Shown: positions 1 through 64,000 of the stretch, piece by piece
How the letters are laid out: every line of letters starts with the position of its first letter
How positions within the stretch are numbered: position 1 is the stretch's first letter
NCBI GenBank assembly: GCA_002269645.1
Contig: NIVC01001101.1
Coordinates: 62,001 to 126,000, forward strand
Origin: Macrostomum lignano
Lineage: Eukaryota
Reading direction: 5' to 3'
DNA: 64,000 bases
Notes under the pieces: model-generated
What the model saw: the letters and a program-made list of their open reading frames with translations, nothing else
Database searches by the model: none
Told to the model about the DNA's origin: nothing
Program-made: the position numbers and the translations under genes

Positions 1-407
1 ATGTCAACTGCAGAGATCGGTCTTTTGAATAACGCAGATGTTAAAACTTTTGTGTCGAACATGTGATTCACCCTCACTTTTAGCTGAACAACGATATGGA
101 TGATAATACAGAAATACACAGGAATTCCATCGATTCAAATTACTCGCTGTGTTAGAGCGCGGATGGCAAGCCTTTATGATACATTGTAGTCTCTTTCAAT
201 GCTGGCTTGGTCTTTTGCGCTGTGTTCTGGTATCAAGAGCAACATACGAGTATATTAGCAGGATCTGTTCATGAATGCACAACATTTGACTTGATTTTGT
301 CAAATGGGATCTATACTCTCGTATGCTTCAAGTTGTGGTGCACTTTAATTGCTAAAAATTTTCTGCGATAAATAATTTCTCGTTTGAAAATTAATGAATG
401 CTTATTA

Positions 408-1543
408 GTAGGGCGAAGCCCCCACTTTCTACAATGAAATTTAAATAAATTTTAGTCTATGGCCCACATCGACATTAATATGCACTGTAGTTTTTTGATC
501 CCATAAAGAGGGAGACAGAAGGTTTAAGAGAGCTGAGTAGAAAGACAGCAGATTTAATTGCTTGCATCTTTCATTTACGCAAACAAAATCGCCATGGCTG
601 ACGCAGAGCCAACTACAGTGGCAGAAGTTCTGCCTCCTCTATTTAACTACGGAGCTATGCCCAATGGTGAGATTTCAGGAGTAACATCCGGCGAGTTCGA
701 CTTGATTTGCACGTCATTCGATCATGCCCAATGTCATCAGAAAGTCGAGATGCAGCGAACCGCTATAGATTCTCCGAGAAAAGCTGCTAGAGGCTTTCGC
801 TATCTTCTTGAGTTTATGAAGAACGTCAGTGAGAAAGCAGGCCTTACTAAGGTGTACACCGACCGCTGCATATGGTAGGTAGTTTGACCTGTACTTTTGC
901 CCACCATATTCATGTGTCTCTGTGAACACATTTGAATCTAGACAAATCAGTTGCCAACTTTTCTTGAACTGCAGAGTAACTAGAGCGTGCCACCTGGATG
1001 CCTGTGGCCAGACTATCCAGGAGATCTTGCTCATCACTGGGCGAAAGTGTGAGTGAACTGTTAAGCGCTACTTATCGAGGCGACGTGATCGCAGTTTGTA
1101 TAGGGCATCTCTGGCTGTGGATCAGGCGCTGAATCATACAGTTTCCGAAACTAATGTCAATAATAAGATCGTTAAGCTAGCTCGTCCAAAATCCAATCAC
1201 AATAAGCAAGGCTACGATGGAGGAATGTGCGGATGTTTATCAAGAGCCTGTCCAGACCGACGGCGCACTACGTGTGCAGGCTGCTCCGTCAAAGAAGATG
1301 AAAGTGACCATTGACGGCAGTCGCAATCTGATCGATATTCTTTTTGAGAGACGTTTCTGTGTAGGCCTGGTATTAACTGATTATCATACGATTTCTTTGT
1401 TGAACAGTTTTTGATGTTTTTCTATCATAAAAAAATATAATTTACCCTTTGTTATTGTTTAAATTGCCGTTGCGTGTTAATGTCCAAAAATGACATTAAC
1501 ACGCATCCCACGCGCGTGTTATTGTCACCAAAAGTGCATAGCA
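408..1543 (+). mobile_element. Degenerate, internally deleted Crypton-like (tyrosine recombinase, DUF3504-type) DNA transposon
   Basis: FMKNVSEKAGLTKVYTDRCI, then a GT..AG intron (875-974), then *VTRACHLDACGQTIQEILLITGRKCE*TVKRYL. This matches the YR C-terminal pattern AGL..YTNH.IR.T....L...G....I...TGH....L..Y. Ends are defined by the empty paralogous site at ~47320-47350. Confidence 0.65.
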
Positions 1544-1661
1544 ATGAATTTTAACCTGAAACTCGACGAATGAAAAGACCTTAATGTTTGCCACCTTTTG
1601 GTCGTGACAATCGCCAGCCTAATAGATGGGGAGAGGCGCCTCTTTGTAAATCAGGAGCGCT

Positions 1662-1912
1662 CACCAAGAGATGGGGGGCGACCATCAAGAAAGAGGGGGG
1701 CGACCACCAAGAGAGAGGGGGGCGACCATCAAGAAAGAGGGGGGCGACCACCAAGAGAGAGGGGGGCGACCACCAAGAGAGAGGGGGGCGACCATCAAGA
1801 GAGAGGGGGGCGACCACCAAGAAAGAGGGGGGCGACCACCAAGAGAAAGGGGGGCGACCACCAAGAGAGAGGGGGGCGACCACCAAGAGAGAGGGGGGCG
1901 ACCACCAAGAGA
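1662..1912. repeat. G-rich ~21-22 bp minisatellite (GAGAGAGGGGGCGACCACCAA)n
   Basis: Direct tandem repeats visible; related array at 47465-47708. Confidence 0.95.
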
Positions 1913-2982
1913 CAGTGATTGTCTACCAAGAGTCAGGGCGGGGGGGGGTTGCCTACCAAGAGACAGGGGTACCAAGTAAGAGACACTCGGTGCGACACTA
2001 AATGTTCCAAATATTGGCACCCTTGCGCCCCCTCCAATTAAAATACCTGCGTATGCCTCTGACTGCAGTTTTCTGCAACTAGTGTTTGAGAGATTCTTTC
2101 TTCCCCAGCTGTGGCTCAGCAAGTACAGCAAGTGACTGACTCGCGTAATGAGCTCCCGCCAAAATGCCAATGGGATCCAAAACCAACTCAGCAGTGCTGA
2201 GTCGTCTGACGGAAAATTAACCATTAGCATTTTTTTGTTTTTGAGTCAATTTTAGTATCTGTATATTTCTCATTTGTAAATAAATATGCAAATAAATAAG
2301 AGTTATAAATGGAGCTTTGAGCTAATAAGCTAGACATATCAGATTATTGCGAACATATTTTCACATTTCTACAGATACTACAGAGTTACATGTACTACTG
2401 AGATCTGCAGACAATGGCACTAACTGACAGGTTGCCTTATATCAAGTGGCTGTCAAAATTGTAACCTATATTTTTATGGTAAAAAGTCAATTGTCGGCAT
2501 TTTTAACACCACCAGTTTTGGCGGTGCTGGTTGAAGGGCGCTCCGAGGTAAATCAGCCTCAAAGAAGACAAGCAACGGAATACTCGCTCGATAACGTCGG
2601 TTTTGGTTGCCAGGTGCGAACCGAGACGCGTTCTGTGCCGTACTTAGTTTTGCTGGCGTAAAATTAATTATAAGACAGAGGACAGTAAGTAAATTGGCTA
2701 TTGTTTCTGAGCGAGCTGGTAAGCGCTTGATTCGAGTTTATCAAGCTGAACTGGAGACTAGCTGAGATAAGCTTAGATGAGATTGGTAATGCGCTACATT
2801 TAGCTGCTCCTCTAAAGGAGAAATCTTCAATCTGATGCTCCACAAGCTGGCATATGGTCAATCGAGCACTGAACGACAAAAATAACTTCCTGTATTCCTA
2901 ACGCATTTAACGTCCTTTAACCTACGGGTACTTTAGCAAAGACTACTCAAGTAGAAAGACGGGAATTGGATTGCTTAGAAAA

Positions 2983-3494
<512 letters not shown>

Positions 3495-3509
3495 TGAGAA
3501 TGAAAATTT

Positions 3510-3918
3510 ACGCAACTGTGTGCGCCACCCGCGATGGCCGGTGCATTCTGGCCAGCTGCTCCGATGCCAGACTCCGCCTCATCGACCGGGACACTGGCGA
3601 CCTGCTGGCCAGCTACTCGGGTCACAGCGTGGCCGATCTGTCAGTTGAATGCGACGTGTCCGCAGGAGACTGGCTGGTTCTGTCCGGCTCGGCTGGCGCT
3701 CTGGCGAGCTGATCTGCTGGGATCTGCTCAGCGGCGAGCTGCGGTGCAGGCTGAGGCATCCCGCAGCTGAGCCCGCCAGGGCTGCAGTCAGGACTCAGGC
3801 TTCGGTGGTGCAGTCTGTGTCGGCTCATCCGAAACTGTGCAGAGTTCTCACCGCGATGGGCGATGCGGTGTTCTTGTGGGCAGATCCGGCCCATGCTATC
3901 GCTGATGAGCCTCAGTGA
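3510..3918 (+). pseudogene. WDR83: WDR83/MORG1 3' fragment with frameshift
   Basis: CATRDGRCILASCSDARLRLIDRDTGDLLASYSGH...VVQSVSAHP...LTAMG matches the WDR83 C-terminus. 1-bp deletion at ~3697 relative to the 15680-16086 copy. Confidence 0.75.
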
Positions 3919-4556
3919 CCTCTGGTGTCGTCTTGTGAAGTTTTTAATAAGCTGCATTTTTCTAGTATATCTGCTGTCTGTGCAGACTGAATTTTTCCTG
4001 TGCTGTAATGTACTGTGCTATTACAAGTGGAGCTATGACGTTTCTCAATAAAACCTAATGATTATCGTTTTCATATTTAGAAAATAAAAAGCAAGCATTT
4101 TTATTCATTTTTATTATATTTGGATTTAAGGCTGGCTCAGGCTCAGCTGCTTTAGTTTAGGAACTCTCTAAATATATGATTGTTGAAGCAGTATTTTTAG
4201 ATTTTGTGTTTTAAACAGGAAACATCAGAGTGAAATAGTGACAAGACTACAAATTGATGAGTGACAAGGCAGCTACAAATCGTTGTTGCTCAGTGCTACT
4301 ACAACTTGATATCAGTTACAGGGCTACAACAAATTAATACGAATGACAAGACTACTATGGATTTGAAATAGTTCAAATGGCTACTAAAAGTTTATTAGGT
4401 TGAAAGAGCTGCTACTCCAGTCGTTTCTCGTCGTGATGGTCGAGTGTCTCTGGCACCGCCGCGCGATGCTATGGTTTCACATTCATGTTTATGTTTATCT
4501 TAATATGCATAATGACGTTCATCGCCATATTCATATTGACCTTCATCTTCATCATC

Positions 4557-6380
4557 TTCTTCTTCTTCTTCTCCGTTTATCGCCTTGCGGCGTGGAGTGA
4601 ACAGCGTCAGGCTTCACCGCAAGTGCGTTTGTGTCGCGCCATGTTTGTCGCCGATAACGTTCTTCCGCACTTGTCGCATTCTGCTGTCTTCCTTCGGTAT
4701 TTTCTTGCTCTTCTCTTGTTCTCCTCCATCTCCGGTGGATTGTGGTGTTGTTCTTTACATGTCTTTCTGTGCCTCGCTAGGTTCGATTTTACGATTGTGC
4801 TTCCACATTGCTGACATTTTACTCTTGACGCATCTATTTCCGTCTCGCCTTGGCACACCTTCTCATGGTTTGCCAGGGTCGCTTCCTGTCGGAACTCCTT
4901 GTCGCATTTGTGGCATCTGAATTTCACCGGCTCTTTAAACACGCGATGCATCCTCTTTTGGTGGATGGTTAGTCCGCCCTTGCTTTTACACACTTTGCCG
5001 CAGAGTTCGTATTCGCATTTGAAGCCATCTCCAACCTCTCTCGGGTTCGTTTTTACGTGGTACCGTTCTTGACTTCGTTCGATCAGGCTGTTGTTACTGT
5101 CCGTCTTGGCCTTTTTTCCTTGCACTCTCTCCCACTCTTGTAGGTGTACAGTCCGCTGGTGTACTACGTTCCGCCAGTGTTTCCTGTCGAGAACGTGGCG
5201 TTCGATGTCTTGCGGTTCCATACCGGCTTCCCGGATGAGGCGCTTCCAGTAGGATATGGTGTTGTTTTTCCGTTTTTTGCGCTTAGGGATCCTTTCCAGG
5301 CCTCTGTACCACCCTAATACGGCTTGCTTTATTTGTCTGTCGTCTTCCATCCGTAGGACGTGGCCAATCCTTTTTAGGTGACTTTTCTCAATCTTTGTTC
5401 TTAATGACACAACACCTAGTTCGTTGCGGATATCTTGCATATTTACTCCTAGGCTTTCCATTTCGCGCAGCGGTTCCATTCTCTTGTTGGACCAAATGTT
5501 GCGGTATGTTTTGTCGATGAACTGTTGCATTTTCTTGATTTCGCCGAGCAGGAACGGGCGGGTGTTCGCATGGAACAGGAGTACACTTTCCACGCACGCC
5601 TCGACCACTTTAGCTTGTGTGGTCTTTTTCAGGCGGCATCGATGGAACCTTTTCCTGATCGCATTCCACGCTTTGGCGGCTCTCTGGATTCTTTGCTGTG
5701 TGTCGTATCTCCTATCCATCCACGACCCTAGGATGCGAGTTTTACCTCCGACGGATGTTCCTAGGGCCATCTCCTCCTGTTTCTCGTCATTTGTCAGTTC
5801 TTCGAACTTCTTCATATTCTCTTTGGTCGTTGTTAGGCTTCTCGTCAGTTCTCTGCCATTGCCTAGGATGGTGGTGTCGTCTGCAAAGAGCGATGAGGTC
5901 CACTTGACCGTTCGCATCTCCGAGTTGTACTGGTTGATTCTCTGAGGTGGCAAGGAGTGTCCAGGTAAGTACGTCCATTCCACCCCGCAGCTTAATCCTC
6001 TGCTGGCCGCTTCTGTCTCCCGAGTTTCTTCCGCTTTCCTGATGCTCGCCTGGTGGTAGATGTTAAATAATATCGGGGAAGTTGGGCATCCCTCGCGTAA
6101 GCCTCGCTCGGGGTAGCCATGTTTCGCTTGATTTCTCCTTGCCTTGCACTTTATACGCGGTATGTTCATGCAGGTCTTTCAGTTTTTCGATCGTCTCTTG
6201 CGGCATCTTGTACGCTTGGAGGATTCCCCACAGGATCGGCTTGCACACTCTCGGATATGCCTTACGGAGGTCTAGGAGGATTGCCGTTTCTGTGTCTTCG
6301 ATGTTGCAGTCTCCTGATGCTCTTTTTGTTTCCAGGTACTCGGCAATGTCCTCGTGCATCCTGGTGAATATCTGTGCGTT
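4557..6380 (-). mobile_element. 5'-truncated RTE-clade LINE (copy 1): RT C-half, four Zn fingers, 3' stem-loop, (GAA)5 tail
   Basis: GLREGCPTSPILFNIY, LFADD, IGHVLRMEDDRQIK and DRKHWR motifs. Near-identical to 16821-18643. One extra G at ~6110 frameshifts it. Confidence 0.95.
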
Positions 6381-8280
6381 CGTCTTCATCTTCATCTTCG
6401 TCTTCATCTTGATCTTCGTCTTCATCTTGATCTTGATCTTCGTCTTCATATTGATTTGGATCTTCGTCTTCATATTGATTTGGATCTTCGTCTTCATCTT
6501 GATCTTGATCTTCGTCTTCATATTGATTTGGATCTTCGTCTTCATATTGATTTGGATCTTCGTCTTCATCTTGATCTTGATCTTCGTCTTCATATTGATT
6601 TGGATCTTCGTCTTCATATTGATTTGGATCTTCGTCTTCATATTCATCATCGTATTCAAAGTCATCTCTGTTCACAAATTCGATTCGCCAGGTTGTAACA
6701 ATTACTCGACCATTCTCCACCTTTGCCGCTTTGTACTGAACACCTGCATCGGAGGACAGGATGTACTGCGGTGTTTCTGATGTCGGCCACAGTGTGAGTG
6801 AAGGTGCGCAGGGAGCCAGTTGAAATTCAGCTGGAACAGAGTTCTCCCCAGCCACGGCATAGGCATGGTCTTTTGTGTCACTGCACAAGCCCGGCGTCTG
6901 GCATGGTCCCATATAGAACGACCTTGAGTTGATCAGCTTCTTAGTAATGATGCAGATAGTGAAAACATTCCACCTATCAGACAAGAACAGCATCTGGTCT
7001 CTGACTGACATTTTCGAACCATCTCTCATGAGCTCACAACCACTGGGTATGGGAAAAGCCAGTTGAACCTTACCAGAGTCTTTCTCGACTCCCACAATGG
7101 CCAGATGTCGATCTGGCTTTTCAATTAGAGCAAACAGCTTGTCGCAGTTTCCAGCAATGCACCACAGCTCCGTAGCGCCTTCGTGCAACTCGGTGATGCA
7201 GATTCTTGACTTGAGAGCTCCGCTGAGGTCGGTCACTGTCACCGCTGTCTCCTGAGCGATGAACAGCAGCTGTCGCTCATTGTCGCAGTGGAGATCTCGG
7301 ATCGGCTGATCGGCCTCCCAGCTGCACGTCAGGCGTCCAACTTCTTTTGCATCATCGGAGAGCAGCAAAATTTTAAACGCCATGTCATTCTGGTTTTCCG
7401 GCAGTACCGAAACCCTTGATAATCTTTTATGCTGTTCTTGATCACTTTCAGGTTGTACAGCTACAAAGATACTCGGCTGTGGCAGACAGTTGCTGCAATC
7501 CCCAGCAGCCTTCTCAATCACACCTGACTCGTCAATGACAAAACCTGTGGTGTTGCTGCACACTGTCAGACAAAACGCCCTCTTCAGAATCTCTGGCCTC
7601 TTTGTACTCTGTTCTGCTTGAAGTCGAATTTCTTTTGTGCTTTTTTGTGCTTGAAGTAGAATTTCTTCATGAATCTTCCTAGAAACTGCAGCAGGATCAA
7701 ACTGCTCAACGAGTTTTCTAAGTAAAACCAAGTCAGCGCGCATTGCCGTCTCAAGCTCTCTGATTCTCGAGTTCAAATCCGGGTAAGCTGCGATTTCGAC
7801 TGTCTGACTTTCCTTATCCAATCTCACCAGATTCGAGTCCAGCTGCAATGTCTTCAGCCATCCCTCCATGCTCCTGTTGATGAGGAAGGCCTGCCTCGTG
7901 TTTTTGTCATCCTTGGCTCTCTTTAGCTCCTTCTCGAAGTCTTCCAGCTCTGAGACACTTGACAGATGGTCCATCAGTTGGTCATGCTGTTTGGTAACGA
8001 CAGCAACGAGCTCACTTTGACACCTGTCCAATGTCTCTCTCAGGTCGGTAAAGGTGTCATCGAGCAGCTGCAGGTCGGATGTGAGTCTCTGCTGCATCAG
8101 TCTCATGGGCTCCTGGTACTTCTTGAAGAGCTGCACTTTCTGGGCTACTCTGGCTTGAGCCTCGTCTACTTCGATGAAGTCTTGCTGCATGTGCAGGTCG
8201 CAGAGAGGCTGGCAGGTCACAGGCGACTCACCAACAGCGGGACTGCGGCAGAGGCGCACTGAACAGCTTTCTGTCTCCAT
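6262..8280 (-). CDS. B-box-like Zn motif / coiled-coil / predicted beta-propeller protein with acidic tail (copy G1); acidic tail interrupted by RTE
   Basis: Open from ATG 8280 (METESCSVRLC..CQPLCDLH, C-x4-C-x11-C-x3-C-x2-H), through a heptad-rich region and a beta-rich domain, to (EDEDPNQY/EDEDQDQD)n. Reads ~40 aa into the RTE and stops at 6262. The original end EDEGQYEYGDERHYAY* is displaced to 4500-4556. Confidence 0.75.
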   Translation of the reverse strand: METESCSVRLCRSPAVGESPVTCQPLCDLHMQQDFIEVDEAQARVAQKVQLFKKYQEPMRLMQQRLTSDLQLLDDTFTDLRETLDRCQSELVAVVTKQHDQLMDHLSSVSELEDFEKELKRAKDDKNTRQAFLINRSMEGWLKTLQLDSNLVRLDKESQTVEIAAYPDLNSRIRELETAMRADLVLLRKLVEQFDPAAVSRKIHEEILLQAQKSTKEIRLQAEQSTKRPEILKRAFCLTVCSNTTGFVIDESGVIEKAAGDCSNCLPQPSIFVAVQPESDQEQHKRLSRVSVLPENQNDMAFKILLLSDDAKEVGRLTCSWEADQPIRDLHCDNERQLLFIAQETAVTVTDLSGALKSRICITELHEGATELWCIAGNCDKLFALIEKPDRHLAIVGVEKDSGKVQLAFPIPSGCELMRDGSKMSVRDQMLFLSDRWNVFTICIITKKLINSRSFYMGPCQTPGLCSDTKDHAYAVAGENSVPAEFQLAPCAPSLTLWPTSETPQYILSSDAGVQYKAAKVENGRVIVTTWRIEFVNRDDFEYDDEYEDEDPNQYEDEDPNQYEDEDQDQDEDEDPNQYEDEDPNQYEDEDQDQDEDEDPNQYEDEDPNQYEDEDQDQDEDEDQDEDEDEDEDERTDIHQDARGHCRVPGNKKSIRRLQHRRHRNGNPPRPP
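6381..6655 (-). repeat. 24-bp coding minisatellite (GAAGACGAAGATCCAAATCAATAT / GAAGACGAAGATCAAGATCAAGAT)
   Basis: Direct; encodes EDEDPNQY/EDEDQDQD in the G1 frame. Confidence 0.95.
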
Positions 8281-9265
8281 GGCTTTCTGTATATGAGATG
8301 AATCTTCGCACAGCGAAATATCTATGTTTGTGGTTCTGTTTTTGTATCCTGCGGTGTGCGCAGCAGCTAGCAAGAATCAATGTACTGTCAATTTTGTGAC
8401 AATTGGTGTTTGAAGAATGGAACATGATGTATGCAGCATAAGATTAATGTACAAACTGCCTTACAAGGTACCGTAGATTATGGAAGAAAATTTGGGTTAG
8501 AAAATGAGTGTACTCTCTTGTAAAATAGAAAAAAAAGAAAACGAATGAGATGGAATTACGAGCGTAGATGCTAGCATAGCTCAGAACTTTAAGCTTCTGC
8601 TGTGTCGCAGAGAAGAAGTTTTCTCTCTTTGGTTATAAAGTATATAGGGTAATGACTATCAGAAGTCTATGCACAAATTACCACGGGCCTTACCGTTGTA
8701 CAAGTATGCGATGTCAGCTCTTAACGCTCTTATTTTAGGCAAAGTGACCATAATAAAGATTTTTTAAACATTTTAGAACTCTCTAGTAATATATGAGACT
8801 CTTCAGTCATCTATGAGAGTCTCCAGTCATATACTTTTACGTCTACAGTGGGAGCCATGTCGTTCCTCAAAAACTATTTTCTCAAACTTCTTGGTATATA
8901 CATACAATGATTTAGGTTTAATGAAGGTTTATGGTTTGATAACGCTCTAACAAAATTGTTATTAGAAACTCTGTCTTTTTCAAAAGTTTTATATTTAGTA
9001 CTTTTAACAGGACCCTGCAAAACGGCATTCGTAGTAATCGTAGTAATATCGTAGTATTAATATTAATATCGTATTAATATCGTAGTAATAAGGCCAGAAG
9101 AAATTGATATAAATGAGTGACAAGGCCACTACTAACCCAAAAAAGTAAAACGGAACAGAAAACTGTCTTTAAGTGTATTCTCATAATTATTTAGCATCCG
9201 ATACTCGAATGGTTCCTGCCGCTGCAGAAGCTATAGTTGGCTCTTTTTCCTTGCCGAAAATTGAA

Positions 9266-10882
9266 TCACCCTTCTTCGTCTTCGTCTTCATCTTCATTAC
9301 TGTTCACACAGTCAATACGGCAGGTTTTCACAATGACTCGACCATTCTCCACCTTTGCCACTTTGCACTGAGCGCCTGCATCAGAGGACAGGATGTACTG
9401 CGGTGTCTTTGATATCGGCTTTCGTGTCAGTGAAGGTGCGCAGATAGCCAGCTGAAATTCAGCTGGAGAAGAGTTCTCCCCAGCCACAGCATAGACCTGG
9501 TCTTTTGTGTCTCTGCACAAACCTGGCATCTGCCAGGGCCTCCGACGGAGCGACCTCGAGTTGATCAGCTTATTAGTAATGATGCAGACAGTGAAAACAT
9601 CGCGCCTATCAGACAAGAACAACATCTGATCTCTGACTGACATTTTCGTATTTTCTTTAACGAGCTCACAATCTCTGGGTATGGGACAAGCCAGTTGAAC
9701 CTTTCCAGAGTCTTTCTCGACTCCCACAATGGCCAGACTACTGTCTCGCTCTTCAACTAGAGCAAACAGCTTGTCGCAGTTTCCAGCAATGCAACACAGC
9801 TCCTTGGTGCCTTCGCGCAACTCTGTAATGCCGATTCTTGACTTGAGAGCTCCGCTGAGGTCGGTCACTGTCACCGATGTCTCCTGAGCGATGAACAGCA
9901 GCTGTCGCTCATTGTCGCAGTGGAGATCTCGGATCGGCTGATCGGCCTCCCAGCTGCACGACAGACGTCCAACTTCTTTGGCCTCATCGGAGAGCAGCAA
10001 AATTTTAAACGCCATGTCATTCGGGCTTGAACTGCTTTTATGTAATCTCTCGAAGCAGAGTTGCTGCTCTTGATCAGCTTCAGGTTGAACAGCTACGAAG
10101 ATACTCGGCTGTGGCAGACAGTGGCTGCAATCCTCAGTAGTCTTCTCAATCACACCTGACTCGTCTACAAAAAAACCTGTGGTGTTGCTGCACACTGTGA
10201 GACATGCTGCAGTCGTCTTCAGCCTCCTTGCCTCGATTTTGCTCTCTTCTGCTTGAAGTACAACTTCGTCATCAATCTGCCTAGAAACGGTAGCAGCATC
10301 AAACTGTTCAACGAGTTTTCTGAGTAAAACCAACTCGGCGCTCGTAGCGGTCTCAAGCTCTCTTATTCTCTAGTTCAAATCCGGGTAAGCTGCGATTTCG
10401 ACTGTCTGACTTTCCTTATCCAATCTCACCAGATTCGAGTCCAGCTGCAATGTCTTCAGCCATCCCTCCATGCTCCTGTTGATGAGGAAGGCCTGCCTCG
10501 TGTTTTTGTCATCCTTGGCTCTCTTTAGCTCCTTCTCGAAGTCTTCCAGCTCTGAGACACTTGACAGATGGTCCATCAGTTGGTCATGCTGTTTGGTAAC
10601 GACAGCAACGAGCTCACTTTGACACCTGGACAATGTCTCTCTCAGGTCGGCAAAGGTGTCATCGAGCAGCTGCAGGTCGGATGTGAGTCTCTGCTGCATC
10701 AGTCTCATTGGCTCCTGGTACTTCTTGAAGAGCTGCACTTTCTGGGCTACTCTGGCTTGAGCCTCGTCTACTTCGATGAAGTCTTGCTGCATGTGCAGGT
10801 CGCAGAGAGGCTGGCAGGTTACAGGTGATTCGCCAACAGCGGGACTGCGGCAGAGGCGCACTGAACAGCTTTCTGTCTCCAT
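9266..10882 (-). pseudogene. Paralog G2 of the B-box-like/coiled-coil/propeller family with a single in-frame TAG
   Basis: ORFs 10370-10975 and 9266-10333 are in the same frame, separated only by TAG at 10370-10372 (TCG in G1 and G4). Ends EDEDEDEEG*. Confidence 0.8.
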
Positions 10883-11307
10883 GGCTGTCTGTATTTGAGA
10901 TGAATCTTCGCACAGCGAACTATCTATGTTTGTGGTTGTGTTTTTGTATCCTGCGGTGTGCGCAGCAGCCAACAAGAATTAATGTACTGTCACGTTTGTG
11001 ACGATTGTTGTTTGCAGAATACAGTGTTTGCGGCATGAGATAAATGAACAGACTGCCTTTCACTGTACAGTTTTTATGAAAAAATTAGGTTTAAAAATGG
11101 GTGTATTCTCTTGAAAAATAGACAAGAGAAAAAGCGAATAAGATGGAATGAGATGCTACCATAGCTGAGAACTTTAAACTTATGCGGTGTTGCAGAGAAG
11201 CAGTTTTCTCTCTGGTTATAAAGTTTTTAGGGTTATGAGTATCACAAGTCAATGCACGAATTAACACGGGCCTTACCGTTGTACGAGTAAATGATGTCAG
11301 TTCTCAA

Positions 11308-14300
11308 CACAGAATATACGGAATGCCGATTCGATCATTTTTGTTTAAAAAATCGGTACAAGAATTAAAATCACACCAGCCCACACTTGTTGTAAAGCTT
11401 TGATAGGTAGGGCTTGAGGTTTTGCCATAGACTATTCTATGAATGAAAATGAAAAAGGAAAAGGAAAGGAAAGGTTTTCACTTGACTGAAAATTAAGTTC
11501 AGTCTGAGCTTTTCTGCGCAGCATGGTTGGAAAATCCAGACTCCAGTGCGCAGCCTATGGATGCCCAAACTATGCCTACAAGTGCCCTCCGGACACCCGA
11601 TTTCATCGATTTCCGTCAAGCCGCGAGAGGTGAGTAAATTTATTATATGAGGGGTCTTTCAAAAGTTCGTAGAGTAGCCATCTCCCCTTGAAAATTTTCA
11701 CAAGTATTATTCCATATATCTACAGCCTGCAGCTAAATTTTCAGCAAAATTGACTGAAATGACCGCGAGAAATCTGCGATCAAACTCTAAACCCCCCACT
11801 GCATTTACTGCATTCTCCAAGGAGCAGTCAAGAGCCATTTGACTACGAACTACAACCAAGTCTACGAACTTTTGAAATACCCTCGTACAACCGGCATCGC
11901 AATTCACACAATTAAAAACATGGCTAATCTTCAATTATGGCGCAAATTCAAATTTCAAATCCGAAGACTGGGCCAGACGCATTTTCCGAGCCGATCTTCT
12001 TGGAAAAATAAATGAAGGCAAATGGAAGTGTGCCGTTGTGTGCAGCCACCATTTTACGGATGAAATGTACTCATGTCCAAGACTCCGACATGATACATCC
12101 ACCAGGCTGTCTGACCGTGCGTACCCCAGCCTTCAATTTTACAAGGAAATTCCAGAGCCTCGGCAGCGGCCACCTCCGAAGTGTCGAGAAACGACTGACT
12201 CGGGATCGCACCCAGTCGTGCATAGGGTCGAGAGTGATGTCGGTGTTGCCAAAACTGAAAGCGAAAGTCTTCCGGCAAGAGGCCGCAAGCCGTCATCAGC
12301 TGCATACTTATCGGCGAGATTGAGGCAGCAGAACCGAAAATTCAGCAATTTGAACCGAAAACTGGCGCTTGTTCAAGCTAAATATAAAACGCTGCTTGCA
12401 GAAAATGCAAAGCTCCGCAATGATCGAGTGAAATGCCACTGCTCACAACTGAGTCAGATGACCCCAGTGGTGAAGGAATTCATCAAGGATCAGTTGCAGA
12501 ATTCGAAAAAGCGCCGTCCGACTTGGTCGCGTGCAACCCAACGCCTGGCAATTGGTCTGTTGCATTACAGTCCGAGATCACATCGATTTATGCGCGCATC
12601 GGTTTTCTCTTGCCATGTAGATCGACACTTCGACAGAAAATTGGATCTTGTGTGCGCAATTCTGGCATCTGTCCAATAATTGAGGGCAGTGTTGCAGCAG
12701 CTGCAGTTTCAATGACGGAAGCTGAGAAAATGTGCACCATCAGCCTTGATGGCATGGCAATCACACCGTCGTTAAGATTTGATCCAAATGCAGACCAAAT
12801 TATCGGATTTGAGGATTGTGGCCCTAGTGCGGGTGGTAGGACCTCGACGGTTGCAGACGAGCTGGTTGTCGTCTGGGTCAGAGGATTCTGCTCGAACTGG
12901 AAGCAGCCAGTCGGATTCTAACTCTTGCACCATGCACCAGGAGCTCTGAGATTCAAGCAAATTCTCACTGAAGCTGTCGCCGCTGTCACAAGAATGGGCC
13001 TGAAAGTGTACGCGATTGTCTGCGACCAAGAAGCGACACAGTGGAAGTGCATTCGTGATCTGGGCGCAAATGCCGACAGTCCTGAGATGAGCATCGAAAT
13101 CGACGGCAGTGTCGTTCGAATTTCAGCTGTAGTGGATGTTCCTCACTGTTTGAAGAACATGCGAAACGCGCTCATGAAATTATTCATTTCATTCATTTTG
13201 ATGACAATGGACAGCGGCAGATCGCTTGCTGGGCTGACATCTTAGCTGTCGCAGAAACTGAATTTAGTAAGCCTGATCAATTCCGACTGGTGCCCAAGTT
13301 AAAGGAAGTTCACGTCAATCTTACAATTGGCAAGAATATGAGCGTCAAGCTAGCTGCTCAGGTCTTGTCACGAACCAGGGCACAGGCTTTGCGTGTCTAC
13401 GTTGAGTACGGTGTAATTGTCAGTGACACTGCTCTGCATACCGCCAGGTTCTGCGAGCTTGTTGATGCTCTCTTCGATTCGTCAAATGGCAGACTGTCTC
13501 AAGATGGAATTACAATTGACAACAGGGACGCGAAGAATTCCGAAATCGATTATTGGTGTAACTGGTTGCAGGCTTTGGAGTTTCATAAGGATGGGGTCAA
13601 AGTGAACGGAATGAAGTTCAATACTGGCTGGCAATACAGTTTGAGGTCGATTCAGCAAATCGCAGAGCAAGCCCTTTAAGTCGACAGTACTGAGAAGGTG
13701 ATGGTGAGACAGCTAACACAGGATCACGTCGAAAACGGATTTTATTGCATCCGGCGTAGAGGCGGCTTCAATGACAGACCGGAGTGCCGAGAAGCCGTGG
13801 CGGCACTGAGGTCTTTATCTGTCAACCACTTGTTGGGCTGTCTATCGCAGACCAACAGCAACTGCGAGAACGATGGCAGCACCTTGCTGACCGAGTTTCA
13901 GGCCAAAGTAACAGCAAGTGCAAGTGCGCCCAGTCCTGGTCCGCAGGGCGATGGTCTGATTTCAGCAGACTCCACTGAGGAAGCTCAAGACCTGCCTGCT
14001 GGCACAGTCGGCAGCATTGAGAATGAGAAGTGCGCCTACATTGGAGGCTGGCTGCTTTTCAAGCTATTCAAATCTGAGGAAAAGTGCGAGGAGTGCCAGC
14101 AGTCGTTAAAAGGCGATGGCTCAGGAGAGATGCGCTTCCTGCAGCTCAAGAACGGACAGGGCGGGACTGGAAAACTGATCATTCCCAACAAGGCAGTCAT
14201 ATCTGCAGTCTGTCAGATGGAGCGCACCTTCACGACAACGGACAAAGAGCTGTTCGTTCTGAAGGACGTGAGCAAACGGCTTCAGGAAAAGTTCTTTCCC

Positions 14301-14731
14301 ATTGTTCTTGCTAATATTCAGACGCACAGCTCGGATCACGGCGAACGCTGTGCTAAGGCAATGGCCAAGTTGTTTGCCAGACTTCGCCTGCATCACTGGT
14401 GCAACAGTCAGAGGACGCTCGCTCAGCAGAGAAAGCGGGGGCGTACAACAGGAATAAAGAGAGCTGAATAGAGGAAGAAGCTGATGCGATTAAATGCTGT
14501 TTAACTGTAGTTTAACTGTGATGCGAATGAATTCTGTTTAACTTGAGTTCTTCATTGTTTGGTTTGTTTAGATGATAAACTACGACAAAATGATTAAATT
14601 TTACATTTGGTCCTCCAGGTTACTTATTATTCTTCGCTAATTTATACTACTGGCCATAGAATTCACAACAAGAGTAGTGCATACGAATTTTAATTCGGCT
14701 TCAGGGAAATCGCTCGATTTGGCATTCTGTG
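11308..14731 (+). mobile_element. P-element/THAP9-like DNA transposon, degenerate
   Basis: THAP domain MVGKSRLQCAAYGCPN..FHRFP (exon 11523-11629, GTGAGT donor) plus W..RIFRADL..VCSHHF..AYPS. Transposase motifs include SLDGMAI, WKQPVG, VCDQ, DVPHCLKNMRNAL, MSVKLAAQVLS and TQDHVENGF. It carries frameshifts and stops. Ends CACAGAAT..ATTCTGTG are defined by the empty paralogous site at 8711-8780. Confidence 0.9.
11648..11885. mobile_element. Mariner-type MITE (238 bp) nested in the THAP intron
   Basis: TIRs TGAGGGGTCTTTCAAAAGTTCGTAG / CTACGAACTTTTGAAATACCCTCG, flanked by TA on both sides. Confidence 0.85.
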
Positions 14732-14879
14732 CTCATTTTATGCTAAGTGGCCCTAATAAAGTTTTAAAACTTTCCAGTCCTCTATGAAAGTCAGCCTGCA
14801 GTAGTTATAGTGTAGATGGATGCTGAGTCCTTCATGCTGCTCTCTCTTATCCCAATAAATGCTGCATCGAGTCCTCCCC

Positions 14880-16086
14880 ACCTGTTCACCTGCCTGCGAA
14901 GATACCGCAGCCACCTGGCTCGAGTTGGCGCATTGGCCTTCAGTCCGGACGCCACCCTGCTGGCCAGCGGTTCAGTGGACTGCACAGTCCGCCTGTGGGA
15001 TCTGCGCAGTAAAGCTCAAGCGCCTGTGCAGCTGCTCACCGATGCCAGGGACTCCGTCACGGCGGTGGCTGTTCACTCCTGGCGAATCTATACGGCTAGT
15101 CTGGATGGACGCTTGCGCTGCTACGATGCCAGGAAAGGTGCCGTTGCGGAGGGGATATTTGGTTTGAAATCTGTTTTGTTAAAAAGTATATATGTGCCAT
15201 TTGGTGTACATGTAGACCTCACAAGGACCGCTGTTCATTCCTGCGTCAGTCAGGATCGTGAGCCGATTGGGAAGAATGGCCCTCAGCGCTGCCTGTGGAC
15301 GATGCGCCGAAGGCAGTCATTATTTAAGGGAGCTGGGCCTGACCTCAAATCAAGCTTGAGTATTTCGAAATGAGACTCATGACTTTGATTTGCGATTTGT
15401 AAACAACTTTTCTCTTTTGCTACGCGCAGTGTCTCTGGGCCCGTTCTATAAAGCAATCGTAAGATAAGATCGTTCTTAGCTCCTATCTCCGTAGTGTAAA
15501 AGTTGTGACGTACGATTGAACCTACGCTACGACAGCTTTATAGTACGACCCCTCTGTCTTTATCAGTTCTACTTTGCAGGGAAGTTGTACTCGAGCAGTG
15601 TCTCAGATCGAGGCAACAGCCGAGCCATAAACGAACCCCGCAGGCCGCCTCGCAGAGGACAATCTGTCCAAGCCTCTCATCGGCCTGTGCGCCACCCGCG
15701 ATGGCCGGTGCATTCTGGCCAGCTGCTCCGATGCCAGACTCCGCCTCATCGACCGGGACACTGGCGACCTGCTGGCCAGCTACTCGGGTCACAGCGTGGC
15801 CGATCTGTCAGTTGAATGCGACGTGTCCGCGGGAGACTCGCTGGTTCTGTCTGGCTCGGCTGGCGGCTCTGGCGAGCTGATCTGCTGGGATCTGCTCAGC
15901 GGCGAGCTGCGGTGCAGGCTGAGGCATCCCGCAGCTGAGCCCGCCAGGGCTGGAGTCAGGACTCAGGCTTCGGTGGTGCAGTCTGTGTCGGCTCATCCGA
16001 AACTGTGCAGAGTTCTCACCGCGATGGGCGATGCGGTGTTCTTGTGGGCAGATCCGGCCCATGCTATCGCTGATGAGCCTCAGTGA
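14880..16086 (+). pseudogene. WDR83: WDR83/MORG1 partial gene (central and C-terminal WD40 repeats, 5' end missing)
   Basis: RRYRSHLARVGALAF..LASGSVDCTVRLWDLRS..PVQLLTDARDSVT..SLDGRLRCYDARKGAVAE joined to DNLSKPLIGLCATRDG.. is colinear with WDR83. The ~500-bp intervening segment starts GG instead of GT. Confidence 0.8.
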
Positions 16087-16538
16087 CCTCTCGTGTCGTC
16101 TAGTGAAGTTTTTAATAAACTGCATTTTTCTAGTATTCCTGCTGTCTGTGCAGACTAAATTTATCCTTTGTGTAATGTACTGTGCTATTACAAGTGGAGC
16201 TATGACGTTTCTCAATAAAACCTAATGATTATCGTTTTCATATTTAGAAAATAGCAAGCAAGCATTTTTATTCATTTTTAGTATATTTGGATTAAAGGCT
16301 GGCTCAGGCTCAGCTGCTTTAGTTAAGGCACGCTCTAAATATATGATTGTTGGAGACAGTATTTTTAGATTTTGTGTTTTAAACAGGACACAGCAAAGTG
16401 GCATAGTGACAAGACTACAAATTGATATGAGTGACAAGGCAGCTACAAATTGATGTGGCACAGTGCTACTGCAACTTGATATCAGTTACAGGGCTACAAC
16501 AAATTAATATGGATGACAAGACTACTATGGATTTGATC

Positions 16539-16820
16539 CTAATATGGATATTGATATTCATCGTCATATTCATATTGACCTTCGTCTTCATCTTGATCTT
16601 CGTCTTCATATTGATCTTGATCTTCGTCTTCATATTGATCTTGATCTTCGTTTTCATATTGATCTTGATCTTCGTCTTCATATTGATCTTGATCTTCGTC
16701 TTCATATTGATCTTGATCTTCGTCTTCATATTGATCTTGATCTTCGTCTTCATATTGATCTTGATCTTCGTCTTCATATTGATCTTGATCTTCGTCTTCA
16801 TCTTGATCTTGATCTTCGTC
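16539..16820 (-). repeat. 3' half of the G3 acidic coding minisatellite (EDEDQDQY)n and natural stop (..EGQYEYDDEYQYPY*)
   Basis: 24-bp unit GAAGACGAAGATCAAGATCAATAT, the same unit as 20925-21160 on the other side of the RTE. Confidence 0.9.
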
Positions 16821-19800
16821 TTCTTCTTCTTCTTCTCCGTTTATCGCCTTGCGGCGTGGAGTGAACAGCGTCAGGCTTCACCGCAAGTGCGTTTGTGTCG
16901 CGCCATGTTTGTCGCCGATAACGTTCTTCCGCACTTGTCGCATTCTGCTGTCTTCCTTCGGTATTTTCTTGCTCTTCTCTTGTTCTCCTCCATCTCCGGT
17001 GGATTGTGGTGTTGTTCTTTACATGTCTTTCTGTGCCTCGCTAGGTTCGATTTTACGATTGTGCTTCCACATTGCTGACATTTTACTCTTGACGCATCTA
17101 TTTCCGTCTCGCCTTGGCACACCTTCTCATGGTTTGCCAGGGTCGCTTCCTGTCGGAACTCCTTGTCGCATTTGTGGCATCTGAATTTCACCGGCTCTTT
17201 AAACACGCGATGCATCCTCTTTTGGTGGATGGTTAGTCCGCCCTTGCTTTTACACACTTTGCCGCAGAGTTCGTATTCGCATTTGAAGCCATCTCCAACC
17301 TCTCTCGGGTTCGTTTTTACGTGGTACCGTTCTTGACTTCGTTCGATCAGGCTGTTGTTACTGTCCGTCTTGGCCTTTTTTCCTTGCACTCTCTCCCACT
17401 CTTGTAGGTGTACAGTCCGCTGGTGTACTACGTTCCGCCAGTGTTTCCTGTCTAGAACGTGGCGTTCGATGTCTTGCGGTTCCATACCGGCTTCCCGGAT
17501 GAGGCGCTTCCAGTAGGATATGGTGTTGTTTTTCCGTTTTTTGCGCTTAGGGATCCTTTCCAGGCCTCTGTACCACCCTAATACGGCTTGCTTTATTTGT
17601 CTGTCGTCTTCCATCCGTAGGACGTGGCCAATCCTTTTTAGGTGACTTTTCTCAATCTTTGTTCTTAATGACACAACACCTAGTTCGTTGCGGATATCTT
17701 GCATATTTACTCCTAGGCTTTCCATTTCGCGCAGCGGTTCCATTCTCTTGTTGGACCAAATGTTGCGGTATGTTTTGTCGATGAACTGTTGCATTTTCTT
17801 GATTTCGCCGAACAGGAACGGGCGGGTGTTCGCATGGAACAGGAGTACACTTTCCACGCACGCCTCGACCACTTTAGCTTGTGTGGTCTTTTTCAGGCGG
17901 CATCGATGGAACCTTTTCCTGATCGCATTCCACGCTTTGGCGGCTCTCTGGATTCTTTGCTGTGTGTCGTATCTCCTATCCATCCACGACCCTAGGATGC
18001 GAGTTTTACCTCCGACGGATGTTCCTAGGGCCATCTCCTCCTGTTTCTCGTCATTTGTCAGTTCTTCGAACTTCTTCATATTCTCTTTGGTCGTTGTTAG
18101 GCTTCTCGTCAGTTCTCTGCCATTGCCTAGGATGGTGGTGTCGTCTGCAAAGAGCGATGAGGTCCACTTGACCGTTCACATCTCCGAGTTGTACTGGTTG
18201 ATTCTCTGAGGTGGCAAGGAGTGTCCAGGTAAGTACGTCCATTCCACCCCGCAGCTTAATCCTCTGCTGGCCGCTTCTGTCTCCCGAGTTTCTTCCGCTT
18301 TCCTGATGCTCGCCTGGTGGTAGATGTTAAATAATATCGGGGAAGTTGGGCATCCCTCGCGTAAGCCTCGCTCGGGTAGCCATGTTTCGCTTGATTTCTC
18401 CTTGCCTTGCACTTTATACGCGGTATGTTCATGCAGGTCTTTCAGTTTTTCGATCGTCTCTTGCGGCATCTTGTACGCTTGGAGGATTCCCCACAGGATC
18501 GGCTTGCACACTCTCGGATATGCCTTACGGAGGTCTAGGAGGATTGCCGTTTCTGTGTCTTCGATGTTGCAGTCTCCTGATGCTCTTTTTGTTTCCAGGT
18601 ACTCGGCAATGTCCTCGTGCATCCTGGTGAATATCTGTGCGTTGTCCGCCGTCGATCTTCCACTTCGGAAGCCGTTCTGGTTGTCATCTAGCGCTCCTAT
18701 CACTTCTGCCCAATTCCGGATTCTGGTAGCCAGAATGCGGGCTAGTATTCTGCTGAGCATAGGTAATAGGCAGATTCCTCTGTAGTTATTCATGTCTGCT
18801 CGGTCTCCCTTCTTGAATAATGGAATAATGAGTCCAATTTTCTCGTTGTCATTCCATTTGTGCGCTCGCTCTTCAAACAGAAAGCGGATCCTTGCATACA
18901 GTTCTTTACGTACTGCGTCTGGGGCGATTCTAATGTATCTGATACGAAGTTCGTCCTCCCCGGGACTTCGGTCTTTCATTTCTTTAATGGCTGCTTCTAT
19001 TTCAAGGTCCGTTGGGACTGTCGTCAGTTGTGTTCTTGTCTTTTCCGTATCTTCCTGTTCCTTCATGGTTTTGATTGATCTGATCAGTTCGGCTGTTTCG
19101 GTTTCCGGGTTTTCCAATCTAGTCCCTTGGATTCTTTCCAAATGGTTCTTGAAGTCATCTTCGTCAAAGTTGGTGTCTGTTCCGCTGTTGTTCCACTTTC
19201 CTCGCTTGTCCAACATCCTTAATTTCTCATAGACCACTGCGATCTGGCCTCTATCCGCGGCATTTCTGCATTCCTCAGCGATTGCGTCCCACCAGTTTTC
19301 CTCCCATTCCGCGAGCTTCTTTTTTATCTTTTTTCGGATAGTTGTAGTCGCTAGGCGGGCTAGGGTCGTCGCCGCCGAGGTGGGGTCTTCTCTGACGCAT
19401 GCGTTGCGATGGGCCAGCGTTTCTGCCAGCTCTCTTTGTTGTGCCTCGTGTTCGTCCAGGTGGGGGGCCATCCACGGGTTCGTTACTCGTGTCACCGTGC
19501 CGCATACGTGCCTTGCACTGTCGATGATTGAGTTTTGAACGTCTGTCCATTTCATGTCTGTGAGGTTCCTGTCCTGCTTCTCTCTTAGTTCTTCGAATCT
19601 TGTTAGTATTTCTTTTTTTAACTCAGATGCCTTGTTCTCGTCGTGGAGTTTCCTCCAGTCGATGTTCTTCCGCCTGCGTCTCGTCTGGTCCTTGACGTAC
19701 TTGTTCCGTGTCCAGCCCCGAATTATGACGGTTTTGGGCAGGTGGTCCGACAAGTTGCACTTGTTGTGGTTCTTTATCGTTTTGACCAGGCGGTGTCTGT

Positions 19801-20608
19801 CCTGCACGCGAGTTATGAAGCCGTCTATCTCATACCACGTGCCGGTGCTTGGATTTCTCCAGGTTCCCCGGTTTTTTGACTTGTGGAACGAGTTGATCCA
19901 GGCTAGATCATTTGTCACTAACCAGTTTGCGAGGTCTTCGCCCTGCTGGTTGGTCAGTGCTAAGCCAAACTTTCCTCGATGTTGCGCGTCTGTGCTTTCA
20001 AATTTGCCAATCTGTGCGTTCATGTCACCGCCAATGATGATTGGTTTGTTCTTTCTTTCATTATGAATGTAACGTTCCAGGGTGTTTCTGAGCTCTGCTA
20101 GTTCCGTTTCGTAGTCCGGAGTGCCTCTAACTGGGCAGTACACGCTGATCAATGTCGCGTCGTATATTTCTATCATGATCGCTCTGTTCGTAATATTCTT
20201 TTTTGATCCGCTGTCCTTCCACGTCTGGTACAATTCCTGGTTTAGGATGATGCCTGTTTTCTTGCCGTGAATCAGGAATGAATTTTGTTTCGGTTGGTGG
20301 TAACTTCTTATTCCGTCTGACGGTGCCGATAACTCCGAGATGAGGGCTACCTCCCAATTCTCACTCATAATCTTTTTTGCGATCTCTCCAAAACGCGTGC
20401 CGAACACGTTTGCCCGCTGGACATTCCATGTTGTTATTCTCAGCTCGTTGTTTAATGTTTCTCTGCGTTTGTTAATCTTCTTCGTTCTTCTTGTTCCACG
20501 GCGTCGGGTTCTTCTGATTAGTCTGCTTTTCTTCTCTTTTTGGGTTTTCGGTCGTTTTGTGCTTTTTCTTGGGTTTTCGGATTCTTTCTTTGGTCTTTCC
20601 TTCCTGTT

Positions 20609-20650
20609 TGGTCCTGGGTTCTTCTCTACTGTCGTCAGCTGTGCTTTCAC
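20609..20650 (-). other. 2A/StopGo-like motif (VKAQLTTVEKNPG/P) in the RTE ORF upstream of APE
   Basis: 7 of 8 positions of D(V/I)ExNPGP match, with T in place of D. Position (N-terminal to APE) matches known LINE 2A-like sequences. Confidence 0.6.
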
Positions 20651-20846
20651 TTCCGCCGACCTTTGTTTCCGGCTTGGTCTTGTGCGGCTCTGCTGTTCCT
20701 CTAGCTCTCTACCTTTGTGCTGTCCACTGGTTTTTGCCTGGTTAATCTCGGTACCCAGGTCGGCTACTTCTGGGTACCACGAGTGAAAAGGGCCGGTGTC
20801 GTCGTACTGGCTTCCGCCAGTGGCTTCGATCCATGGTCCCTTCCGT

Positions 20847-20924
20847 TTGCTCCCTTCTTTGCCAAGACTTTTTCGGGTCTTGTCCACTGGCCACCTCGTG
20901 AAGGTGGGGGAACAATCGGCCAGC
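20847..20924 (-). ncRNA. HDV-like (nested double-pseudoknot) self-cleaving ribozyme at the RTE 5' end
   Basis: Hand-folded: P1 GCUGGCC/GGCCAGU (G1.U wobble); P2 UUGUUCCC/GGGAGCAA; P3 ACC/GGU; L3 UUCACGA; P1.1 UC/GG; A.G pair then P4 CAAGAC/GUCUUG; J4/2 CAAA with the candidate catalytic C at 20861. Confidence 0.85.
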
Positions 20925-22762
20925 TTGATCTTCGTCTTCATATTGATCTTGATCTTCGTCTTCATATTGATCTTGATCTTCGTCTTCATATTGATCTTGA
21001 TCTTCGTCTTCATCTTGATCTTGATCTTCGTCTTCATATTGATCTTGATCTTCGTCTTCATATTGATCTTGATCTTCGTCTTCATCTTGATCTTGATCTT
21101 CGTCTTCATATTGATCTTGATCTTCGTCTTCATCTTGATCTTGATCTTCGTCTTCATATTCATCATTGTATTCAAAGTCATCTCTGTTCACAAATTGGAT
21201 TTGCCAGGTTGTCACAGTGACTCGTCTATTCTCCACCCTTGCCACTTTGTACTGAACACCTGCATCTGAGGACAGGATGTACTGCGGAGTCTCGGATGTC
21301 GGCCACAGTGTCAGTGAAGTTGCGCAGGGAGCCAGTTGAAATTCTGCTGCAGAAGAGTTCTCCCCAGCCACGGCATAGGCCTGGTCTTCTGTGTCACTGC
21401 ACAAGCCCTGCGTCTGGCATGGTCCCATACAGAACGACCTTGAGTTGATCAGCTTCTTAGTAATGATGCAGATAGTGAAAACATTCCACCTATCCGATAA
21501 GAACAGCATCTGATCTTTAACTGACATTTTGCTATCTTCTTTGCAAGCTCACAACTGGGTATGGAAAAAGCCAGTTGAACCTTACCAGAGTCTTTCTCGA
21601 CTCCCACAATGGCCAGATTTCTGTCTGGCTCTTTAATTAAAGCAAACAGCTTGTCGCAGTTTCCAGCAATGCAACACAGATCTGTTGCGCCTTCGTGCAA
21701 CTCGGTGATGCAGATTCTTGACTTGAGAGCTCCGCTGAGGTCGGCCACTGTCACCGATGTCTCCTGAGCGATAAACAGCAGCTGTCGCTCATTGTCGCAG
21801 TGGAGATCTCGGATCGGCTGATCGGCCTCCCAGCTGCACGTCAGGCGTCCAACTTCTTTTGCATCATCGGAGAGCAGCAAAATTTTAAACGCCATGTCAT
21901 TCGGGCTTGAACCGCTTTCATCATCTATTGTCGCTGAGAGGAGTTGCTGTCGTTGATCAGCTTCAGGAAGGACAGCTACAAAGATACTGGGCTGTGGCAG
22001 ACAGTCGCTGCTATCCTTATTAGCCTTCTCAATCACACCTGACTGGTCAATGACAAAACCTGTGGTGTTGCTGCACACTGTTAGGCATACTGCAGTTGTT
22101 AGCACCTCTGCCTTGCTTATTCTCTCTTCTGCTCGAAGAGCAATTTCTTCATCAAAACGCCTAGAATCAGCAGCAGCATCAAACTGCTCAGCGAGTTTTT
22201 TGAGTAGAACCAACTCAGCTCTCAGTCCGGTCTCAAGCTCTCTTATTCTCTAGTTCAAATCCGGGTAAGCTGCGATTTCGACTGTCTGACTTTCCTCATC
22301 CAATCTCACCAGATTTGAGTCCAGCTGCAATGTCTTCAGCGATCTCTCCATGCTTCTGTTGATGAGGAAGGCCTGCCTCGTGTTTTTGTCATCCTTGGCT
22401 CTCTTTAGCTCTTTTTCAAAGTCATTCATGTCTGAGACAATTGACAGATGGTCCATGAGTTGGTCATGCTGCTTGGTAACGACAGCAACGAGCTCACTTT
22501 GACACCTGTCCAATGTCTGTCTCAGGTCGGTAAAGGTTTCGTCGAGCAGATGTAGGTCGGATGTGAGTCTCTACTGCATCAGTCTCATAGGCTCCTGGTA
22601 CTTCTTGAAGAGCTGCACTTTGTGGGCTACTCTGGCTTGAGCCTCGTCTACTTCGATGAAGTCTTGCTGCGTGTGCAAGTCGCAGAGAGGCTGGCAGGTT
22701 ACAGGCGACTCGCCAACAGCGGGACTGCGGCAGAGGCGCATTGAACAACGAGCGGATTGCAT
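20925..22762 (-). pseudogene. Paralog G3 of the B-box-like/coiled-coil/propeller family
   Basis: MQSARCSMRLC.. with stops at 22571 and 22250 and a frameshift at ~21530. The acidic repeat is split by RTE copy 2. Confidence 0.85.
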
Positions 22763-23440
22763 GATTTTCTGCTGGTAGGCGCTTTGAGTAGGAACTGCGC
22801 TAGTGCGTTGCAGCTTTTCTCTTCGTAACTTTTATGCTCTGGTTGTAGAGAGGAGTATTCATAGTCTAGTGTGTGCTAGTATAGTATACATGTATTGTGA
22901 TTGGGAAAATACTGTACAGTACTAAATGGGAAGCAGGCATTTTAATATTAATACATTTACGTAGCTTTCCCAACCGTATGGAGAGAAATTACTTAGACAA
23001 CGAGACTTAAGAGACGAAAAGGATCTAAACTGCACAATTGTACGAGTGGGAAAAACTGTCTTACTTGAATAGCTTTCTTTATCGATTTATTCTGCTACTG
23101 AACCGTGCATATTTGTCTGCTCCATTCGACTTATTCCTCCCTACGAGGCAGTGCTTTTCATTTAATCGATCTTAAATAGATTGGAAAAATAGGTTAGAAA
23201 TTGACACTAATTTATTGTGAGAATTAAAAAGTAAATGAGATACGCACGTCAGGGTTATTTTCATTGGCATTAATTGGCTTTGCTTAAAAAGATGTGATAA
23301 GCCGATTCGTTGCTACTACTCATAGTAAATCCGGCGCTCCATACGAAACCATTAATGCCAGGTTATTCCAAAGACCGATATCCGTAGTTGACATCAGCAA
23401 GTTGTGACAGCGCGGCAACCGCAAACATCAGACGAAGGAC

Positions 23441-25008
23441 TTGACCACCGGCTCAACTGGTCCTTCCACGTGAAAGCAAAAGCCAAGCGTGCCTCAGCCA
23501 TCCTGGCCCAGCTCCGACGAGCACTTGGCACTTCTTGGGGTCTATCCCCAAAGCGGCTTTGGTGGATCTATACTTCCGTAGTTAGACCTGCCATTACGTA
23601 CGCCTCTGTTGTCTGGGTTAGCGCTACCCAGGTCAAAAGCCATGCAGACCTGCTCAACACGATCCAAGGCAGAGCGTGTAGGCTCATCTGCAACGCCACC
23701 AAGTCCACGCCCTTTGCTGGCATGGGGGCCTTCCTTAATCTACCGCCTCTTAACCTCTTCGCCAGGGGTGAGGCGGCTAGAACGACGCGGCGTCTAATTG
23801 ATGCCGGCGTCAAATTCATTTACATGAGAGCACCTGCTAAGCGGAACCTTGTCCCGCATAGCGACCTGTGCCTCAACTTTCTCAACGAGTGTCAGGCCAA
23901 TCGCGTCTTCACCGATTGCATTGCCTCAACGCTCAACCTGAGACAGCGCTACTCCGTAGCTATCGACTCGCGCGATAACATCAATGACCAATGGAACTTT
24001 GGTGAGCTTCATAGCTACACCGACGGTTCTAAGCAGTCAGCCAACACCGGCTTTGGTGTTGGAATCTTTCTGAACGGGAGGGTCATCGCTACCCACGCTC
24101 AATACACTGGGTTCAACTCCAGTGTTTTCCAAAATGAAGTTCTGGCCATCAGCTCCTGCACTGCAGAGCTTCTCGCTACTGGCGTTACTGGTAAGAACAT
24201 CATTTTCCATTCGGACAGCCAAGCTGCCTTGCACGCCATCAGTGGCTGCAGCACCAACTCTGCTACAGTCCTCGACTGTATCAAACTCATCAACGTGTTG
24301 GGTTCCGCCAACAAAATTACCCTTAAGTGGGTTCCGGGGCATGTGGGGATCCGAGGAAATGAGTTGGCTGATACCCTTGCAAAAGTTGGTGCCTCTCTCG
24401 GCCCCGAACCTCTTGTCCCGATTCCTGGCTGTGTCATCGACTCGCGCATCAAAGCGTGGATCAGGACTCAGCACCGCTCGACTTGGGCGAACCGCACGAA
24501 CTGCAGGCAATCCAGAGGCGCTGTCCCTCAGCCCTCTCACCAGCTCCGGAAGCTCCTCTTGCGCCTCTCGCGCAGAGACATCCGGGCTGCCACCATGACC
24601 CTCTCTGGTCACGGCTGCTTCTCCAGGCACCAGTACCTGCAGGGCAACGCCAGCAACGCCACCTGTAGTTTCTGCAACTCAGGTGACGAAACCGCTGAGC
24701 ATTTCGTCAGCATCTGTCCCGCCTTCACGCGGGCCAGACTCACTTACCTCGGGCCACACACATCTATTACTGAAGCGTGCAAACCCGAAAACTTTAATCA
24801 GCTCATGCGCTACCTTCGGGCCACCCGCAGGGCTGAACTCTCCTTTCCAGAGAGCACTATAGCTGCTGGCGACACTGGGGGACCTCCCTGGGCGGCGACA
24901 ACCCTCCGTCCATAGCGACGCGTCGGCCGTTCAGGGACTAGCGGAATGGGCGCCCGCGCCTTCCCACTGTGTCCCCTCTGGGACAGCCCTGCAGCTAAGT
25001 CAAGTCAA
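23441..25008 (+). mobile_element. 5'-truncated LOA/R1-group LINE (RT thumb, RNase H, CCHC), 11-bp TSD
   Basis: WGLSPKRLWWIYTSVVRPAITYASVVW, TDGSK, SDSQAAL, WVPGHVGIRGNELADTLAK, CSFC..ETAEHF..CP. (AAGTC)n tail. TSD AGACGAAGGAC at 23430-23440 and 25009-25019. Confidence 0.9.
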
Positions 25009-25708
25009 AGACGAAGGACGAGACGCACTTGTACAGAACGGTAGACGCAGTGAATGTCTCGGAACAGTCGGACGGACCAGCTACACCATGAAATCTGAAT
25101 ATAACGTTTTAGTCACCCCCATTGTTGGGCTCATTGTTGGCCCACAGAGCAGCGTCCACGGTGTCATTGCAGCCGACCCAGTACCAGCCGCCAGCCGGCT
25201 CCGCACTGCCTGCTGGCTGGAGGCCTCCGAGCCAGACCGATTGTGCAGAGCTGTAGTTCGAGCAGATCGAGTCCACGTGGCTCATCTCTTGCTCGCTGGT
25301 CACGTCGGCCATGATGACCAGACCGCTCTCTGACTCGCACTTCTGCCTGCTCTGCAACCACTTCCCGATGCCAGAGTACAGCCTGTACTTCACTCCGCAC
25401 AGGTCCATGCCGTAGCCAGACGGACACAGCGCGCCCGCCCCGAGTCCCGGCCGCTGCTTGACAAACACCCGGCCTCTCCTGGAGCAGCCGCAGCTCCTCA
25501 CCGACTTGCTGCACTTGTCGAACACGTACAGCTGGCACGGACCGTCAGCCAGGCTGAACGCCTGACAGCGCTGGTTTTGAGTGCACAGAGCGGCGCATCC
25601 GACTTTGCTCAGCGTGCTTGAGTAGGTCTCAACAAACTCGCTGTTGATGCAGAGATATCCGTTGATGAGGCCCAGAGCCAAGAACATCGTCAAGAGATCA
25701 CTGCTCAT
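25009..25708 (-). pseudogene. PAN/apple + C-type lectin pseudogene
   Basis: Lacks TLGSDNQQLYV after the signal peptide and has a premature TAA at 25109. The LINE is inserted in the last codons, and the 3' end continues at ~23330-23440. Confidence 0.85.
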
Positions 25709-26531
25709 CGTCTGTGCTTAAGAAACTCCGTCGGTACGAGCTCAAATTCACAGATGGGGCTGCTTTCATTCAAGTTGCAGCTCAGAACTTATGGCTTCTA
25801 TGATAGAGTTTCTTCTTAGGAGCATTGATGCTTCAAGCGTTTAGATTCTACCTGCAGCTCACTGACTTGATTAGCTCTCTGCTCACAACTTTAACGATGC
25901 CAGCAGATTTTGTCAGCTTCAGGGTATGCGTTTAATTGGACATGATTGACGTGCTGCAGCTGTCAGCTTTCACCATTCTTTTCCAATCATCTCGAGTTTC
26001 TGAAGCAGGTGTCCGTTCTCTCAGAAACCGGATTAGGACTTAGGAGTAAATATTCTATTTAAATTTTTCTTGTCAGCTTAGGCACTTCCCACCTTTGCCT
26101 GCTGCCAATCATTTTGTCACGAGAATGCAAAATTCAACAAACCTGTGGGAGAAAATATAACAAGAGACGTGTAACTGAGTGGATAACAGTGATACCCAAA
26201 AAAAAATTTGTCAACATAAAATTATAAAGTGTATAAGCTGAGAGCAGAACTTGATAATTGCTAGATATCCTTAGGAATCTTAGAGAGACGCGCGAGAGAC
26301 GTGCAAGCATGCGGGAAGCCTAGCATTGATGAGCGCATGAAGAAAGGTCAAATATAGCTATTGCTCAAAATCCCTAAAAACTCATGCTACAGTTTGATGG
26401 TTATCACAAGCGCTACTCATTGGCTGATCAGCCAAGCCGTGTTCAAGCCAAATAATGCGACTCAGTTCCAACAGTTGTCATATCCACACACTGTGCGTGT
26501 CTCACTGTTTGTTAACTAATTTGATTTACCG

Positions 26532-27011
26532 ATGCGGCTCCACCCGATCGAGTTGCCGTCTCTTCTTCTGCTTCTTCTGCTTCAGCTGCTGCTGACGGCT
26601 GCCAGTGGAGCCGCGGACGCGACCGGCTGTCCCAGCAGCGCCCGGCAGTCGCTGCAGCCCCTTCATAGCGAAGTCTGCGTGCCGGATTCGGATCGGCAGC
26701 GCCAGATTCGACTGCCGAACGCGCAGCTCATCAACGGCGGCGCCGACCTGCAGTCCTGCGCCCTGGCCTGCGCTCTCCGACCGGCCGTCTGCGCGGTCGC
26801 TCGGTTCCGGTTCGCTGCCCGTCTGTGTCACGTGACCCCGGAGCTGCCGCAAGCTGCCAGCGAGACCGAGGCTGCTGTGACGGCGACTCGAGGTGACTGC
26901 GTGGCGACGCTGCTGAGACGCAACGCATCCGGAGCCTCGGGCTGGCCGTTCGCTGCTCGAATGTCCGCTTTCTTCGACTTCCGCGTCTCCGACCGGAACC
27001 TCGGCGTTTAG
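26532..27011 (+). pseudogene. Truncated PAN + ConA/LamG-like gene
   Basis: Near-identical to the first 159 aa of 39167-40255, then joins sequence homologous to ~41925 (about 2.3 kb deleted). Confidence 0.85.
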
Positions 27012-27859
27012 TTGCAGACACCGGACTGACAGTCAAACAAGCAGCTGTTGCAGTCACTCCCGATCACCTCTGGGTATTGACTCTCGTTATTCCTCAGAGT
27101 CGATTTCTTTTTTTCTTGCTTTAGAAGTAAAAGTTACATCTAAAATTTGGCGATGTTTACAGAGAATTAACATATGCATGGGCACGAAAGTAACCAAGTA
27201 TTATAAGTCAACATCGCGAAACCGGTCCCATTCCTGTCTGATCCACGCATATTGTGCTCCGCCAGAGTTGAAACAGATAGATGGAATGCACCAAAAAATT
27301 GTCTAAATCGTTCTATTAAAAAAATGGGTTTTAGACTCTAACATATGGCTAATTGCTACGAACTCATTTCGCCGCCGCAGGTACTCAGTTCGACGCCCTG
27401 GACTGAAAAATCTTTGATATCCATAACGGGCTACAAGGTGGGCGTGGAACAAAGCATTGGAATTTTCCTCACACAGCTTTTCCCATGTCCTCCCATGTAC
27501 CTACGGTGGCAAAGACTCTGGTTAATTAAATATGCACTGAGACTTTAACATCGCTGACATCTGCTAAAAACTTGTCAATTTTCTCATGTGCGAGCTAAAA
27601 GTCTTTGAGGAAGCATCTTGAGTCGTAAATAGGTTTTTTCAGCTTCCTTTGAACGGCTGAGCCTCAGTTTTGAGTCACACAAAAGGTAAAGAAAAGTAAG
27701 AAACTGCTCCCGTTTGAGCATTTTCAAACAGTTGCATGTTTTCTGCTCAAACAGACAGAAGAGGCACTCGAATCGAAGGCTACGAGTCTAAATTCTGAGC
27801 TGAAACTCTGCTGCTCCTGCGTCTGTCGACTTTACCGTCGCAGTTTCTGAAGCACAGCC

Positions 27860-28618
27860 ATGAGCAATAATCTCTTGACGATGAGCATAAAACTCTTGAC
27901 GACGTTTTTGGCTCTGGGCCTCACGCTCGGCAGTGACAACCAGCAGCTGTATGTTCTCATCAACGGATATCTCTGCATCAACGGCAAGTTTGTTGAGACC
28001 TACTCAAGCGAACTCAACAAAGTCGGGTGCGCCGCTCTGTGCACCCAAAACCAGCGCTGTCAGGCGTTCAGCCTGGCTGACGGTCCGTGCCAGCTGTTCG
28101 TGTTCGACAAGTGCAGCAAGTCGGTGAGGAGCTGCGGCTGCTCCAGGAGAGGCCGGGTGTTCGTCAAGCAGCGGCCGGGACTCGAGGCGGGCGCGCTGTG
28201 TCCGTCTGGCTACGGCATGGACCTGTGCGGAGTGAAGTACAGGCTGTACTCTGGCATCGGGACGTGGTGGCCGAGCAGGCAGAAGTGCGAGTCAGAGAGC
28301 GGTCTGGTCATCATGGCCGACGTGACCAGCGAGCAGGAGATGAGCCATGTGGACTCGATCTACTCGAACTTCAGCTTTGGACAATCGATCTGGCTCGGAG
28401 GCCTCCAGCCAGCAGGCAGTGCGAAGCCGGATGGCGGCTGGTACTGGGTCGGCTGCAATGACACCGTGGACGCTGCTCTGTGGGCCAAGAATGAGCCCAA
28501 CAATGGGGGTAATGAAAATGTTATATTCAGATTCCATGAATTTGCTGGTCTGACCGACTGTGCTGAGACATGCACAGTGTCTACCGTTCTGTGCGAGTGC
28601 GTCTCGCCCTTCATCTGA
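27860..28618 (+). CDS. Secreted PAN/apple + C-type lectin domain protein (EPN)
   Basis: Signal peptide; CAALC..RCQAFS..CQL (PAN-like); CPSGY..SRQKCE..WLGG..WYW..W..NEPNN..EN..D..CEC. Single exon. Confidence 0.85.
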   Translation: MSNNLLTMSIKLLTTFLALGLTLGSDNQQLYVLINGYLCINGKFVETYSSELNKVGCAALCTQNQRCQAFSLADGPCQLFVFDKCSKSVRSCGCSRRGRVFVKQRPGLEAGALCPSGYGMDLCGVKYRLYSGIGTWWPSRQKCESESGLVIMADVTSEQEMSHVDSIYSNFSFGQSIWLGGLQPAGSAKPDGGWYWVGCNDTVDAALWAKNEPNNGGNENVIFRFHEFAGLTDCAETCTVSTVLCECVSPFI

Positions 28619-30114
28619 TGTTTGCGGTTGCCGCGCTGTCTCAACTAGATGAAGTCAACTGCAGAGATCGATCTTTGGAATAACCCAGGTGTTAAACCTG
28701 TTGTGTGGAAAAGGGGATTTACCCTGAACTTAGCTGAACAAGGAACTGGATCATCTCTGTTTTAACTTTCAAGCTATTTCTTATTTTTTGAAGAAATATA
28801 CAGGAATTCCAGTGTTTCGAACTACGCATTGTGTCAGGACGCTGCAAAAATCTTCCTTATTTTTGTTTCAAGTTTTTAGGCCATTTATGATAGTTCGTAA
28901 TCCTTCTTAATACCGATAATGTGTACTGTTATCAAAGACGCTACTACTAAGTCACTGTTAAGCACGACCTTTTTAAATTTCTGTGCTGTCCCTGACTGAG
29001 TGATTCTGGATTTTTACTTCTGGCCCAAATGAAACACTAAAGGGCTTATATAGAATACTGTGAGGCATATTTACGAGATGGAATAAATTATAATAGTTAT
29101 TATGAATTTTACTAACGTTTAGACTTAGAGATTTCATCAAAAGCGATCTAGAAGCCTCGCGTTGTGGCGCAGTTTATATAGGAAATCTTTTCTGCAATAA
29201 ATAACCTCTCGTTCCAAAATGAATGCAGTTCAAACCAAACTTGACGAATGAAAAGACTTCAACCCTTGCCACCTCTCGGGCCTGACATTCACCAGGCTAA
29301 GAGACAGGGTTGGGTGCGCCATTTTATAAAACAGAAGCGCAAACCAAGAGACCGGGGCACCCACAAAAAGATAGACTTCTCTGGATATTTTGAACATATT
29401 TTCACACTTCGTTTTCATTTTCGCAATTTCGAAGAAGACATAAATTTCCGAGTACAAGCAGTTGGTCCAATGTTTAATGCTTGATGCTTGGCACGAAATT
29501 GTCTGGTATGGGTACGCTGAACACCTGCAGTCAGAAACTTCGTGTCTAAAAATGGAGCAGTTATTAGTGTAGGTTCAGGTTTAAAGTCTCTTTGGAGTCG
29601 CTACGTTTGTGATTCTGACAAGCAGGTGTTCATCCTCTACAATAGCTTCTTTTTAGGTAAGTCCTTGATTGCCGCGGGGTGATTCACTTGCACGCTTTTT
29701 CTAGACACTTTGAAACTTTCATAAGTATTTCTAATTCGTTCCACTTGGATTACAACCTTTGCAAAAATGAGCTATAAAACTACTGCAAAAATGACCTACA
29801 AAACTACGACCTTGAACGATGTGAACTTTTTAGTTGGTGTAAAAGCTTACCGTTGTCGCTCATCCTACATTATTTTTTCGATAGCATGCACAGAATAAAG
29901 CGAGATGTATGCAATAAGAGGTACCTCGCCGTCCCTACCCCTCGGAACAAATCAAACGCAACTTCACACTTCAATGACTACCTCACGATACCTTCAATGA
30001 CTATCTAACGGTAACTTCAATGCCCAACAGTACCTCTGTTGACTATCTGATGGTACCTTCAATGACCACCTTGAATTACATGTACTACAGAAACCTGCAG
30101 AGAATGACACTAAC

Positions 30115-31072
30115 CTTTTGAAACTAAGAGCAGTCTCCTCCTGGACCGAGGCCACGATGGTTTTTATCCCCATGCCCGGTCGAACGGACTACCGGTCCAT
30201 TAAATCCTTCAGACCAATCAGCCTAACCTCCTCACTGGTAAAGCTGTTGGAGAGACTGGTGCTCTGGCGCTTCCTCTCCGTAGAGCTGAAGAGCAAGCCG
30301 CTCAGTGAGAACTTGGAGTATTCGTCAATTGGAGTATTCGTCCACTAAAGCTTTACGGGGTGGAAATCCCATCCTGCAAGCAAAAAAGTGTCTCGGCGTC
30401 ACGCTGGACCACAGGCTGAGCTGGTCTACCCACGTTCTGGCCAAAACCAAAAAAGCCCTCGCGAATCTGGCGCAGCTGCGCAGAGTCGTCGGTACCACCT
30501 GGGGCCTCACCCCGAAGCGGCTCTGGTGGATCTACATTGCAATGGTCCGGACAGCCTAGTCTGGACCAGCGCCTTGCAGATTAAAACCTGCCACGAAGCC
30601 CTCAAAAAGGTGCAGGGACGTGCGTGTTGCATGAATCCTGAATGCCCCGCTCTCTGCTCCCTTTAGCGGCCTCAACGCCTTTCTCTTCATCCCGCCCCTG
30701 GACGTCTTCGTCCGCCGCGAGGCTGCTAAAACTACCCGCCGGCTCATCGAGGCTGGCATTAGCTTCAAGCCACAAAGAGCGATGGCGAAGCGCAAGCTCC
30801 TGCCGCACTCTGACCTGTGCCATAAAGTTCTGGAGGAGAGTGGGAGTGCGGCTGTCCTCTCGGAGGCTGAGCCGCGCTCCCTTAATCTCTACCAACGCTT
30901 CAGGGTCACTATTCGCTCTATTGAGAACGCCGACGACACCTGGGCCCCTCAAGAGGTTCACTGTTTCACTGATTCTTATCAATGGCCGCGTGATCGCCAC
31001 TCACGCCCAACACACTGGCAGACTCTCTAGTGTCTTCTAGAACGAAGTCCTTGCCATCAGATCCTGTGCAGC
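30115..31072 (+). mobile_element. Degenerate LOA-like LINE fragment (RT and RNase H start)
   Basis: FRPISLTSSLVKLLERLV, LGVTLDHRLSW, WGLTPKRLWWIYIAMVR; related to 23441-25008; many frameshifts. Confidence 0.85.
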
Positions 31073-31265
31073 TGCATTGGTTTGCATAGGTGCTCGCTAC
31101 CTGTGCAAACCAGCTTTAGTGATCAGCCACCCCCTGCCTTTGTGCACCGGTTTGGAGGGCTGTACTTAGCCCCGCCCCCTCCGCTGGCTATTTAGCTCGC
31201 GTATCAGCTTTGCGCTCACTGTTCTCGCTGCTATAATTTTTTGACAAAAAAAAAACTGCTGAATC

Positions 31266-32184
31266 ATGTCTGACTCTGAGGCCCAAGTTGATCTGTCAGT
31301 GCCTAGCACTGTAAAGGCACTACGTGAGAAACTTCAGAGCCTAGGACTCTCCATGCAAGGCAACAAAGGCAAACTTTTACAGCGACTGCGTACGTATCTA
31401 GATGGTATCGCGTTTGACATCGAGAATGAAGACGACGAAGATGTTCAACGGGTAGACTCTGATGCGGCAACAACGCGAAGAAAGCCCTGCAGCGTCACTG
31501 TGGAGCAGCAGCAGCAGTCGGTGGCCGGGGTCAACCTCGAGGCAACTGGTAGATCAGTGTCAGTTGCAGTTGGCGGCCTGGACGACGAGCTGGCGGAGGC
31601 GGAAAAGAAGCTACGTCTGCTGAAACTGCGCAAGGAGGCGGCCCAGTTACAAGCGGAAGTCAACGAACTTCAGAAGAAGACTGAGCCCCGGAAAAAGCCC
31701 GGTGAGTCGCTGATTAATCTGTGGTCTGACGATGAGGAGGAGGGGCAACAGGAGACCGCTAGGCAGGAGACGTGCAAGGTGTACCGGATCCCAGAGTTCA
31801 TTAGCAAGCGGAAAGAACAGGACGCTGGTATCGCACAGTCACTGTACAGATCTGGTAGGGTCGTCTTAAGTTAAAGAAACTGCTATCGACTCGCTAACGA
31901 TGGGCGGCTGGATCTCTGCAAACGCACGCATTATGTTAAAACTGTTACATGATGGCACCTTGGTTAAGAGCGGGCCAGGAGCAGTAGGTCAACCTGATGT
32001 GTCGGGCTTGCGTGACTACCTGCACTACACTATCCGCATTGGAGAGTTGTTCGACCTCGGCTTTGACAAGGCTCGCGTGATGAGGTTTGATGATGAATGC
32101 AGGCTGAGCCACACTGGCGGGTCGTCCCGGGAATCGCGCGGATCCGACCCAGGACTCGTCGCGACTTACCTGATGGCGCTGTAG
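31266..32184 (+). pseudogene. Ngaro gag-like ORF with an N-terminal SAP domain (frameshifted at ~31875)
   Basis: TVKALREKLQSLGLSMQGNKGKLLQRL matches the SAP pattern, followed by coiled coil and W..AN.RI..L..DYL.Y..RI..L..V..FDD.CR. Confidence 0.65.
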
Positions 32185-32293
32185 GCTCGGCCACTCTGAG
32201 GCGATGGCACACATTGGAGGTGTTAAAGCTGACAGACATCTGCACTGACTGGGCGTCGATTCTGTTTTTAACTCCCATGTTTTATCTACTGAT

Positions 32294-33770
32294 TTGAACC
32301 TGAATGCTTGGATCGAGGAGTTAGAGTTGGTTGATTTGCCGCCTGTTAGGAAGAAGTTTATCCTGGATGGTGTTGCTGAGGGCTTTCGCATCACGAATGT
32401 CCAGCAGGAAGCCCGGAAAACAGTCGAGGTCAGCAATTACGGGTCTGTTACTGCCTACTTTGAAGCTGTCGAGACGCAGATTTTGAGGGAGCTTCATCTG
32501 GACCGCTACCGCCCATGCATCAACGGGTGGCGGCCGCGGACTGTCAGTGCTCTGGGAGCCTTGCCCAAGAATGACGGTCGGGTGCGTTTAATTCACGACT
32601 GCAGTCGACCCGATGGTCTATCCGTTAACTCCCGGTGGGACAGAGACGAGAAGCTGCGCTTCTCAAGTGCAGAAAGCTTTGCTAGAAAACTGTGGAAGGG
32701 CTGCTACATGACCAAAGTTGACCTGAATGAAGCATACCGCGCATGTGGCGTGCACCCCGACGACTTTGTAAACACCGGCCTCAAATTCCAGTTTCACCAC
32801 CATTCTAGACCGACGTATCTGTACGACACTCGTTTGCCGTTTGGTGCAGCCGCCTCGGTCACGTGTTTTCACCGACTTATTAATGCAGTTCATCTAATGA
32901 TGGTACGCCGAGTCGAGTCGTTCTACCTGGACGACTTCGCCTTCTGCGGGACCCAGGAAGACTGCCAGCGTTTCTTTGACCAGCTGATCAACCTGCTGAC
33001 GCGACTAGGCTTCACCATCAATCAAGCGAAGTGCCAGCCGCCATCGCAGCGAATTTCCTTTCTCGGCATTGAGTTCGACACGGTCGGAGGGATCAAGAAG
33101 CTGCCGGACGAGAAGGCAAAGAACCTGGTTGCGTTGATCGGTGTGGAGTCGGCCAAGGTGAGGATAAGCCAGCGGGCACTGCAACGAGTTATCAGAAAGC
33201 TAGGGTGGGCAGCGCGGGTCATCAACTGTGGAAAAACCTTTTTGCGTGAGTTGATTGAGCGGTGTAACACTTTGAGGCGGGGTCAAAGGACGCTAGTCGA
33301 GGCCGGACTGCGAAGTCAGTTGAACTGGTGGAAGGTAGCACTACAGTATTGTAATTGGATGCGGCTGTGGCCGAGCTATGCGGGCGCCTTCGCGATCGAG
33401 TCTGATGCGTGTGGTAGAGGTGGTGCGGCGCTGTTGCGTGGTTCAGGCGGTTGGTGAGACTAGTGCTACTTGGACTGGAAGAAGGATGCGGATGCTGCAT
33501 TCGCGGAGCTGCCAATTAATTACAGAGGCAGCGGCTCCCCTGTTGGCGCTGATGCGTTGGAAGAATGAGCTAAGGGGCTAGAAGGTGAGCATCTACTGCG
33601 ACAACCAGGTGGCTTGCTACATAATAAACAAAGGTGTTTCAAAGTGTCCAGAACTGCAGCGTCTGCTGCAGACAGTTGCGCTGATGAGTTTGCGCTTCGG
33701 CATTAGCGTTCGTGCTTTTTATGTTCGGAGTGAATTTTAGATATTTTCGGATGCCGCCTCACGCCTTCAT
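32294..33770 (+). pseudogene. Ngaro RT-RNase H ORF with internal stops
   Basis: ORF 32294-33457 plus downstream RNase H motifs. Confidence 0.85.
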
Positions 33771-33869
33771 GAGCTTTATCAGTTAGAAAATGTTTTACTT
33801 CGTTGTTATGGGTCGATTTACCTTTATGTTCTCCAAACTCTGCATCTGCACGCTTTTGGCTCGGCCACC

Positions 33870-34872
33870 GCCTCCTTTCTTCATTTGCAGGCCGCCAAGC
33901 TGCACCAGACTCTCTCAGCGGCCGCGCTGCACAGCTGCTGAACGCCGCCTATGCGCCGAGGTCACGACAAGCGGTCAACAGGCACGTGCGCGAGTGACAG
34001 GAGTTCTGCCGTCAATCTGGCTGCGACCCGCTGTGCTGCAACATCTCTAGTCTGCTCTACTTTATTGCCAGCTTTGTCGGCACGCGCCTGCATGCCTACA
34101 GCAGCATCTCAGCGGTCGCCAGTTCTCTGTCGGTCTGGTTCCGCTTGAACTCCGCACCAAACCTGACCAAGCATGCCGCCGCTGTTCACTTATTGCGTGG
34201 TGCCAAGCGGGTCCTCGGATTGCGTGCCGGAAAAGGCCGGTGTCGCCCACGATGCTGATGCTGATTCGACGGCTAGTGCACGATTCTGATGGATGTCAGC
34301 TGGCCTGCTGGGCTGTGACCATCTGCTGCTGGTGGGGGATGCTGCGAAAGTCCAGCCTACTCCCCCGAACTGGAAAGGGCCCAGCACTGACGCGGCACGC
34401 TGATCTGCTCAAGCATCCGAGAGGTCTGGTTCTTCGCTGCGAGTTCAGCAAGACTATCCAGTTCAGGGAGCGCAGTCACCAAGTGCTCCTGCCGAGACTG
34501 TCACATCGACCCGCTTTGTGCCCGGTGAGAGCTGTCGCGCTGCACATTCGTGCCAGCGGAGCGCGCACCGCAGATTCGCCGCTTTGGTCGTACCGCGACG
34601 GCAGGGGCGGCCAGCGCCTGCTAACCGCGACGCATCTGGACCGCTTCCTCCGCGAGAAATTTTCTGCGGCTGGCTTCAGAAAGGGTTCCTTCTCCGCACA
34701 CAGCCTGCGCAGAGGTGGGGCGACCTGGGCTGCCTTGCTCGGTCTCCCAGTGGCCGACATAATGCGCACTGGAGACTGGAGGAGTGATGCCGTGCAGCGC
34801 TACCTGCCTCAGTTTCAACAGGCTGCTGAGGCTACGATCTCCTTTGCTGATGGAGAGGCCGCGCTGTTTTAA
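33870..34872 (+). pseudogene. Ngaro tyrosine recombinase
   Basis: Catalytic motifs GMLRKS, HSLRRGG, GDW and RY in ORF 34240-34872; the N-terminal part is disrupted. Confidence 0.88.
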
Positions 34873-34929
34873 CTTTTTTGTCTTCTTTTTTTTCTCCCTG
34901 ACTGCTTTCTTTAGGTTTTGGAGGCTGCT

Positions 34930-35058
34930 TCGCTTTGGCGTTTCGCTTTGCTTTCGCTTTCGCTTTGGCGTTTCGCTTTGCTTTCGCTTTCGCTTTGGCG
35001 TTTCGCTTTGCTTTCGCTTTCGCTTTGGCGTTTCGCTTTGCTTTCGCTTTCGCTTTGG
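34930..35058. repeat. 30-bp tandem repeat (CGCTTTGGCGTTTCGCTTTGCTTTCGCTTT)x4 inside the Ngaro 3' region
   Basis: Direct. Confidence 0.95.
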
Positions 35059-35975
35059 CCAATTTGTCGTCTTCTGCTTTCGTGGGGCTGGTCACTAATG
35101 CATTGGTTCGCATAGGTGCTCGCAACCTGTGCAAACCAGCTTTAGTGATCAGCCACCCCCTGCCTTTGTGAACCTGTTTGGGGGGCTGTACTTAGCCCCC
35201 CCCTCTCCACTGGCTATTTAGCTCGCTGTATCAGCTTTGCACTCACTGTTCTCGCTGCCATAATTTTTTTCCTACGCGTGGACATTTTATGCAAGGGACT
35301 TAAGAGACTTAAATGACAGGATTCCGACTGCACAACTGTACGAATAGGCGAAAACTGGCTAAACTGAACGGCTTGCTTTATTGATTTATTCATCTTTTTT
35401 ATGATTAATTCATAAAAATTCTTAGGCTTGTCCCACAAAATATAATCAATGATGGTAGGCACATACATGTACGTGCATTGGGCCTAACGGCAAAGACAAT
35501 TATTGATGGGAAAATAAGTGTCACACAACACTAGCTACATGCATGTGTTAGGAGTGACTAACAGACGGCTTAAACTTATATTTCTTTATTTACTTGAAAA
35601 TATAGTTGCATTTAAACATGCATTCTGGTGTTGTTTGGGACGTTGTGTTACTGTAGAATACAGTAAAGTACTTAGGTATAACGCGTGTTATTTATCCAGA
35701 GATATTGAGAAGAAACACTCGGAAAACAGGAAAGAATATCCTTACATACAAAATATATAGTTGATATACATTCACAAGCGGATGCATAGATAAAGCAGAA
35801 AATACATGTAATTTCATGCAAATATTCTCGTTCGATTTTTCAGCTACAAAATGGTCCGAAATTTGGTAGACGTAAACCGGCAATAAAATTTTACTTAAAC
35901 TTATTGCGATCATCTACTTACGATCCATATTGGTTTGACGATCGACTTTCCGTGCGAGGCTCTTGCGATGAAATG

Positions 35976-36719
35976 TCAGTCAAAAGGCGTCACGCACTCG
36001 CACAGAGCCGTCGTTACGTCCGGATGATTTTCTGTAACATCGTTTAGAGCCGGCATTCCGGTAAACTTTACGACGGAATTTTCAGCTCCGCCAACGTTAT
36101 TGGGTTCGCCGCTGCCCCACACAGTCGGGCTGACGCTGGTGTTGCAGCCGATCCAGAAAAATCCGTCATCTGGCTCAGCACTGCCAGGGTACTGGCGGCC
36201 TCCCAGCCAGAACGACTGTCCAAAGTTGTAGGTGGATAAAATCACGTCGATGTGGGTCAGTTCCTCAGCGCTGGTCACGTCGGCCATGATGACCAGACCG
36301 CTCTCTGACTCGCACTTCTGCCTGCTCGGCCACCACGTCCCGATGCCAGAGTACAGCCTGTTCTTCACTCCGCACAGGTCCATGCCGTAGCCAGACGGAC
36401 ACAGCGCGCCCGCCTCGAGTCCTGGCCGCTGCTTGACGAACACCCGGCCTCTCCTGGAGCAGCCGCAGCTCCTCACCGACTTGCTGCACTTGTCGAACAC
36501 GAACAGCTGGCACGGACCGTCAGCCAGGCTGAACGCCTGACAGCGCTGGTTTTGGGCGCACAGAGCGGCGCAGCCGACTTGGTTGAGTTCGCTTGAGTAG
36601 GTCTCAACAAACTCGCCGTTGGTGCAGAGATATCCGTTGATGAGGACATACAGCTGCTGGTTGTCACTGCCGAGCGTGAGGCCCAGAGCCAAGAACATCG
36701 TCAAGAGATTAATGCGCAT
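35976..36719 (-). CDS. Secreted PAN/apple + C-type lectin (most divergent CTLD; EPN..LND)
   Basis: Intact 247-aa ORF with the same architecture as 27860-28618. Confidence 0.85.
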   Translation of the reverse strand: MRINLLTMFLALGLTLGSDNQQLYVLINGYLCTNGEFVETYSSELNQVGCAALCAQNQRCQAFSLADGPCQLFVFDKCSKSVRSCGCSRRGRVFVKQRPGLEAGALCPSGYGMDLCGVKNRLYSGIGTWWPSRQKCESESGLVIMADVTSAEELTHIDVILSTYNFGQSFWLGGRQYPGSAEPDDGFFWIGCNTSVSPTVWGSGEPNNVGGAENSVVKFTGMPALNDVTENHPDVTTALCECVTPFD

Positions 36720-37666
36720 TGTCTGTGCTTAGGAAACTACGGCGCTAAATTACACATCCACTGCGTTCACGAGTTGCAGCTCAGTATTTATGGCTTCTTT
36801 GAGGCAGATATTTTTTAGGAGCGTTGCTTTCAATGAGTTTCTGTCTTTTGTTGTGGCTCACTGTCTCAAATAACTCTCTGCTTTGGCAAGACCTGCTCAC
36901 AGCTTTACCGGTGCCAGTAGGTTTTATCAGCTGCAGAGAATACGTGTAGAGATTGACGTATTGTAGTCTTCAGCTTCCGGCGTTCTTTTCTAGTCTCCAC
37001 GGGTCCCAGGATCAGGTGTTGTAGTTCTCTCAGACAACGGCTTAGGACTTAGGTAGCAAAGTAAATATTTTATTTAAACATTGTCTTGTCCGGTGAGATA
37101 CTTGACACCTTTGTCTTCTGCCTATCATTTTGTCGCGGGGATGCAAAATTGAACCAACCTGTGGGGGGAATAAGGCGAGAGATATATAACAAATTACTGA
37201 AGATAAAATTACTGCGTGAAATTATGAAGTGTGACTTGATAATTGCTAGATATCCTAAAGAATCTTACAGCTCTCAAGTGAGCCAGTTCCGATATTTTAT
37301 ATTTCATTAATTATCCAACATACATTCAATGAGATGCAATTGGCAAACCGGTAACTTTGAGCGCCTACTAGCGAGAGGAGGGAAAGCGCACAAGTCCGAC
37401 ACGCGGAGCTGGAATGTGTGCAGTGCATGCACACACAACCGAGAGAGAGAGGAGAGAAAGGAGGCACCTCTAATCTCATTCGCTGACACGGAACAACGAC
37501 TAACTAATAAAAGTCTATTTCGTTAAAGTTGAAGATATTTCGAGTTATTTCAAGTACTCTCCATCAGGGCAGTATACTCGTATGGAAGACGGAGGGAGGG
37601 AGAGAGAGAGACGACAGCATGTGAACATCAATGCCAACAATAAAGTTTTTTCAAGACTGATGCAAA

Positions 37667-37957
37667 CAGAGGCGTCACCACCGGAGGGGACAGGCGCGAC
37701 ATGTCCCCCCACCCAGTTAAAGCTACGGAGGACATGCCAATGCTTTTGTCCCCGGCCCCACCCCACCTTATAATCCGTTTTAAAATCAGTAATTTTGTTC
37801 AGGGCGCCAAAATGAATGCCTGCGGCGCCAAAATGAGTGCCTGTGGCGCCAAAATGAGTGCTAACAACACTAATTCCCAAAATAATGTAGAAATTCAGTT
37901 ATGTAGTATTCTTGGCTTTGCCCCCATCCCACCAAAAAATCCATTGCGACGTCTTTG
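37667..37957. mobile_element. hAT-like MITE with internal 20-bp tandem repeat
   Basis: TIR-like ends CAGAGGCGTCAC / GCGACGTCTTTG; flanking 8-mers GATGCAAA / GATACAAA (7/8). Confidence 0.65.
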
Positions 37958-38279
37958 GATACAAAGTCGACATTGCAAGGCGAGAAAAGGTTTAGCCATT
38001 CATAAGATATCATTTAATCCTGTTATTTAATCCATAAAATTAGTATTAGACTTAGATTAGAAAGACCAACAGCAAAACCAGCCAACCAGGGGGGGTCAGG
38101 GTCGCCGGCTTGTCAGTCCTCCGCTGTTTCTTCTTCTTGGCAACCGCGGACGCTCCCCGGAACGTGTCGGATGGAGGCGCATCGGCACGAAAACCCGGAT
38201 CCGTCACGTTTCCCCGTTTACCCGTTTAGTTCGCTCCAATCGGCGGTACACAGCCCGGTAGGTCTCTATAGGTGATATA

Positions 38280-38880
38280 CTTACACTGTATGCATCGAAT
38301 TTGCTGTCTGGAGGCAGCTTCGAAGGCGCCGTCCCTGCGATGCCCTGCAACCCTTGAACAAACGGCGACCACCAAGTGGAGATCCTCAGTTTGGCCGTCC
38401 GCGGGTCGTAAGTTTGCAGAAGTTCTGAGCGGAAGTCTATGGAGACTGTTGGTCTAAGGTCGGCTCCCGACGTGAGCGGATCTTCGATTCCGTCGTGTGT
38501 TGCTGCTATATACTTGCTGCTGTCGGCGCCACTGCATGCTGTCCGCCAGCAATTGCATTAGCAGGCCCAGCCGACTGATGTATTTCAACTTCCAAGTCAC
38601 AGCCTTTGACCTCGTAAAACTTAAAATACGTGGACAAATTTCTCCGCCTGGCCGTTCGTGTCCGAAAGCAACGGTATCAAGAAGATGCCTCAGATGCAGG
38701 TGAGCATGGGAAACTTCGTTGAGGTGAACTGCGAGTCGACGCCGTAGACCATCCCCCGATTAAACTCAGCTAAGTCAGCCGTGTGCTTGAAGAATGAGAC
38801 CTGACAGGGGCATGGTGACAGCTCGAGCGGCAAGATGGGAATGATACACACTATAATTTCTTTTAAAAACTGATGCAGAA
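38280..38880 (-). mobile_element. Highly degraded Gypsy-like integrase remnant (also echoed at ~50600-50780)
   Basis: DSQFTSTKF..GI..TNGQAE resembles the rve core DNGPQFTS.EF..GI..SNGQAE. Confidence 0.4.
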
Positions 38881-39166
38881 AATCTACCAACAATAAAAAT
38901 TGACGGCTCAGCACTAGCGAAAGCGCTAGCGACGTGCTAGAGTTCTGAAAGCATAGCATAAATAAGCGCGTGAAGAAAGGTCAAATATGGCTATTGCCCC
39001 GGATCCCTAAAAACTCATGCTACAGTTTGATGGTTATCACAAGCGCTACTCATTGGCTGATCTGCCAAGCCGTGCTCAAGCCAAATACAGCGACTCTGTT
39101 CCAACAATTTTCATATCCACCACGTCTGTGCGTGTCTCACTGTTTGTTAACTAATTTGATTTACCG

Positions 39167-40255
39167 ATGCGGCTCCACCCGATCGAGTTGCCGTCTCTTC
39201 TTCTGCTTCTTCTGCTTCAGCTGCTGCTGACGGCTGCCAGCGGAGCCGCGGACTCGACCGGCTGTCCCAGCAGCGCCCGGCAGTCGCTGCAGCCCCTGCA
39301 TAGCGAAACCTGCGTGCCGGATTCGGATCGGCAGCGCCAGATTCGACTGCCGAACGCGCAGCTCATCAACGGCGCCGCCGACCTGCAGTCCTGCGCCCTG
39401 GCCTGCGCTCTCCGACCGACCGTCTGCGCCGTCGCTCAGTTCCGGTTCGCTGCCCGTCTGTGTCACGTGACCCCGGAGCTGCCGCAACCCGCCAGCGAGA
39501 CCGAGGCTGCTGTGACGGCGACTCGAGGTGACTGCGTGGCGACGCTGCTGAGACGCAACGCATCCGGAGCATCGGGCTGGCCGTTCGCTGCTCGAATGTC
39601 CGCTTTCTTTGACTTCCGCGTCTCCGATAGGAACCTCGGCGGCAGCGTCGGTGCCGGTTTTTTGACGTCGGCACCGGCGCAGTTCGTCGGGGCCGCCGCG
39701 CGCAACTTGTCGGGCGCCGTGCTGCCAGGCCGGTTCGATTCGTTCGTGAAAATCCCGCTGCAATCTCCGGGATTTCAAGCTTTCGTCTCTCCCAGCAAAG
39801 AGTACTCAGTTTTCTTTAGCATTGACAGATCGCCAAGAGTTCCTTCCGATAATATTCACCTGTTGCGTGTGGTGACGTCTGGTGGAAGCAACACTCCGTT
39901 CTGCGCGTTCGCCTATTTTTTGGGCAGGAAAGTAAAATTTGCCAACTTGTTTACCCGTCTGACTGGGTTCCTCACGGATGCTTCGTTGCCTCTGGAGCCT
40001 TTGAAGAAGTTCTACATGGGCCTGAGCTACAGCAGAGCTTCTGGAGCTCACACTGTTGTCTACAATGGCACAGCCTTTTCTGCTTCAACGAAGACCAACT
40101 ACGAGCTGAATATTGGTGCCGACTACAGTGAGATCTGGCTGGGATCACCGGGCACCAGGGATTCTGTCGCATATGAGGGAAGGATCATCTGCTTTGCCCT
40201 TGCTCCCGTATCCATGACGGCTGAGGACTTTCAAGCTTTGGGTTCAGTTTGCTGA
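39167..40255 (+). CDS. Secreted PAN/apple + concanavalin A-like (LamG/pentraxin-type) domain protein, 362 aa
   Basis: Leu-rich signal peptide; SCALACALRPTVC..RLCHV (PAN-like); beta-rich C-terminal domain (YSVFFSI..FYMGLSYS..VVYNG..IWLG..EGRIICF). The fold call is inference. Confidence 0.7.
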   Translation: MRLHPIELPSLLLLLLLQLLLTAASGAADSTGCPSSARQSLQPLHSETCVPDSDRQRQIRLPNAQLINGAADLQSCALACALRPTVCAVAQFRFAARLCHVTPELPQPASETEAAVTATRGDCVATLLRRNASGASGWPFAARMSAFFDFRVSDRNLGGSVGAGFLTSAPAQFVGAAARNLSGAVLPGRFDSFVKIPLQSPGFQAFVSPSKEYSVFFSIDRSPRVPSDNIHLLRVVTSGGSNTPFCAFAYFLGRKVKFANLFTRLTGFLTDASLPLEPLKKFYMGLSYSRASGAHTVVYNGTAFSASTKTNYELNIGADYSEIWLGSPGTRDSVAYEGRIICFALAPVSMTAEDFQALGSVC

Positions 40256-40724
40256 GCTGTTTGCCACGAGCTCGACGGATCTAACTGACAACATTGCTGT
40301 TTTTTATTGTTGTTTGTTGTCAGCCTACTATAGGATTAAGAAACACTCTGTCAGATACGTAAAATATCTGTCTCGCATATTTAGGTCTACTGACTTTTTG
40401 CTCGTAAGCAACCTTTTTAAAAGTACTTTTCGGTTTACCTGTTCTTTTTTAAATCAAATTTAATTCAAGGACCCATGCTTTTTAAAGAGAAGTTTCCAAA
40501 AAACCTGGCTACGAGTATTGATACTTTATTGATTCATTGTTCGCCTTTTGTTCCACCTATCAAAAATCGCGTAGCTATCCTTGTAATAATACCTAGCTGT
40601 CCTCTTCTCGAAAGGCCCTAAATCTTTCAATAACATAATATGCAAATAACTTTTTAAAAACTGGCAGTAATCGGTGTTTGAGCAATGCAATTTTGCGTCC
40701 TGCTAATTAGTTATTACTGATAAT

Positions 40725-41006
40725 TAGAACTGGCTATGATAATTATTACTGGCTATGACAATTAGGACTGGATATGATAATTATGACTGGCTATGTTAAT
40801 TATGATTGGCCATGATAATTATGACTGGCTATGATAATTATGATTGGCTATGATAATTATGATTGGCTATGATAATTATGATTGGCTATGATAATTATGA
40901 CTGGCTATGATAATTATGATTGGCTATGATAATTATGATTGGCTATGATAATTATGACTGGCTATGATAATTATGATTGGCTATGATAATCATGACTGGC
41001 TTTGAT
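40725..41006. repeat. 19-bp minisatellite (TATGATAATTATGATTGGC)n
   Basis: Direct; degenerate paralog at 52685-52915. Confidence 0.95.
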
Positions 41007-41039
41007 AAGCAGTCAACACAAACAACAACAGTCAAAAGT

Positions 41040-41580
41040 TCTTCAAAACTTAGTCTGGCGAGAACCGCAGCAGGAGATGCTTAGCAGTACCCTCGTATGT
41101 GCAGTGCGCTGAGGGCCAGACTACTTCAGTGCATGTTTGGAACGGTATTTCGCTACATTCAAGGATACATATTGTCTTTCTGGATGCCAACGTGAACGCC
41201 AATAGTTGCGCAGATCTTCAGCAGACTCGGTTCCTACCATTTGCCGATGCTGCCTTCGGAGGCGTCGGCAACTCCATTCTCCAGGATGACAACGGTCGCC
41301 ACACCAAGCGGATGCTGTCAGTCAACTCAGAACAGCAACAGCTGTGCGCTCTACGCTGATCTTTCCTGTCCTCAGACCTGAATTCCATTGAGCACGTCTG
41401 GGACTTCCTAAAAAGCAGCATTCAAAAAGAGAATCCACCACAGAATGTTGCGGAGCTGCGTCATGCCGCTGAAAACGCTGGGCAGCAGCTTCCGCAGGAC
41501 TTTCTGCGCCGCCTCATCCTGGTGATGCCCTGAAGAGTCGACACGCTTCTGCATGCGAGGGGGTCCCACACGCGTCGTTA
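41040..41580 (+). mobile_element. Tc1-like DDE transposase remnant
   Basis: SVHVWNGIS, ILQDDNGRH, SSDLNSIEHVWDFLK, LRRLI..MP*RV. Confidence 0.8.
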
Positions 41581-41839
41581 AGCATCGCGATTCTAACTGA
41601 ATATTGCATATAGATGAACTATTATGATTTTGTGCGACTGACGTTTACTATTGATTCAATCAACTTTCCCTTCGTCTTGGCGGCCTCGTTGCGTAACTTA
41701 AGAGTTAAATTGTCAGTGAGAAGCTGTCGGATGAGTAAAAAAAATTTCTGAGTATTTGATTCGCTATGACAATTTCGATTGTATCTAACAATATCAGATA
41801 AAAAAAATGGCACAACCCAGTGCCGTAGTTTCTAAGGCA

Positions 41840-41901
41840 CAGACAATGAGCAGTAATCTCTAGAAAATGTTTTTGGCCCTGGGTCTCACGTTCGGCAGTG
41901 A
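41840..41901 (+). pseudogene. 5' stub of a PAN-CTL lectin gene
   Basis: ATGAGCAGTAATCTCTAG..TTTTTGGCCCTGGGTCTCACGTTCGGCAGTGA matches the lectin signal-peptide coding sequence. Confidence 0.6.
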
Positions 41902-42755
41902 AATTTCTGCGCCTGCCTGGATGCAGTTACAGACACCGGACTGATAGTCAAACAAGCAGCTGGTGCATTTACTTCCGATCCCGTCTGGGTATTGACTCTC
42001 GCGATTTATGAGTCGACTTCTTTTTGCTTGCTTTAGAAGTTAAAGTTAATCCTAAAATTTGCGATGTTTACAGAGAATTCACATGCATGGACACGAAAGT
42101 AACCAAGCAAGATAAGCCAACATCGCGAAACCGGTCCCATCTCTGTCTGATCCACGCATATTGTGTTCCGCCAGAGTTGAAAAAGATAGATGCACTAAAA
42201 TTGTTCTAATCATCTTTATACAAAAGCGAGTATTATGCTCGTAGACTGAAACTGATAGCCAATTGCTACGACCTAGGTACTCAGTTCGACGCCCTGGAGC
42301 GAAACATCTTTGATTTCCATAGCGGGCCACAAGGTAGGCATGGAACAAAGCATTGGTATTTTCCTCACACAGCTTTTACCATGTCCTCCCATGCACCCAC
42401 GGTGGCAAAGACTCTGGTTAATTTATATATGCACAGAGACTTTAACATCGTTGACATCTGCTAAAAACTTGTCAATTTTCTCATGAGGGAGCTAAAAGTC
42501 TTTGAGGTAGCATCTTCAGTCGTAAAAATGTTTTTCAGCTTCCTTTGAACGGCTGAGTCTTAGTTTTGAGTCACACAAAAGTTTGAGAAAAGTAAGAAAC
42601 TGCTCCCGTTTGAGCATTTTCAAACAGTTGCATGTTTTCTGCTCAAACAGACAGAAGAGGCACTCGAATCGAAGGCTACGAGTATAAATTCTAAGCTGAA
42701 ACTCTGCTGCTCCTGTGTCTGTCGACTTTACCGTCGCAGTTTCTGAAGCACAGCC

Positions 42756-43517
42756 ATGAGCAATAATCTCTTGACGATGAGCATAAAACTCTTGACGACG
42801 TTTTTGGCTCTGGGCCTCACGCTCGGCAGTGACAACCAGCAGCTGTATGTTCTCATCAACGGATATCTCTGCATCAACGGCGAGTTTGTTGAGACCTACT
42901 CAAGCGTACTCAACGAAGTCGGGTGCGCCGCTCAGTGCACTCAAAACCAGCGCTGTCAGGCGTTCAGCCTGGCTGACGGTCCGTGCCAGCTGTTCGTGTT
43001 CGACAAGTGCAGCAAGTCGGTGAGGAGCTGCGGCTGCTCCAGGAGAGGCCGGGTGTTCGTCAAGCAGCGGCCGGGACTCGAGGCGGGCGCGCTGTGTCCG
43101 TCTGGCTACGGCATGGACCTGTGCGGAGTGAAGTACAGGCTGTACTCTGGCATCGGGACGTGGTTGCAGAGCAGGCAGAAGTGCGAGTCAGAGAGCGGTC
43201 TGGTCATCATGGCCGACGTGACCAGCGAGAAGGAGATGAGCCATGTGGACTCGATCTACTCGAACTACAGCTCTGGACAATCGATCTGGCTCGGAGGCCT
43301 CCAGCCAGCAGGCAGTGCGGAGCCGGATGGCGGCTGGTACTGGGTCGGCTGCAATGACACCGTGGACGCTGCTTTGTGGGCCGACGGTGAGCCCAACAAC
43401 TATGGAGGTGTCGAAAATATTTTATTCAGATATCTTGGTTTAGCTGGTCTGAGCGACTGTACCGGGACATGCATCATGTCTGCCGTTCTGTGCGAGTGCG
43501 TCTCTCCCTTCGCCTGA
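42756..43517 (+). CDS. Secreted PAN/apple + C-type lectin (EPN)
   Basis: Intact 253-aa ORF; TATAAA at ~42683. Confidence 0.85.
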   Translation: MSNNLLTMSIKLLTTFLALGLTLGSDNQQLYVLINGYLCINGEFVETYSSVLNEVGCAAQCTQNQRCQAFSLADGPCQLFVFDKCSKSVRSCGCSRRGRVFVKQRPGLEAGALCPSGYGMDLCGVKYRLYSGIGTWLQSRQKCESESGLVIMADVTSEKEMSHVDSIYSNYSSGQSIWLGGLQPAGSAEPDGGWYWVGCNDTVDAALWADGEPNNYGGVENILFRYLGLAGLSDCTGTCIMSAVLCECVSPFA

Positions 43518-46052
43518 TGTCCGGATGCTGCGCTGTCAACTGCATCGGTCTTGGGAATAACCCAGGTGTTAAACCTGTTGTGTCGAACATGTGCTTTACC
43601 CTGAATTTAGCTGAGCAAGGCACTGAATCATCTCCGTTTCAACTTTTAAGTTATATCTTAACTTCTGAAGACATATATAGGAATTCCAGCGATCTGAATC
43701 ACTCCTTGTGTTAGGACGCCGCAAAACATTCCCCTATTTTTGTTTCACGTTTTTGCAAGCCTTTTATGGTACTCTCCTCGAGCCTGCTAGCATAGTCTTT
43801 TGCCTTAGTCTTAGTCTTAGTCTTATTCTGGTACTTTACTTCTCGCCCATTTTTAACACTAATATTTACAGATTAAATTAGGAATTATACTACTCGCACT
43901 AGGAAGTTTACTAAAGTATGGGCCTATACATTTTGTCGAATTCGATCTACGAGTATATGCTTCAAGTTGTGGCGCACTTGAGATATAAAACTTTTTTTCT
44001 GCGATTAGTTAATATTTGAAAATTAATCAGTTTTACCTCCCGCTACAAAATAAATGAATTAATATTTTTATAGTTTACCTTCCGTTTCACAACAAATAAC
44101 TCATTATTAATTATTTTTGCCTCTTTTTTTACAATGGATGAATTAATTTTAATTATTTTACTTCCCGTTTCAAAATTAATAAATGATTATTAATGAATTT
44201 TAAACCAAACTCAACGAATGAGAAGACCTCAATCATTGCCAACTCTTCGGCGTGATAATCACCAGCCTAATAGACAGGGATTCACACCTTTATAAATCAG
44301 AAGCGCCCACCAAGAGACACTGGCGCCCCACCAAGAGACAGTGACACCCACCAAGACAGATTGGCGGACACCAAGAGACTGTCATTCCTATTGGTATAAG
44401 TCTTGCTACTTTTGTTACTAATAGTAGCGCTTCAAGTATTATTTAGGATAGAAAATGTGAGGGCTGATGCATAGGGTGGCTGGGGACTCGGATAGGACCG
44501 ATGGCAGTTGTAGAAGCAAACAAATAAACAATAGAATGGAATGCCACCAACTTTCATTCCATTTTCGATATAATTGCTGTTTCTGGATCTTAAATTTTTG
44601 GGAAAAAACTTCGAAAAAACATCGAAAAAAATTCCGATGAGAAGGGATCAACAACGGACTGAGAAAAAAAGCAGTACTAAGCGCACCGAAAGCGGACCCA
44701 CAAAAACAACACCTGCAGGGGTACTTTTGATGCTTTTAAAACTGCAAACGGGACATTTCCAGTCAGGATTTCGGTTTTAGAAAAATAAAAAATATTGAAC
44801 ACCTGCCCGGAAAAGACTACATAGAGAAATTTCAATAGATTATATTCAATTCAATTGAATATCTGCTTATAGCATCCATAAGCTCTACTGCCTAAATCCA
44901 TCCAAACAACTTTTTTTCGGAAAAGTTATTGTCTATTTAAAATCGAATTAAATCAACGACCCATGCTGTTTGAATAAAATTTTCCAAAAAGCATACTATT
45001 GATAAATCCTTCTGGTTCATTGTTTGCCTTTTATTCCACCTATCCAAAGAATTATGCAGCTATCCTTAGCTAGCTGCCCCGAGCTCAAAAGGCCTTAAAT
45101 CTTTGAATGCTAATAATTTATATACTAATAATAATCTGAGAAAAACTGACATTATTTCGTTTTTCGAACAATGCACTTTTACTGCCATTGCTACTTAATT
45201 ATTAATGAAAATTTTGATTGGCTTACGATTGCCTATGCTATAATGAGGTATCAAGAGAGTTCACGTCTGGGTATTGGCTCTCGCAATTTCTGTGAGTCTT
45301 CTCACAGAAATTGCACATGAGACCTGTTTCTTCTTTCTGTAGAAGTGAAAGTTACTTTTAAAACTTGCGATCTTTACAGAGAATTCGAATATGCATAGAC
45401 ACAAAAGTACATATATAACCAAGCAAGATAAGTAACATCGTAAAACTGATTTCATTTCTCTCTGATCCACTCATATGGTGTTCCGCCAAAGTTGAAAAAG
45501 ATACATGTTTTCACTAAAAATTGTCCTAATCACCTTTATATAAAAGTGAGTATTAGACTCAATCATAGTTTACTTGCGACGAACTTATCTTGCCACTCAA
45601 TTCAACACTCTGTGATTCCCATAACGGGCCACAAGGTGGCGTAGAACAAAGCATTGGTATTTTCCGCCCACAGCTTTTCACACGTCCTCCTATGTCCATC
45701 GGTGGCAAATACTCTGGTTGATAATATATGCACTGACACTTTAACATCGTTGAAATTTGCTTAAAACTTGTCAATTTTCCCATGAGCGAGAGAAAGTCTA
45801 TAAGGAAGAGTCTTTGAGGATGAAAGAATCTTAGGATTCTTTGAGGAATAATCCTGAGGAGGTTTTTCAGCTTTCTTTGAACGGCTGAGCCCTTAGTTTT
45901 TAGTCACACAAGTTCTCAAATAGGTGCATGTTTACTGCTCAAATACAGCTGAGACGCTCTCGAATCGGAGGCTACGAGTATAAATCTTGAGCTGAAACTC
46001 TGCTGCTCCTGCGTCTCTAAATTTTGCCTTCATAGTTTCTTAAGCATTGACG

Positions 46053-46793
46053 ATGAGCAGTAATCTCTTGACGATGTACTTGGCTCTGGGCCTCACGCTC
46101 GGCAGTGACAACCAGCAGCTGTATGTTCTCATCAACGGATATCTCTGCATCAACGGCGAGTTTGTTGAGACCTACTCAAGCGTACTCAACAAAGTCGGCT
46201 GCGCCGCTCTGTGCGCCCAAAACCTGCGCTGTCAGGCGTTCAGCCTGGCTGACGGTCCGTGCCAGCTGTTCGTGTTCGACAAGTGCAGCAAGTCGGTGAG
46301 GAGCTGCGGCTGCTCTAGGAGAGGCCGGGTGTTCGTCAAGCAGCGGCCGGGACTCGAGGCGGGCGCGCTGTGTCCGTCTGGCTACGGCATGCAGCTGTGC
46401 GGAGTGAAGTACAGGCTGTACTCTGGCATCGGGAAGTGGCGGTTGGGCAGGCAGAAGTGCGAGTCAGAGAGCGGTCTGGTCATCATGGCCGACGTGACCA
46501 GCACCCAGGAGATGAGCCATGTGGACTCGATCTACTCGAACTACAGCTCTGAACAATCGATCTGGCTCGGAGGCCTCCAGCCAGCAGGCAGTGCGGAGCC
46601 GGATGGCGGCTGGTACTGGGTCGGCTGTAATGACACCGTGGACGCTGCTCTGTGGGACAAAAATGAGCCCAACAACGATAGAGGTGTCGAAAATGTTATA
46701 TTCAGATTCCATGGTGTAGCTGGTCTGTCCGATTGTGCTGAGACATGCACTGTGTCTACCGTTCTGTGCGAGTGCGTCTCGCCCTTCATCTGA
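46053..46793 (+). CDS. Secreted PAN/apple + C-type lectin (EPN)
   Basis: Intact ORF from ATG 46053; TATAAA at ~45978. Confidence 0.85.
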   Translation: MSSNLLTMYLALGLTLGSDNQQLYVLINGYLCINGEFVETYSSVLNKVGCAALCAQNLRCQAFSLADGPCQLFVFDKCSKSVRSCGCSRRGRVFVKQRPGLEAGALCPSGYGMQLCGVKYRLYSGIGKWRLGRQKCESESGLVIMADVTSTQEMSHVDSIYSNYSSEQSIWLGGLQPAGSAEPDGGWYWVGCNDTVDAALWDKNEPNNDRGVENVIFRFHGVAGLSDCAETCTVSTVLCECVSPFI

Positions 46794-47464
46794 TGCACGG
46801 ATGCCGCGGGGTCACAACTTGCTGGTCTTTGGAATAACCCTGGTGTCAAAACTGTCGTGTCGAACATGTGATTCACCTTGAATTTTTGCTGAACAACGAT
46901 TTGGATGATATTACAGAAATATACAGGAATTCCAGCGATTAGAATAACTCGCTGTGTTAGGACGCGGATGGCAAGCCTTTATGATACATCGCAGTCTCTT
47001 TCAATGCTGGCTTGGTCTTTTGCATCGTGTGCTGGTATCAAGAGCAGCATATATTAGCAGGAACTGTTCATGAATGCACGACTTTGTAAAATTTCAGTAC
47101 TTTATGTGATGGACAAATTCTGGAATTATTCTTCTCGCCGAAATTCAAAGCTAGAATACAGTGAAGCACATTCACGAGAAAAGTTGAATCAATTTTACTA
47201 AAATTTAGACCTGATTTTGTCAAAAGGGATCTATACTCTCGTACATGTATGCTTCAAGTTATGGCGCACTTTATATTGCTAAAATTGTTCTGCGATAGAT
47301 AAGCTCTCGTGTCCAAAATTAATGAATGATTATTAAATAATTTTAACCCAAACTCGGCGAATGAGAAGAGATCAATCTTTGCCACTTCTTGAACGTGACA
47401 ATCGCCAGCCTAATAGACAGGGAGAGAGGCGCCTGTTTGTAAATCAGGAGCGCCCAACAAAAGA

Positions 47465-47708
47465 CAGGGGCGACCACCAAGAAAGAGGGGGCGACTACCA
47501 AGAGAGAGGGGGCGACCACCAAGAGAGAGGGGGGCCGACTACCAAGAAAGAGGGGGCGACTACCAAGAGAGAGGGGGGGCGACTACCAAGAGAGAGGGGG
47601 CGACCACCAAGAGAGAGGGGGGGGCGACTACCAAGAAAGGGGGGGCCGACTACCAAGAAAGAGGGGGCGACTACCAAGAGAGAGGGGGGGCGACTACCAA
47701 GAGAGAGG
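47465..47708. repeat. G-rich ~21-bp minisatellite, paralog of 1662-1912
   Basis: Direct. Confidence 0.95.
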
Positions 47709-47884
47709 GTCTGCAAGTTTGTAGGCAAAACTCTCAAGCTCTCACACTCGCCGCGCTCTCATATACATATCATATATTAGATTACTATCGATAGCTAACA
47801 GGTGTACATCGAATGTACACACTATTACGCACACGCATAGAGTAGCGACACAACATTCTCCTTATCTTCCGATGAGCGGAATCG

Positions 47885-48066
47885 CTCAGCGGCGAGCTGC
47901 GGTGCAGGCTGAGGCATCCCGCAGCTGAGCCCGCCAGGGCTGGAGTCAGGACTCAGGCTTCGGTGGTGCAGTCTGTGTCGGCTCATCCGAAACTGTGCAG
48001 AAACTGGGCGATGCCGTGTTCTTGTGGGCAGATCCGGCCCATGCTATCGCTGGTGAGCCTCAGTGA
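47885..48066 (+). pseudogene. WDR83: Short WDR83 3' fragment
   Basis: Near-identical to 15895-16086 with a small deletion. Confidence 0.7.
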
Positions 48067-48524
48067 CCTCTCGTGTCGTCTAGTGAAGTTTTTAATAAAC
48101 TTTACATTTGCATTTTTCTAGTATTTCTGTCGGTTGTGCTGATTGAGTTTATCTTGTATTAATTACACTTGTACGACTACAGTGGGAGCGCTGTCGCTAC
48201 TCAAAAACTCATTTCTCAAACTTCTTCGTGTTTAGAAAATAACTTCTGGTATACATGTAATGATTTAGATCTGATGCAGGTTTATGTTTTATGAACGCTC
48301 TAAATGAATGGTTATTAGAAACTTTGTGTTTTTGAAAAGTTTTTATATTTAGTATTCTAACAGGACCTTGCAGAACGGCATACGTAGTAATCGTAGTAAA
48401 AAGGCCAAAAACAAATTGATATAAATGAGTGACAAGGCCACTACCAACCAAAAAAGTGAAACGGAACAGAAAACTGTCGCTGCAGAAGCTATAGGGGGGC
48501 TATTTTTCGCTGCCGAAAATTAAA

Positions 48525-50148
48525 TCACCCGTCTTCGTCTTCATCTTCCTGCTCATATCCAGACACAGTCAATACGCAAGGTTGTCACAAAGACTCGACC
48601 ATTCTGCAGCTTTGCCACTTTGTACTGAGCGCCTCCATGCGAGGACAGAATGTACTGCGGTGTCTTTGATTTCGGCTGCAATTTAAGTATAGATGCGCAG
48701 GGAGCCAGTTGAAGTTCAGCTGGAGAAGAGTTCTCCCCAGCGACATCATATACAAGCTCTTCTGTGTCACTGCACAAGCCTGGCATCCGCCAGGGCCTGC
48801 AACGGAACGACCTCGGGTTGATCAGCTTTTTAGTAATGTGCACACAGTGAAAACATCGCACCTGTCAGACAAAAACAGCATCTGATCTCTGACTGACATT
48901 TTCGAATCTTCTTTAAAGAGCTCACAACCACTGGGTATGGGAAAAGCCAGCTGAAACTTTCCAGAGTCTTTATCGACTCCAACAATTTCCGGACTGCCGT
49001 CTTGTTCTTCAATCAGAGCAAACAGCTTGTCGCAGTTTCCAGTAATGCAACACAGCTCTTTGGCGCCTTCGTGCAACTCGGTGATGCAGATTCTTGACTT
49101 GAGAGCTCCGCTGAGGTCGGTCACTGTCACCGATGTCTCCTGGGCGATGAACAGCAGCTGTCGCTCATTGTCGCAGTGGAGATCTCGGATTGACTGATCG
49201 GCCTCCCAGCTGCACGTCAGGCGTCCAACTTCTATTGCATCATAGGAGAGCAGCAAAATTTTAAAGGCCATGTCATTCGGGTTTTCCGGCAGTACCGAAC
49301 GCGTTATAAAGCTTTTATGCTGCTCTTGATCAGCTTTAGGTTGAACAGCTACAAAGATACTCGGCTGTGGCAGACAGTCCCTACAATCCTTAGTAGCCTT
49401 CTCAATCATACCTCACTCGTCAATGACAAAACCTGTGGTGTTGCTGCACACTGTGAGACACACTGCATACTGCGCCGTCGTCAGCATCTCTGCCTCGCTT
49501 ATGCCCTCTTCTGCTTGAATTAAAATCTCTTCATTAATCTGCCCAGAATCGGCAGCAGCATCAAACTGCTCAACGAGTTTTTTAATTGAGTAGAACCAAC
49601 TCAGCTCTCAGTCCGGTCTCAAGCTCTCTTATTCTCGAGTTCAAATCCGGGTAAGCTGCGATTTCGACTGTCTGACTTTCCTCATCCAATCTCACCAGAT
49701 TCGAGTCCAGCTGCAATGTCTTCAGCGATCCCTCCATGCTCCTGTTGATGAGGAAGGCCTGCCTCGTGTTTTTGTCATCCTTGGCCCTCTTTAGCTCCTC
49801 GACGAGTTCGTCCAGCTCTGAGACACTTGACAGGTGGTCCATGAGTTGGTCATGCTGTTTGATAACGACAGCAACGAGCTCACTTTGGCACCTGTCCAAT
49901 GTCTCTCTCAGGTCGGCAAAGGTGTCATCGAGCAGCTGCAGGTCGGATGCCAGTCTATGCTGCATAAGTCTCATTGGCTCCTGGTACTTCTTGAAGAGCT
50001 GCACTTTTTGGGCTACTCTGGCTTGAGCCTCGTCTACTTGGATGAAGTCTTGCCGCATGTGCAGGTCGCAGAGAGGCTGGCAGGTTACAGGTGACTCACC
50101 AATAGCGGGACTGCGGCAGAGGCGCACTGAACAAGGAGCGGGTTGCAT
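48525..50148 (-). pseudogene. Paralog G4 of the B-box-like/coiled-coil/propeller family
   Basis: MQPAPCSVRLC..; split into ORFs 49582-50148, 48822-49409 and 48553-48861 by frameshifts; short acidic tail YEQEDEDEDG*. Confidence 0.85.
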
Positions 50149-51095
50149 GATTGCTGATTTTCGGCTTGTAGGCGCTTTGTGTACGAACAGCGCTAGTGCG
50201 TTGCAGCTTTGCTCTTCGTAACTTTTATGCTCTGGGTTGTAGAGAGGAGTGTATTCATAGTCTAGCGTGTGCTCGTTTAGTATATTTAGATTTAGAAAGT
50301 ACTGTACAGTACTAAATACAGAGCAGGCATTTTGATATTAATACATGTATGCAGCTTTCCTATCCCTAAGGAAAGAAATTACTGATGAGAGTAAGGACCT
50401 TGTGAGACCTAACAGACAGGATTCAGACTATTGTACGAGTGGGCAAAAATTTTCTAACTTGATTGGCTTGCTTTATCGATTTATCTATTCTTAACTGTGC
50501 ATACATTTTCTTCTTCATAAGTCATTTCTCCACTGACTGCTGCAGTGCGACAGCCGAGTGACAGCTTTTGACCTTCTTGCACGAATGTGACCAAAAGACG
50601 CGGTAGTAAGCTGTGGTGGATGCAACTTCGCTGAGGTGAACTGCGAGTCGATGTCGGTAACTCCAGCTAAATCAGCCGTGTGCTTGAAGAATGAGACCTG
50701 ACAGGGTCATGATGACAGCTCGAGCGGCAGGATGAAGATGATACAGGGTAGAATTCTTTTCAAAGACTGACAGAAAATCTACCAACAATCCGAGTATATT
50801 CCAATTATCTAGACAAGAAGCGAATGCATTGTTGCTTATTCTGAATTTCGAAAGCGCTAGCGATGTGCTAGCATTCTGAAAGCATAGCATATAAGCGCGT
50901 GAAGAAAGGTCAAATATGGCTATTGCCCCAGATCCCTAAAAACTCATGCTACAGTTTGATGGTTATCACAAGCGCTACTCATTGGCTGATCAGCCACGCC
51001 GTGCTGAAGCCAAATACAGCGACTCAGTTCCAACAATTTTCAAATCCACCACATCTGTGCGTGTCTCACCGTTTGTTAACTAATTTGATTTACCG

Positions 51096-52182
51096 ATGCG
51101 GCTCCACCCGATCGAGTTGCCGTCTTCTTCTGCTTCTTCTGCTTCAGCTGCTGCTGATGGCTGCCAGTGGAGCTGCGGACACGACCGGCTGTCCCGGCAG
51201 CGCCCGGCAGTCGCTGCAGCCCCTGCATAGCGAAGTCTGCGTGCCGGATTCGGATCGGCAGCGCCAGATTCGACTGCCGAACGCGCAGCTCATCAACGGC
51301 GCCACCGACCTGCCGTCCTGCGCCCTGGCCTGCGCTCTCCGACCGACCGTCTGCGCCGTCGCTCAGTTCCGGTTCGCTGCCCGTCTGTGTCACGTGACCC
51401 CGGAGCTGCCGCAACCCACCAGCGAGACCGAGGCTGCTGTGACGGCGACTCGAGGTGACTGCGTGGCGACGCTGCTGAGACGCAACGCTTTCGGAGCCTC
51501 GGGCTGGCCGTTCGCTGCTCGAATGTCCGCTCTCTTCGACTTCCGCGTCTCCGACCGGAACCTCGGCGGCAGCGTCGGTGCCGGTTTCTCGACGTCGGCA
51601 CCGGCGCAGTTCATCGGCGCCGCCGTGCGCAACTTGTCGGGCGCCGTGCTGCCAGGCCGGTTCGATTCGTTCGTGAAAATCCCGCTGCAATCTCCGGGAT
51701 TTCAAGCTTTCGTCTCTCCCAGCAAAGAGTACTCAGTTTTCTTTAGCATCGACAGATCGCCAAGAGTTCCTTCCGATAATATTCACCTGTTGCGTGTGGT
51801 GACGTCTGGTGAAAGCAACACTCCGTTCTGCGCGTTCGCCTATTTTTCAGGCAGTAAAGTGAAATTTGCCAATTTGTTTACCCGTCTGACTGGGTTCCTC
51901 ACAGATGCTCCATTGCCTCTAGCGCCTATGGAGAAGTTCTACATGGGCCTGAGCTACAGCAGAGCTTCTGGAGGTCACACTGTTGTCTACAATGGCACAG
52001 TCTTTTCTGTTTCAATGAAGACCAACTACGAGCTGAATATTGGTGCCGAGTACACTGAGATCTGGCTGGGATCGCAGGGCACCAGGGATTCCGACGCTTT
52101 TGAGGGAATAATCATCTGCTTCGCCCTTGCTCCCGTATCCATGACGGCTGAGGACTTTCAAGCTTTGGGTTCAGTTTGCTGA
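51096..52182 (+). pseudogene. PAN + ConA/LamG-like paralog with a 2-bp deletion in the signal-peptide codons
   Basis: ATG 51096 is out of frame (CCGTCTTCTTCTG versus CCGTCTCTTCTTCTG at ~39191). The rest is open and similar to 39167-40255. Confidence 0.7.
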
Positions 52183-52684
52183 GCAGTTGGTCATGAGTTC
52201 GACGGATTGAACTGACAACACTGCTGTTTTTTTATTGTTTGTTGTTTGTTGCCAGTCTACGACTAAGAAACACTATCAGATTCACTTAGTTGCGTAGAAT
52301 ATCTGCCTCGCATATTGAGCTCTACTGACTTACGAGTATCTAAGCCAATTTTTCTGACAGCTATTTTTGGTTTTCCTGTCAAATTGAGAAACGAATTTAA
52401 TCCACTGAAATCGTGCACTTGTAACCAGTTTGTCGAAAAGTTTCCAAAAAACATGCTACTGATATTTTTTATTGATTCATTGTTCGCCTTTTGTTCCACC
52501 TATCAAAGATGTGTACATGTAGCTGTCCGTTTTTATAATACTGAGCTGTCCTATTCTCGAAATTTCCTAAATCTTTGAATTCTAATAATATACTCATACG
52601 AATATCTTAAAAAGTGGATTTAATCATTCTTCGTTGTTCGTTAACCTTCCTGCTATTTATTATTATTTATTATCACTACCGGCC

Positions 52685-52915
52685 ATGAAAGTTATGATAG
52701 GCTATGGTAATTATGATTCGCTATGGTAAATATGATTGGCATTAGGATTGACAATGATACACATGATGGGCTATGATAACTATAATTTGCTGTGATATCT
52801 GACTTTTGCTGTGATTCGCTGTGGTAGTCATGATTGGCCATGATAATTATGATTGGCGTTATGATTAGCTGTGATAATTATGATTGGAATTATGATTAGC
52901 TATGATAATTTGGAT
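52685..52915. repeat. Degenerate ~19-bp minisatellite
   Basis: TATGATTGGC/TATGATAAT units; paralog of 40725-41006. Confidence 0.8.
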
Positions 52916-53779
52916 GGTATTAAGCAAGTTCCGATCAAAGTTCTACTGCGCCCGCCTTGATGCAATTACAGACACCGGACTGATAGTCAAATACGCAGCT
53001 GCTGCATTCACTTCTGATCACCTATCCTTAACTTTGCGATGTATACAGAGAATTCACATGCATGGGCACGAAAGTAACCAATTAAGATAAGTCAACATCG
53101 CGAAACCGGTCCCATCTCTGTCTGATGCACGCATATTGTGTTCCGCCAGAGTTGAAAAAGATAGATGCACTAAAATTGTTCTAATCACCTTTATACAAAA
53201 GCGAGTATTATGCTCGTAGACTGAAACTGAGGCTAATTGCTACGACCTAGGTACTCAGTTCGACGCCCTGGAGCGAAACATCTTTGATTTCCATAACGGG
53301 CTACTAGGTGGACGTGACACAAAGCATTGGTATTTTCCTCCCACAGCTTTTCCCATGTCCTCCCATGTACCCACGGTGGCAAAGATTCATTTTATATTAG
53401 CATTAAAATTGTTAAAATTCCTGCCACTAATGTTACTAATAGTAGCGCTTTAAGTAGTCTTTAGGACACGAAATGTGAGGGCTGATGCATAGGGTGGCTG
53501 AGGACTCAGATAGGACTGCTGGCAGTTATAGAATCAAACTACTAAACAATGGAATGGAATGCCACCAACTTTTACATGTCATTTCGGATATAACTGCTGT
53601 TTATGGATCTTAACTTTTAGACAGAAAGTAATCCGATGAGAAAGGACCAACAACTGACTGAGAAAATAATCAGTACCAGGAGGACTGAAGGCGGATCTAC
53701 AAAAAAGAACACCTGCAGGGGTATTTTTGATGGTTTTTAAACAGCAAACGGGACATTTCTAGTCAGAAGCCTTCGTGCA

Positions 53780-54084
53780 AGTCGGTGATGCAGATTCTTG
53801 ACTTGAGGGCTCCGCTGGGGTCGGTCACTGTCACCGCTTTCTCCTCGTGTCATCGAGCTGTCATCGAGCAGCTGTAGGTCGGATGTGAGTCTCTGATGCA
53901 TCAGTCTCATGGGCTCCTGGTACTTCTTGAAGAGCTGCACTTTGTGGGCTACTCTGGCTTCAGCCTCGTCTACTTCGATGAAGTCTTGCAGCATGTGCAG
54001 GTCGCAGAGAGGCTGGCAGGTTACAGGTGACTCGCCAACAGCGGGACTGCGGCAGAGGCACATTGAACAAGGAGCGGGTTGCAT
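53780..54084 (-). pseudogene. Internally deleted paralog G5 of the B-box-like family
   Basis: MQPAPCSMCLC..LQLLDD jumps directly to sequence matching VTVTD.SGALKSRICIT.LHEG. Confidence 0.8.
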
Positions 54085-54195
54085 GATTGCTGATTTTCTG
54101 CTGGTAGGCGCTTTGTGTAGGAACTGCACTAGTGCGTTGCAGCTTTGCTCTTTGTAGCTTATGTGCTCTATCTGCAGAGGGTCATACATTTAGAG

Positions 54196-54626
54196 CAGGG
54201 GTCGGTAAACTTTTTACCTCAAGGCCAAGGGAACCTGAAAAGAACTTTAAACATGACTGCAGGCCGGAGGACGGGAGAGAGGAGAGGGAGTAGAGAAGGG
54301 TAAAGGGAAAGGCGAGGGAATAAAGGAGAAGAGCTCAGGCGATGGGAGGGACAGGAGAGATGAGGAAGCGTGAGAGGGAAGAGGAGAGGAGAGAATCGAG
54401 AGGATAGAGGAGGAAGCAGAGATAAAAGGAGAGAGGAACAGAAGAGGAAAGGAGAGGATAGAATGGAGGAAAAAGGAGAGGTGAGAGAGGAGAGGAGAGC
54501 ACTGAGAAGAGACATAGACATTGGGCGGGCCAGATTGCTATTGTGAAGTTTCAAAGGACCCGAGGACCGGATTGAGAGGCTTCGCTGGCCGCATGTGGCC
54601 CGCGGGCTGGTATTTGCCGACCCCTG
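54196..54626. mobile_element. hAT (Charlie/Buster-like) MITE, 431 bp
   Basis: TIRs CAGGGGTCGGTAAA / TTTGCCGACCCCTG; perfect 8-bp TSD ATTTAGAG with central TA; purine-rich interior. Confidence 0.92.
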
Positions 54627-54914
54627 ATTTAGAGGCTAGCCCGTACTCATTTAGTATATGTGACTTGGGAAAGTACTGTGCATTAATAAATGGGGAGCTT
54701 TTTCTGAAAAGTTTCCAAAAAACGTGCCATGGATACTCAATATTTAGTTATATTTAGAAACAAATATTTTATAAGCTGAACGAAAGTTGTGCTGTAAAAT
54801 GTTATATTTGTTCAACAAGGTAGTTAATGACAGTCAGCTATAACAACGGGTTGAATTCTTTTGTTATAAGAGATTTTGTTATTCGTTATACGAGATTGTC
54901 AGTTCATTACCTCA

Positions 54915-55400
54915 GTGATTCATAAGCCATTGTTCGAAGCAGGGACAGGGACATTCCCGGAGCATCTGGGCACACATTGCAGCAGTAAACAGTGCGCTTT
55001 ACATTGCCATTCTGACAGCACACGCGGCACCGCTTTGCAGGCCTGGGGTTGGAGTCCCTGGCCCGGCAGGCAGCCTCGATGGAAAGTGGCGCTCTTGCTG
55101 GACAGAGGCTCCTGCCGTCGGCTGTCTCTCTCTCTCTATAGGAACTTGGAGAAGGACAGATGACTACCGTTCTCAGAGTATGGAATCCATGCGTTGTGAA
55201 TGAGCCGCAGGCTCAGGTGCAGTCCCAGCTTGTGGAACCATTTGTAAGTCTTCCGGTAGTTTTCGTAGCTCGTACCTCTTCAGCGTTGCATGTAGGTCAG
55301 CACCTTCCATGCCGCGGTTTTAGAGCAGGTTTGAGGCACTTTTTTCTACCTGAAATACCTCACCGCTGTTCCTAATCCTTGGCACCTGTATTTGCCAGGT
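54915..55400 (-). mobile_element. piggyBac transposase C-terminal remnant
   Basis: NRGMEGAD..RKTYKWFHKLGLHL..IHNAWI..LSFSKF, plus Cys-rich KRCRVC..PCFEQW. Confidence 0.75.
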
Positions 55401-56060
55401 CCTTTACAGCCATGGGTGTCAAACATGTAGATCTTCTTCTTCTTCATTTTAATTTTCTTGTAATTATTTAAAACGTTTTTTCAAGTGACAGACCAATTTA
55501 ACATAAAAAAATCAGTTAATGCGTCGTTAGAGCAGCATATGAGGCACAAAATAGTGTGATCACGACTTTTTCTGACACTGTTAAGAGACCCAATCACTGT
55601 TTTAGTGTTGAAAATCGTGAATTTTCCTATCTCCGTATGTATTTTTCTGGTGAAACCGGCCACAGCTTTTCCCATGTCCTCCCATGTCTCCCGGTGGCAA
55701 AGACTCTGGTTGATTCTAGAATTTATGCACTTAGACTTTAACATCGTTAAAATCTGCCCCGAAACTGTCAGTTTTCTCATTTGCAAGCTAAAAGTCTTTG
55801 AAGAAGCATCTCGAATTCTATGAGATTTCTTCAGCTCCTCTCCCAATTAGAAGAACGGCTGAGCCCTTAGTTTTGAGCCGCACAAAGGGCCATAAAAAGT
55901 AAGGAGCTGCTTCTGTTTGAGCAATTACAGACAGATGCATGTTTGCTGCTCAAATACAGCTGAGAGGCACCGGAATTGGAGGCCATAAATTCTGAACTGA
56001 AACACACTCGAAAGAAGTTCGATAGTGAATTTTACCGTCGTAGTTTCATAAGCATTGACG

Positions 56061-56801
56061 ATGAGCATTGTTCTCTTGACGATGTTCTTGGCTCTGGGCC
56101 TCACGCTCGGCAGTGCCACTCAGCAGCTGTTTGTTCTCATCAACGGATATCTCTGCATCAACGTCGAGTTTGTTGAGACCTACTCAAGCGAACTCAACAA
56201 AGTCGGCTGCGCCGCTCTGTGCACCCAAAACCAGCGCTGTCAGGCGTTCAGCCTGGCTGACGGTCCGTGCCAGCTGTTCGTGTTCGACAAGTGCAGCAAG
56301 TCGGTGAGGAGCTGCGGCTGCTCCAGGAGAGGCCGTGTGTTCGTCAAGCAGCGGCCGGGACTCGAGGCGGGCGCGCTGTGTCCGTCTGGCTACGGCATGG
56401 ACCTGTGCGGAGTGAACTACAGGCTGTACTCTGGCATCGGGACGTGGTGGCCGAGCAGGCAGAAGTGCGAGTCAGAGAGCGGTCTGGTCATCATGGCCGA
56501 CGTGACCAGCACCCAGGAGATGAGCCACACCGATGTGATTTTATCCACCTACAACTCAGGACAGTCGTTCTGGCTGGGAGGCCGCCAGTATCCTGGCAGT
56601 GCTGAGCCGGCTGGCGGCTGGTACTGGGTCGGCTGCAATGACACCGTGGACGCTGCTCTGTGGGCCGACACTGATCCGAACAACGCTGGAGGTGTCGAAA
56701 ATGTTATATTCAGATTTCATGGTGTAGCTGGTCTGGCCGACTGTTCCGAGACATGCACAGTGTCTACCGTTCTGTGCGAGTGCGTCTCGCCCTTCATCTG
56801 A
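56061..56801 (+). CDS. Secreted PAN/apple + C-type lectin (DPN variant, mosaic)
   Basis: Intact ORF from ATG 56061. Confidence 0.85.
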   Translation: MSIVLLTMFLALGLTLGSATQQLFVLINGYLCINVEFVETYSSELNKVGCAALCTQNQRCQAFSLADGPCQLFVFDKCSKSVRSCGCSRRGRVFVKQRPGLEAGALCPSGYGMDLCGVNYRLYSGIGTWWPSRQKCESESGLVIMADVTSTQEMSHTDVILSTYNSGQSFWLGGRQYPGSAEPAGGWYWVGCNDTVDAALWADTDPNNAGGVENVIFRFHGVAGLADCSETCTVSTVLCECVSPFI

Positions 56802-58496
56802 TGCCCGGATACCGAGTTGTCACAACTTGCTGATGTCAGCTGCAGAGATCGGTCTTTGGAATAACCCAGGTGTTAAACCTGTTGTGACGAAAATGTGATT
56901 TACCGTGAACTTAGCTGAACAAGGATCTGGATAATCTCCGTTTTAGCTGTAACGCTATTTCTTATCTTCTGAAGAAATATACAGGGATTCCAGTGTTTCG
57001 AACTACGCGTTATGTTCGCACGAAGCAAAACTCTCAGATCTTATTTTTGTTTTATGTTTTTTGTAGGCCATTTATGATAGTCGTAGTCTCGATCTCTTAA
57101 CGCCGATAATGGCTTATTTTTGTGCGTTGTGTACTGTCAACAAAGACGCCACTACTAAGTCCCTGTTAGACACGACCTTTTTAAATTTCTGTGCCCTCCG
57201 TGACTGAGTGATTCTGGATTCTACTGCTAGCCCAAATGAAACACTAAAGGGCTTAATTAGAATACAGTGAGGCATAGTTACCAGACGGAATGAAGTATAA
57301 TCATTTTTTTGAATCTTACTAGCATTTAGACTTAGAGATTTCATCAAAAGCGATCTAGAAGCCTCGCGTTGTGGCTCAGTTGATATAAGAAATCTTCTCT
57401 GCGATGAATAAATAACCTCTTGTTCCAAAATTATGCAATTCAAACCAAACTCGACGAATGAGAAGACCTCAACCCTTGTCACCTCATGAGCGTGACATTC
57501 ACTAGGCTAAGAGACAGGTATGGGTGCACCCTTCTATAAAACAGAAGCGCCCACCAAGAGACAGCTGGTGCCCACTAAGAGACAGTGGCCCCCACTAAGA
57601 GCAGGGGCACCCACTAAGAGACAGGGGCACCCACAATAAGATAGTATTGTCTGGATATTTTGAACATATTTAATTTTTACATTTTCGAAGAAGACACAAG
57701 CAGTTGGTCCAATGTTTAATGCTTGATGCTTGGCATGAAATTGTCTGGTATGGGTACGCTGAACACCTGCGGTCAGAATCTTCGTGTCTAAAAATGGAGC
57801 AGTTATTAGTGCAGGTTCAGGTTTAAAGTCTCTTTGGAGTACCTTCCTTTGTAAGTCTGGCAAGCAGGTGTTCATCCACTCAGACTACAATAGCTTTTTT
57901 CAGGTAAGTACGAGCGTACGAGAACTCAAAGTCCTTGCTTACCGCGGGTTGATTCGCTTGCATGCTTTTGCTCGTCATTTCGAAACCTTCACAAGTATTG
58001 AATATTGCTAGTTAGTTACACTCGGATTACAACCTTTATCGATTTGACCGGTGTGAAATTTCGCGTTGGTGTGAAAGCCAACCCTTGCCGCTCAGCCTAA
58101 ATCATATTTTCGATAGCAAAAGTTAATATGTTCGTGCTACTCGTAATACAATTTTTCTGTACTTTAACATGTAAGTAGTTGCATGAACGCGTAAGACAAT
58201 TTATCTTTAATTTTCTCTTTGAGATACTTCTATATGACTTACCTGACGGTATCTTCTGTCAGAGACGAGAATTTAGAGTCAAATCACTACGAGCTAAGTA
58301 TATTTGGCTTGCACGATAACTGACGAAGGTTAAAATGACTCACCCAACTGGGATGGCGGCATGCATAGAGTAAAGCGAGATGTATGTAATAAGAGGTATC
58401 TCGCCCAGCTTCACCTTCGATGGCACAAATCAAACGCAACCTCACACTTCAATGACTACCTCACGATACCTTCAATGACTATCTAACGGTAGCTTC

Positions 58497-58854
58497 GGGG
58501 GCCGTAGCCCAGCGGTAGCGCAGCTGCTCTGGTGTGCCGCGACCCAGGCTCGATTCCAAGTGCAGCCACATTAATTTGGGGCTGGATTGGAATCTTGGCT
58601 TGGCTCGCTTGTGCAATTAACGGCCTTGAGAGCCAACCCCCCAAGGCGCAGTGAAGTGTACATGCCTAACAATTGATAAAAGTTAGGGCCGCTGTACACT
58701 CCTGTGTGAGTGTGTGCCTGCGTAACGTATCCGCGCGCTTGTATGCCTGCTCAGGGGAGTCGGCGGAATGGGCAGTAATGCCTCTCGCCGGTTGTGTGCC
58801 TATGACGCTTAAATTGCGCCAGGGTGCACACAACCCCCCTGCCTCTAAAAAAAA
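58497..58854 (+). mobile_element. tRNA-derived SINE, ~360 bp, with poly(A) and 12-bp TSD
   Basis: A box TAGCCCAGCGG, B box GGCTCGATTCC; TSD AACGGTAGCTTC at 58485-58496 and 58855-58866; empty paralogous site at ~30005-30020. Confidence 0.88.
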
Positions 58855-60021
58855 AACGGTAGCTTCAATACCCAACGGTACCTTTGATGACTACCTGATG
58901 GTACCTTCAATACCACCTTGAGCTAAGTGTACCACAGAGACCTGCAGAGAATGACACTAACTGACAGGTTGCCTTCTAGCAGGTGGCTGTTAAATCGTAA
59001 CTTACTGAATTTTTATGATAAAAAGACAATTGCTTGCATTTGTAAAACCAATTCCAGCGGTGCTGGTTGAAGGGCGCTCCGAGTCCCGACTGGCCCTCAG
59101 CAAAATAGACCTAGAAGAAAACAAGCAATATATGGAACACTCAGGCGATAACGTCGTATTTAGTTGCCAGGTGCGAACCGAGACGCGCCGAGGTGGGCAT
59201 ATAGTATTTAATCTGGTTTTGTTCCGTAATTAGTATAGATGGCTTAAAATTAATTATAAACCAGAGGACGCAGTTCCTAGCACTAAATTGGCAACTTGTC
59301 TCGCAATCTGAGCATCAGAAATTGCAAACGGAGAGGGAAGAGTTTGATTCGAGTTCATCAAGCTGAACTTTTAAGAACAAGATTATTGAAGAATGGCAAT
59401 GCTACATTCGGCTGCTTCTGTAACTGAGAAATCTGCAACCTGGGAAGATACTGAACGACTAAACAGATTTTTTGCCTTCCTAACGCATTTTTCGTCCTTT
59501 TACCTACGAGTACTTTAGCAAGGACTTTTCAAGTACGTAGAAGGACAGGCTACTACGTTTGTTAGAAAATACATTGCGGAGAATGAAGGTTTTCTTTGTT
59601 CAGAAAGCCACAAATTTCTAATTTTCTAAGAATTCTAATTTTCTTAACGAAAAACTCTATGAATATCAATAGAGCTATAACCAAGGCAAGTCATATCAAA
59701 AGTTTAACATTGGGTCAGCCTCCTATCAAAAGCAATAAAGAACTTTGTTTTGAAAAAAGACCTGCCTTCTACTAAAATTTTCAAAGAAACAGTTTCCCCA
59801 ACTTCTACTCGAGTAGTCCTTGGTGCTTTAGTTGTCCATGAGCAACACTTGAATAGGGCTGGTGCAAGCTGGGAGTTAAAAATATTCAACACGGACAGAC
59901 AGAAACTGACAAATTTTTAATAGCTCGTAGGTGCAGCATTCATCATAGAATTGATATAATAATGGTATTTATTTTTTCAAATATTCATTATTGTGTCACT
60001 TATAAATCTTCATTAAAATCG

Positions 60022-60459
60022 CTATAAAACGTGAAAACTACCTTGATCTTTATCGAGTGATAAAATTTTACCATGTTGCCTAACTCGTGCACTTTTCTGT
60101 TTGAATTTTATCTGCCGTTTTCGAAAAGCAGGCCTCTTCTGATTATAGGCGAACGTAAAACCTGCCAGCGGACACTGAGGCCAGACTGGCGGCCAGAAAT
60201 CCAGCAGATGGCAGAGGCCCAGCTCCTTCGAGTAGACCACAGCCTGGCAGGCGGATTGATCGCACAGTCCGGTGCACTGGATCAGGCTTCTGGCATTGGA
60301 GACCGTTTTGTAAGCTGGCGCCGCGGCTTTGTCCATGGCCGCGTAAGTTCGGTTGCCAGGGGAGAACTTGTGCGGCTCTGCGAGTGTGTTATGGAGGCCA
60401 TTGCGTGCCTTTCGTACAATTGCTGAGACTGTTGGGATTGACAACTCCCAAACTTTCAA
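60022..60459 (-). other. PAN/apple-domain coding segment (exon or remnant)
   Basis: SLIQCTGLCDQSACQAVVYSKELGLCHLL; no clear ATG or signal peptide. Confidence 0.45.
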
Positions 60460-60624
60460 TCATTCTGTGTGGCTACCTGGATAATTAATATGTGGCACCA
60501 TTGTATATTCAGCAGCGCCTAGAAGTTTCCATATGTTACTGTAACGTCCTCCAGAACTTTCCGTAAATAGTAATTAATTATTTATTTGTACCTCAAAATT
60601 GAATCTTCGCACTAAGAGACCATC

Positions 60625-60850
60625 TGAGGGGTTGTACCCTAGTAGTTGGAGCGTCTGACTCACTACTTTAAGGTCGTGGGTTCGATTCCCGATCAAAATG
60701 GAACAATTTGTGTCCTTGAGCAAGGGACATTTGACTCTGCATTTTTTCAGTTCACCGAACTGTAAAATGGGTGCCAGCATTAGCTGGGGGTAATTGAGGG
60801 TGTGTTTGGCGACCCCCAGTCATTTGACTGAACAGCCGTACGCAGCCTTC
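60625..60850 (+). mobile_element. tRNA-derived SINE with a CORE-like body
   Basis: GGTTCGATTCC B box; GTGTCCTTGAGCAAG..CTGTAAAATGGG; second copy inverted at 62130-62365. Confidence 0.7.
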
Positions 60851-61220
60851 CTTACGAAATATTTCTGCACATAAACGAAGTATTCTTCACAGTTCAACTA
60901 TTTGCTGCATTAATAATCATACTGTTCGTAATAGAATACCGTATTTTTGTTATAATCGTAGAAAATTTCAGACGCGGCGTAACACTCGTAAAAATAAATA
61001 TACACCAGGTACTCTGTCAGAATCAAGCTCTCTTCACGGACTAACCGAACAATAAAAAACTTTACGGATACCTCCGAAGCAAACCACCGCCATGCTATGT
61101 ATACTCCTAAGAGACATTTATTTCTTCATTCTCTACAGAGGCATTAATCGGTTCACTCCATTATTCCTGGGTACTACTAACCTTGCCAACTTTTTCTTAG
61201 CGATGGGTCTTCTATATGAG

Positions 61221-61703
61221 CTACTTGAAATCTACATAATAAAACCCAGTCCAGCTGAGCACATAGGTCTCACCCAGGTAGTCCAGCTTGAACACTGAGT
61301 TCAGGCCATGTGCGCCGCACTTCTGCGCCGCATTGCCGCCGCAGCTCTGGTGGCCGGACGGATCAGACAGCTGGCCCTGCGAGCCGTAGCTGTCACCGCA
61401 AAAGCACCACGAAACAGCCTGCAAACCGCAGTAGGGAGTCCCCAGCATGCTGCAGATGGCAATGCAGAGCTCGTGAGTCATCTGCATGTTCAATACAGCA
61501 AAGTCATAGCTGGTGACGCTGATCGAGTCGATCCTGGCTACATCGTACGCCTTCTTCATGGTCATGTCGCGGACTCCACCAACCGTGTCGCGGAAGCAGC
61601 CCAGATAGGTGTGCTTGACTCGCCTGCTGCCGAGCGACATCGATTCGGGCGTCAGGCAGAGCAGTACCGCCGCTAGAAGATTCACTTCGATGCTGCAATG
61701 CAT
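61221..61703 (-). CDS. Small secreted WSC-domain protein, 160 aa
   Basis: Hydrophobic N-terminus; YLGCFRD..MTHELCIAIC..YCGLQ..WCFCG..SCGG..KCG..NSVF matches the WSC pattern, with one Cys missing. Confidence 0.75.
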   Translation of the reverse strand: MHCSIEVNLLAAVLLCLTPESMSLGSRRVKHTYLGCFRDTVGGVRDMTMKKAYDVARIDSISVTSYDFAVLNMQMTHELCIAICSMLGTPYCGLQAVSWCFCGDSYGSQGQLSDPSGHQSCGGNAAQKCGAHGLNSVFKLDYLGETYVLSWTGFYYVDFK

Positions 61704-62129
61704 GACGAACGTGTTTCGTTTTTCTTCTATTTGAGACTGAGTCGCAACTGGAAAAAGGGCCAGCGCTTGGTTATAAAAGATAATTTTAAAGAACTGCAGT
61801 TGGTCCAATAAGCAGGGGTAGCAGAGTTTTACGAGAGGCGCTGGCTCAATTCTGTGAATTATTTAATAATCAATTAAAGAGTGTCGGTGCTGGCAGCAGG
61901 TGGGTGGCATGACAGGAATTTTCCAGGCGAGTGGGGAGGGTAAATTCAAAATGATTTTAATCCAGTGAGCAGGGCGGGCTATTACCTGATAGAGTGACAC
62001 TCCGGAAAAAAACTGTCCGAAATATGGCTTTCGATATAATAGTTATAACAATTGATTATACCTTCCCAATACGGCTAGATGTGCAACTGACAGCTCAGCC
62101 GCAGCTATTGCGCGGCGCACCTGACGGCT

Positions 62130-62365
62130 GCGTACGGCTGTTCAGTCCAAGGATCCAAGGACTGAGGGGGGGAGGGTTGCCGCACACTCAATTTCCCCAG
62201 CTAATGCTGGCATCCATTTTACAGCTGGGTGAACTGAAGCAATGCAGAGTTAAGTGTCTTGCTCAAGGATACAAATTGTTCCAGTGAGATCAGGAATCAA
62301 ACCCCCTACCTTCAAGTAGTGAGTCCGACGCTCCAGCCACTAACTAAGCTACAACCCCTACCCTA
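62130..62365 (-). mobile_element. Second copy of the CORE-like SINE (inverted)
   Basis: Reverse complement resembles 60625-60850. Confidence 0.7.
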
Positions 62366-62529
62366 TGATACAACATGGCTTCAGAGGATCAGCAATAAGA
62401 TGTTATAATTGCCGCATTATAATTGAACAAATAGCAATTATCCGTTTATTTGGCCAGCGATGACAATTTAAAGTCGCCACAGGGGATATGGCGGAATTCA
62501 TTCTGGTGTAGACAGGTGAGGACAGATCT

Positions 62530-62530
<1 letters not shown>

Positions 62531-62622
<92 letters not shown>
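62531..62622. repeat. (GA)n microsatellite
   Basis: Direct. Confidence 0.99.
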
Positions 62623-62627
<5 letters not shown>

Positions 62628-63869
62628 GCAGCTGCCCAGGCCTTAATGACTGGTCTTACCTACACGCTATGAGAAACTGGGGGGAGGCTTAGCTTTCTGC
62701 TTTTTTATAGCCCCAATGAAAGCAACTGCATGAAATTTCACAGAAGCTAGTATACGAAATACGTGTACAATAGTGAGAAGGGAATCAGAAATCGTCTAAC
62801 AAATAATAAAGTTGTTGGTGCTGTATTAACTCAAGTTACTAATGAAGTACAAAGTAAAGTAAAGTAAGTAAAAAGTAAAAAGTAAAAAGGTGCACAAAGT
62901 AAAAAGGTGCAAAATTAAAGTTACTTTTTAAAGACACTTGGGCAACGAACCCTGGTTCGATTCCCACCGTGAGGGGCCGCATTCATTTGGCGCTTGTGTG
63001 CACAAAATTTGGCCCAGTGAGTTTGCGATTCACAGACTGTAAAATTTTCTCTTCGCACTTCAATGAAATAGAGCTCATAGTTAAACAAAAAATTTTCCTG
63101 TTGACAAATCCTTTGTTTTCAACGTTTTAACTAATTATGAAGCAATAAATGGTTACAGTTAAATAAATAGAATTTTCCGTCCTCTAATGAAGACACCAAA
63201 AAACTGGCTTGAACTCATAAATTTTACTGACACTGTTAATCTTAGAGCAAAAACGGAAGCAGCTTACAAGCGCAACCTTGATGTCATTGTACATTATATT
63301 AATGACATCATGACGTCACCTAAAGATATGAAATATAGTTTTCCGTTTTTCACGTCAATAGACAAATACCACCAATACTCATGATGCTCCACCTTAGTGG
63401 TCGCAGCGTAAGGTCTATAATTAGGGTAGGGTCAGGCATTGGCTAATTGTAGCCGGGAGCTTTAGGTGCTCGTCGCAAAGAAACTATATTTTATTGGCTG
63501 AAATACGAGCATAGATATTTAAAGGCAAAAATAAGATAGAAAAATATTACTTTAACTACTGAATGAGTTACAACGTTTACCGCAAAACACTCAGCGCTAG
63601 TATATACGAGGAGTCAACTACTAGCACAAAAAGCTTACGTCAGTTTCGCTAATTTTTTTCTGGCAAGTCATCAAGTACAGAAACAGAAGTTAAGTTCTAC
63701 TTGATCAAAAAAGAGCCATTTTGACTTATCAATCTGACTGTCACTGCGAAATGAACGATGCATCCTATTCAGACCGCAAACACACATTACAGTGTACCAT
63801 CGCACCCATTGTTGAAAAGTATCCAGGAACACAATTACCCCCCAAAAGTTTTTATTCTTAGACAAAAAT

Positions 63870-64000
63870 TGCAGCCCTCCCGTGAGAAACTGCCGATAGC
63901 AGCATCACAGTGATGGAGCACACAGTGTGCAGCTTCTCACCGTCATCAACGAACAGCATGCGATCCCTGACAGAAATTCAAGGCCTGGCGCCCGCCTTGT
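63870..64000 (-). other. Diverged member of the B-box-like/propeller family cut by the window edge
   Basis: SVRDRMLFVDDGEKLHTVCSIT resembles SVRDQMLFLSDRWNVFTICIIT. Confidence 0.5.

Follow-up and report, generated by a model that had tools for sequence, protein, structure and literature searches.

Two copies of a non-LTR retrotransposon lie within the 64,000-nt stretch of the Macrostomum lignano genome analyzed here (the window), both of them inside repeats that encode acidic protein tails, and the question that this locus raises is whether they came to be there by chance, by duplication of a single insertion together with its host sequence, or by targeting of the repeat. In the reading that we favor, with a probability of about 0.7, these are independent, very recent insertions, made through target-primed reverse transcription (TPRT), of one active M. 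lignano family from a lineage that inserts into (GAT)n/(GAN)n repeats in a fixed orientation. The element itself is best described as an APE-type, single-ORF non-LTR retrotransposon, and the features of both copies and of their host genes are collected in Table 1.

Table 1. Features of the two element copies and their host genes, with positions in the window
Feature	Position	Strand	Evidence or content
Copy 1, 5'-truncated, 3' 1.83 kb of the element	4557-~6381	minus	
Copy 2, full-length non-LTR retrotransposon, 4104 bp	16821-20924	minus	Self-BLAST and sequence reading
Candidate target-site duplication of copy 2, 15-16 bp	Arms 16809-16823 and 20925-20939	minus	TTGATCTTCGTCTTC (+ strand)
Predicted HDV-like ribozyme, starting at the first base of the element	20840-20924	minus	
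ORF of copy 2, 1350 codons, one in-frame TGA	16871-20923	minus	
2A-like motif TVEKNPGP, ORF codons 95-102	20609-20632	minus	Translation
APE-type endonuclease domain	19736-20431	minus	Pfam Exo_endo_phos_2 (3.5e-11) and Exo_endo_phos
Reverse transcriptase (RT) domain, broken by TGA at 18176-18178 (substitution at 18178)	18032-18811	minus	Pfam RVT_1
Four C-terminal zinc fingers (one C2H2, three C2HC)	16883-17281	minus	Pfam zf-C2H2 (7.6e-9)
3' UTR, ~35 nt	16836-16870	minus	Hairpin CGCC-GCAA-GGCG, then ATAAACGGA
(GAA)5 tail	16821-16835	minus	
G1 gene body	6640-8373	minus	TRIM-like M. lignano family
G1 paralog G2	9275-11308		
G1 paralog G3	21165-~23100		
G1 paralog G4	48563-50133		
G1 minisatellite upstream of copy 1	~6382-6660	minus	TRF; ORF 6262-8373
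G1 tail remnant with original C-terminus	4500-4556	minus	...DDEDEGQYEYGDERHYAY, stop
G3 minisatellite, gene-proximal half	20924-21164	minus	TRF and ORF translation; encodes EDEDQDQY/D
G3 minisatellite, distal half, with original C-terminus	~16540-16823	minus	TRF and sequence; ...EDEGQYEYDDEYQYPY, stop

The host genes are TRIM-like paralogs, of which G1 shows 81% identity to BOX15_Mlig031113g1 and 37% identity to a M. lignano "TRIM2." The acidic tails of G1 and G3 are encoded by a GAA/GAC/GAT-rich minisatellite with a period of 24 bp, and both copies run within it in the same direction as the host genes. The initial annotation had placed copy 1 near the end of the G1 tail and copy 2 in the middle of the G3 tail, with the short-tailed G2 and G4 free of the element, and the repeat counts bear this out: copy 1 has 10.6 units (6395-6648) toward the gene but no more than ~57 bp on its far side, copy 2 is bordered by 10.0 gene-proximal (20924-21164) and 12.0 distal units (16542-16823), and the acidic tails of G2 (9266-9300) and G4 (48517-48545) comprise ~8 codons and hold no element. 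Both host ORFs stay open as far as the element; the frame of copy 2 is +1 relative to the acidic frame of the host, so that no read-through fusion results. Many recent duplications are present in M. lignano, and another locus of this species (L008), a 93-98% identical copy of part of the region, lacks the element; the tail of its G1 counterpart (G1') is Q-rich in place of acidic.

Over the 1.83 kb that they share, the two copies differ by 3 substitutions (copy 1/copy 2 positions 5189/17453, 5548/17812, and 5914/18178) and 1 indel, an additional G at 6110 in copy 1, which adds up to the four differences noted initially. The substitutions amount to 0.16% of the element vs 4.3-11.6% for the host flanks and gene bodies, with 95.7% identity between the downstream flanks (3519-4366 vs 15686-16536) and 88.4% between the gene bodies (6405-8265 vs 20921-22747), in agreement with the far greater host divergence that had been described. 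Copy 2 is full length, whereas copy 1 is truncated at element position ~2283 and lacks the ribozyme, 2A, and APE; the sequences adjoining the two insertions are unlike (GATGATGAAGATGAAGG vs GAAGACGAAGATCAAGATCAA), and each copy carries a private disabling mutation, namely, an in-frame TGA in copy 2 and a frameshift caused by the G at 6110 in copy 1. The comparison of copy 1 with copy 2 revealed no conversion tract spanning either junction, and no further copies or fragments of the element were found in the window or in L008. The candidate target-site duplication of copy 2 is an ambiguous reading, given that the 24-bp period fits an 8-9-bp target deletion equally well. Because junctions, truncation points, and places within the array all differ, the copies are two recent, independent insertions, as originally proposed, and neither a shared event nor a product of conversion.

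From 5' to 3', the element consists of an HDV-like ribozyme, a 2A-like peptide, APE, RT, four C-terminal zinc fingers, a short 3' UTR, and the (GAA)5 tail. The ribozyme displays the nested double pseudoknot P1-P4, the G at +1, and the C in J4/2 that characterize the HDV-like class, with the pairings P1 (GCUGGCC/GGCCAGU, including a G1.U wobble), P2 (UUGUUCCC/GGGAGCAA), P3 (ACC/GGU), and P4 (AAGAC/GUCUU). The Rfam model RF02682 was aligned over its whole length with 31.6 bits (E = 5e-4), below its gathering score of 44, and our own covariance model, built from one relative, gave 19.8 bits (E about 0.003-0.006). In the covariation analysis, 98.6% of the cells were paired and 6 pairs showed compensatory changes, compared with 28-39% of paired cells in slid controls; P1, P3, and P4 covary across four families, and P2 (5-8 bp) was identified by eye as well as in the MFE fold. 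Without the pseudoknots, the fold does not stand out (z = -1.4). Judged from sequence and covariation, the 5' end of the element is an HDV-like ribozyme that is predicted to be self-cleaving.

The ORF runs open from nucleotide 2 onward, its first Met being codon 186, and no promoter is evident in the element. Compared with the C-terminal 2A reference motif, D(V/I)ExNPGP in a suitable upstream context, the motif in the window has Thr in the place of Asp; relatives have DVEKNPGP, IEKNPGP, IESNPGP, and IEPNPGP, and NPGP is kept at the equivalent place in L001, L009, L013, L027, L028, L037, L054, and L060. RVT_1 is matched in both copies (2.7e-15 in copy 2 and 1.6e-6 in copy 1), and an RNase H domain yielded no Pfam match in either part of the ORF. 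The (GAA)5 ending reported earlier was read directly as CGGA(GAA)5 and is present in both copies, and the hairpin with its GCGAYAAA motif recurs in the relatives L085, L088, L011, and L001.

GAN-codon-rich tracts occupy 1374 of the 128,000 strand-positions of the window (1.07%), and both copies lie inside them in sense orientation; with uniform insertion, the probability of two independent sense-orientation landings would be about 1e-4, a post hoc figure. The relatives of the element that were examined occupy 31 distinct loci (35-54% amino acid identity), many of which trace to a handful of metagenome projects and probably to a small number of host species, and a locus was scored as positive when at least 4 in-phase GAT codons were present in the 30 nt after the tail. 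A (GAT)n-like microsatellite was detected directly 3' of the tail in 17 of these 31 loci vs 1.25% of the background windows (binomial P about 1e-24, for loci that are not fully independent). Every positive locus carries GAT/GAN on the sense strand, and the antisense motif (ATC) reaches the threshold in 2/31. One (GAT)n target is common to six tail motifs, including the (GACA)n, (GACCA)n, (GATAC)n, and (AGATTCA)n families. The repeat is also found 5' of the ribozyme in L001, L013, L027, L028, and L088 and thus, as in both window copies, on both sides of the element, which marks it as target rather than element-borne tail; in L001, a non-repeat target-site duplication, GATAGAAGTGGTG, flanks the element on both sides. 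Different families are stacked head-to-tail within one microsatellite in L001, L010, and L088, and the (GAT)n sites of the relatives, in other hosts, are mostly outside any evident gene.

The closest family, P0055/P0043 (L085 and L086; 50-54% amino acid identity, same 3' motif), is represented by 2 sampled copies, neither in GAT repeats: in one, unique DNA comes after a (GAA)16 tract, and the other is nearly tailless and embedded in unique DNA. Also outside repeats are 5 of the 6 copies of the P0008 family and the single copies of Convolutriloba, Symsagittifera, and Branchiostoma. Under the criterion that a family is target-specific when a given repeat type is found in >20% of its flanks (PMC4494074), the counts are 2/2 for the M. 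lignano family, where n is too small, 17/31 for the pooled relatives, and 0-1 of 2 for the closest family.

These observations bear on three other explanations. A single ancestral insertion might have spread by segmental duplication or by ectopic gene conversion via the shared repeat, with a later deletion producing the truncated copy; the loci are indeed paralogous with one repeat family in common, ~10 units separate gene body and element at both, each copy ends in (GAA)5, and the species is rich in recent duplications such as L008. However, the divergence of the element is about 25-70 times lower than that of the surrounding DNA, the sequences directly 3' of the tail are unlike, and a block of ~130 bp (4366-4500) parts the G1 tail from the flank shared with G3. 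The truncated 5' end of copy 1 adjoins host repeats and lacks a homology partner at the equivalent point in copy 2, so that conversion would require a non-homologous end, two separate deletions would be needed as well, and the paralogous L008 is element-free. We therefore disfavor a single insertion spread by duplication or conversion and regard it as highly improbable.

If the two insertions were independent yet essentially random, their location would reflect survivorship through the tolerance of acidic tails, which is compatible with the hypervariable and evidently dispensable nature of the C-terminal low-complexity tails in this gene family (the Q-rich G1' being an example), with host ORFs that are open up to the element, and with the small number of events (n = 2). 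Most of the window, however, is tolerant intergenic or transposon DNA, and still both copies sit, in sense, in the ~1% that is GAN repeat; moreover, the relatives in other hosts are tied to (GAT)n strand-specifically and mostly away from evident genes, and survivorship appears quite unlikely. Targeting could also be real and depend mainly on RNA-DNA pairing of the (GAA)n tail with a nicked GAA target, with no sequence-specific recognition by the protein: GAAGAC/GAAGAT at each of the two junctions could give 5-6 nt of pairing with the (GAA)5 tail of M. lignano, all tail units of the clade contain GA, the junctions fall between GA and T, and RTE-type tail repeats correlate with the base at which the target-site duplication begins (PMC6007223). 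We find this account unlikely, considering that families whose tails have nothing but the dinucleotide GA in common with the target are nevertheless found in (GAT)n, that 2 nt cannot specify a microsatellite, and that strand specificity, along with repeat on both sides, indicates directed nicking.

Because 17/31 loci are in sense-strand (GAT)n whatever the tail motif of the family, targeting of the repeat is probably real and largely protein-directed, and the placement of the window copies in acidic repeats probably reflects a repeat-homing habit, not chance. The targeting suggested in the initial annotation thus gains indirect but strong support from the relatives, but (GAT)n/(GAN)n describes the target better than GAAGAY does. 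Tail-target complementarity, which it also put forward, fails as the main guide because families with differing tails share the (GAT)n target, and tail pairing over 2-6 nt can only play an assisting role.

As for the protein, the four fingers are conserved across the clade and match the tandem DNA-binding arrays of ZNF568 and CTCF in PDB at the sequence level (E 1e-9 to 1e-7), and fingers 3 and 4 carry a nearly invariant Asn at +3 and Arg at +6. In the canonical zinc-finger code, Asn+3/Arg+6 reads 5'-GA-N. Recognition of the repeat by zinc fingers, also raised in the initial annotation, is plausible in view of this "GAN" code in fingers 3 and 4; the same residues are also retained in families whose sampled copies sit outside repeats, including P0008 and the single copies of the three genera listed above. 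The repeat would be read by zinc fingers 3-4 or by the endonuclease.

In the life cycle that we propose for repeat-targeted insertion, the element would be transcribed within the host mRNA, the ribozyme would cleave precisely at its first base, translation would start in a cap-independent manner, and the 2A peptide would release a leader peptide. The protein would then nick the bottom (ATC/TTC-type) strand of the repeat, and the nicked end would pair with 2-6 nt of the RNA tail, which contains GA, and so prime cDNA synthesis. Besides the parts named so far, the anatomy of the lineage includes a hairpin in the short 3' UTR and a "GA.." repeat tail of small length. HDV-like ribozymes of R2, L1Tc, and RTE-type elements free promoterless elements from co-transcripts (PMC6765202), and N-terminal 2A peptides are known in single-ORF APE-type elements (PMC3708506). 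Because the preferred strand reads GAN, the codon set of Asp and Glu, acidic coding repeats of some length, the G1 and G3 tails among them, would form large targets that are entered in the sense orientation of the host gene.

The combination of parts spans several known systems. The single ORF with N-terminal APE and RT and the ~35-nt 3' UTR ending in (GAA)5, not poly(A), are RTE-like, and RTE-1, Bov-B, and the schistosome SR2/SR3 share with the element one long APE+RT ORF, a 3' UTR of very small size, a tail of simple repeats, and frequent 5' truncation; HDV-like ribozymes at the 5' end, together with a reliance on read-through transcription, are known from some RTE elements (PMC6765202). The database matches bear no clade names, and for an element labeled "RTE," as in the initial annotation, the four C-terminal fingers and the 2A peptide are unusual, 2A not having been reported in the RTE clade (PMC3708506). 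Members of the RTE clade are ~3.2 kb long, end soon after RT, and show weak target preference, unlike the element here, in which ~190 residues with the four fingers, conserved in all relatives, extend beyond RT.

L1Tc, in which C-terminal C2H2 fingers were reportedly described by Heras et al. in 2005, differs in its poly(A) tail, little target specificity, fingers that serve as a nucleic-acid chaperone, and the RNase H downstream of RT that is expected of Ingi/L1Tc and has no Pfam match in either ORF part here. The order of 5' HDV-like ribozyme, N-terminal 2A, APE, and RT is nevertheless that of the trypanosome L1Tc/Ingi elements (PMC6765202, PMC4035085, PMC3708506). The rDNA-specific R2 is likewise promoterless and co-transcribed with the host, with an HDV-like ribozyme that releases it at the exact 5' junction, an ORF that lacks a conserved AUG and is open from the 5' end onward, and zinc fingers that help bind target DNA (PMC6765202, PMC3774820). 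What sets R2 apart from the APE, C-terminal fingers, and repeat target found here is its restriction-like endonuclease, its N-terminal fingers with a Myb domain, and its single 28S site.

With respect to the target, Koshi and Kibi belong to another clade (L1 group), and neither is known to carry a ribozyme at its 5' end, a 2A peptide, or an array of C-terminal fingers; the element here targets (GAT)n/(GAN)n, including protein-coding repeats. According to PMC4494074, citing Kojima & Fujiwara 2004, Koshi, Kibi (Tx1 clade), and related crocodilian Tx1 families are APE-type and specific for (TTC)n/(TC)n/(TTCC)n, which they enter, like the element here, in a fixed orientation within a purine/pyrimidine-rich simple repeat, (TTC)n being the complement of (GAA)n, and they are called target-specific at the same >20% level that the pooled relatives exceed. 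Dong/R4 with (TAA)n, the HERO families, and Togen with (TG)n also use simple repeats as a safe multicopy target (PMC4640811), although these are restriction-like-endonuclease elements with other targets. Two properties of microsatellite-specific elements, a fixed orientation relative to the repeat strand and repeat on both sides of the element, are found here as well.

The two copies of the element are both inserted in the acidic C-terminal tails of paralogous genes, as the initial annotation had stated, and on the coding strand of these TRIM-like genes: the tails of G1 and G3 are encoded by a minisatellite with a 24-bp period and the product E-D-E-D-Q-D-Q-Y/D, and Tandem Repeats Finder places 12 units on one side of the full-length copy 2 and 10 on the other, along with 10.6 units on the gene side of the 5'-truncated copy 1. 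Copy 1 sits near the end of the G1 tail, 17 codons ahead of the original stop, and copy 2 in the middle of the G3 array, whereas the paralogs G2 and G4, with tails of about 8 acidic codons, carry no element. These and the other factual statements of that annotation were all borne out. The window is repeat-rich eukaryotic DNA, in which GAN-codon repeats such as those hit by both insertions account for 1.07% of strand-positions, a comparison based on two copies from M. lignano. The host gene beside copy 1 encodes a protein 81% identical to M. lignano BOX15_Mlig031113g1 and 37% identical to an M. lignano protein named "TRIM2".

Coordinates of the element copies, their parts, the host genes and the ~0.7-kb repeat in the window
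Feature	Coordinates	Strand	Remarks
Copy 1	4557-~6381	minus	same strand as host genes
Copy 2	16821-20924	minus	same strand as host genes
HDV-like ribozyme (copy 2)	20924-20840 (element nt 1-85)	minus	RF02682 over whole model
3' UTR (copy 2)	16836-16870 (~35 nt)	minus	small hairpin and motif GGCGATAAA, then tail (GAA)5
G1	6643-8725	minus	TRIM-like family
G2	9275-11308	minus	TRIM-like family
G3	21159-~23100	minus	TRIM-like family
G4	48563-50133	minus	TRIM-like family
~0.7-kb repeat copies	25009-25798, 27956-28616, 36078-36797, 42852-43515, 46034-46791, 55979-56799

Three substitutions and one 1-bp indel separate the copies over the 1.83 kb that they share (0.16% divergence), the four differences counted originally, whereas identity between the two loci is 95.7% in the 3' flanks and 88.4% in the gene bodies. 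Ectopic conversion through the repeat, proposed earlier as the alternative to separate insertions, is not supported: the near-identity stops at the element ends and extends past neither of them, and conversion would moreover require a non-homologous endpoint at the truncated end of copy 1, which begins at element position ~2283 and shares no more than 2 nt of microhomology with the host repeats at the junction. The sequence that immediately follows the tail, in element orientation, also differs (GATGATGAAGATGAAGGTCAA in G1 versus GAAGACGAAGATCAAGATCAA in G3), and the two copies are disabled by separate mutations, an extra G at 6110 in copy 1 and a single in-frame TGA at 18176-18178 in the otherwise open 1350-codon frame of copy 2. 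The earlier proposal of recent, independent insertions is upheld by these unlike junctions, 5' ends and private mutations, and together with the 0.16% divergence they indicate that the family was active very recently. A 15-16-bp direct repeat flanks copy 2 (16809-16823 and 20925-20939) and, given the 24-bp period, can be read equally well as a target-site duplication or as the trace of a small target deletion. An exact 25-mer and an exact 23-mer from the element 3' end had no match in metagenome_contigs or viral_contigs, and the best relative of the element protein in the protein collection, at 54% amino acid identity, was not from M. lignano, nor was any other.

A 21.6-kb region of the M. lignano assembly GCA_002269645.1 (L008) aligns collinearly with part of the window, at 88-98% identity, and contains no element copy. 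Together with the host-gene matches, this assigns the window to M. lignano or a very close relative. The L008 region was considered as an empty allele and rejected, being a diverged duplicate with different tails and thus not a true empty site. Its G3-like gene has an acidic tail of two units, and in its G1-like gene (L008:14290-16110) the acidic minisatellite is replaced by a Q-rich coding repeat (units QQYQL/PQQNQL), behind which lies a ~33-bp satellite in ~35 copies; the C-terminal tails of this family are hypervariable, with fast turnover. G2 is split in the window into two ORFs (9266-10333 and 10370-10975, region 9266-10975) and may be a pseudogene, given that its L008 counterpart, P0018, is a single 538-aa protein.

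The anatomy of the element was read from copy 2. Its first 85 nt match the HDV-like ribozyme model RF02682 at 31.6 bits (E=5e-4), under the gathering score, and Rfam searched at the gathering threshold gave no match anywhere in the window. The predicted helices are P1 (GCUGGCC/GGCCAGU, with a G1.U wobble), P2 (up to 8 bp), P3 (ACC/GGU) and P4 (AAGAC/GUCUU). A covariance model built only from the 5' end of a relative (the L001 family) recovered the window ribozyme at 19.8 bits, and across four families 98.6% of cells are paired and 6 of 15 pairs are compensatory, compared to 28-39% in slid controls, in an alignment that is model-guided and hence fitted to the model. When 60 kb of relatives were searched with Rfam by E-value, the ribozymes were not recovered, and the one-family model missed those of three loci (L013, L060 and L084), which were recognized by eye. 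The ORF is open from nt 2, with no Met ahead of codon 186, and contains a 2A-like motif, TVEKNPGP, at codons 95-102 (in relatives, DVEKNPGP, IEKNPGP, IESNPGP and similar motifs occupy the same place), followed by an APE endonuclease, a reverse transcriptase and four C-terminal zinc fingers that are kept throughout the lineage and resemble tandem DNA-binding arrays, e.g., those of ZNF568 and CTCF. In fingers 3 and 4, Asn at +3 and Arg at +6 are almost invariant, and -1 is often Thr or Ser. The functions of the ribozyme, the 2A motif, the nicking activity and the fingers are all predictions from sequence. The (GAA)5 end reported originally was found as described; just before the tail, a hairpin followed by GGCGAYAAA (16836-16862, minus strand) recurs at the 3' ends of L085, L088, L011 and L001, and this conserved motif is probably the reverse transcriptase recognition element of the lineage.

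DNA loci around relatives of the element, with proteins 35-54% identical, were taken from ENA, JGI, Logan and NCBI assemblies. In 17 of 31 distinct loci, many of which come from a few metagenome projects with unknown hosts, the tail is directly followed by a (GAT)n-like microsatellite (GATGATGGTGATGATG...), and outside the junctions 1.25% of 300-nt windows attain the same GAT-repeat score (at least four in-phase GAT codons in 30 nt). It is the sense strand that carries the GAT repeat; the complementary motif reaches the threshold in 2 of the 31 loci. The association with (GAT)n/(GAN)n is lineage-wide and strand-specific, with exceptions: 5 of 6 copies of the P0008 family (L002-L007) occupy unique sequence, Convolutriloba, Symsagittifera and Branchiostoma each contribute a single copy, which lies outside repeats, and the two sampled copies of the closest family (L085, L086) lie outside GAT repeats. 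Members of the P0008 family (36% amino acid identity) start with ACTTGCGACAATG, have their own ATG, lack the ribozyme and end in (GACAA)n, so that loss of the ribozyme and loss of the repeat association seem to go together there.

The idea that the GAT repeat belongs to the tail of the element itself was rejected. Among loci that retain the 5' end, the same repeat type also lies 5' of the ribozyme in L001, L013, L027, L028 and L088; the target-site duplication of L001, GATAGAAGTGGTG, is not a repeat; and different families are stacked head-to-tail within one microsatellite in L001, L010 and L088. The repeat is accordingly a target rather than a part of the element. In two of these stacks (L088:6124-6330 and L010:2926-3110), the tail of one element, (GAA)n, is separated by 10-40 nt of (GAT)n from the ribozyme head of another family downstream, an arrangement suggesting that several families compete for one microsatellite. 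The L001 microsatellite, which holds a full-length element of the P0001 family, also contains a ~330-bp element (L001:5231-5558) that ends in (GACAA)3 and whose head resembles a ribozyme (47 bits with model R2); it is probably non-autonomous and derived by internal deletion, like the SIDEs of R2.

As to how the target is chosen, complementarity between tail and target had been suggested initially. Tails among the relatives include (GAA)n, (GACA)n, (GACAA)n, (GACCA)n, (GATAC)n and (AGATTCA)n, and because families with such unrelated tails have a common target, pairing alone cannot specify it; complementarity is retained solely as a proposed step of 2-6 nt. In the proposed mechanism, the element protein would nick the repeat on its pyrimidine-rich strand, the RNA tail, which contains GA, would pair with the nicked end, and cDNA synthesis would then begin; the relation between tail and target-site duplication described for RTE-type elements (PMC6007223) serves as the model for the pairing step. 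The preferred strand is the Asp/Glu codon strand, so that entry into acidic coding repeats is in sense orientation. Such entry would suit an element with a 5' ribozyme and neither a promoter nor a start codon, a strategy shared with R2, L1Tc and ribozyme-bearing RTEs (PMC6765202).

The zinc fingers are a good candidate for the repeat reader. Under the canonical C2H2 code, Asn at +3 with Arg at +6 (Thr or Ser at -1) is predicted to read GA-N/GAT. The endonuclease is an equally serious candidate, since the same Asn/Arg pair is also present in families not seen in repeats. In-frame read-through from the acidic frame of the host does not hold as a rule: it fails in copy 2 (the frame of which is +1 relative to the host), L013, L027 and L037; L001 and L054 are in frame with the acidic frame of the host or flank. 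Upstream of the P0001-family element in L054 (158-301), an open 75-codon frame with the acidic patch EEDAEDDEEV is in frame with the element ORF, and in L001 the upstream flank, read in the frame of the element, encodes poly-Asp; elements may thus occasionally enter acidic coding tracts in frame.

These observations can be joined in a single tentative reading, to which we assign a probability of roughly 0.3: a widespread metazoan lineage of promoterless non-LTR elements would home, by a C-terminal Krueppel-type array with an Asn+3/Arg+6 "GA" code in two fingers, to (GAT)n/(GAN)n on one strand, would systematically enter acidic low-complexity gene tails in sense via the Asp/Glu codon strand, and would live off host transcription through its 5' ribozyme and, now and then, off the host frame through 2A. 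If true, the lineage would be a gene-tail-parasitizing counterpart of the rDNA element R2, one whose DNA reader would be modular and might be re-programmed. Should the fingers read the repeat, it would represent a natural zinc-finger-guided retrotransposon, and finger swaps would then allow a direct test of target choice by APE-type elements, an open question.

Microsatellite-specific non-LTR elements are known, and few of them are of the APE type. Among described elements, the Koshi/Kibi type is similar in being microsatellite-specific and APE-type, R2 in its reliance on host transcription and its 5' ribozyme, L1Tc in the order of parts, and RTE in size, 3' end and single ORF. The C-terminal finger domain speaks against membership in RTE, and the lack of an RNase H domain against L1Tc/Ingi. 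In the literature, we found no described (GAT)n/(GAN)n-specific lineage that joins a four-finger C-terminal array, a 5' ribozyme and 2A, although Repbase Reports or subscription journals could hold one.

For the host, the insertions are a route for remodelling coding low-complexity tails: both host ORFs are open up to the element and now finish in element-derived peptides of ~38 and ~60 residues, and in G3 half of the acidic array is lost from the protein. Insertional variation may be concentrated in the long acidic repeats of the M. lignano genome, which is highly duplicated.

Other repeats were noted in the window. ORFs at 12038-14471, in a block that shares 98% identity with L008:6423-9340, weakly match P-element/THAP9-like transposase domains (Tnp_P_element, TNP-like RNase H C-terminal). 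The window also has a long (AGAT)129 microsatellite, along with a G-rich satellite of 22-bp units that is found at two places (coordinates listed jointly: 2982-3495; 1662-1912; 47467-47709). Finally, an uncharacterized family of ~0.7-kb repeats is present at least six times, with copies in either orientation that are 84-93% identical, each overlapping a ~250-aa ORF without a Pfam match.

Follow-up and report, generated by a model that had tools for sequence, protein, structure and literature searches.

The minus strand of the 64-kb window (the whole stretch of DNA analysed, 64,000 nucleotides, with positions counted from its first letter) carries a 4.1-kb element that, to judge from its sequence, is a young, recently active non-LTR (LINE) retrotransposon, together with a second, 5'-truncated copy. 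The parts and boundaries that an earlier sequence-only reading had listed all lie where it had placed them, from 20924 down to 16821. The features of the locus are:

20925..21164, minus strand: upstream half of the host 24-nt repeat (GAAGACGAAGATCAAGATCAATAT), Asp/Glu/Gln-rich in the host frame (TRF)
20925..20939, minus strand: target-site duplication (TSD), 5' copy, (GAA)GACGAAGATCAA
16821..20924, minus strand: full-length element, copy 1 (4104 nt), its limits set by the first ribozyme base, the (GAA)5 tail and the duplication on either side
20847..20924, minus strand: predicted HDV-like ribozyme, element nt 1-78 (Rfam RF02682, model R1)
20633..20923, minus strand: leader reading frame, ~97 codons before the 2A motif, open from nt 2, in-frame CUG at nt 2-4
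20747..20783, minus strand: conserved leader hairpin, loop AAGUAGCCGAC (core UAGCC), followed by AUUAACC
20609..20632, minus strand: 2A/StopGo-like motif TVEKNPG/P (translation)
20444..20608, minus strand: Lys/Arg-rich segment, 2A to APE (translation)
19736..20431, minus strand: APE domain (Pfam PF14529, 6e-11; PF03372, 8e-4; aa 165-396, Exo_endo_phos_2)
17444..18856, minus strand: RT and C-terminal extension (Pfam RVT_1, 2.8e-18, aa 705-964)
18176-18178, minus strand: in-frame TGA disabling copy 1, CGA (Arg) in copy 2
16883..17287, minus strand: array of four Zn fingers at the C-terminus, C2H2 followed by three C2HC (Pfam zf-C2H2, 7.5e-9, aa 1213-1267)
16836..16870, minus strand: 3'UTR, 35 nt, with a small hairpin CGCC-GCAA-GGCG at 16856-16845
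16821-16835, minus strand: (GAA)5 tail
16806..16820, minus strand: TSD, 3' copy
16542..16820, minus strand: downstream half of the same 24-nt host repeat (TRF)
6381..6648, minus strand: paralogous host repeat upstream of copy 2 (TRF)
4557..~6380, minus strand: copy 2, 5'-truncated, beginning in RT (element nt ~2280) and ending in (GAA)5, with a 1-nt insertion

Copy 1 has a single reading frame from 20923 to the stop at 16871-16873, interrupted by one in-frame TGA, a CGA-to-TGA change that comparison with copy 2 shows to be private to copy 1. The Lys/Arg-rich segment, possibly an NLS or a nucleic-acid-binding region, has a comparable basic tract between 2A and APE in all relatives. The RT displays the motifs LLDLRKAYPRV, RGLREGCPTSP, LFADDTT and IGHVLRM, and the family-profile envelope for this region spans aa 690-1159. 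Only ~50 aa separate the C-terminal region of RT from the first Zn finger; Pfam gave no RNase_H match in the element's ORF, and a local RNase H HMM matched no member of the family. The finger array consists of one CX4CX12HX4H finger followed by three of the type CX2CX11-12HX3C, and its C and H residues are invariant in 11 sequences, with array identity within the family at 31-44%. Downstream of the ORF, the sequence of the GCAA stem-loop noticed earlier is indeed there, but the 3' end folds no better than shuffled sequences (z=-1.6); the 3'UTRs of relatives measure 14-45 nt and several bear a small GC hairpin. The tail is (GAA)7-8 in the closest family and (CGA)6, (CCAGA)3, (ACAAG)n, (TGGA)5, (AGGA)4, (TCATG)3, (GATAC)4 or (GATTCAA)n in other subfamilies. 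These relatives, about 20 in number, share 36-45% identity, come from marine metagenomes and one Mb-scale assembly, and keep the ribozyme, 2A motif, basic tract, APE, RT, finger array and subfamily-specific simple-repeat tails, so that conservation of the ribozyme and the 2A motif extends to full-length elements beyond the present copy. The only named records among the matches of cluster look-ups and a profile search were 'ribonuclease HI', Polarella glacialis and an Apostichopus 'endonuclease-reverse transcriptase'; the ORF of the window was itself absent from the records searched, and related structures in the PDB came only from L1 and R2.

Copies 1 and 2 are 99.8% identical over their common part, whereas their flanks are just 88-96% identical, and they are therefore independent recent insertions. 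Copy 1 lies at a host ORF of 20742-21527, and copy 2 occupies the corresponding acidic repeat in an ORF paralogous to it; the host ORFs contain no known domain and their coding signature is weak. The 12-16 nt of the 5' TSD recur at 16820-16809, the exact extent being ambiguous because the target is itself a repeat. In length the TSDs are 12-16 bp (window), 13 bp (L001) and 12 bp (L041). Across the family, GAT, GAA and GAC taken together are commoner than the complementary triplets in 22 of the 23 5' flanks counted (sign test p=6e-6), and the 3' flanks split 13 against 2 in the same direction, with 5 ties. These counts include short metagenome contigs, which show no TSD and whose 5' and 3' flanks may belong to separate copies. 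This GAD bias persists in most subfamilies whose tails are other than GA triplets. The suggestion that insertion is targeted to repeats is hence borne out by the flank counts as a strand-specific bias toward GA-rich triplet repeats. Independent insertions share both target class and orientation, and a strand-specific (GAD)n preference would explain the location of both copies in acidic coding-type repeats.

What, then, brings the element to such sites? The finger array would be the best candidate for reading (GAD)n DNA, the alternative being that the fingers serve as a sequence-independent nucleic-acid chaperone replacing ORF1p, as in C2-L1Tc, and that the APE domain or chromatin picks the target. 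This alternative is a serious one to which we would assign somewhat less than an even chance. The two C-terminal CX2CX12HX3-5H fingers of L1Tc are a chaperone of just this kind (PMC5814959), and the element described here is likewise without ORF1 and has basic stretches on both sides of its array. Against it, a tandem array of four could read ~12 bp, a length suited to a target made of triplet repeats, and the target bias is orientation-specific, neither point being decisive; chaperoning and target reading could, moreover, coexist in the same fingers. It seems rather unlikely that the association with repeats arises with no protein-directed targeting at all, either because the (GAA)n tail of the RNA pairs with nicked TTC-rich DNA or because tails, once inserted, grow into microsatellites. 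The window and L001 subfamilies do carry (GAA)n tails, the nick site in the window leaves a ...GTCTTC-3' primer complementary to the tail, and tail expansion has been proposed for lepidopteran RTEs, the tails of RTEs being known to seed microsatellites (Tay et al. 2010). The bias is, however, strongest in the 5' flanks, where no tail can create it, and it also accompanies (TCATG)n, (ACAAG)n, (GATTCAA)n, (GATAC)n and (AGGA)n tails; the flanking repeat is chiefly GAT and so differs from the tail unit; and the L041 TSD (GCCCATGGTTCG) is not complementary to GAA and nevertheless follows a GAT-rich tract at a distance of 4 nt.

To which clade should the element be assigned? The sequence-only reading saw in it an RTE lineage that had independently gained an L1Tc-like ribozyme+2A head and a Zn-finger tail. 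The element does show the hallmarks of RTEs (Tay et al. 2010): APE and RT are encoded in one ORF, RNase H is missing, and the 3'UTR is very short and followed by simple repeats. Also, 5' ribozymes are already known from that clade, compact RTE-like elements occur among the best 150 of 24,366 matches, and the best outside match of the finger array is to compact RNase H-less sequences (P0149, P0145), not to the RNase H-bearing group. An RTE origin is nonetheless quite improbable. In an exhaustive search, the nearest relatives outside the family were long proteins with APE, RT and RNase H in a single ORF, many of them also bearing Zn-finger motifs; members of this RNase H-bearing group score 190-377 against the RT profile versus 113-172 for the compact group, and an NJ tree, built without bootstrap and without labelled references for Ingi, Vingi or RTE, likewise puts the family with them. 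The derived motifs KAYPRV (KAYPxV), RGLREGCPSSP and FADDT are common to the family and the RNase H-bearing group only, the compact group having KAFDSV, GV(R/K)QGC and YADD instead. A C-terminal peptide of BovB, a true RTE, finds compact-group members only (a weak comparison, over fragments of 64-109 aa), and no 2A has been reported in RTE (Odon et al.). The C-terminal motif GHVxRM/DRxxWR was rejected as an RTE marker, as the RNase H-bearing group has it too. The sequence of L042, an outgroup from that group, begins 12 nt before its ORF and is uninformative on ribozyme and 2A. What the element does present, in a single ORF, is a 5' HDV-like ribozyme, an N-terminal 2A motif, APE, RT and C-terminal C2H2-type fingers, as expected of Ingi, with RNase H after RT found neither by Pfam nor by the local HMM. 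Since this combination is the plan of L1Tc, the simpler account is common descent with L1Tc/Ingi, RNase H having been lost, and this appears more likely than the convergence proposed earlier.

The 5' end of the element is predicted to fold into an HDV-like self-cleaving ribozyme. A nested double pseudoknot can be drawn with every helix in place: P1 (GCUGGCC/GGCCAGU, including a G1.U pair), P2 (GUUCCC/GGGAGC), P3 (ACC/GGU), P1.1 (GG) and P4 (CAAGAC/GUCUUG), with J4/2 (GCAAAGAA) containing the putative catalytic C. The Rfam model HDV-F-prausnitzii (RF02682) matches from exactly G20924 with 31.6 bits (E=0.005), short of its gathering score of 44, and at gathering level there is no Rfam match anywhere in the window. 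A covariance model of our own, R1, scores 48 bits (E=2e-8) here, its sole match in 64 kb, and also detects the ribozyme in five loci outside its training set (L029, L033, L002, L024 and L040). Compensatory change is seen at 19 of 24 pairs, against 2-9 in slid-partner controls, in an N-padded alignment of six subfamilies, whose fitting by hand (MAFFT misaligned the ribozymes) makes the percentage paired too high. Covariation is present in P1, P2, P3 and P4, and C-A-A-A of J4/2, the P1.1 GG and a single C of L3 do not vary. The 5' ends of insertions fit the predicted cleavage site. A pile-up at the first base of the ribozyme, which the sequence-only reading had proposed as a check, is seen among independent insertions of the relatives: five of one subfamily and three of another start at nt 1, and in all eight to ten independent insertions have P1 nt 1 as their 5' end.

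The open leader noted earlier also stands, at about 101 codons in place of the ~104 first given. Translation of the whole leader of copy 1 yields no Met, and the leader has no AUG. Of 14 related elements, 12 have this frame open already upstream of nt 1, and six of them (four distinct families) have an in-frame AUG at nt 9-11, inside the ribozyme. The leader hairpin is conserved as RNA: its 7-bp stem is 92% paired with compensatory change in 7/7 pairs, the loop consensus is UAGCCRA, and nine elements carry U[AU]GCC[AG]A in the loop, at a distance of 149-170 nt from their 5' ends. The 2A-like motif is in frame and upstream of the enzymatic domains, in agreement with the N-terminal placement described by Odon et al., and relatives carry DVEKNPGP, DIETNPGP, DIEPNPGP, TIESNPGP or T[IV]HPNPGP in the same place. 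The element itself has T for the canonical D of D(V/I)ExNPG/P, its closest family the canonical DVEKNPGP; most relatives have H in place of E, a residue important for 2A, non-conservative replacement of which abolished activity (Odon et al.). These substitutions, T for D and H for E, and one subfamily with a decayed motif (DVNENPES) and an adjacent AUG as start, could mean that the 2A motif, and possibly the ribozyme too, are inherited relics no longer functional in the family, but this is hardly probable when NPGP and its [TD][IV][EH]x prefix are kept at 36-45% identity while the surrounding leader peptide is not conserved, when the ribozyme helices covary around invariant core nucleotides and when the predicted cleavage site coincides with insertion 5' ends.

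Taken as a whole, we favour, with a probability of roughly 0.68, a recently active LINE built on the L1Tc/Ingi plan minus RNase H that would work as follows. The element would be transcribed within a longer host or read-through transcript. Translation would begin at or near the 5' end, in relatives at the AUG of nt 9-11 inside the ribozyme, and in copy 1 at a non-AUG codon or, if the RNA is uncut, at an AUG from the upstream host repeat. A 2A skip would then free the leader peptide, whose sequence would be dictated by RNA structure, from the APE-RT-finger protein, which would nick the bottom strand beside GAT/GAA/GAC-rich DNA. The RNA would be copied from its simple-repeat tail by target-primed reverse transcription, leaving 12-16-bp duplications and often a 5' truncation.

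What is the significance of such a head? Hitherto treated as a speciality of trypanosomatid L1Tc/ingi, the ribozyme+2A module is conserved across a diverse marine-eukaryote family, which suggests an old and general answer to the question of how a promoterless, ORF1-less LINE obtains a defined 5' end and a clean N-terminus. Natural variation within the family, in the ribozyme (A1 or C1 starts) as well as in the 2A motif (TIHPNPGP), supplies material for experiments, as does the covarying hairpin of the leader, and an APE-type LINE with a target class possibly read by its finger array bears on retrotransposon target choice. For annotation, such elements interrupt acidic ORFs of low complexity, where they may wrongly be taken for host exons. 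A search of the literature for HDV-like ribozyme, 2A and Zn fingers together returned only papers on L1Tc. Perhaps, then, this is a widespread, undescribed marine-eukaryote LINE lineage whose four C-terminal fingers direct orientation-specific integration beside (GAT/GAA/GAC)n, acidic coding repeats included, whose ribozyme, ORF starting inside the ribozyme, leader hairpin and 2A permit expression from any host transcript irrespective of frame, and whose L1Tc-type head is ancestral to a large clade and not a trypanosomatid peculiarity; in this full form the proposal is tentative and, for now, doubtful.

Among known systems, L1Tc/ingi (Ingi clade, trypanosomatids) is closest in architecture, and the ribozyme+2A 5' design that the sequence-only reading ascribed to it is described in the literature (PMC5814959). 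L1Tc has a single ORF with an HDV-like ribozyme in the first ~77 nt and an in-frame N-terminal 2A, followed by APE, RT and C-terminal CX2CX12HX3-5[H/C] fingers, and is flanked by TSDs (PMC5814959, PMC3185411). Module order and TSDs are the same in the present element, which differs in having no RNase H, four fingers instead of two, a simple-repeat tail instead of poly(A), a leader of ~100 codons with a conserved hairpin, and a GAD-repeat target bias. A metazoan Ingi with a highly active 2A is Ingi-1_AC of Aplysia; no 2A was detected in Vingi (Odon et al. 2013). Vingi (Kojima et al. 2011), Ingi-related and compared here by description only, is compatible with our element in architecture, as it likewise encodes APE and RT in one long ORF that lacks RNase H, but this ORF has 993 aa as against ~1350 aa; fingers, ribozyme and targeting are not described for it in the literature covered. 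The RTE clade (BovB, RTE-1, lepidopteran RTEs) resembles the element in its compact APE+RT ORF, short 3'UTR with simple repeats, 5' ribozymes in some families (twister in Perere-3, HDV-like in Anopheles RTEs) and promoterless, co-transcribed lifestyle, the last presumed for the element, whose RT motifs and profile scores differ from those of the RTE-like set; neither 2A nor finger arrays are reported for RTEs. R2 (R1/R4) shares an HDV-like ribozyme that frees the element from a host co-transcript, and repeated targets, which Zn fingers help to bind in R2, a role only proposed for the element; R2 cuts with a restriction-like endonuclease, has its fingers at the N-terminus and uses one exact rDNA site, in contrast to APE, C-terminal fingers and a loose repeat class. 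Finally, there are the microsatellite-specific LINEs, which belong to Tx1/R1/R4 lineages and reportedly include Koshi in (TTC)n, Kibi, Dong, Mino and Waldo. To our knowledge, ribozyme+2A heads have not been described in them; what they share with the present element is orientation-specific insertion into simple repeats, including those of the GAA/TTC type.

Pfam, Rfam and translation confirm in full the element that the sequence-only reading had described, with its modules and positions. The features of this full-length copy (copy 1) and of a second, shorter copy are as follows.

20924 to 16821, minus strand: full element, copy 1, 4104 nt
20923 to the stop at 16871-16873, minus strand: long reading frame of copy 1
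18176-18178, minus strand: in-frame TGA, the sole interruption of that frame
20747-20783, minus strand: leader hairpin
20632-20609, minus strand: 2A-like motif TVEKNPGP
aa 165-396: APE-type endonuclease (Pfam)
aa 705-964: RVT_1 (Pfam)
aa 1213-1267: C2H2 fingers (Pfam)
3' end: 35-nt 3'UTR with a small CGCC-GCAA-GGCG hairpin; (GAA)5 terminates the element
4557 to about 6380, minus strand: copy 2, 5'-truncated, located at the corresponding repeat in a paralogous ORF

The Pfam scan of the element ORF revealed no RNase H domain, and inspection of the finger region gives four motifs, one CX4CX12HX4H and three CX2CX11-12HX3C. The leader of about 101 codons that precedes the 2A-like motif contains no Met, and a Lys/Arg-rich tract lies directly C-terminal of the motif. 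The fold of the 3' end is no better than that of shuffled controls. The element splits a host tandem repeat with a 24-nt unit (GAAGACGAAGATCAAGATCAATAT), which runs on at both sides; the flanking duplication measures 12-16 nt, its precise length being ambiguous because the target is repetitive.

Three substitutions and a single inserted base separate copies 1 and 2 over about 1.82 kb (99.8% identity); the 1-nt insertion belongs to copy 2, where the TGA of copy 1 reads CGA. Both copies are disabled, by a single lesion each. The identity between their host flanks is only 88.4% upstream and 95.7% downstream; the two copies thus inserted independently, long after the host duplication. Pfam detects no domain in the host ORF (703 aa in paralog 2). 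Its divergence is only mildly skewed by codon position (0.132/0.100/0.154), and the indels of paralog 1 include lengths that are not multiples of 3; the 'coding repeat' status of the target is therefore plausible but weakly supported.

The window as a whole is transposon-rich. Other mobile-element ORFs on the plus strand lie at 23404-24915, 32294-33457 and 13698-14471, with RNase H, RVT_1 and TNP-like RNase H C-terminal domains among them, one each. Two plus-strand ORF pairs of near-equal length, both devoid of Pfam domains, are probably copies of other repeats: 27860-28618 and 42756-43517 (252 and 253 aa, with the same 21-nt tandem repeat at the start), and 46047-46793 and 56055-56801 (248 aa each). 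Simple arrays include (AGAT)129 at 2982-3495, a 22-nt unit (CACCAAGAGAGAGGGGGGCGAC) at two distant sites, 1662-1912 and 47467-47709, and 15 copies of a 19-nt unit at 40718-41008.

How well founded is the predicted ribozyme? The match to Rfam's HDV-F-prausnitzii model spans 20849-20924, with G20924 precisely as its first base, and scores 31.6 bits (E=0.005), below that model's gathering score of 44; no Rfam gene reaches threshold within the window. A complete HDV fold can be drawn, with P1 (GCUGGCC/GGCCAGU, including a G1.U wobble), P2 (GUUCCC/GGGAGC), P3 (ACC/GGU), GG as P1.1, P4 (CAAGAC/GUCUUG) and the joining segment J4/2 (GCAAAGAA). Six subfamily representatives were aligned by hand and N-padded so that MAFFT held the register. 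All 122 of 122 cells pair, a percentage that is inflated because the structure guided the alignment; the real evidence lies in the compensatory changes, with both sides altered in 19 of 24 pairs, as against 2-9 pairs in controls whose 3' partners were shifted by 1-3 columns. The C-A-A-A of J4/2, the GG and one C of L3 are invariant. A covariance model derived from the hand alignment has a single match in the 64-kb window (E=2e-8), and it also matches the 5' ends of six relatives' loci (L029, L033, L002, L024, L040 and L041), none of which is in the training set. The first base of P1 varies: instead of the usual G1 it is C in L031/L032 (CCUUGAG), L039 (CCCUGUC) and L012 (CCUUGCC), and A in the subfamily of protein P0007; in L031 and L032 the ribozyme boundary is ambiguous by 1-2 nt. 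For loci L010-L013 a ribozyme can be drawn by eye at the 5' end (CCUUGCC...GGCAAGG), undetected by the covariance model.

The pile-up of 5' ends at the ribozyme start, which the sequence-only reading had proposed to look for, was found in relatives; the window itself, with a single full-length copy, could not show it. Unrelated upstream DNA stops at the identical base, the first of P1 (ACUUGC...), in five insertions of the P0007 subfamily, and three insertions of the closest subfamily (L001, L041 and L029) end at G1 of GCUCGG. Clean target-site duplications of 13 bp (L001) and 12 bp (L041) enclose the ribozyme start and the (GAA)7-8 tail. The L001-type element of L041 is a nested insertion adjoining a (GAT)n tract; it sits 16 nt into the apparent 5' end of an L012-type relative (9960-9992 and 14044-14056; GCCCATGGTTCG).

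In 12 of 14 elements the frame that bears the 2A-like motif is already open upstream of nt 1, and in L001, L041, L029, L002, L003 and L036 it has an AUG at nt 9-11, in J1/2 and hence inside the ribozyme, so that the first codons of these relatives are themselves ribozyme sequence; the gene call of P0007 begins at that AUG. Positions in individual loci are:

L001: AUG inside the ribozyme, 2626-2628; leader hairpin, ~2760-2800
L002: AUG inside the ribozyme, 93-95; leader hairpin, ~230-270
L003: AUG inside the ribozyme, 30-32
L036: AUG inside the ribozyme, 327-329; leader hairpin, ~450-490

The window copy has UGU at nt 9-11 and an in-frame CUG at nt 2-4, and its in-frame ATGs come by chance from the upstream host repeat: the element frame stays open for 262 nt into that repeat (20925-21181, minus strand; the MKTKIKI... 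frame) and meets 13 of them. Translation of a host-element transcript that stays uncleaved could therefore run on directly into the element ORF; the host's Asp/Glu frame, by contrast, stops about 60 codons inside the element. Farther along the leader, 149-170 nt from the 5' end, nine elements carry a hairpin with the loop U[AU]GCC[AG]A, whose 7-bp stem is 92% paired with 7 of 7 pairs compensatory; the peptide that it encodes shows no conservation. A UAAAAAC-like sequence lies 3' of it and, in several subfamilies, UUUUUU(A/U)GGCAAC lies 5'; the hairpin could be a protein-binding site or a translation aid. With a covarying hairpin and an unconserved peptide, the leader seems to matter chiefly as RNA and only secondarily as peptide, and the 2A skip would thus have a clear job, namely to discard that peptide.

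A word-indexed search retrieved ten proteins with 36-45% identity over 88-95% of the ORF, and an exhaustive search showed a small family followed by a steep drop. The sources are marine metagenome contigs of 4.1-5.9 kb (Tara Oceans included) and Mb-scale contigs of one ENA assembly. The modules are conserved across the family: the four fingers occur in all relatives with C and H invariant, the ribozyme is recovered by the covariance model, and [TD][IV][EH]xNPGP stands at the equivalent position in most, including the canonical DVEKNPGP, DIETNPGP and DIEPNPGP as well as TIHPNPGP; one subfamily has a decayed DVNENPES. This last form belongs to L010-L013 (JGI Ga0187761, Ga0187750, Ga0187729, Ga0187726), where an AUG lies three codons upstream and ordinary initiation looks like a natural substitute for the 2A solution. 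The relatives' 3'UTRs measure 14-45 nt, and tails vary by subfamily: (GAA)n, (CGA)n, (CCAGA)n, (ACAAG)n, (TGGA)n, (AGGA)n, (TCATG)n, (GATAC)n and (GATTCAA)n. The heptamer is the tail of L010-L013, whose insertions lie inside long (GAT/GGT)n microsatellites. Two internally deleted L001-type derivatives (L017 1-150 and L030 1-140), in which the ribozyme's first ~30 nt are fused directly to the pre-2A region, may be non-autonomous forms.

The suspected repeat-biased insertion is borne out by the 60 nt upstream of 23 insertions from about nine subfamilies: GAT, GAA and GAC (GAD) together outnumber ATC, TTC and GTC in 22 of them (sign test p=6e-6), and the first 20 of these flanks contain GATGA 35 times and TCATC 3 times. 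The 3' flanks, extracted automatically and in two cases possibly mis-anchored, lean more weakly in the same direction (13 vs 2, 5 ties; p=0.007). Could annealing or expansion of the tail be the sole cause? The bias is strand-specific with respect to the element, strongest upstream and present in most subfamilies with non-GA-triplet tails, so the tail alone does not account for it. The acidic-repeat targets in the window are thus one case of a general (GAD)n preference. The four fingers may read this GAD DNA; in L1Tc the homologous position is occupied by a sequence-independent chaperone (PMC5814959).

To which clade does the family belong? Among 24,366 matches at E<=1e-3, the best full-length ones outside the family are single-ORF proteins of 1350-1890 aa (25-32% identity, 140-240 bits); several have C-terminal C2HC finger arrays, and several of those scanned with Pfam (P0081, P0093, P0094) have an RNase H domain. 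P0093 also bears an OTU-like cysteine protease domain after its RNase H (aa 1542-1638). The best-supported reading is that the family descends from such an APE-RT-RNase H-finger lineage and has lost its RNase H: in a neighbour-joining tree of RT domains, drawn without bootstrap, the family adjoins the long RNase H-type matches, and it shares D[LI]xKAYPxV, RG[LF]REGCPSSP and FADDT with them. The finger array counts against this affinity, its best outside matches being the compact elements P0149 and P0145 (E~1e-9). Membership of RTE sensu stricto, as first proposed, is unlikely, judged against unlabelled relatives: the compact group of RTE-like proteins (~1000 aa, without RNase H) is more distant in the same tree and has instead the generic KAFDSV, G[VL][RK]QGC and YADD, and, among the groups compared, only its members are matched by a BovB C-terminal peptide (verified at up to 97% identity to database fragments). 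Since the clade is probably not RTE, homology with Ingi-type elements becomes likelier than the convergence that had been suggested.

Among known systems, the RTE element Perere-3 has a twister ribozyme, and RTEs may have very short 3'UTRs terminating in simple repeats (Tay et al. 2010). Reports of 2A-like peptides cover Rex1, Crack, L2, L2A, CR1 and Ingi, with Aplysia Ingi-1_AC among the Ingi cases, but neither RTE nor Vingi (Odon et al. 2013). Within the literature searched, an HDV-like ribozyme, a 2A-like motif and zinc fingers come together only in papers on L1Tc; the present family may already have a named entry in Repbase or Dfam. L1Tc carries in one ORF the Pr77 ribozyme, 2A, AP, RT, RH and two C2H2 motifs (CX2CX12HX3-5H) (PMC5814959). 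The window family follows the same plan minus RNase H; its fingers are more numerous, its tail is a simple repeat and its choice of target is biased towards repeats.

What the first reader, a model, noticed from the sequence alone, without database searches (positions are those of the whole stretch)
20847..20924. Complete HDV-like ribozyme whose cleavage site is the exact 5' boundary of the LINE
Sense sequence: GCUGGCC GA UUGUUCCC CC ACC UUCACGA GGU GGCCAGU GG A CAAGAC CCGAAAAA GUCUUG G CAAA GAA GGGAGCAA. All hallmarks appear in order: 7-bp P1 starting with G1.U, 8-bp P2, 3-bp P3, 7-nt L3 with the U..CG pattern, P1.1 (UC/GG), A.G pair, P4, and J4/2 with the candidate catalytic C (20861). The host minisatellite stops at the base before G1 (..GAAGATCAA|GCUGGCC), as expected if the integrated RNA was the ribozyme 3' cleavage product. 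One imperfection: a C/AA internal loop at the P3-proximal end of P2.
Basis: partly seen in the sequence, partly recalled or inferred. Interest (0 to 1): 0.85.

Follow-up and report, generated by a model that had tools for sequence, protein, structure and literature searches.

The report
Self-cleaving ribozyme heading a flatworm LINE
The first 78 bases of a 4.1-kb jumping gene (LINE) in a Macrostomum-like flatworm genome fold into an HDV-type self-cutting RNA that would trim the element's transcript at exactly its first base; the feature is real, but it is a new example of a mechanism known since 2010-2011.

Summary
Window 20924..20847 (minus strand) has every helix of an HDV-like double pseudoknot, with the candidate catalytic C at 20861.

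- **Rfam:** it is not called at gathering score. The best match is RF02682, 31.6 bits against 44.
- **Independent model:** a covariance model built only from related elements elsewhere finds this one site in the 64 kb (32 bits, E=4.5e-7; next best E=0.49).
- **Covariation:** ten homologous ribozymes from four related LINE or short-element families plus the window copy show 95.5% of cells paired, against 74.5% when shuffled. 24 of 28 pairs change on both sides.
- **The element:** it spans 16821-20924 (minus strand) and carries a 2A peptide, AP-endonuclease, reverse transcriptase, C2H2 fingers and a (GAA)5 tail.
- **Where it sits:** inside a 24-bp coding minisatellite of a host gene, in sense orientation. 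The array stops at the base before G1 and resumes after the tail.
- **Relatives:** unique 12-13-bp target duplications place the 5' end at ribozyme nucleotide 1.

Most likely the host co-transcript self-cleaves to give the exact LINE RNA 5' end, as in R2 and L1Tc. This copy has an in-frame TGA and no AUG. It is a new member of a known kind. Cleavage itself is untested.

The parts
20847..20924 (-). HDV-like ribozyme, 78 nt, G1 = 20924. In window coordinates: P1 20924-20918 with 20892-20886; P2 20915-20908 with 20854-20847; closing pair C19-G68 at 20906/20857; P3 20905-20903 with 20895-20893; L3 20902-20896; P1.1 20901-20900 with 20885-20884; P4 20882-20863; J4/2 20862-20858.
20861..20861 (-). 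Candidate catalytic cytosine C64 in J4/2 (G-C-A-A-A). The C-A-A-A is present in all ten aligned homologs.
   Evidence: columns 74-77: AAA invariant, C read off all ten rows
16821..20924 (-). Full-length LINE copy, 4104 bp, with one long reading frame that is open from its first bases.
20609..20632 (-). 2A-like 'StopGo' motif TVEKNPGP, about 105 codons after G1 and just upstream of the endonuclease. Relatives have DVEKNPGP, DIETNPGP and DIHPNPGP.
   Evidence: PMC3708506
19736..20431 (-). AP-type endonuclease domain (Exo_endo_phos / Exo_endo_phos_2).
18100..18811 (-). Reverse transcriptase domain (RVT_1), continuing across the stop codon to the FADD box.
18176..18178 (-). In-frame TGA inside the RT, just before FADD. 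The second copy has CGA here, so this looks like a CpG-to-TpG nonsense change. This copy cannot make full-length protein.
16895..17287 (-). C-terminal C2H2-type zinc fingers.
16821..16835 (-). (GAA)5 3' tail of the LINE.
20925..20936 (-). Upstream copy of the probable target-site duplication GACGAAGATCAA. It could be up to 15 bp, because the target is itself repetitive.
16809..16820 (-). Downstream copy of the probable target-site duplication.
20925..21164 (-). Host 24-bp coding minisatellite (GAAGACGAAGATCAAGATCAATAT)n encoding (YEDEDQDQ)n, the part upstream of the insertion. It is continuous with the host reading frame.
16542..16820 (-). The same host minisatellite downstream of the insertion, followed by the host C-terminal residues and stop codon.
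4557..6380 (-). Second copy of the same LINE, 5'-truncated at about element position 2294 and with no ribozyme. Its (GAA)5 tail is at 4557-4571. It lies in the minisatellite of a paralogous host gene. It differs from copy 1 by 4 substitutions and one 1-bp indel across the LINE part of the alignment (roughly 1,800 bp), while the host flanks are only 88-96% identical.

Best explanation
The 78 nt at the 5' end of this LINE are an HDV-like self-cleaving ribozyme.

**Setting.** The element lies in sense orientation inside the acidic-repeat coding exon of a host gene (a Macrostomum lignano-type TRIM-like gene family). It has no evident 5' UTR of its own, so it is most likely transcribed as part of a host read-through transcript.

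**Proposed steps.**
1. As soon as the first ~78 nt emerge, the nested double pseudoknot forms (P1, P1.1, P2, P3, P4).
2. C64 in J4/2, with Mg2+, catalyses scission of the bond 5' of G1. This discards all host sequence and leaves a LINE RNA with a 5'-OH that begins at G1.
3. The RNA is translated. A 2A 'StopGo' site releases a ~105-residue leader from the endonuclease-RT-zinc-finger protein.
4. The protein nicks GAN-type triplet repeats and copies the RNA from its (GAA)n tail by target-primed reverse transcription.
5. A complete cDNA therefore ends at G1, which is why full-length copies start at the cleavage site.

**Shown here:** the fold, its conservation by covariation, its position at element base 1 in the window and in relatives, the sense orientation, the repeat targets and the domain content.

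**Inferred:** transcription from the host promoter, catalysis, the 5'-OH end and the way translation starts.
For: - **Fold:** it is complete and unique in the window, with 0 of 116 shuffles giving a hit of equal quality.
- **Rfam:** a full-length match to the HDV family RF02682, E=3e-4 locally.
- **Independent model:** a model built without the window sequence hits only 20924..20834, E=4.5e-7, starting at G1.
- **Covariation across 10 homologs:** 95.5% of cells paired against 74.5% shuffled (0/500); 24 of 28 pairs change on both sides; slid controls give 30-43%. Every helix, including P1.1 and the P2 closing pair, has compensatory changes.
- **Boundary in the window:** the minisatellite is interrupted at G1 and resumes after the (GAA)5 tail.
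- **Boundary in relatives:** TSD GATAGAAGTGGTG in L001 and GCCCATGGTTCG in L002 end at the base before ribozyme nt 1. Seven family-A copies with unrelated flanks, and further copies of families C, D and E, all begin at P1 nt 1.
- **Orientation:** the LINE and the host ORF are on the same strand.
- **Independent insertions:** two copies differing by only 4 substitutions and 1 indel lie in paralogs whose flanks are 88-96% identical.
- **Precedent:** L1Tc has a 77-nt ribozyme cutting at +1, plus a 2A site (PMC3185411, PMC3708506). Drosophila R2 cleaves at the exact 5' junction of a host co-transcript (PMC3774820).
Against: - No biochemical or RNA-end data are available.
- Below the Rfam gathering score for every HDV-type family (31.6 against 44).
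- The MFE z-score is not significant, which is expected for a pseudoknot.
- Only one full-length copy of this exact family could be examined. The same genome is not in the searchable collections.
- The target is itself a repeat, so the TSD in the window is only bounded to 12-15 bp.
- This copy carries a nonsense codon. It also has AUU where relatives have AUG at nt 9-11, and no AUG in frame, so it may be a dead copy even if its ribozyme still cuts.
- The structural alignment used for covariation was made by hand and so leans towards the structure.
Confidence: 0.85

Rival explanations
1. The conserved fold is real, but its main role is something other than RNA processing. It could act as an internal promoter (as Pr77 does in L1Tc) or as a structure that recruits ribosomes to an uncapped RNA. 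The coincidence of the element's 5' end with G1 would then reflect a transcription start site rather than cleavage.
For: [quoted passage not shown]
- In relatives, the ORF's AUG lies at ribozyme nt 9-11 (P0014, P0002). An 8-nt leader argues for unusual initiation.
Against: - Covariation preserves the full catalytic architecture, including P1.1 and the J4/2 C-A-A-A. A promoter in DNA would not require this.
- Elements sit in sense orientation in repeats and behind other elements, where read-through transcripts would need trimming.
- The two roles are not exclusive.
Confidence: 0.1
2. The motif descends from a ribozyme but is inactive in this particular copy, which would be a decaying relic.
For: - This copy has an in-frame TGA.
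- It lacks the AUG found at nt 9-11 in all related families.
- Several family-B copies in relatives do carry P1 mismatches or an L3 deletion.
Against: - All 27 base pairs of the window ribozyme are standard pairs, and the core residues are present.
- The copy is young: 4 substitutions and 1 indel against its sibling.
- The nt-11 change lies at the second pair of P2 and still pairs (U-A).
Confidence: 0.12
3. The match is a chance resemblance to the HDV fold in GC-rich LINE sequence.
For: - A loose descriptor gives about 0.7 hits per shuffled window.
- The Rfam score is below gathering.
Against: - The independent model gives E=4.5e-7 with a unique hit.
- 0 of 116 shuffles match at equal stringency.
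- The position is exactly at element base 1.
- The same fold occurs at the same place in at least five related families, with compensatory changes.
Confidence: 0.01

Closest known systems
L1TcRz, the HDV-like ribozyme in the first 77 nt of L1Tc/NARTc of Trypanosoma cruzi (Ingi clade; PMC3185411, PMC4035085)
   Same: - A ribozyme of about 77-78 nt occupies the first bases of the element, and cleavage is 5' of element nt +1.
- A single long ORF has a 2A site just upstream of the AP endonuclease, followed by RT and C-terminal C2H2 fingers. The C2H2 fingers of L1Tc are from my own knowledge, not checked here.
- A short non-autonomous derivative keeps the ribozyme: NARTc there, family B here.
- One related family here (D) also starts with C1, as L1Tc does.
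   Different: - The host is a flatworm or other metazoan, not a kinetoplastid.
- No RNase H domain was detected by Pfam.
- The tail is (GAA)n.
- There is a strong preference for GAT/GAN repeats.
- G1.U rather than C1 in the window copy.
- Promoter activity is unknown.
- No sequence-level match was tested, because L1Tc sequences were not at hand.
R2 5' ribozyme (Drosophila and other animals; PMC3774820)
   Same: [quoted passage not shown]
- The element is co-transcribed with the host gene it inserts into.
- In Drosophila, cleavage is at the exact 5' junction.
- P1 shows extensive compensatory change, while L3, P3 and P1.1 are conserved.
   Different: - R2 has a restriction-like endonuclease, N-terminal fingers and a 28S rDNA target.
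- In many R2 lineages P1 uses host 28S sequence and cleavage is upstream of the junction.
- Here the ribozyme is entirely inside the element, and the enzyme is APE-type.
HDV-like ribozymes of RTE, LOA (Baggins), R1 and R4 elements (Ruminski et al. 2011, as summarised in PMC5786205; the original paper could not be read here)
   Same: A 5'-terminal HDV-like ribozyme in APE-type LINEs. Bipartite non-autonomous derivatives retain the 5' end.
   Different: - Domain layout differs: 2A plus C-terminal C2H2 fingers.
- The clade is not established for the window element.
- Targets are triplet repeats.
Rfam RF02682 (HDV-F-prausnitzii) and RF01787 (drz-agam-1)
   Same: The best-scoring curated models, aligned end to end with P1, P3 and P4 in register.
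   Different: Scores are 31.6 against 44 and 16.7 against 37, both below gathering. The element is not a member of either curated family.

Membership tests
HDV-like self-cleaving ribozyme (structural class) | Nested double pseudoknot with P1, P2, P3, P1.1 and P4 in the canonical order, and P1' directly following P3' | tested here: met
   The descriptor scan finds it once in the window. 95.5% of cells are paired across 10 homologs, with compensatory changes in every helix.
HDV-like self-cleaving ribozyme (structural class) | Cytosine in J4/2 placed as the general acid (C75 equivalent) | tested here: met
   C64 at 20861 lies in G-C-A-A-A. C-A-A-A is present in all 10 aligned sequences. Its catalytic role was not tested.
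HDV-like self-cleaving ribozyme (structural class) | Cleavage site at the 5' base of P1, typically a G1.U wobble | tested here: met
   G1.U39 is present. Relatives have G-C, G.U, or C-G in family D. L1TcRz with C1 is active (PMC3185411).
HDV-like self-cleaving ribozyme (structural class) | Mg2+-dependent self-scission giving 2',3'-cyclic phosphate and 5'-OH ends | not testable with these tools
   This needs in vitro transcription and cleavage assays.
Rfam HDV-type families (RF00094, RF02682, RF01787) | Bit score at or above the family's gathering threshold | tested here: not met
   No match at gathering. RF02682 scores 31.6 against 44 and RF01787 16.7 against 37. RF00094 does not match in the window.
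LINE 5'-processing ribozyme system (R2 / L1Tc type) | The ribozyme occupies the extreme 5' end of the element, and the predicted cleavage site equals the 5' junction of full-length copies | tested here: met
   In the window the minisatellite is cut at 20925|20924. TSD-defined ends in L001 and L002 agree. So do seven different flanks in family A and further copies in families C, D and E.
LINE 5'-processing ribozyme system (R2 / L1Tc type) | The element is transcribed as part of a longer host or read-through transcript | tested here: inconclusive
   The element is in sense orientation inside a host ORF, and relatives form tandem element-(GAT)n-element arrays. No expression data are available.
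Ingi/Vingi group of APE-type LINEs | Single ORF with N-terminal 2A, APE and RT, and no ORF1 | tested here: met
   2A placement as described in PMC3708506.
Ingi/Vingi group of APE-type LINEs | Placement within the clade in an RT phylogeny (RTclass1) | not tested
   No reference LINE sequences were available. The nearest proteins are unnamed or 'hypothetical' (Branchiostoma belcheri 50%, Convolutriloba macropyga 46%).
Ingi clade proper (L1Tc, Ingi) | RNase H domain downstream of the RT | tested here: not met
   Pfam finds no RNase H in either ORF piece at E<=0.01. This is compatible with Vingi-like elements (single 993-aa ORF per PMC3708506; absence of RNase H is from my own knowledge), but it is not proof of membership.

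The most novel reading that the evidence does not exclude
The window element would belong to a widespread, so far undescribed group of metazoan LINEs with the layout 2A-APE-RT-C2H2. The proposed properties of this group are:
- They specialise on GAT/GAN triplet repeats, including acidic-repeat coding exons, where the insertion is automatically in sense orientation.
- They have no promoter of their own and depend wholly on read-through transcription plus an HDV-like ribozyme.
- The ribozyme doubles as the first codons of the ORF (AUG at nt 9-11), which implies fold-dependent, cap-independent initiation on a 5'-OH RNA with an 8-nt leader.
- The shared ribozyme + 2A + C2H2 layout with trypanosome L1Tc would then be ancestral to an Ingi/Vingi-type superclade.
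Probability: 0.3. Interest if true: 0.6.

Novelty: new member of a known kind. Interest (0 to 1): 0.4.

Why it matters
HDV-like ribozymes at LINE 5' ends explain how promoter-less retrotransposons obtain a defined RNA 5' end from host transcripts. This case adds four things:

- **A new host group:** a flatworm example. No paper in the held library links Macrostomum to ribozymes in any meaningful way.
- **A blind spot:** the ribozyme escapes Rfam's thresholds, so standard annotation would miss it.
- **A coherent set of related families:** the ribozyme is combined with a 2A peptide, repeat-targeted insertion, and a start codon inside the ribozyme.
- **Test material:** this set could be used to ask how uncapped, ribozyme-cleaved LINE RNAs are translated, and whether the L1Tc layout is ancient.

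It also shows a LINE repeatedly disrupting the acidic-repeat tail of a host gene family.

Tried and rejected
- **Rfam at gathering thresholds:** no match.
- **Plain MFE folding:** not informative for a pseudoknot.
- **Loose structural descriptor:** too permissive, about 0.7 chance hits per window, so I replaced it with a stringent version and with an independent covariance model.
- **MAFFT alignments of the ribozymes:** they mis-registered P1 and P2. I used an N-padded hand alignment instead, checked base by base against the real sequences.
- **More distant LINEs** (L004-L006, at most 30% identity): no ribozyme detected.
- **Copies from named organisms:** the Branchiostoma belcheri copy is 5'-truncated at the endonuclease, and my tblastn with the window LINE protein found no match in the Convolutriloba locus, so neither tells us anything about a 5' end.
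- **Idea that the minisatellite belongs to the LINE:** rejected. It is in frame with the host ORF in two paralogs, a third paralog has a short acidic tail with no array and no LINE, and the host C-terminus follows the downstream array.
- **Idea that the two window copies arose by segmental duplication:** rejected. The LINE parts differ by 4 substitutions and 1 indel while the flanks are 88-96% identical, and the insertion points within the arrays differ.
- **Papers not held:** Ruminski 2011 and Kojima 2011.
- **Other copies of this exact family in the same genome:** none could be found, because that genome's LINE ORFs are absent from the protein collection.

Full report
**1. The observation**

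On the minus strand, 20924..20847 reads GCUGGCC GA UUGUUCCC C C ACC UUCACGA GGU GGCCAGU GGA CAAGAC CCGAAAAA GUCUUG GCAAA G AA GGGAGCAA.

A structural descriptor that I wrote requires all of the following:
- G1, and a 7-bp P1 whose 3' strand directly follows P3'.
- A 3-bp P3 and a 6-10-nt L3.
- An L3-C to J1/4-G pair (P1.1).
- A P4 hairpin.
- A C in J4/2.
- A P2 that closes the pseudoknot.

**2. Is it more than chance?**

| Test | Result |
|---|---|
| Rfam, gathering thresholds, whole window | no match |
| Rfam, local E-value scan | RF02682 (HDV-F-prausnitzii), full model, 31.6 bits (gathering 44), E=3e-4 for 351 nt |
| Rfam, local E-value scan | drz-agam-1, 16.7 bits |
| Loose descriptor on shuffled windows | about 0.7 hits per window |
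| Stringent descriptor (P2 >= 8, P4 >= 6, <= 100 nt) | 0 hits in 116 dinucleotide shuffles, 1 in the real window |
| Covariance model built only from related ribozymes | 20924..20834(-), 32 bits, E=4.5e-7, starting at model position 1 = G1; runner-up E=0.49 |

The stringent thresholds were chosen after seeing the hit. The covariance model is the cleanest test, because its training alignment (A5) contains no window sequence and it was run over the whole window with filters off.

**3. The element**

Downstream of the ribozyme runs one long frame.
- It contains a 2A-like TVEKNPGP (20632-20609), an AP-type endonuclease, a reverse transcriptase and C-terminal C2H2 fingers.
- The frame is broken once, by TGA at 18178-18176 just before the FADD box. 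The second copy has CGA there.
- The element ends in (GAA)5 at 16835-16821.
- It lies inside a 24-bp minisatellite, (GAAGACGAAGATCAAGATCAATAT)n. There are ten units upstream (20925-21164) and about twelve downstream (16542-16823).

That array is not part of the LINE. It is in frame with a host ORF, encodes (YEDEDQDQ)n, and is followed by the host's last residues and stop codon.

The upstream flank ends ...GAAGACGAAGATCAA|G1. After the tail the sequence resumes GACGAAGATCAA-GATCAA... This gives a 12-15-bp duplication whose exact length is ambiguous because the target is a repeat.

The host gene is 81% identical to a Macrostomum lignano hypothetical protein. It is also 37% identical to a M. lignano protein that UniRef names Tripartite motif-containing protein 2 (TRIM-like), so the window comes from that flatworm or a close relative.

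**4. A second copy**

4557-6380(-) is the same LINE, 5'-truncated at about position 2294.
- It has the same (GAA)5 tail and sits in the minisatellite of a paralogous host gene.
- The LINE parts differ by 4 substitutions and 1 indel. The host flanks are only 88% (upstream) and 96% (downstream) identical, and the insertion points within the arrays differ.
- These are therefore two independent, recent insertions, both in sense orientation.
- A third paralog has a short acidic tail, no array and no LINE.

**5. Relatives**

A protein search with the N-terminal 889 residues found no copy from the same genome. It did find LINEs of 28-44% identity in long ENA contigs, and a scan of JGI metagenome contigs added 21 loci. 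All families whose N-terminus is present have a 2A site in the same place.

At their 5' ends I found HDV-like ribozymes in these families:
- **Family A:** L001 2618, L002 2993, L007 2536, L008 4993, L009 436, L011 302, L024 192.
- **Family C:** L018 6, L022 89.
- **Family D:** five loci.
- **Family E:** L003 3993, detected only by the model and not in its training set.
- **Family B:** a ~310-bp non-autonomous element with a large P4.

Two copies have unique target-site duplications that fix the 5' end to the base:
- **L001:** GATAGAAGTGGTG|GCUCGGU... and ...(GAA)n GATAGAAGTGGTG.
- **L002:** GCCCATGGTTCG|GCUCGGU... and ...(GAA)n|GCCCATGGTTCG.

Seven family-A copies have unrelated flanks that all diverge at ribozyme nt 1.

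**6. Covariation**

MAFFT mis-registered the helices. I therefore made a hand alignment, padded with N and verified base by base against the real sequences. The aligner left it unchanged (A4).

For the full pseudoknotted structure:
- 95.5% of 266 cells form standard pairs, against 74.5% in shuffles (0/500).
- 24 of 28 pairs have changes on both sides.
- The covariation score is 0.653 against 0.257.
- Sliding the 3' partners by 1-3 columns drops pairing to 30-43%.
- Every helix has compensatory changes. These include P1.1 (C-G and U.G in most families, U-A and U-A in family D) and the single pair next to P3 (C-G, U-A, G-C).

Two caveats apply. The alignment is hand-made, and several family-B rows are decayed copies.

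**7. Mechanism**

The fold, its selection and its position match the processing ribozymes of two known systems:
- **R2:** co-transcribed with 28S rRNA, and cleaved at the exact junction in Drosophila (PMC3774820).
- **L1Tc:** a 77-nt ribozyme that cuts 5' of element nt +1, combined with a 2A site (PMC3185411, PMC3708506).

I infer the following sequence. Read-through transcription from the host gene is followed by self-cleavage 5' of G1. The RNA is then translated with 2A release of a leader peptide. Finally, target-primed reverse transcription starts from the (GAA)n tail at GAN repeats.

About 17 of 21 insertions seen here lie in (GAT)n or GAN-rich repeats, always with the GAT/GAA strand as the element's sense strand. 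In Asp/Glu-coding repeats such an element is automatically in sense orientation to the host gene.

**8. Open points**

- In families A-E, nt 9-11 of the ribozyme are AUG. This is the called start of the ORF in families A and E.
- The window copy has AUU there. Its ORF frame has no AUG until inside the endonuclease. The only nearby AUG (20834-20832) is in the host frame and stops at 20742.
- Together with the TGA, this copy is probably not autonomous, although its ribozyme looks intact.
- Clade assignment is open. The layout is Ingi/Vingi-like with no RNase H found, and the nearest named proteins are uncharacterised ones from Branchiostoma and an acoel.
- No cleavage, RNA-end or expression data exist.

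**9. Verdict**

It is a new member of a known kind. It has some features of wider interest: repeat targeting, overlap of the ribozyme with the start of the ORF, and an L1Tc-like layout in metazoans.

Noticed in passing
window 20914-20916 (ribozyme nt 9-11); L002 3001; L003 4001: In all related families, ribozyme nt 9-11 are AUG, and this is the called start of the LINE ORF in families A and E, so the ribozyme is also coding sequence with an 8-nt leader. The window copy has AUU, and its ORF frame has no AUG before the endonuclease domain.
   Followed up: partly
window 4557-6380 (-) and 6401-6640: A second, 5'-truncated copy of the same LINE lies in the minisatellite of a paralogous host gene. 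It is an independent recent insertion. It has its own 1-bp frameshift (an extra C, CCCC against CCC in copy 1).
   Followed up: yes
L001-L024 and window: There is a strong target preference. About 17 of 21 insertions of ribozyme-bearing elements are in (GAT)n or GAN-rich repeats, always with the GAT/GAA strand as the element sense strand. Tails are (GAA)n and TSDs are 12-13 bp. Tandem element-(GAT)n-element arrays occur (L003 3800-3993, L022 1-89).
   Followed up: partly
L002 2977-2992 and 7045-7178: A family-A LINE inserted into P1/P2 of the ribozyme of a family-B element (TSD GCCCATGGTTCG), so one ribozyme-headed element is disrupted by another.
   Followed up: yes
L001 2231-2545; L007 6646-6960; L003 8068-8321: Family B is a ~310-bp non-coding element. 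It starts with a 133-138-nt HDV-like ribozyme that has a large P4 insert, and it ends in (GACAA)n(GAT)n. It is a likely non-autonomous partner, comparable to NARTc of L1Tc. Individual copies carry P1 mismatches or an L3 deletion.
   Followed up: partly
L013 41-128 (also L014, L015, L016, L020): The family-D ribozyme begins with C1 (a C-G first pair) and has P1.1 changed to U-A/U-A. The experimentally active L1TcRz also starts with C1 (PMC3185411).
   Followed up: partly
window 20742-22747 (-), 6262-8373 (-), 9266-10975 (-), 48822-50148 (-): A tandem family of intron-poor TRIM-like host genes. Two members have an expanded (YEDEDQDQ)n C-terminal minisatellite, and both of those are interrupted by the LINE. 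In each, the host frame runs into the LINE and stops early.
   Followed up: partly
window 23404-24915 (+): A fragment of a different LINE, with an RNase H domain (Pfam PF00075, E=1.4e-10). No ribozyme was found near it.
   Followed up: partly
window 32294-34872 (+): An RT-bearing ORF (RVT_1) followed by a further ORF without Pfam hits. It is possibly a DIRS-type, tyrosine-recombinase retroelement.
   Followed up: no
window 12925-14471 (+): Broken pieces of a P-element/THAP9-like transposase (Pfam TNP-like GBD and RNaseH_C domains).
   Followed up: partly
window 25109-25708 (-), 27860-28618, 35976-36719 (-), 42756-43517, 46047-46793, 56055-56801: Six paralogous ~250-aa ORFs with signal-peptide-like starts and a lectin-like 'EPNN' motif. 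Pfam found nothing for the one tested.
   Followed up: no
window 2943-3625: A long simple tandem repeat that reads as (SIYL)n in the ORF listing.
   Followed up: no
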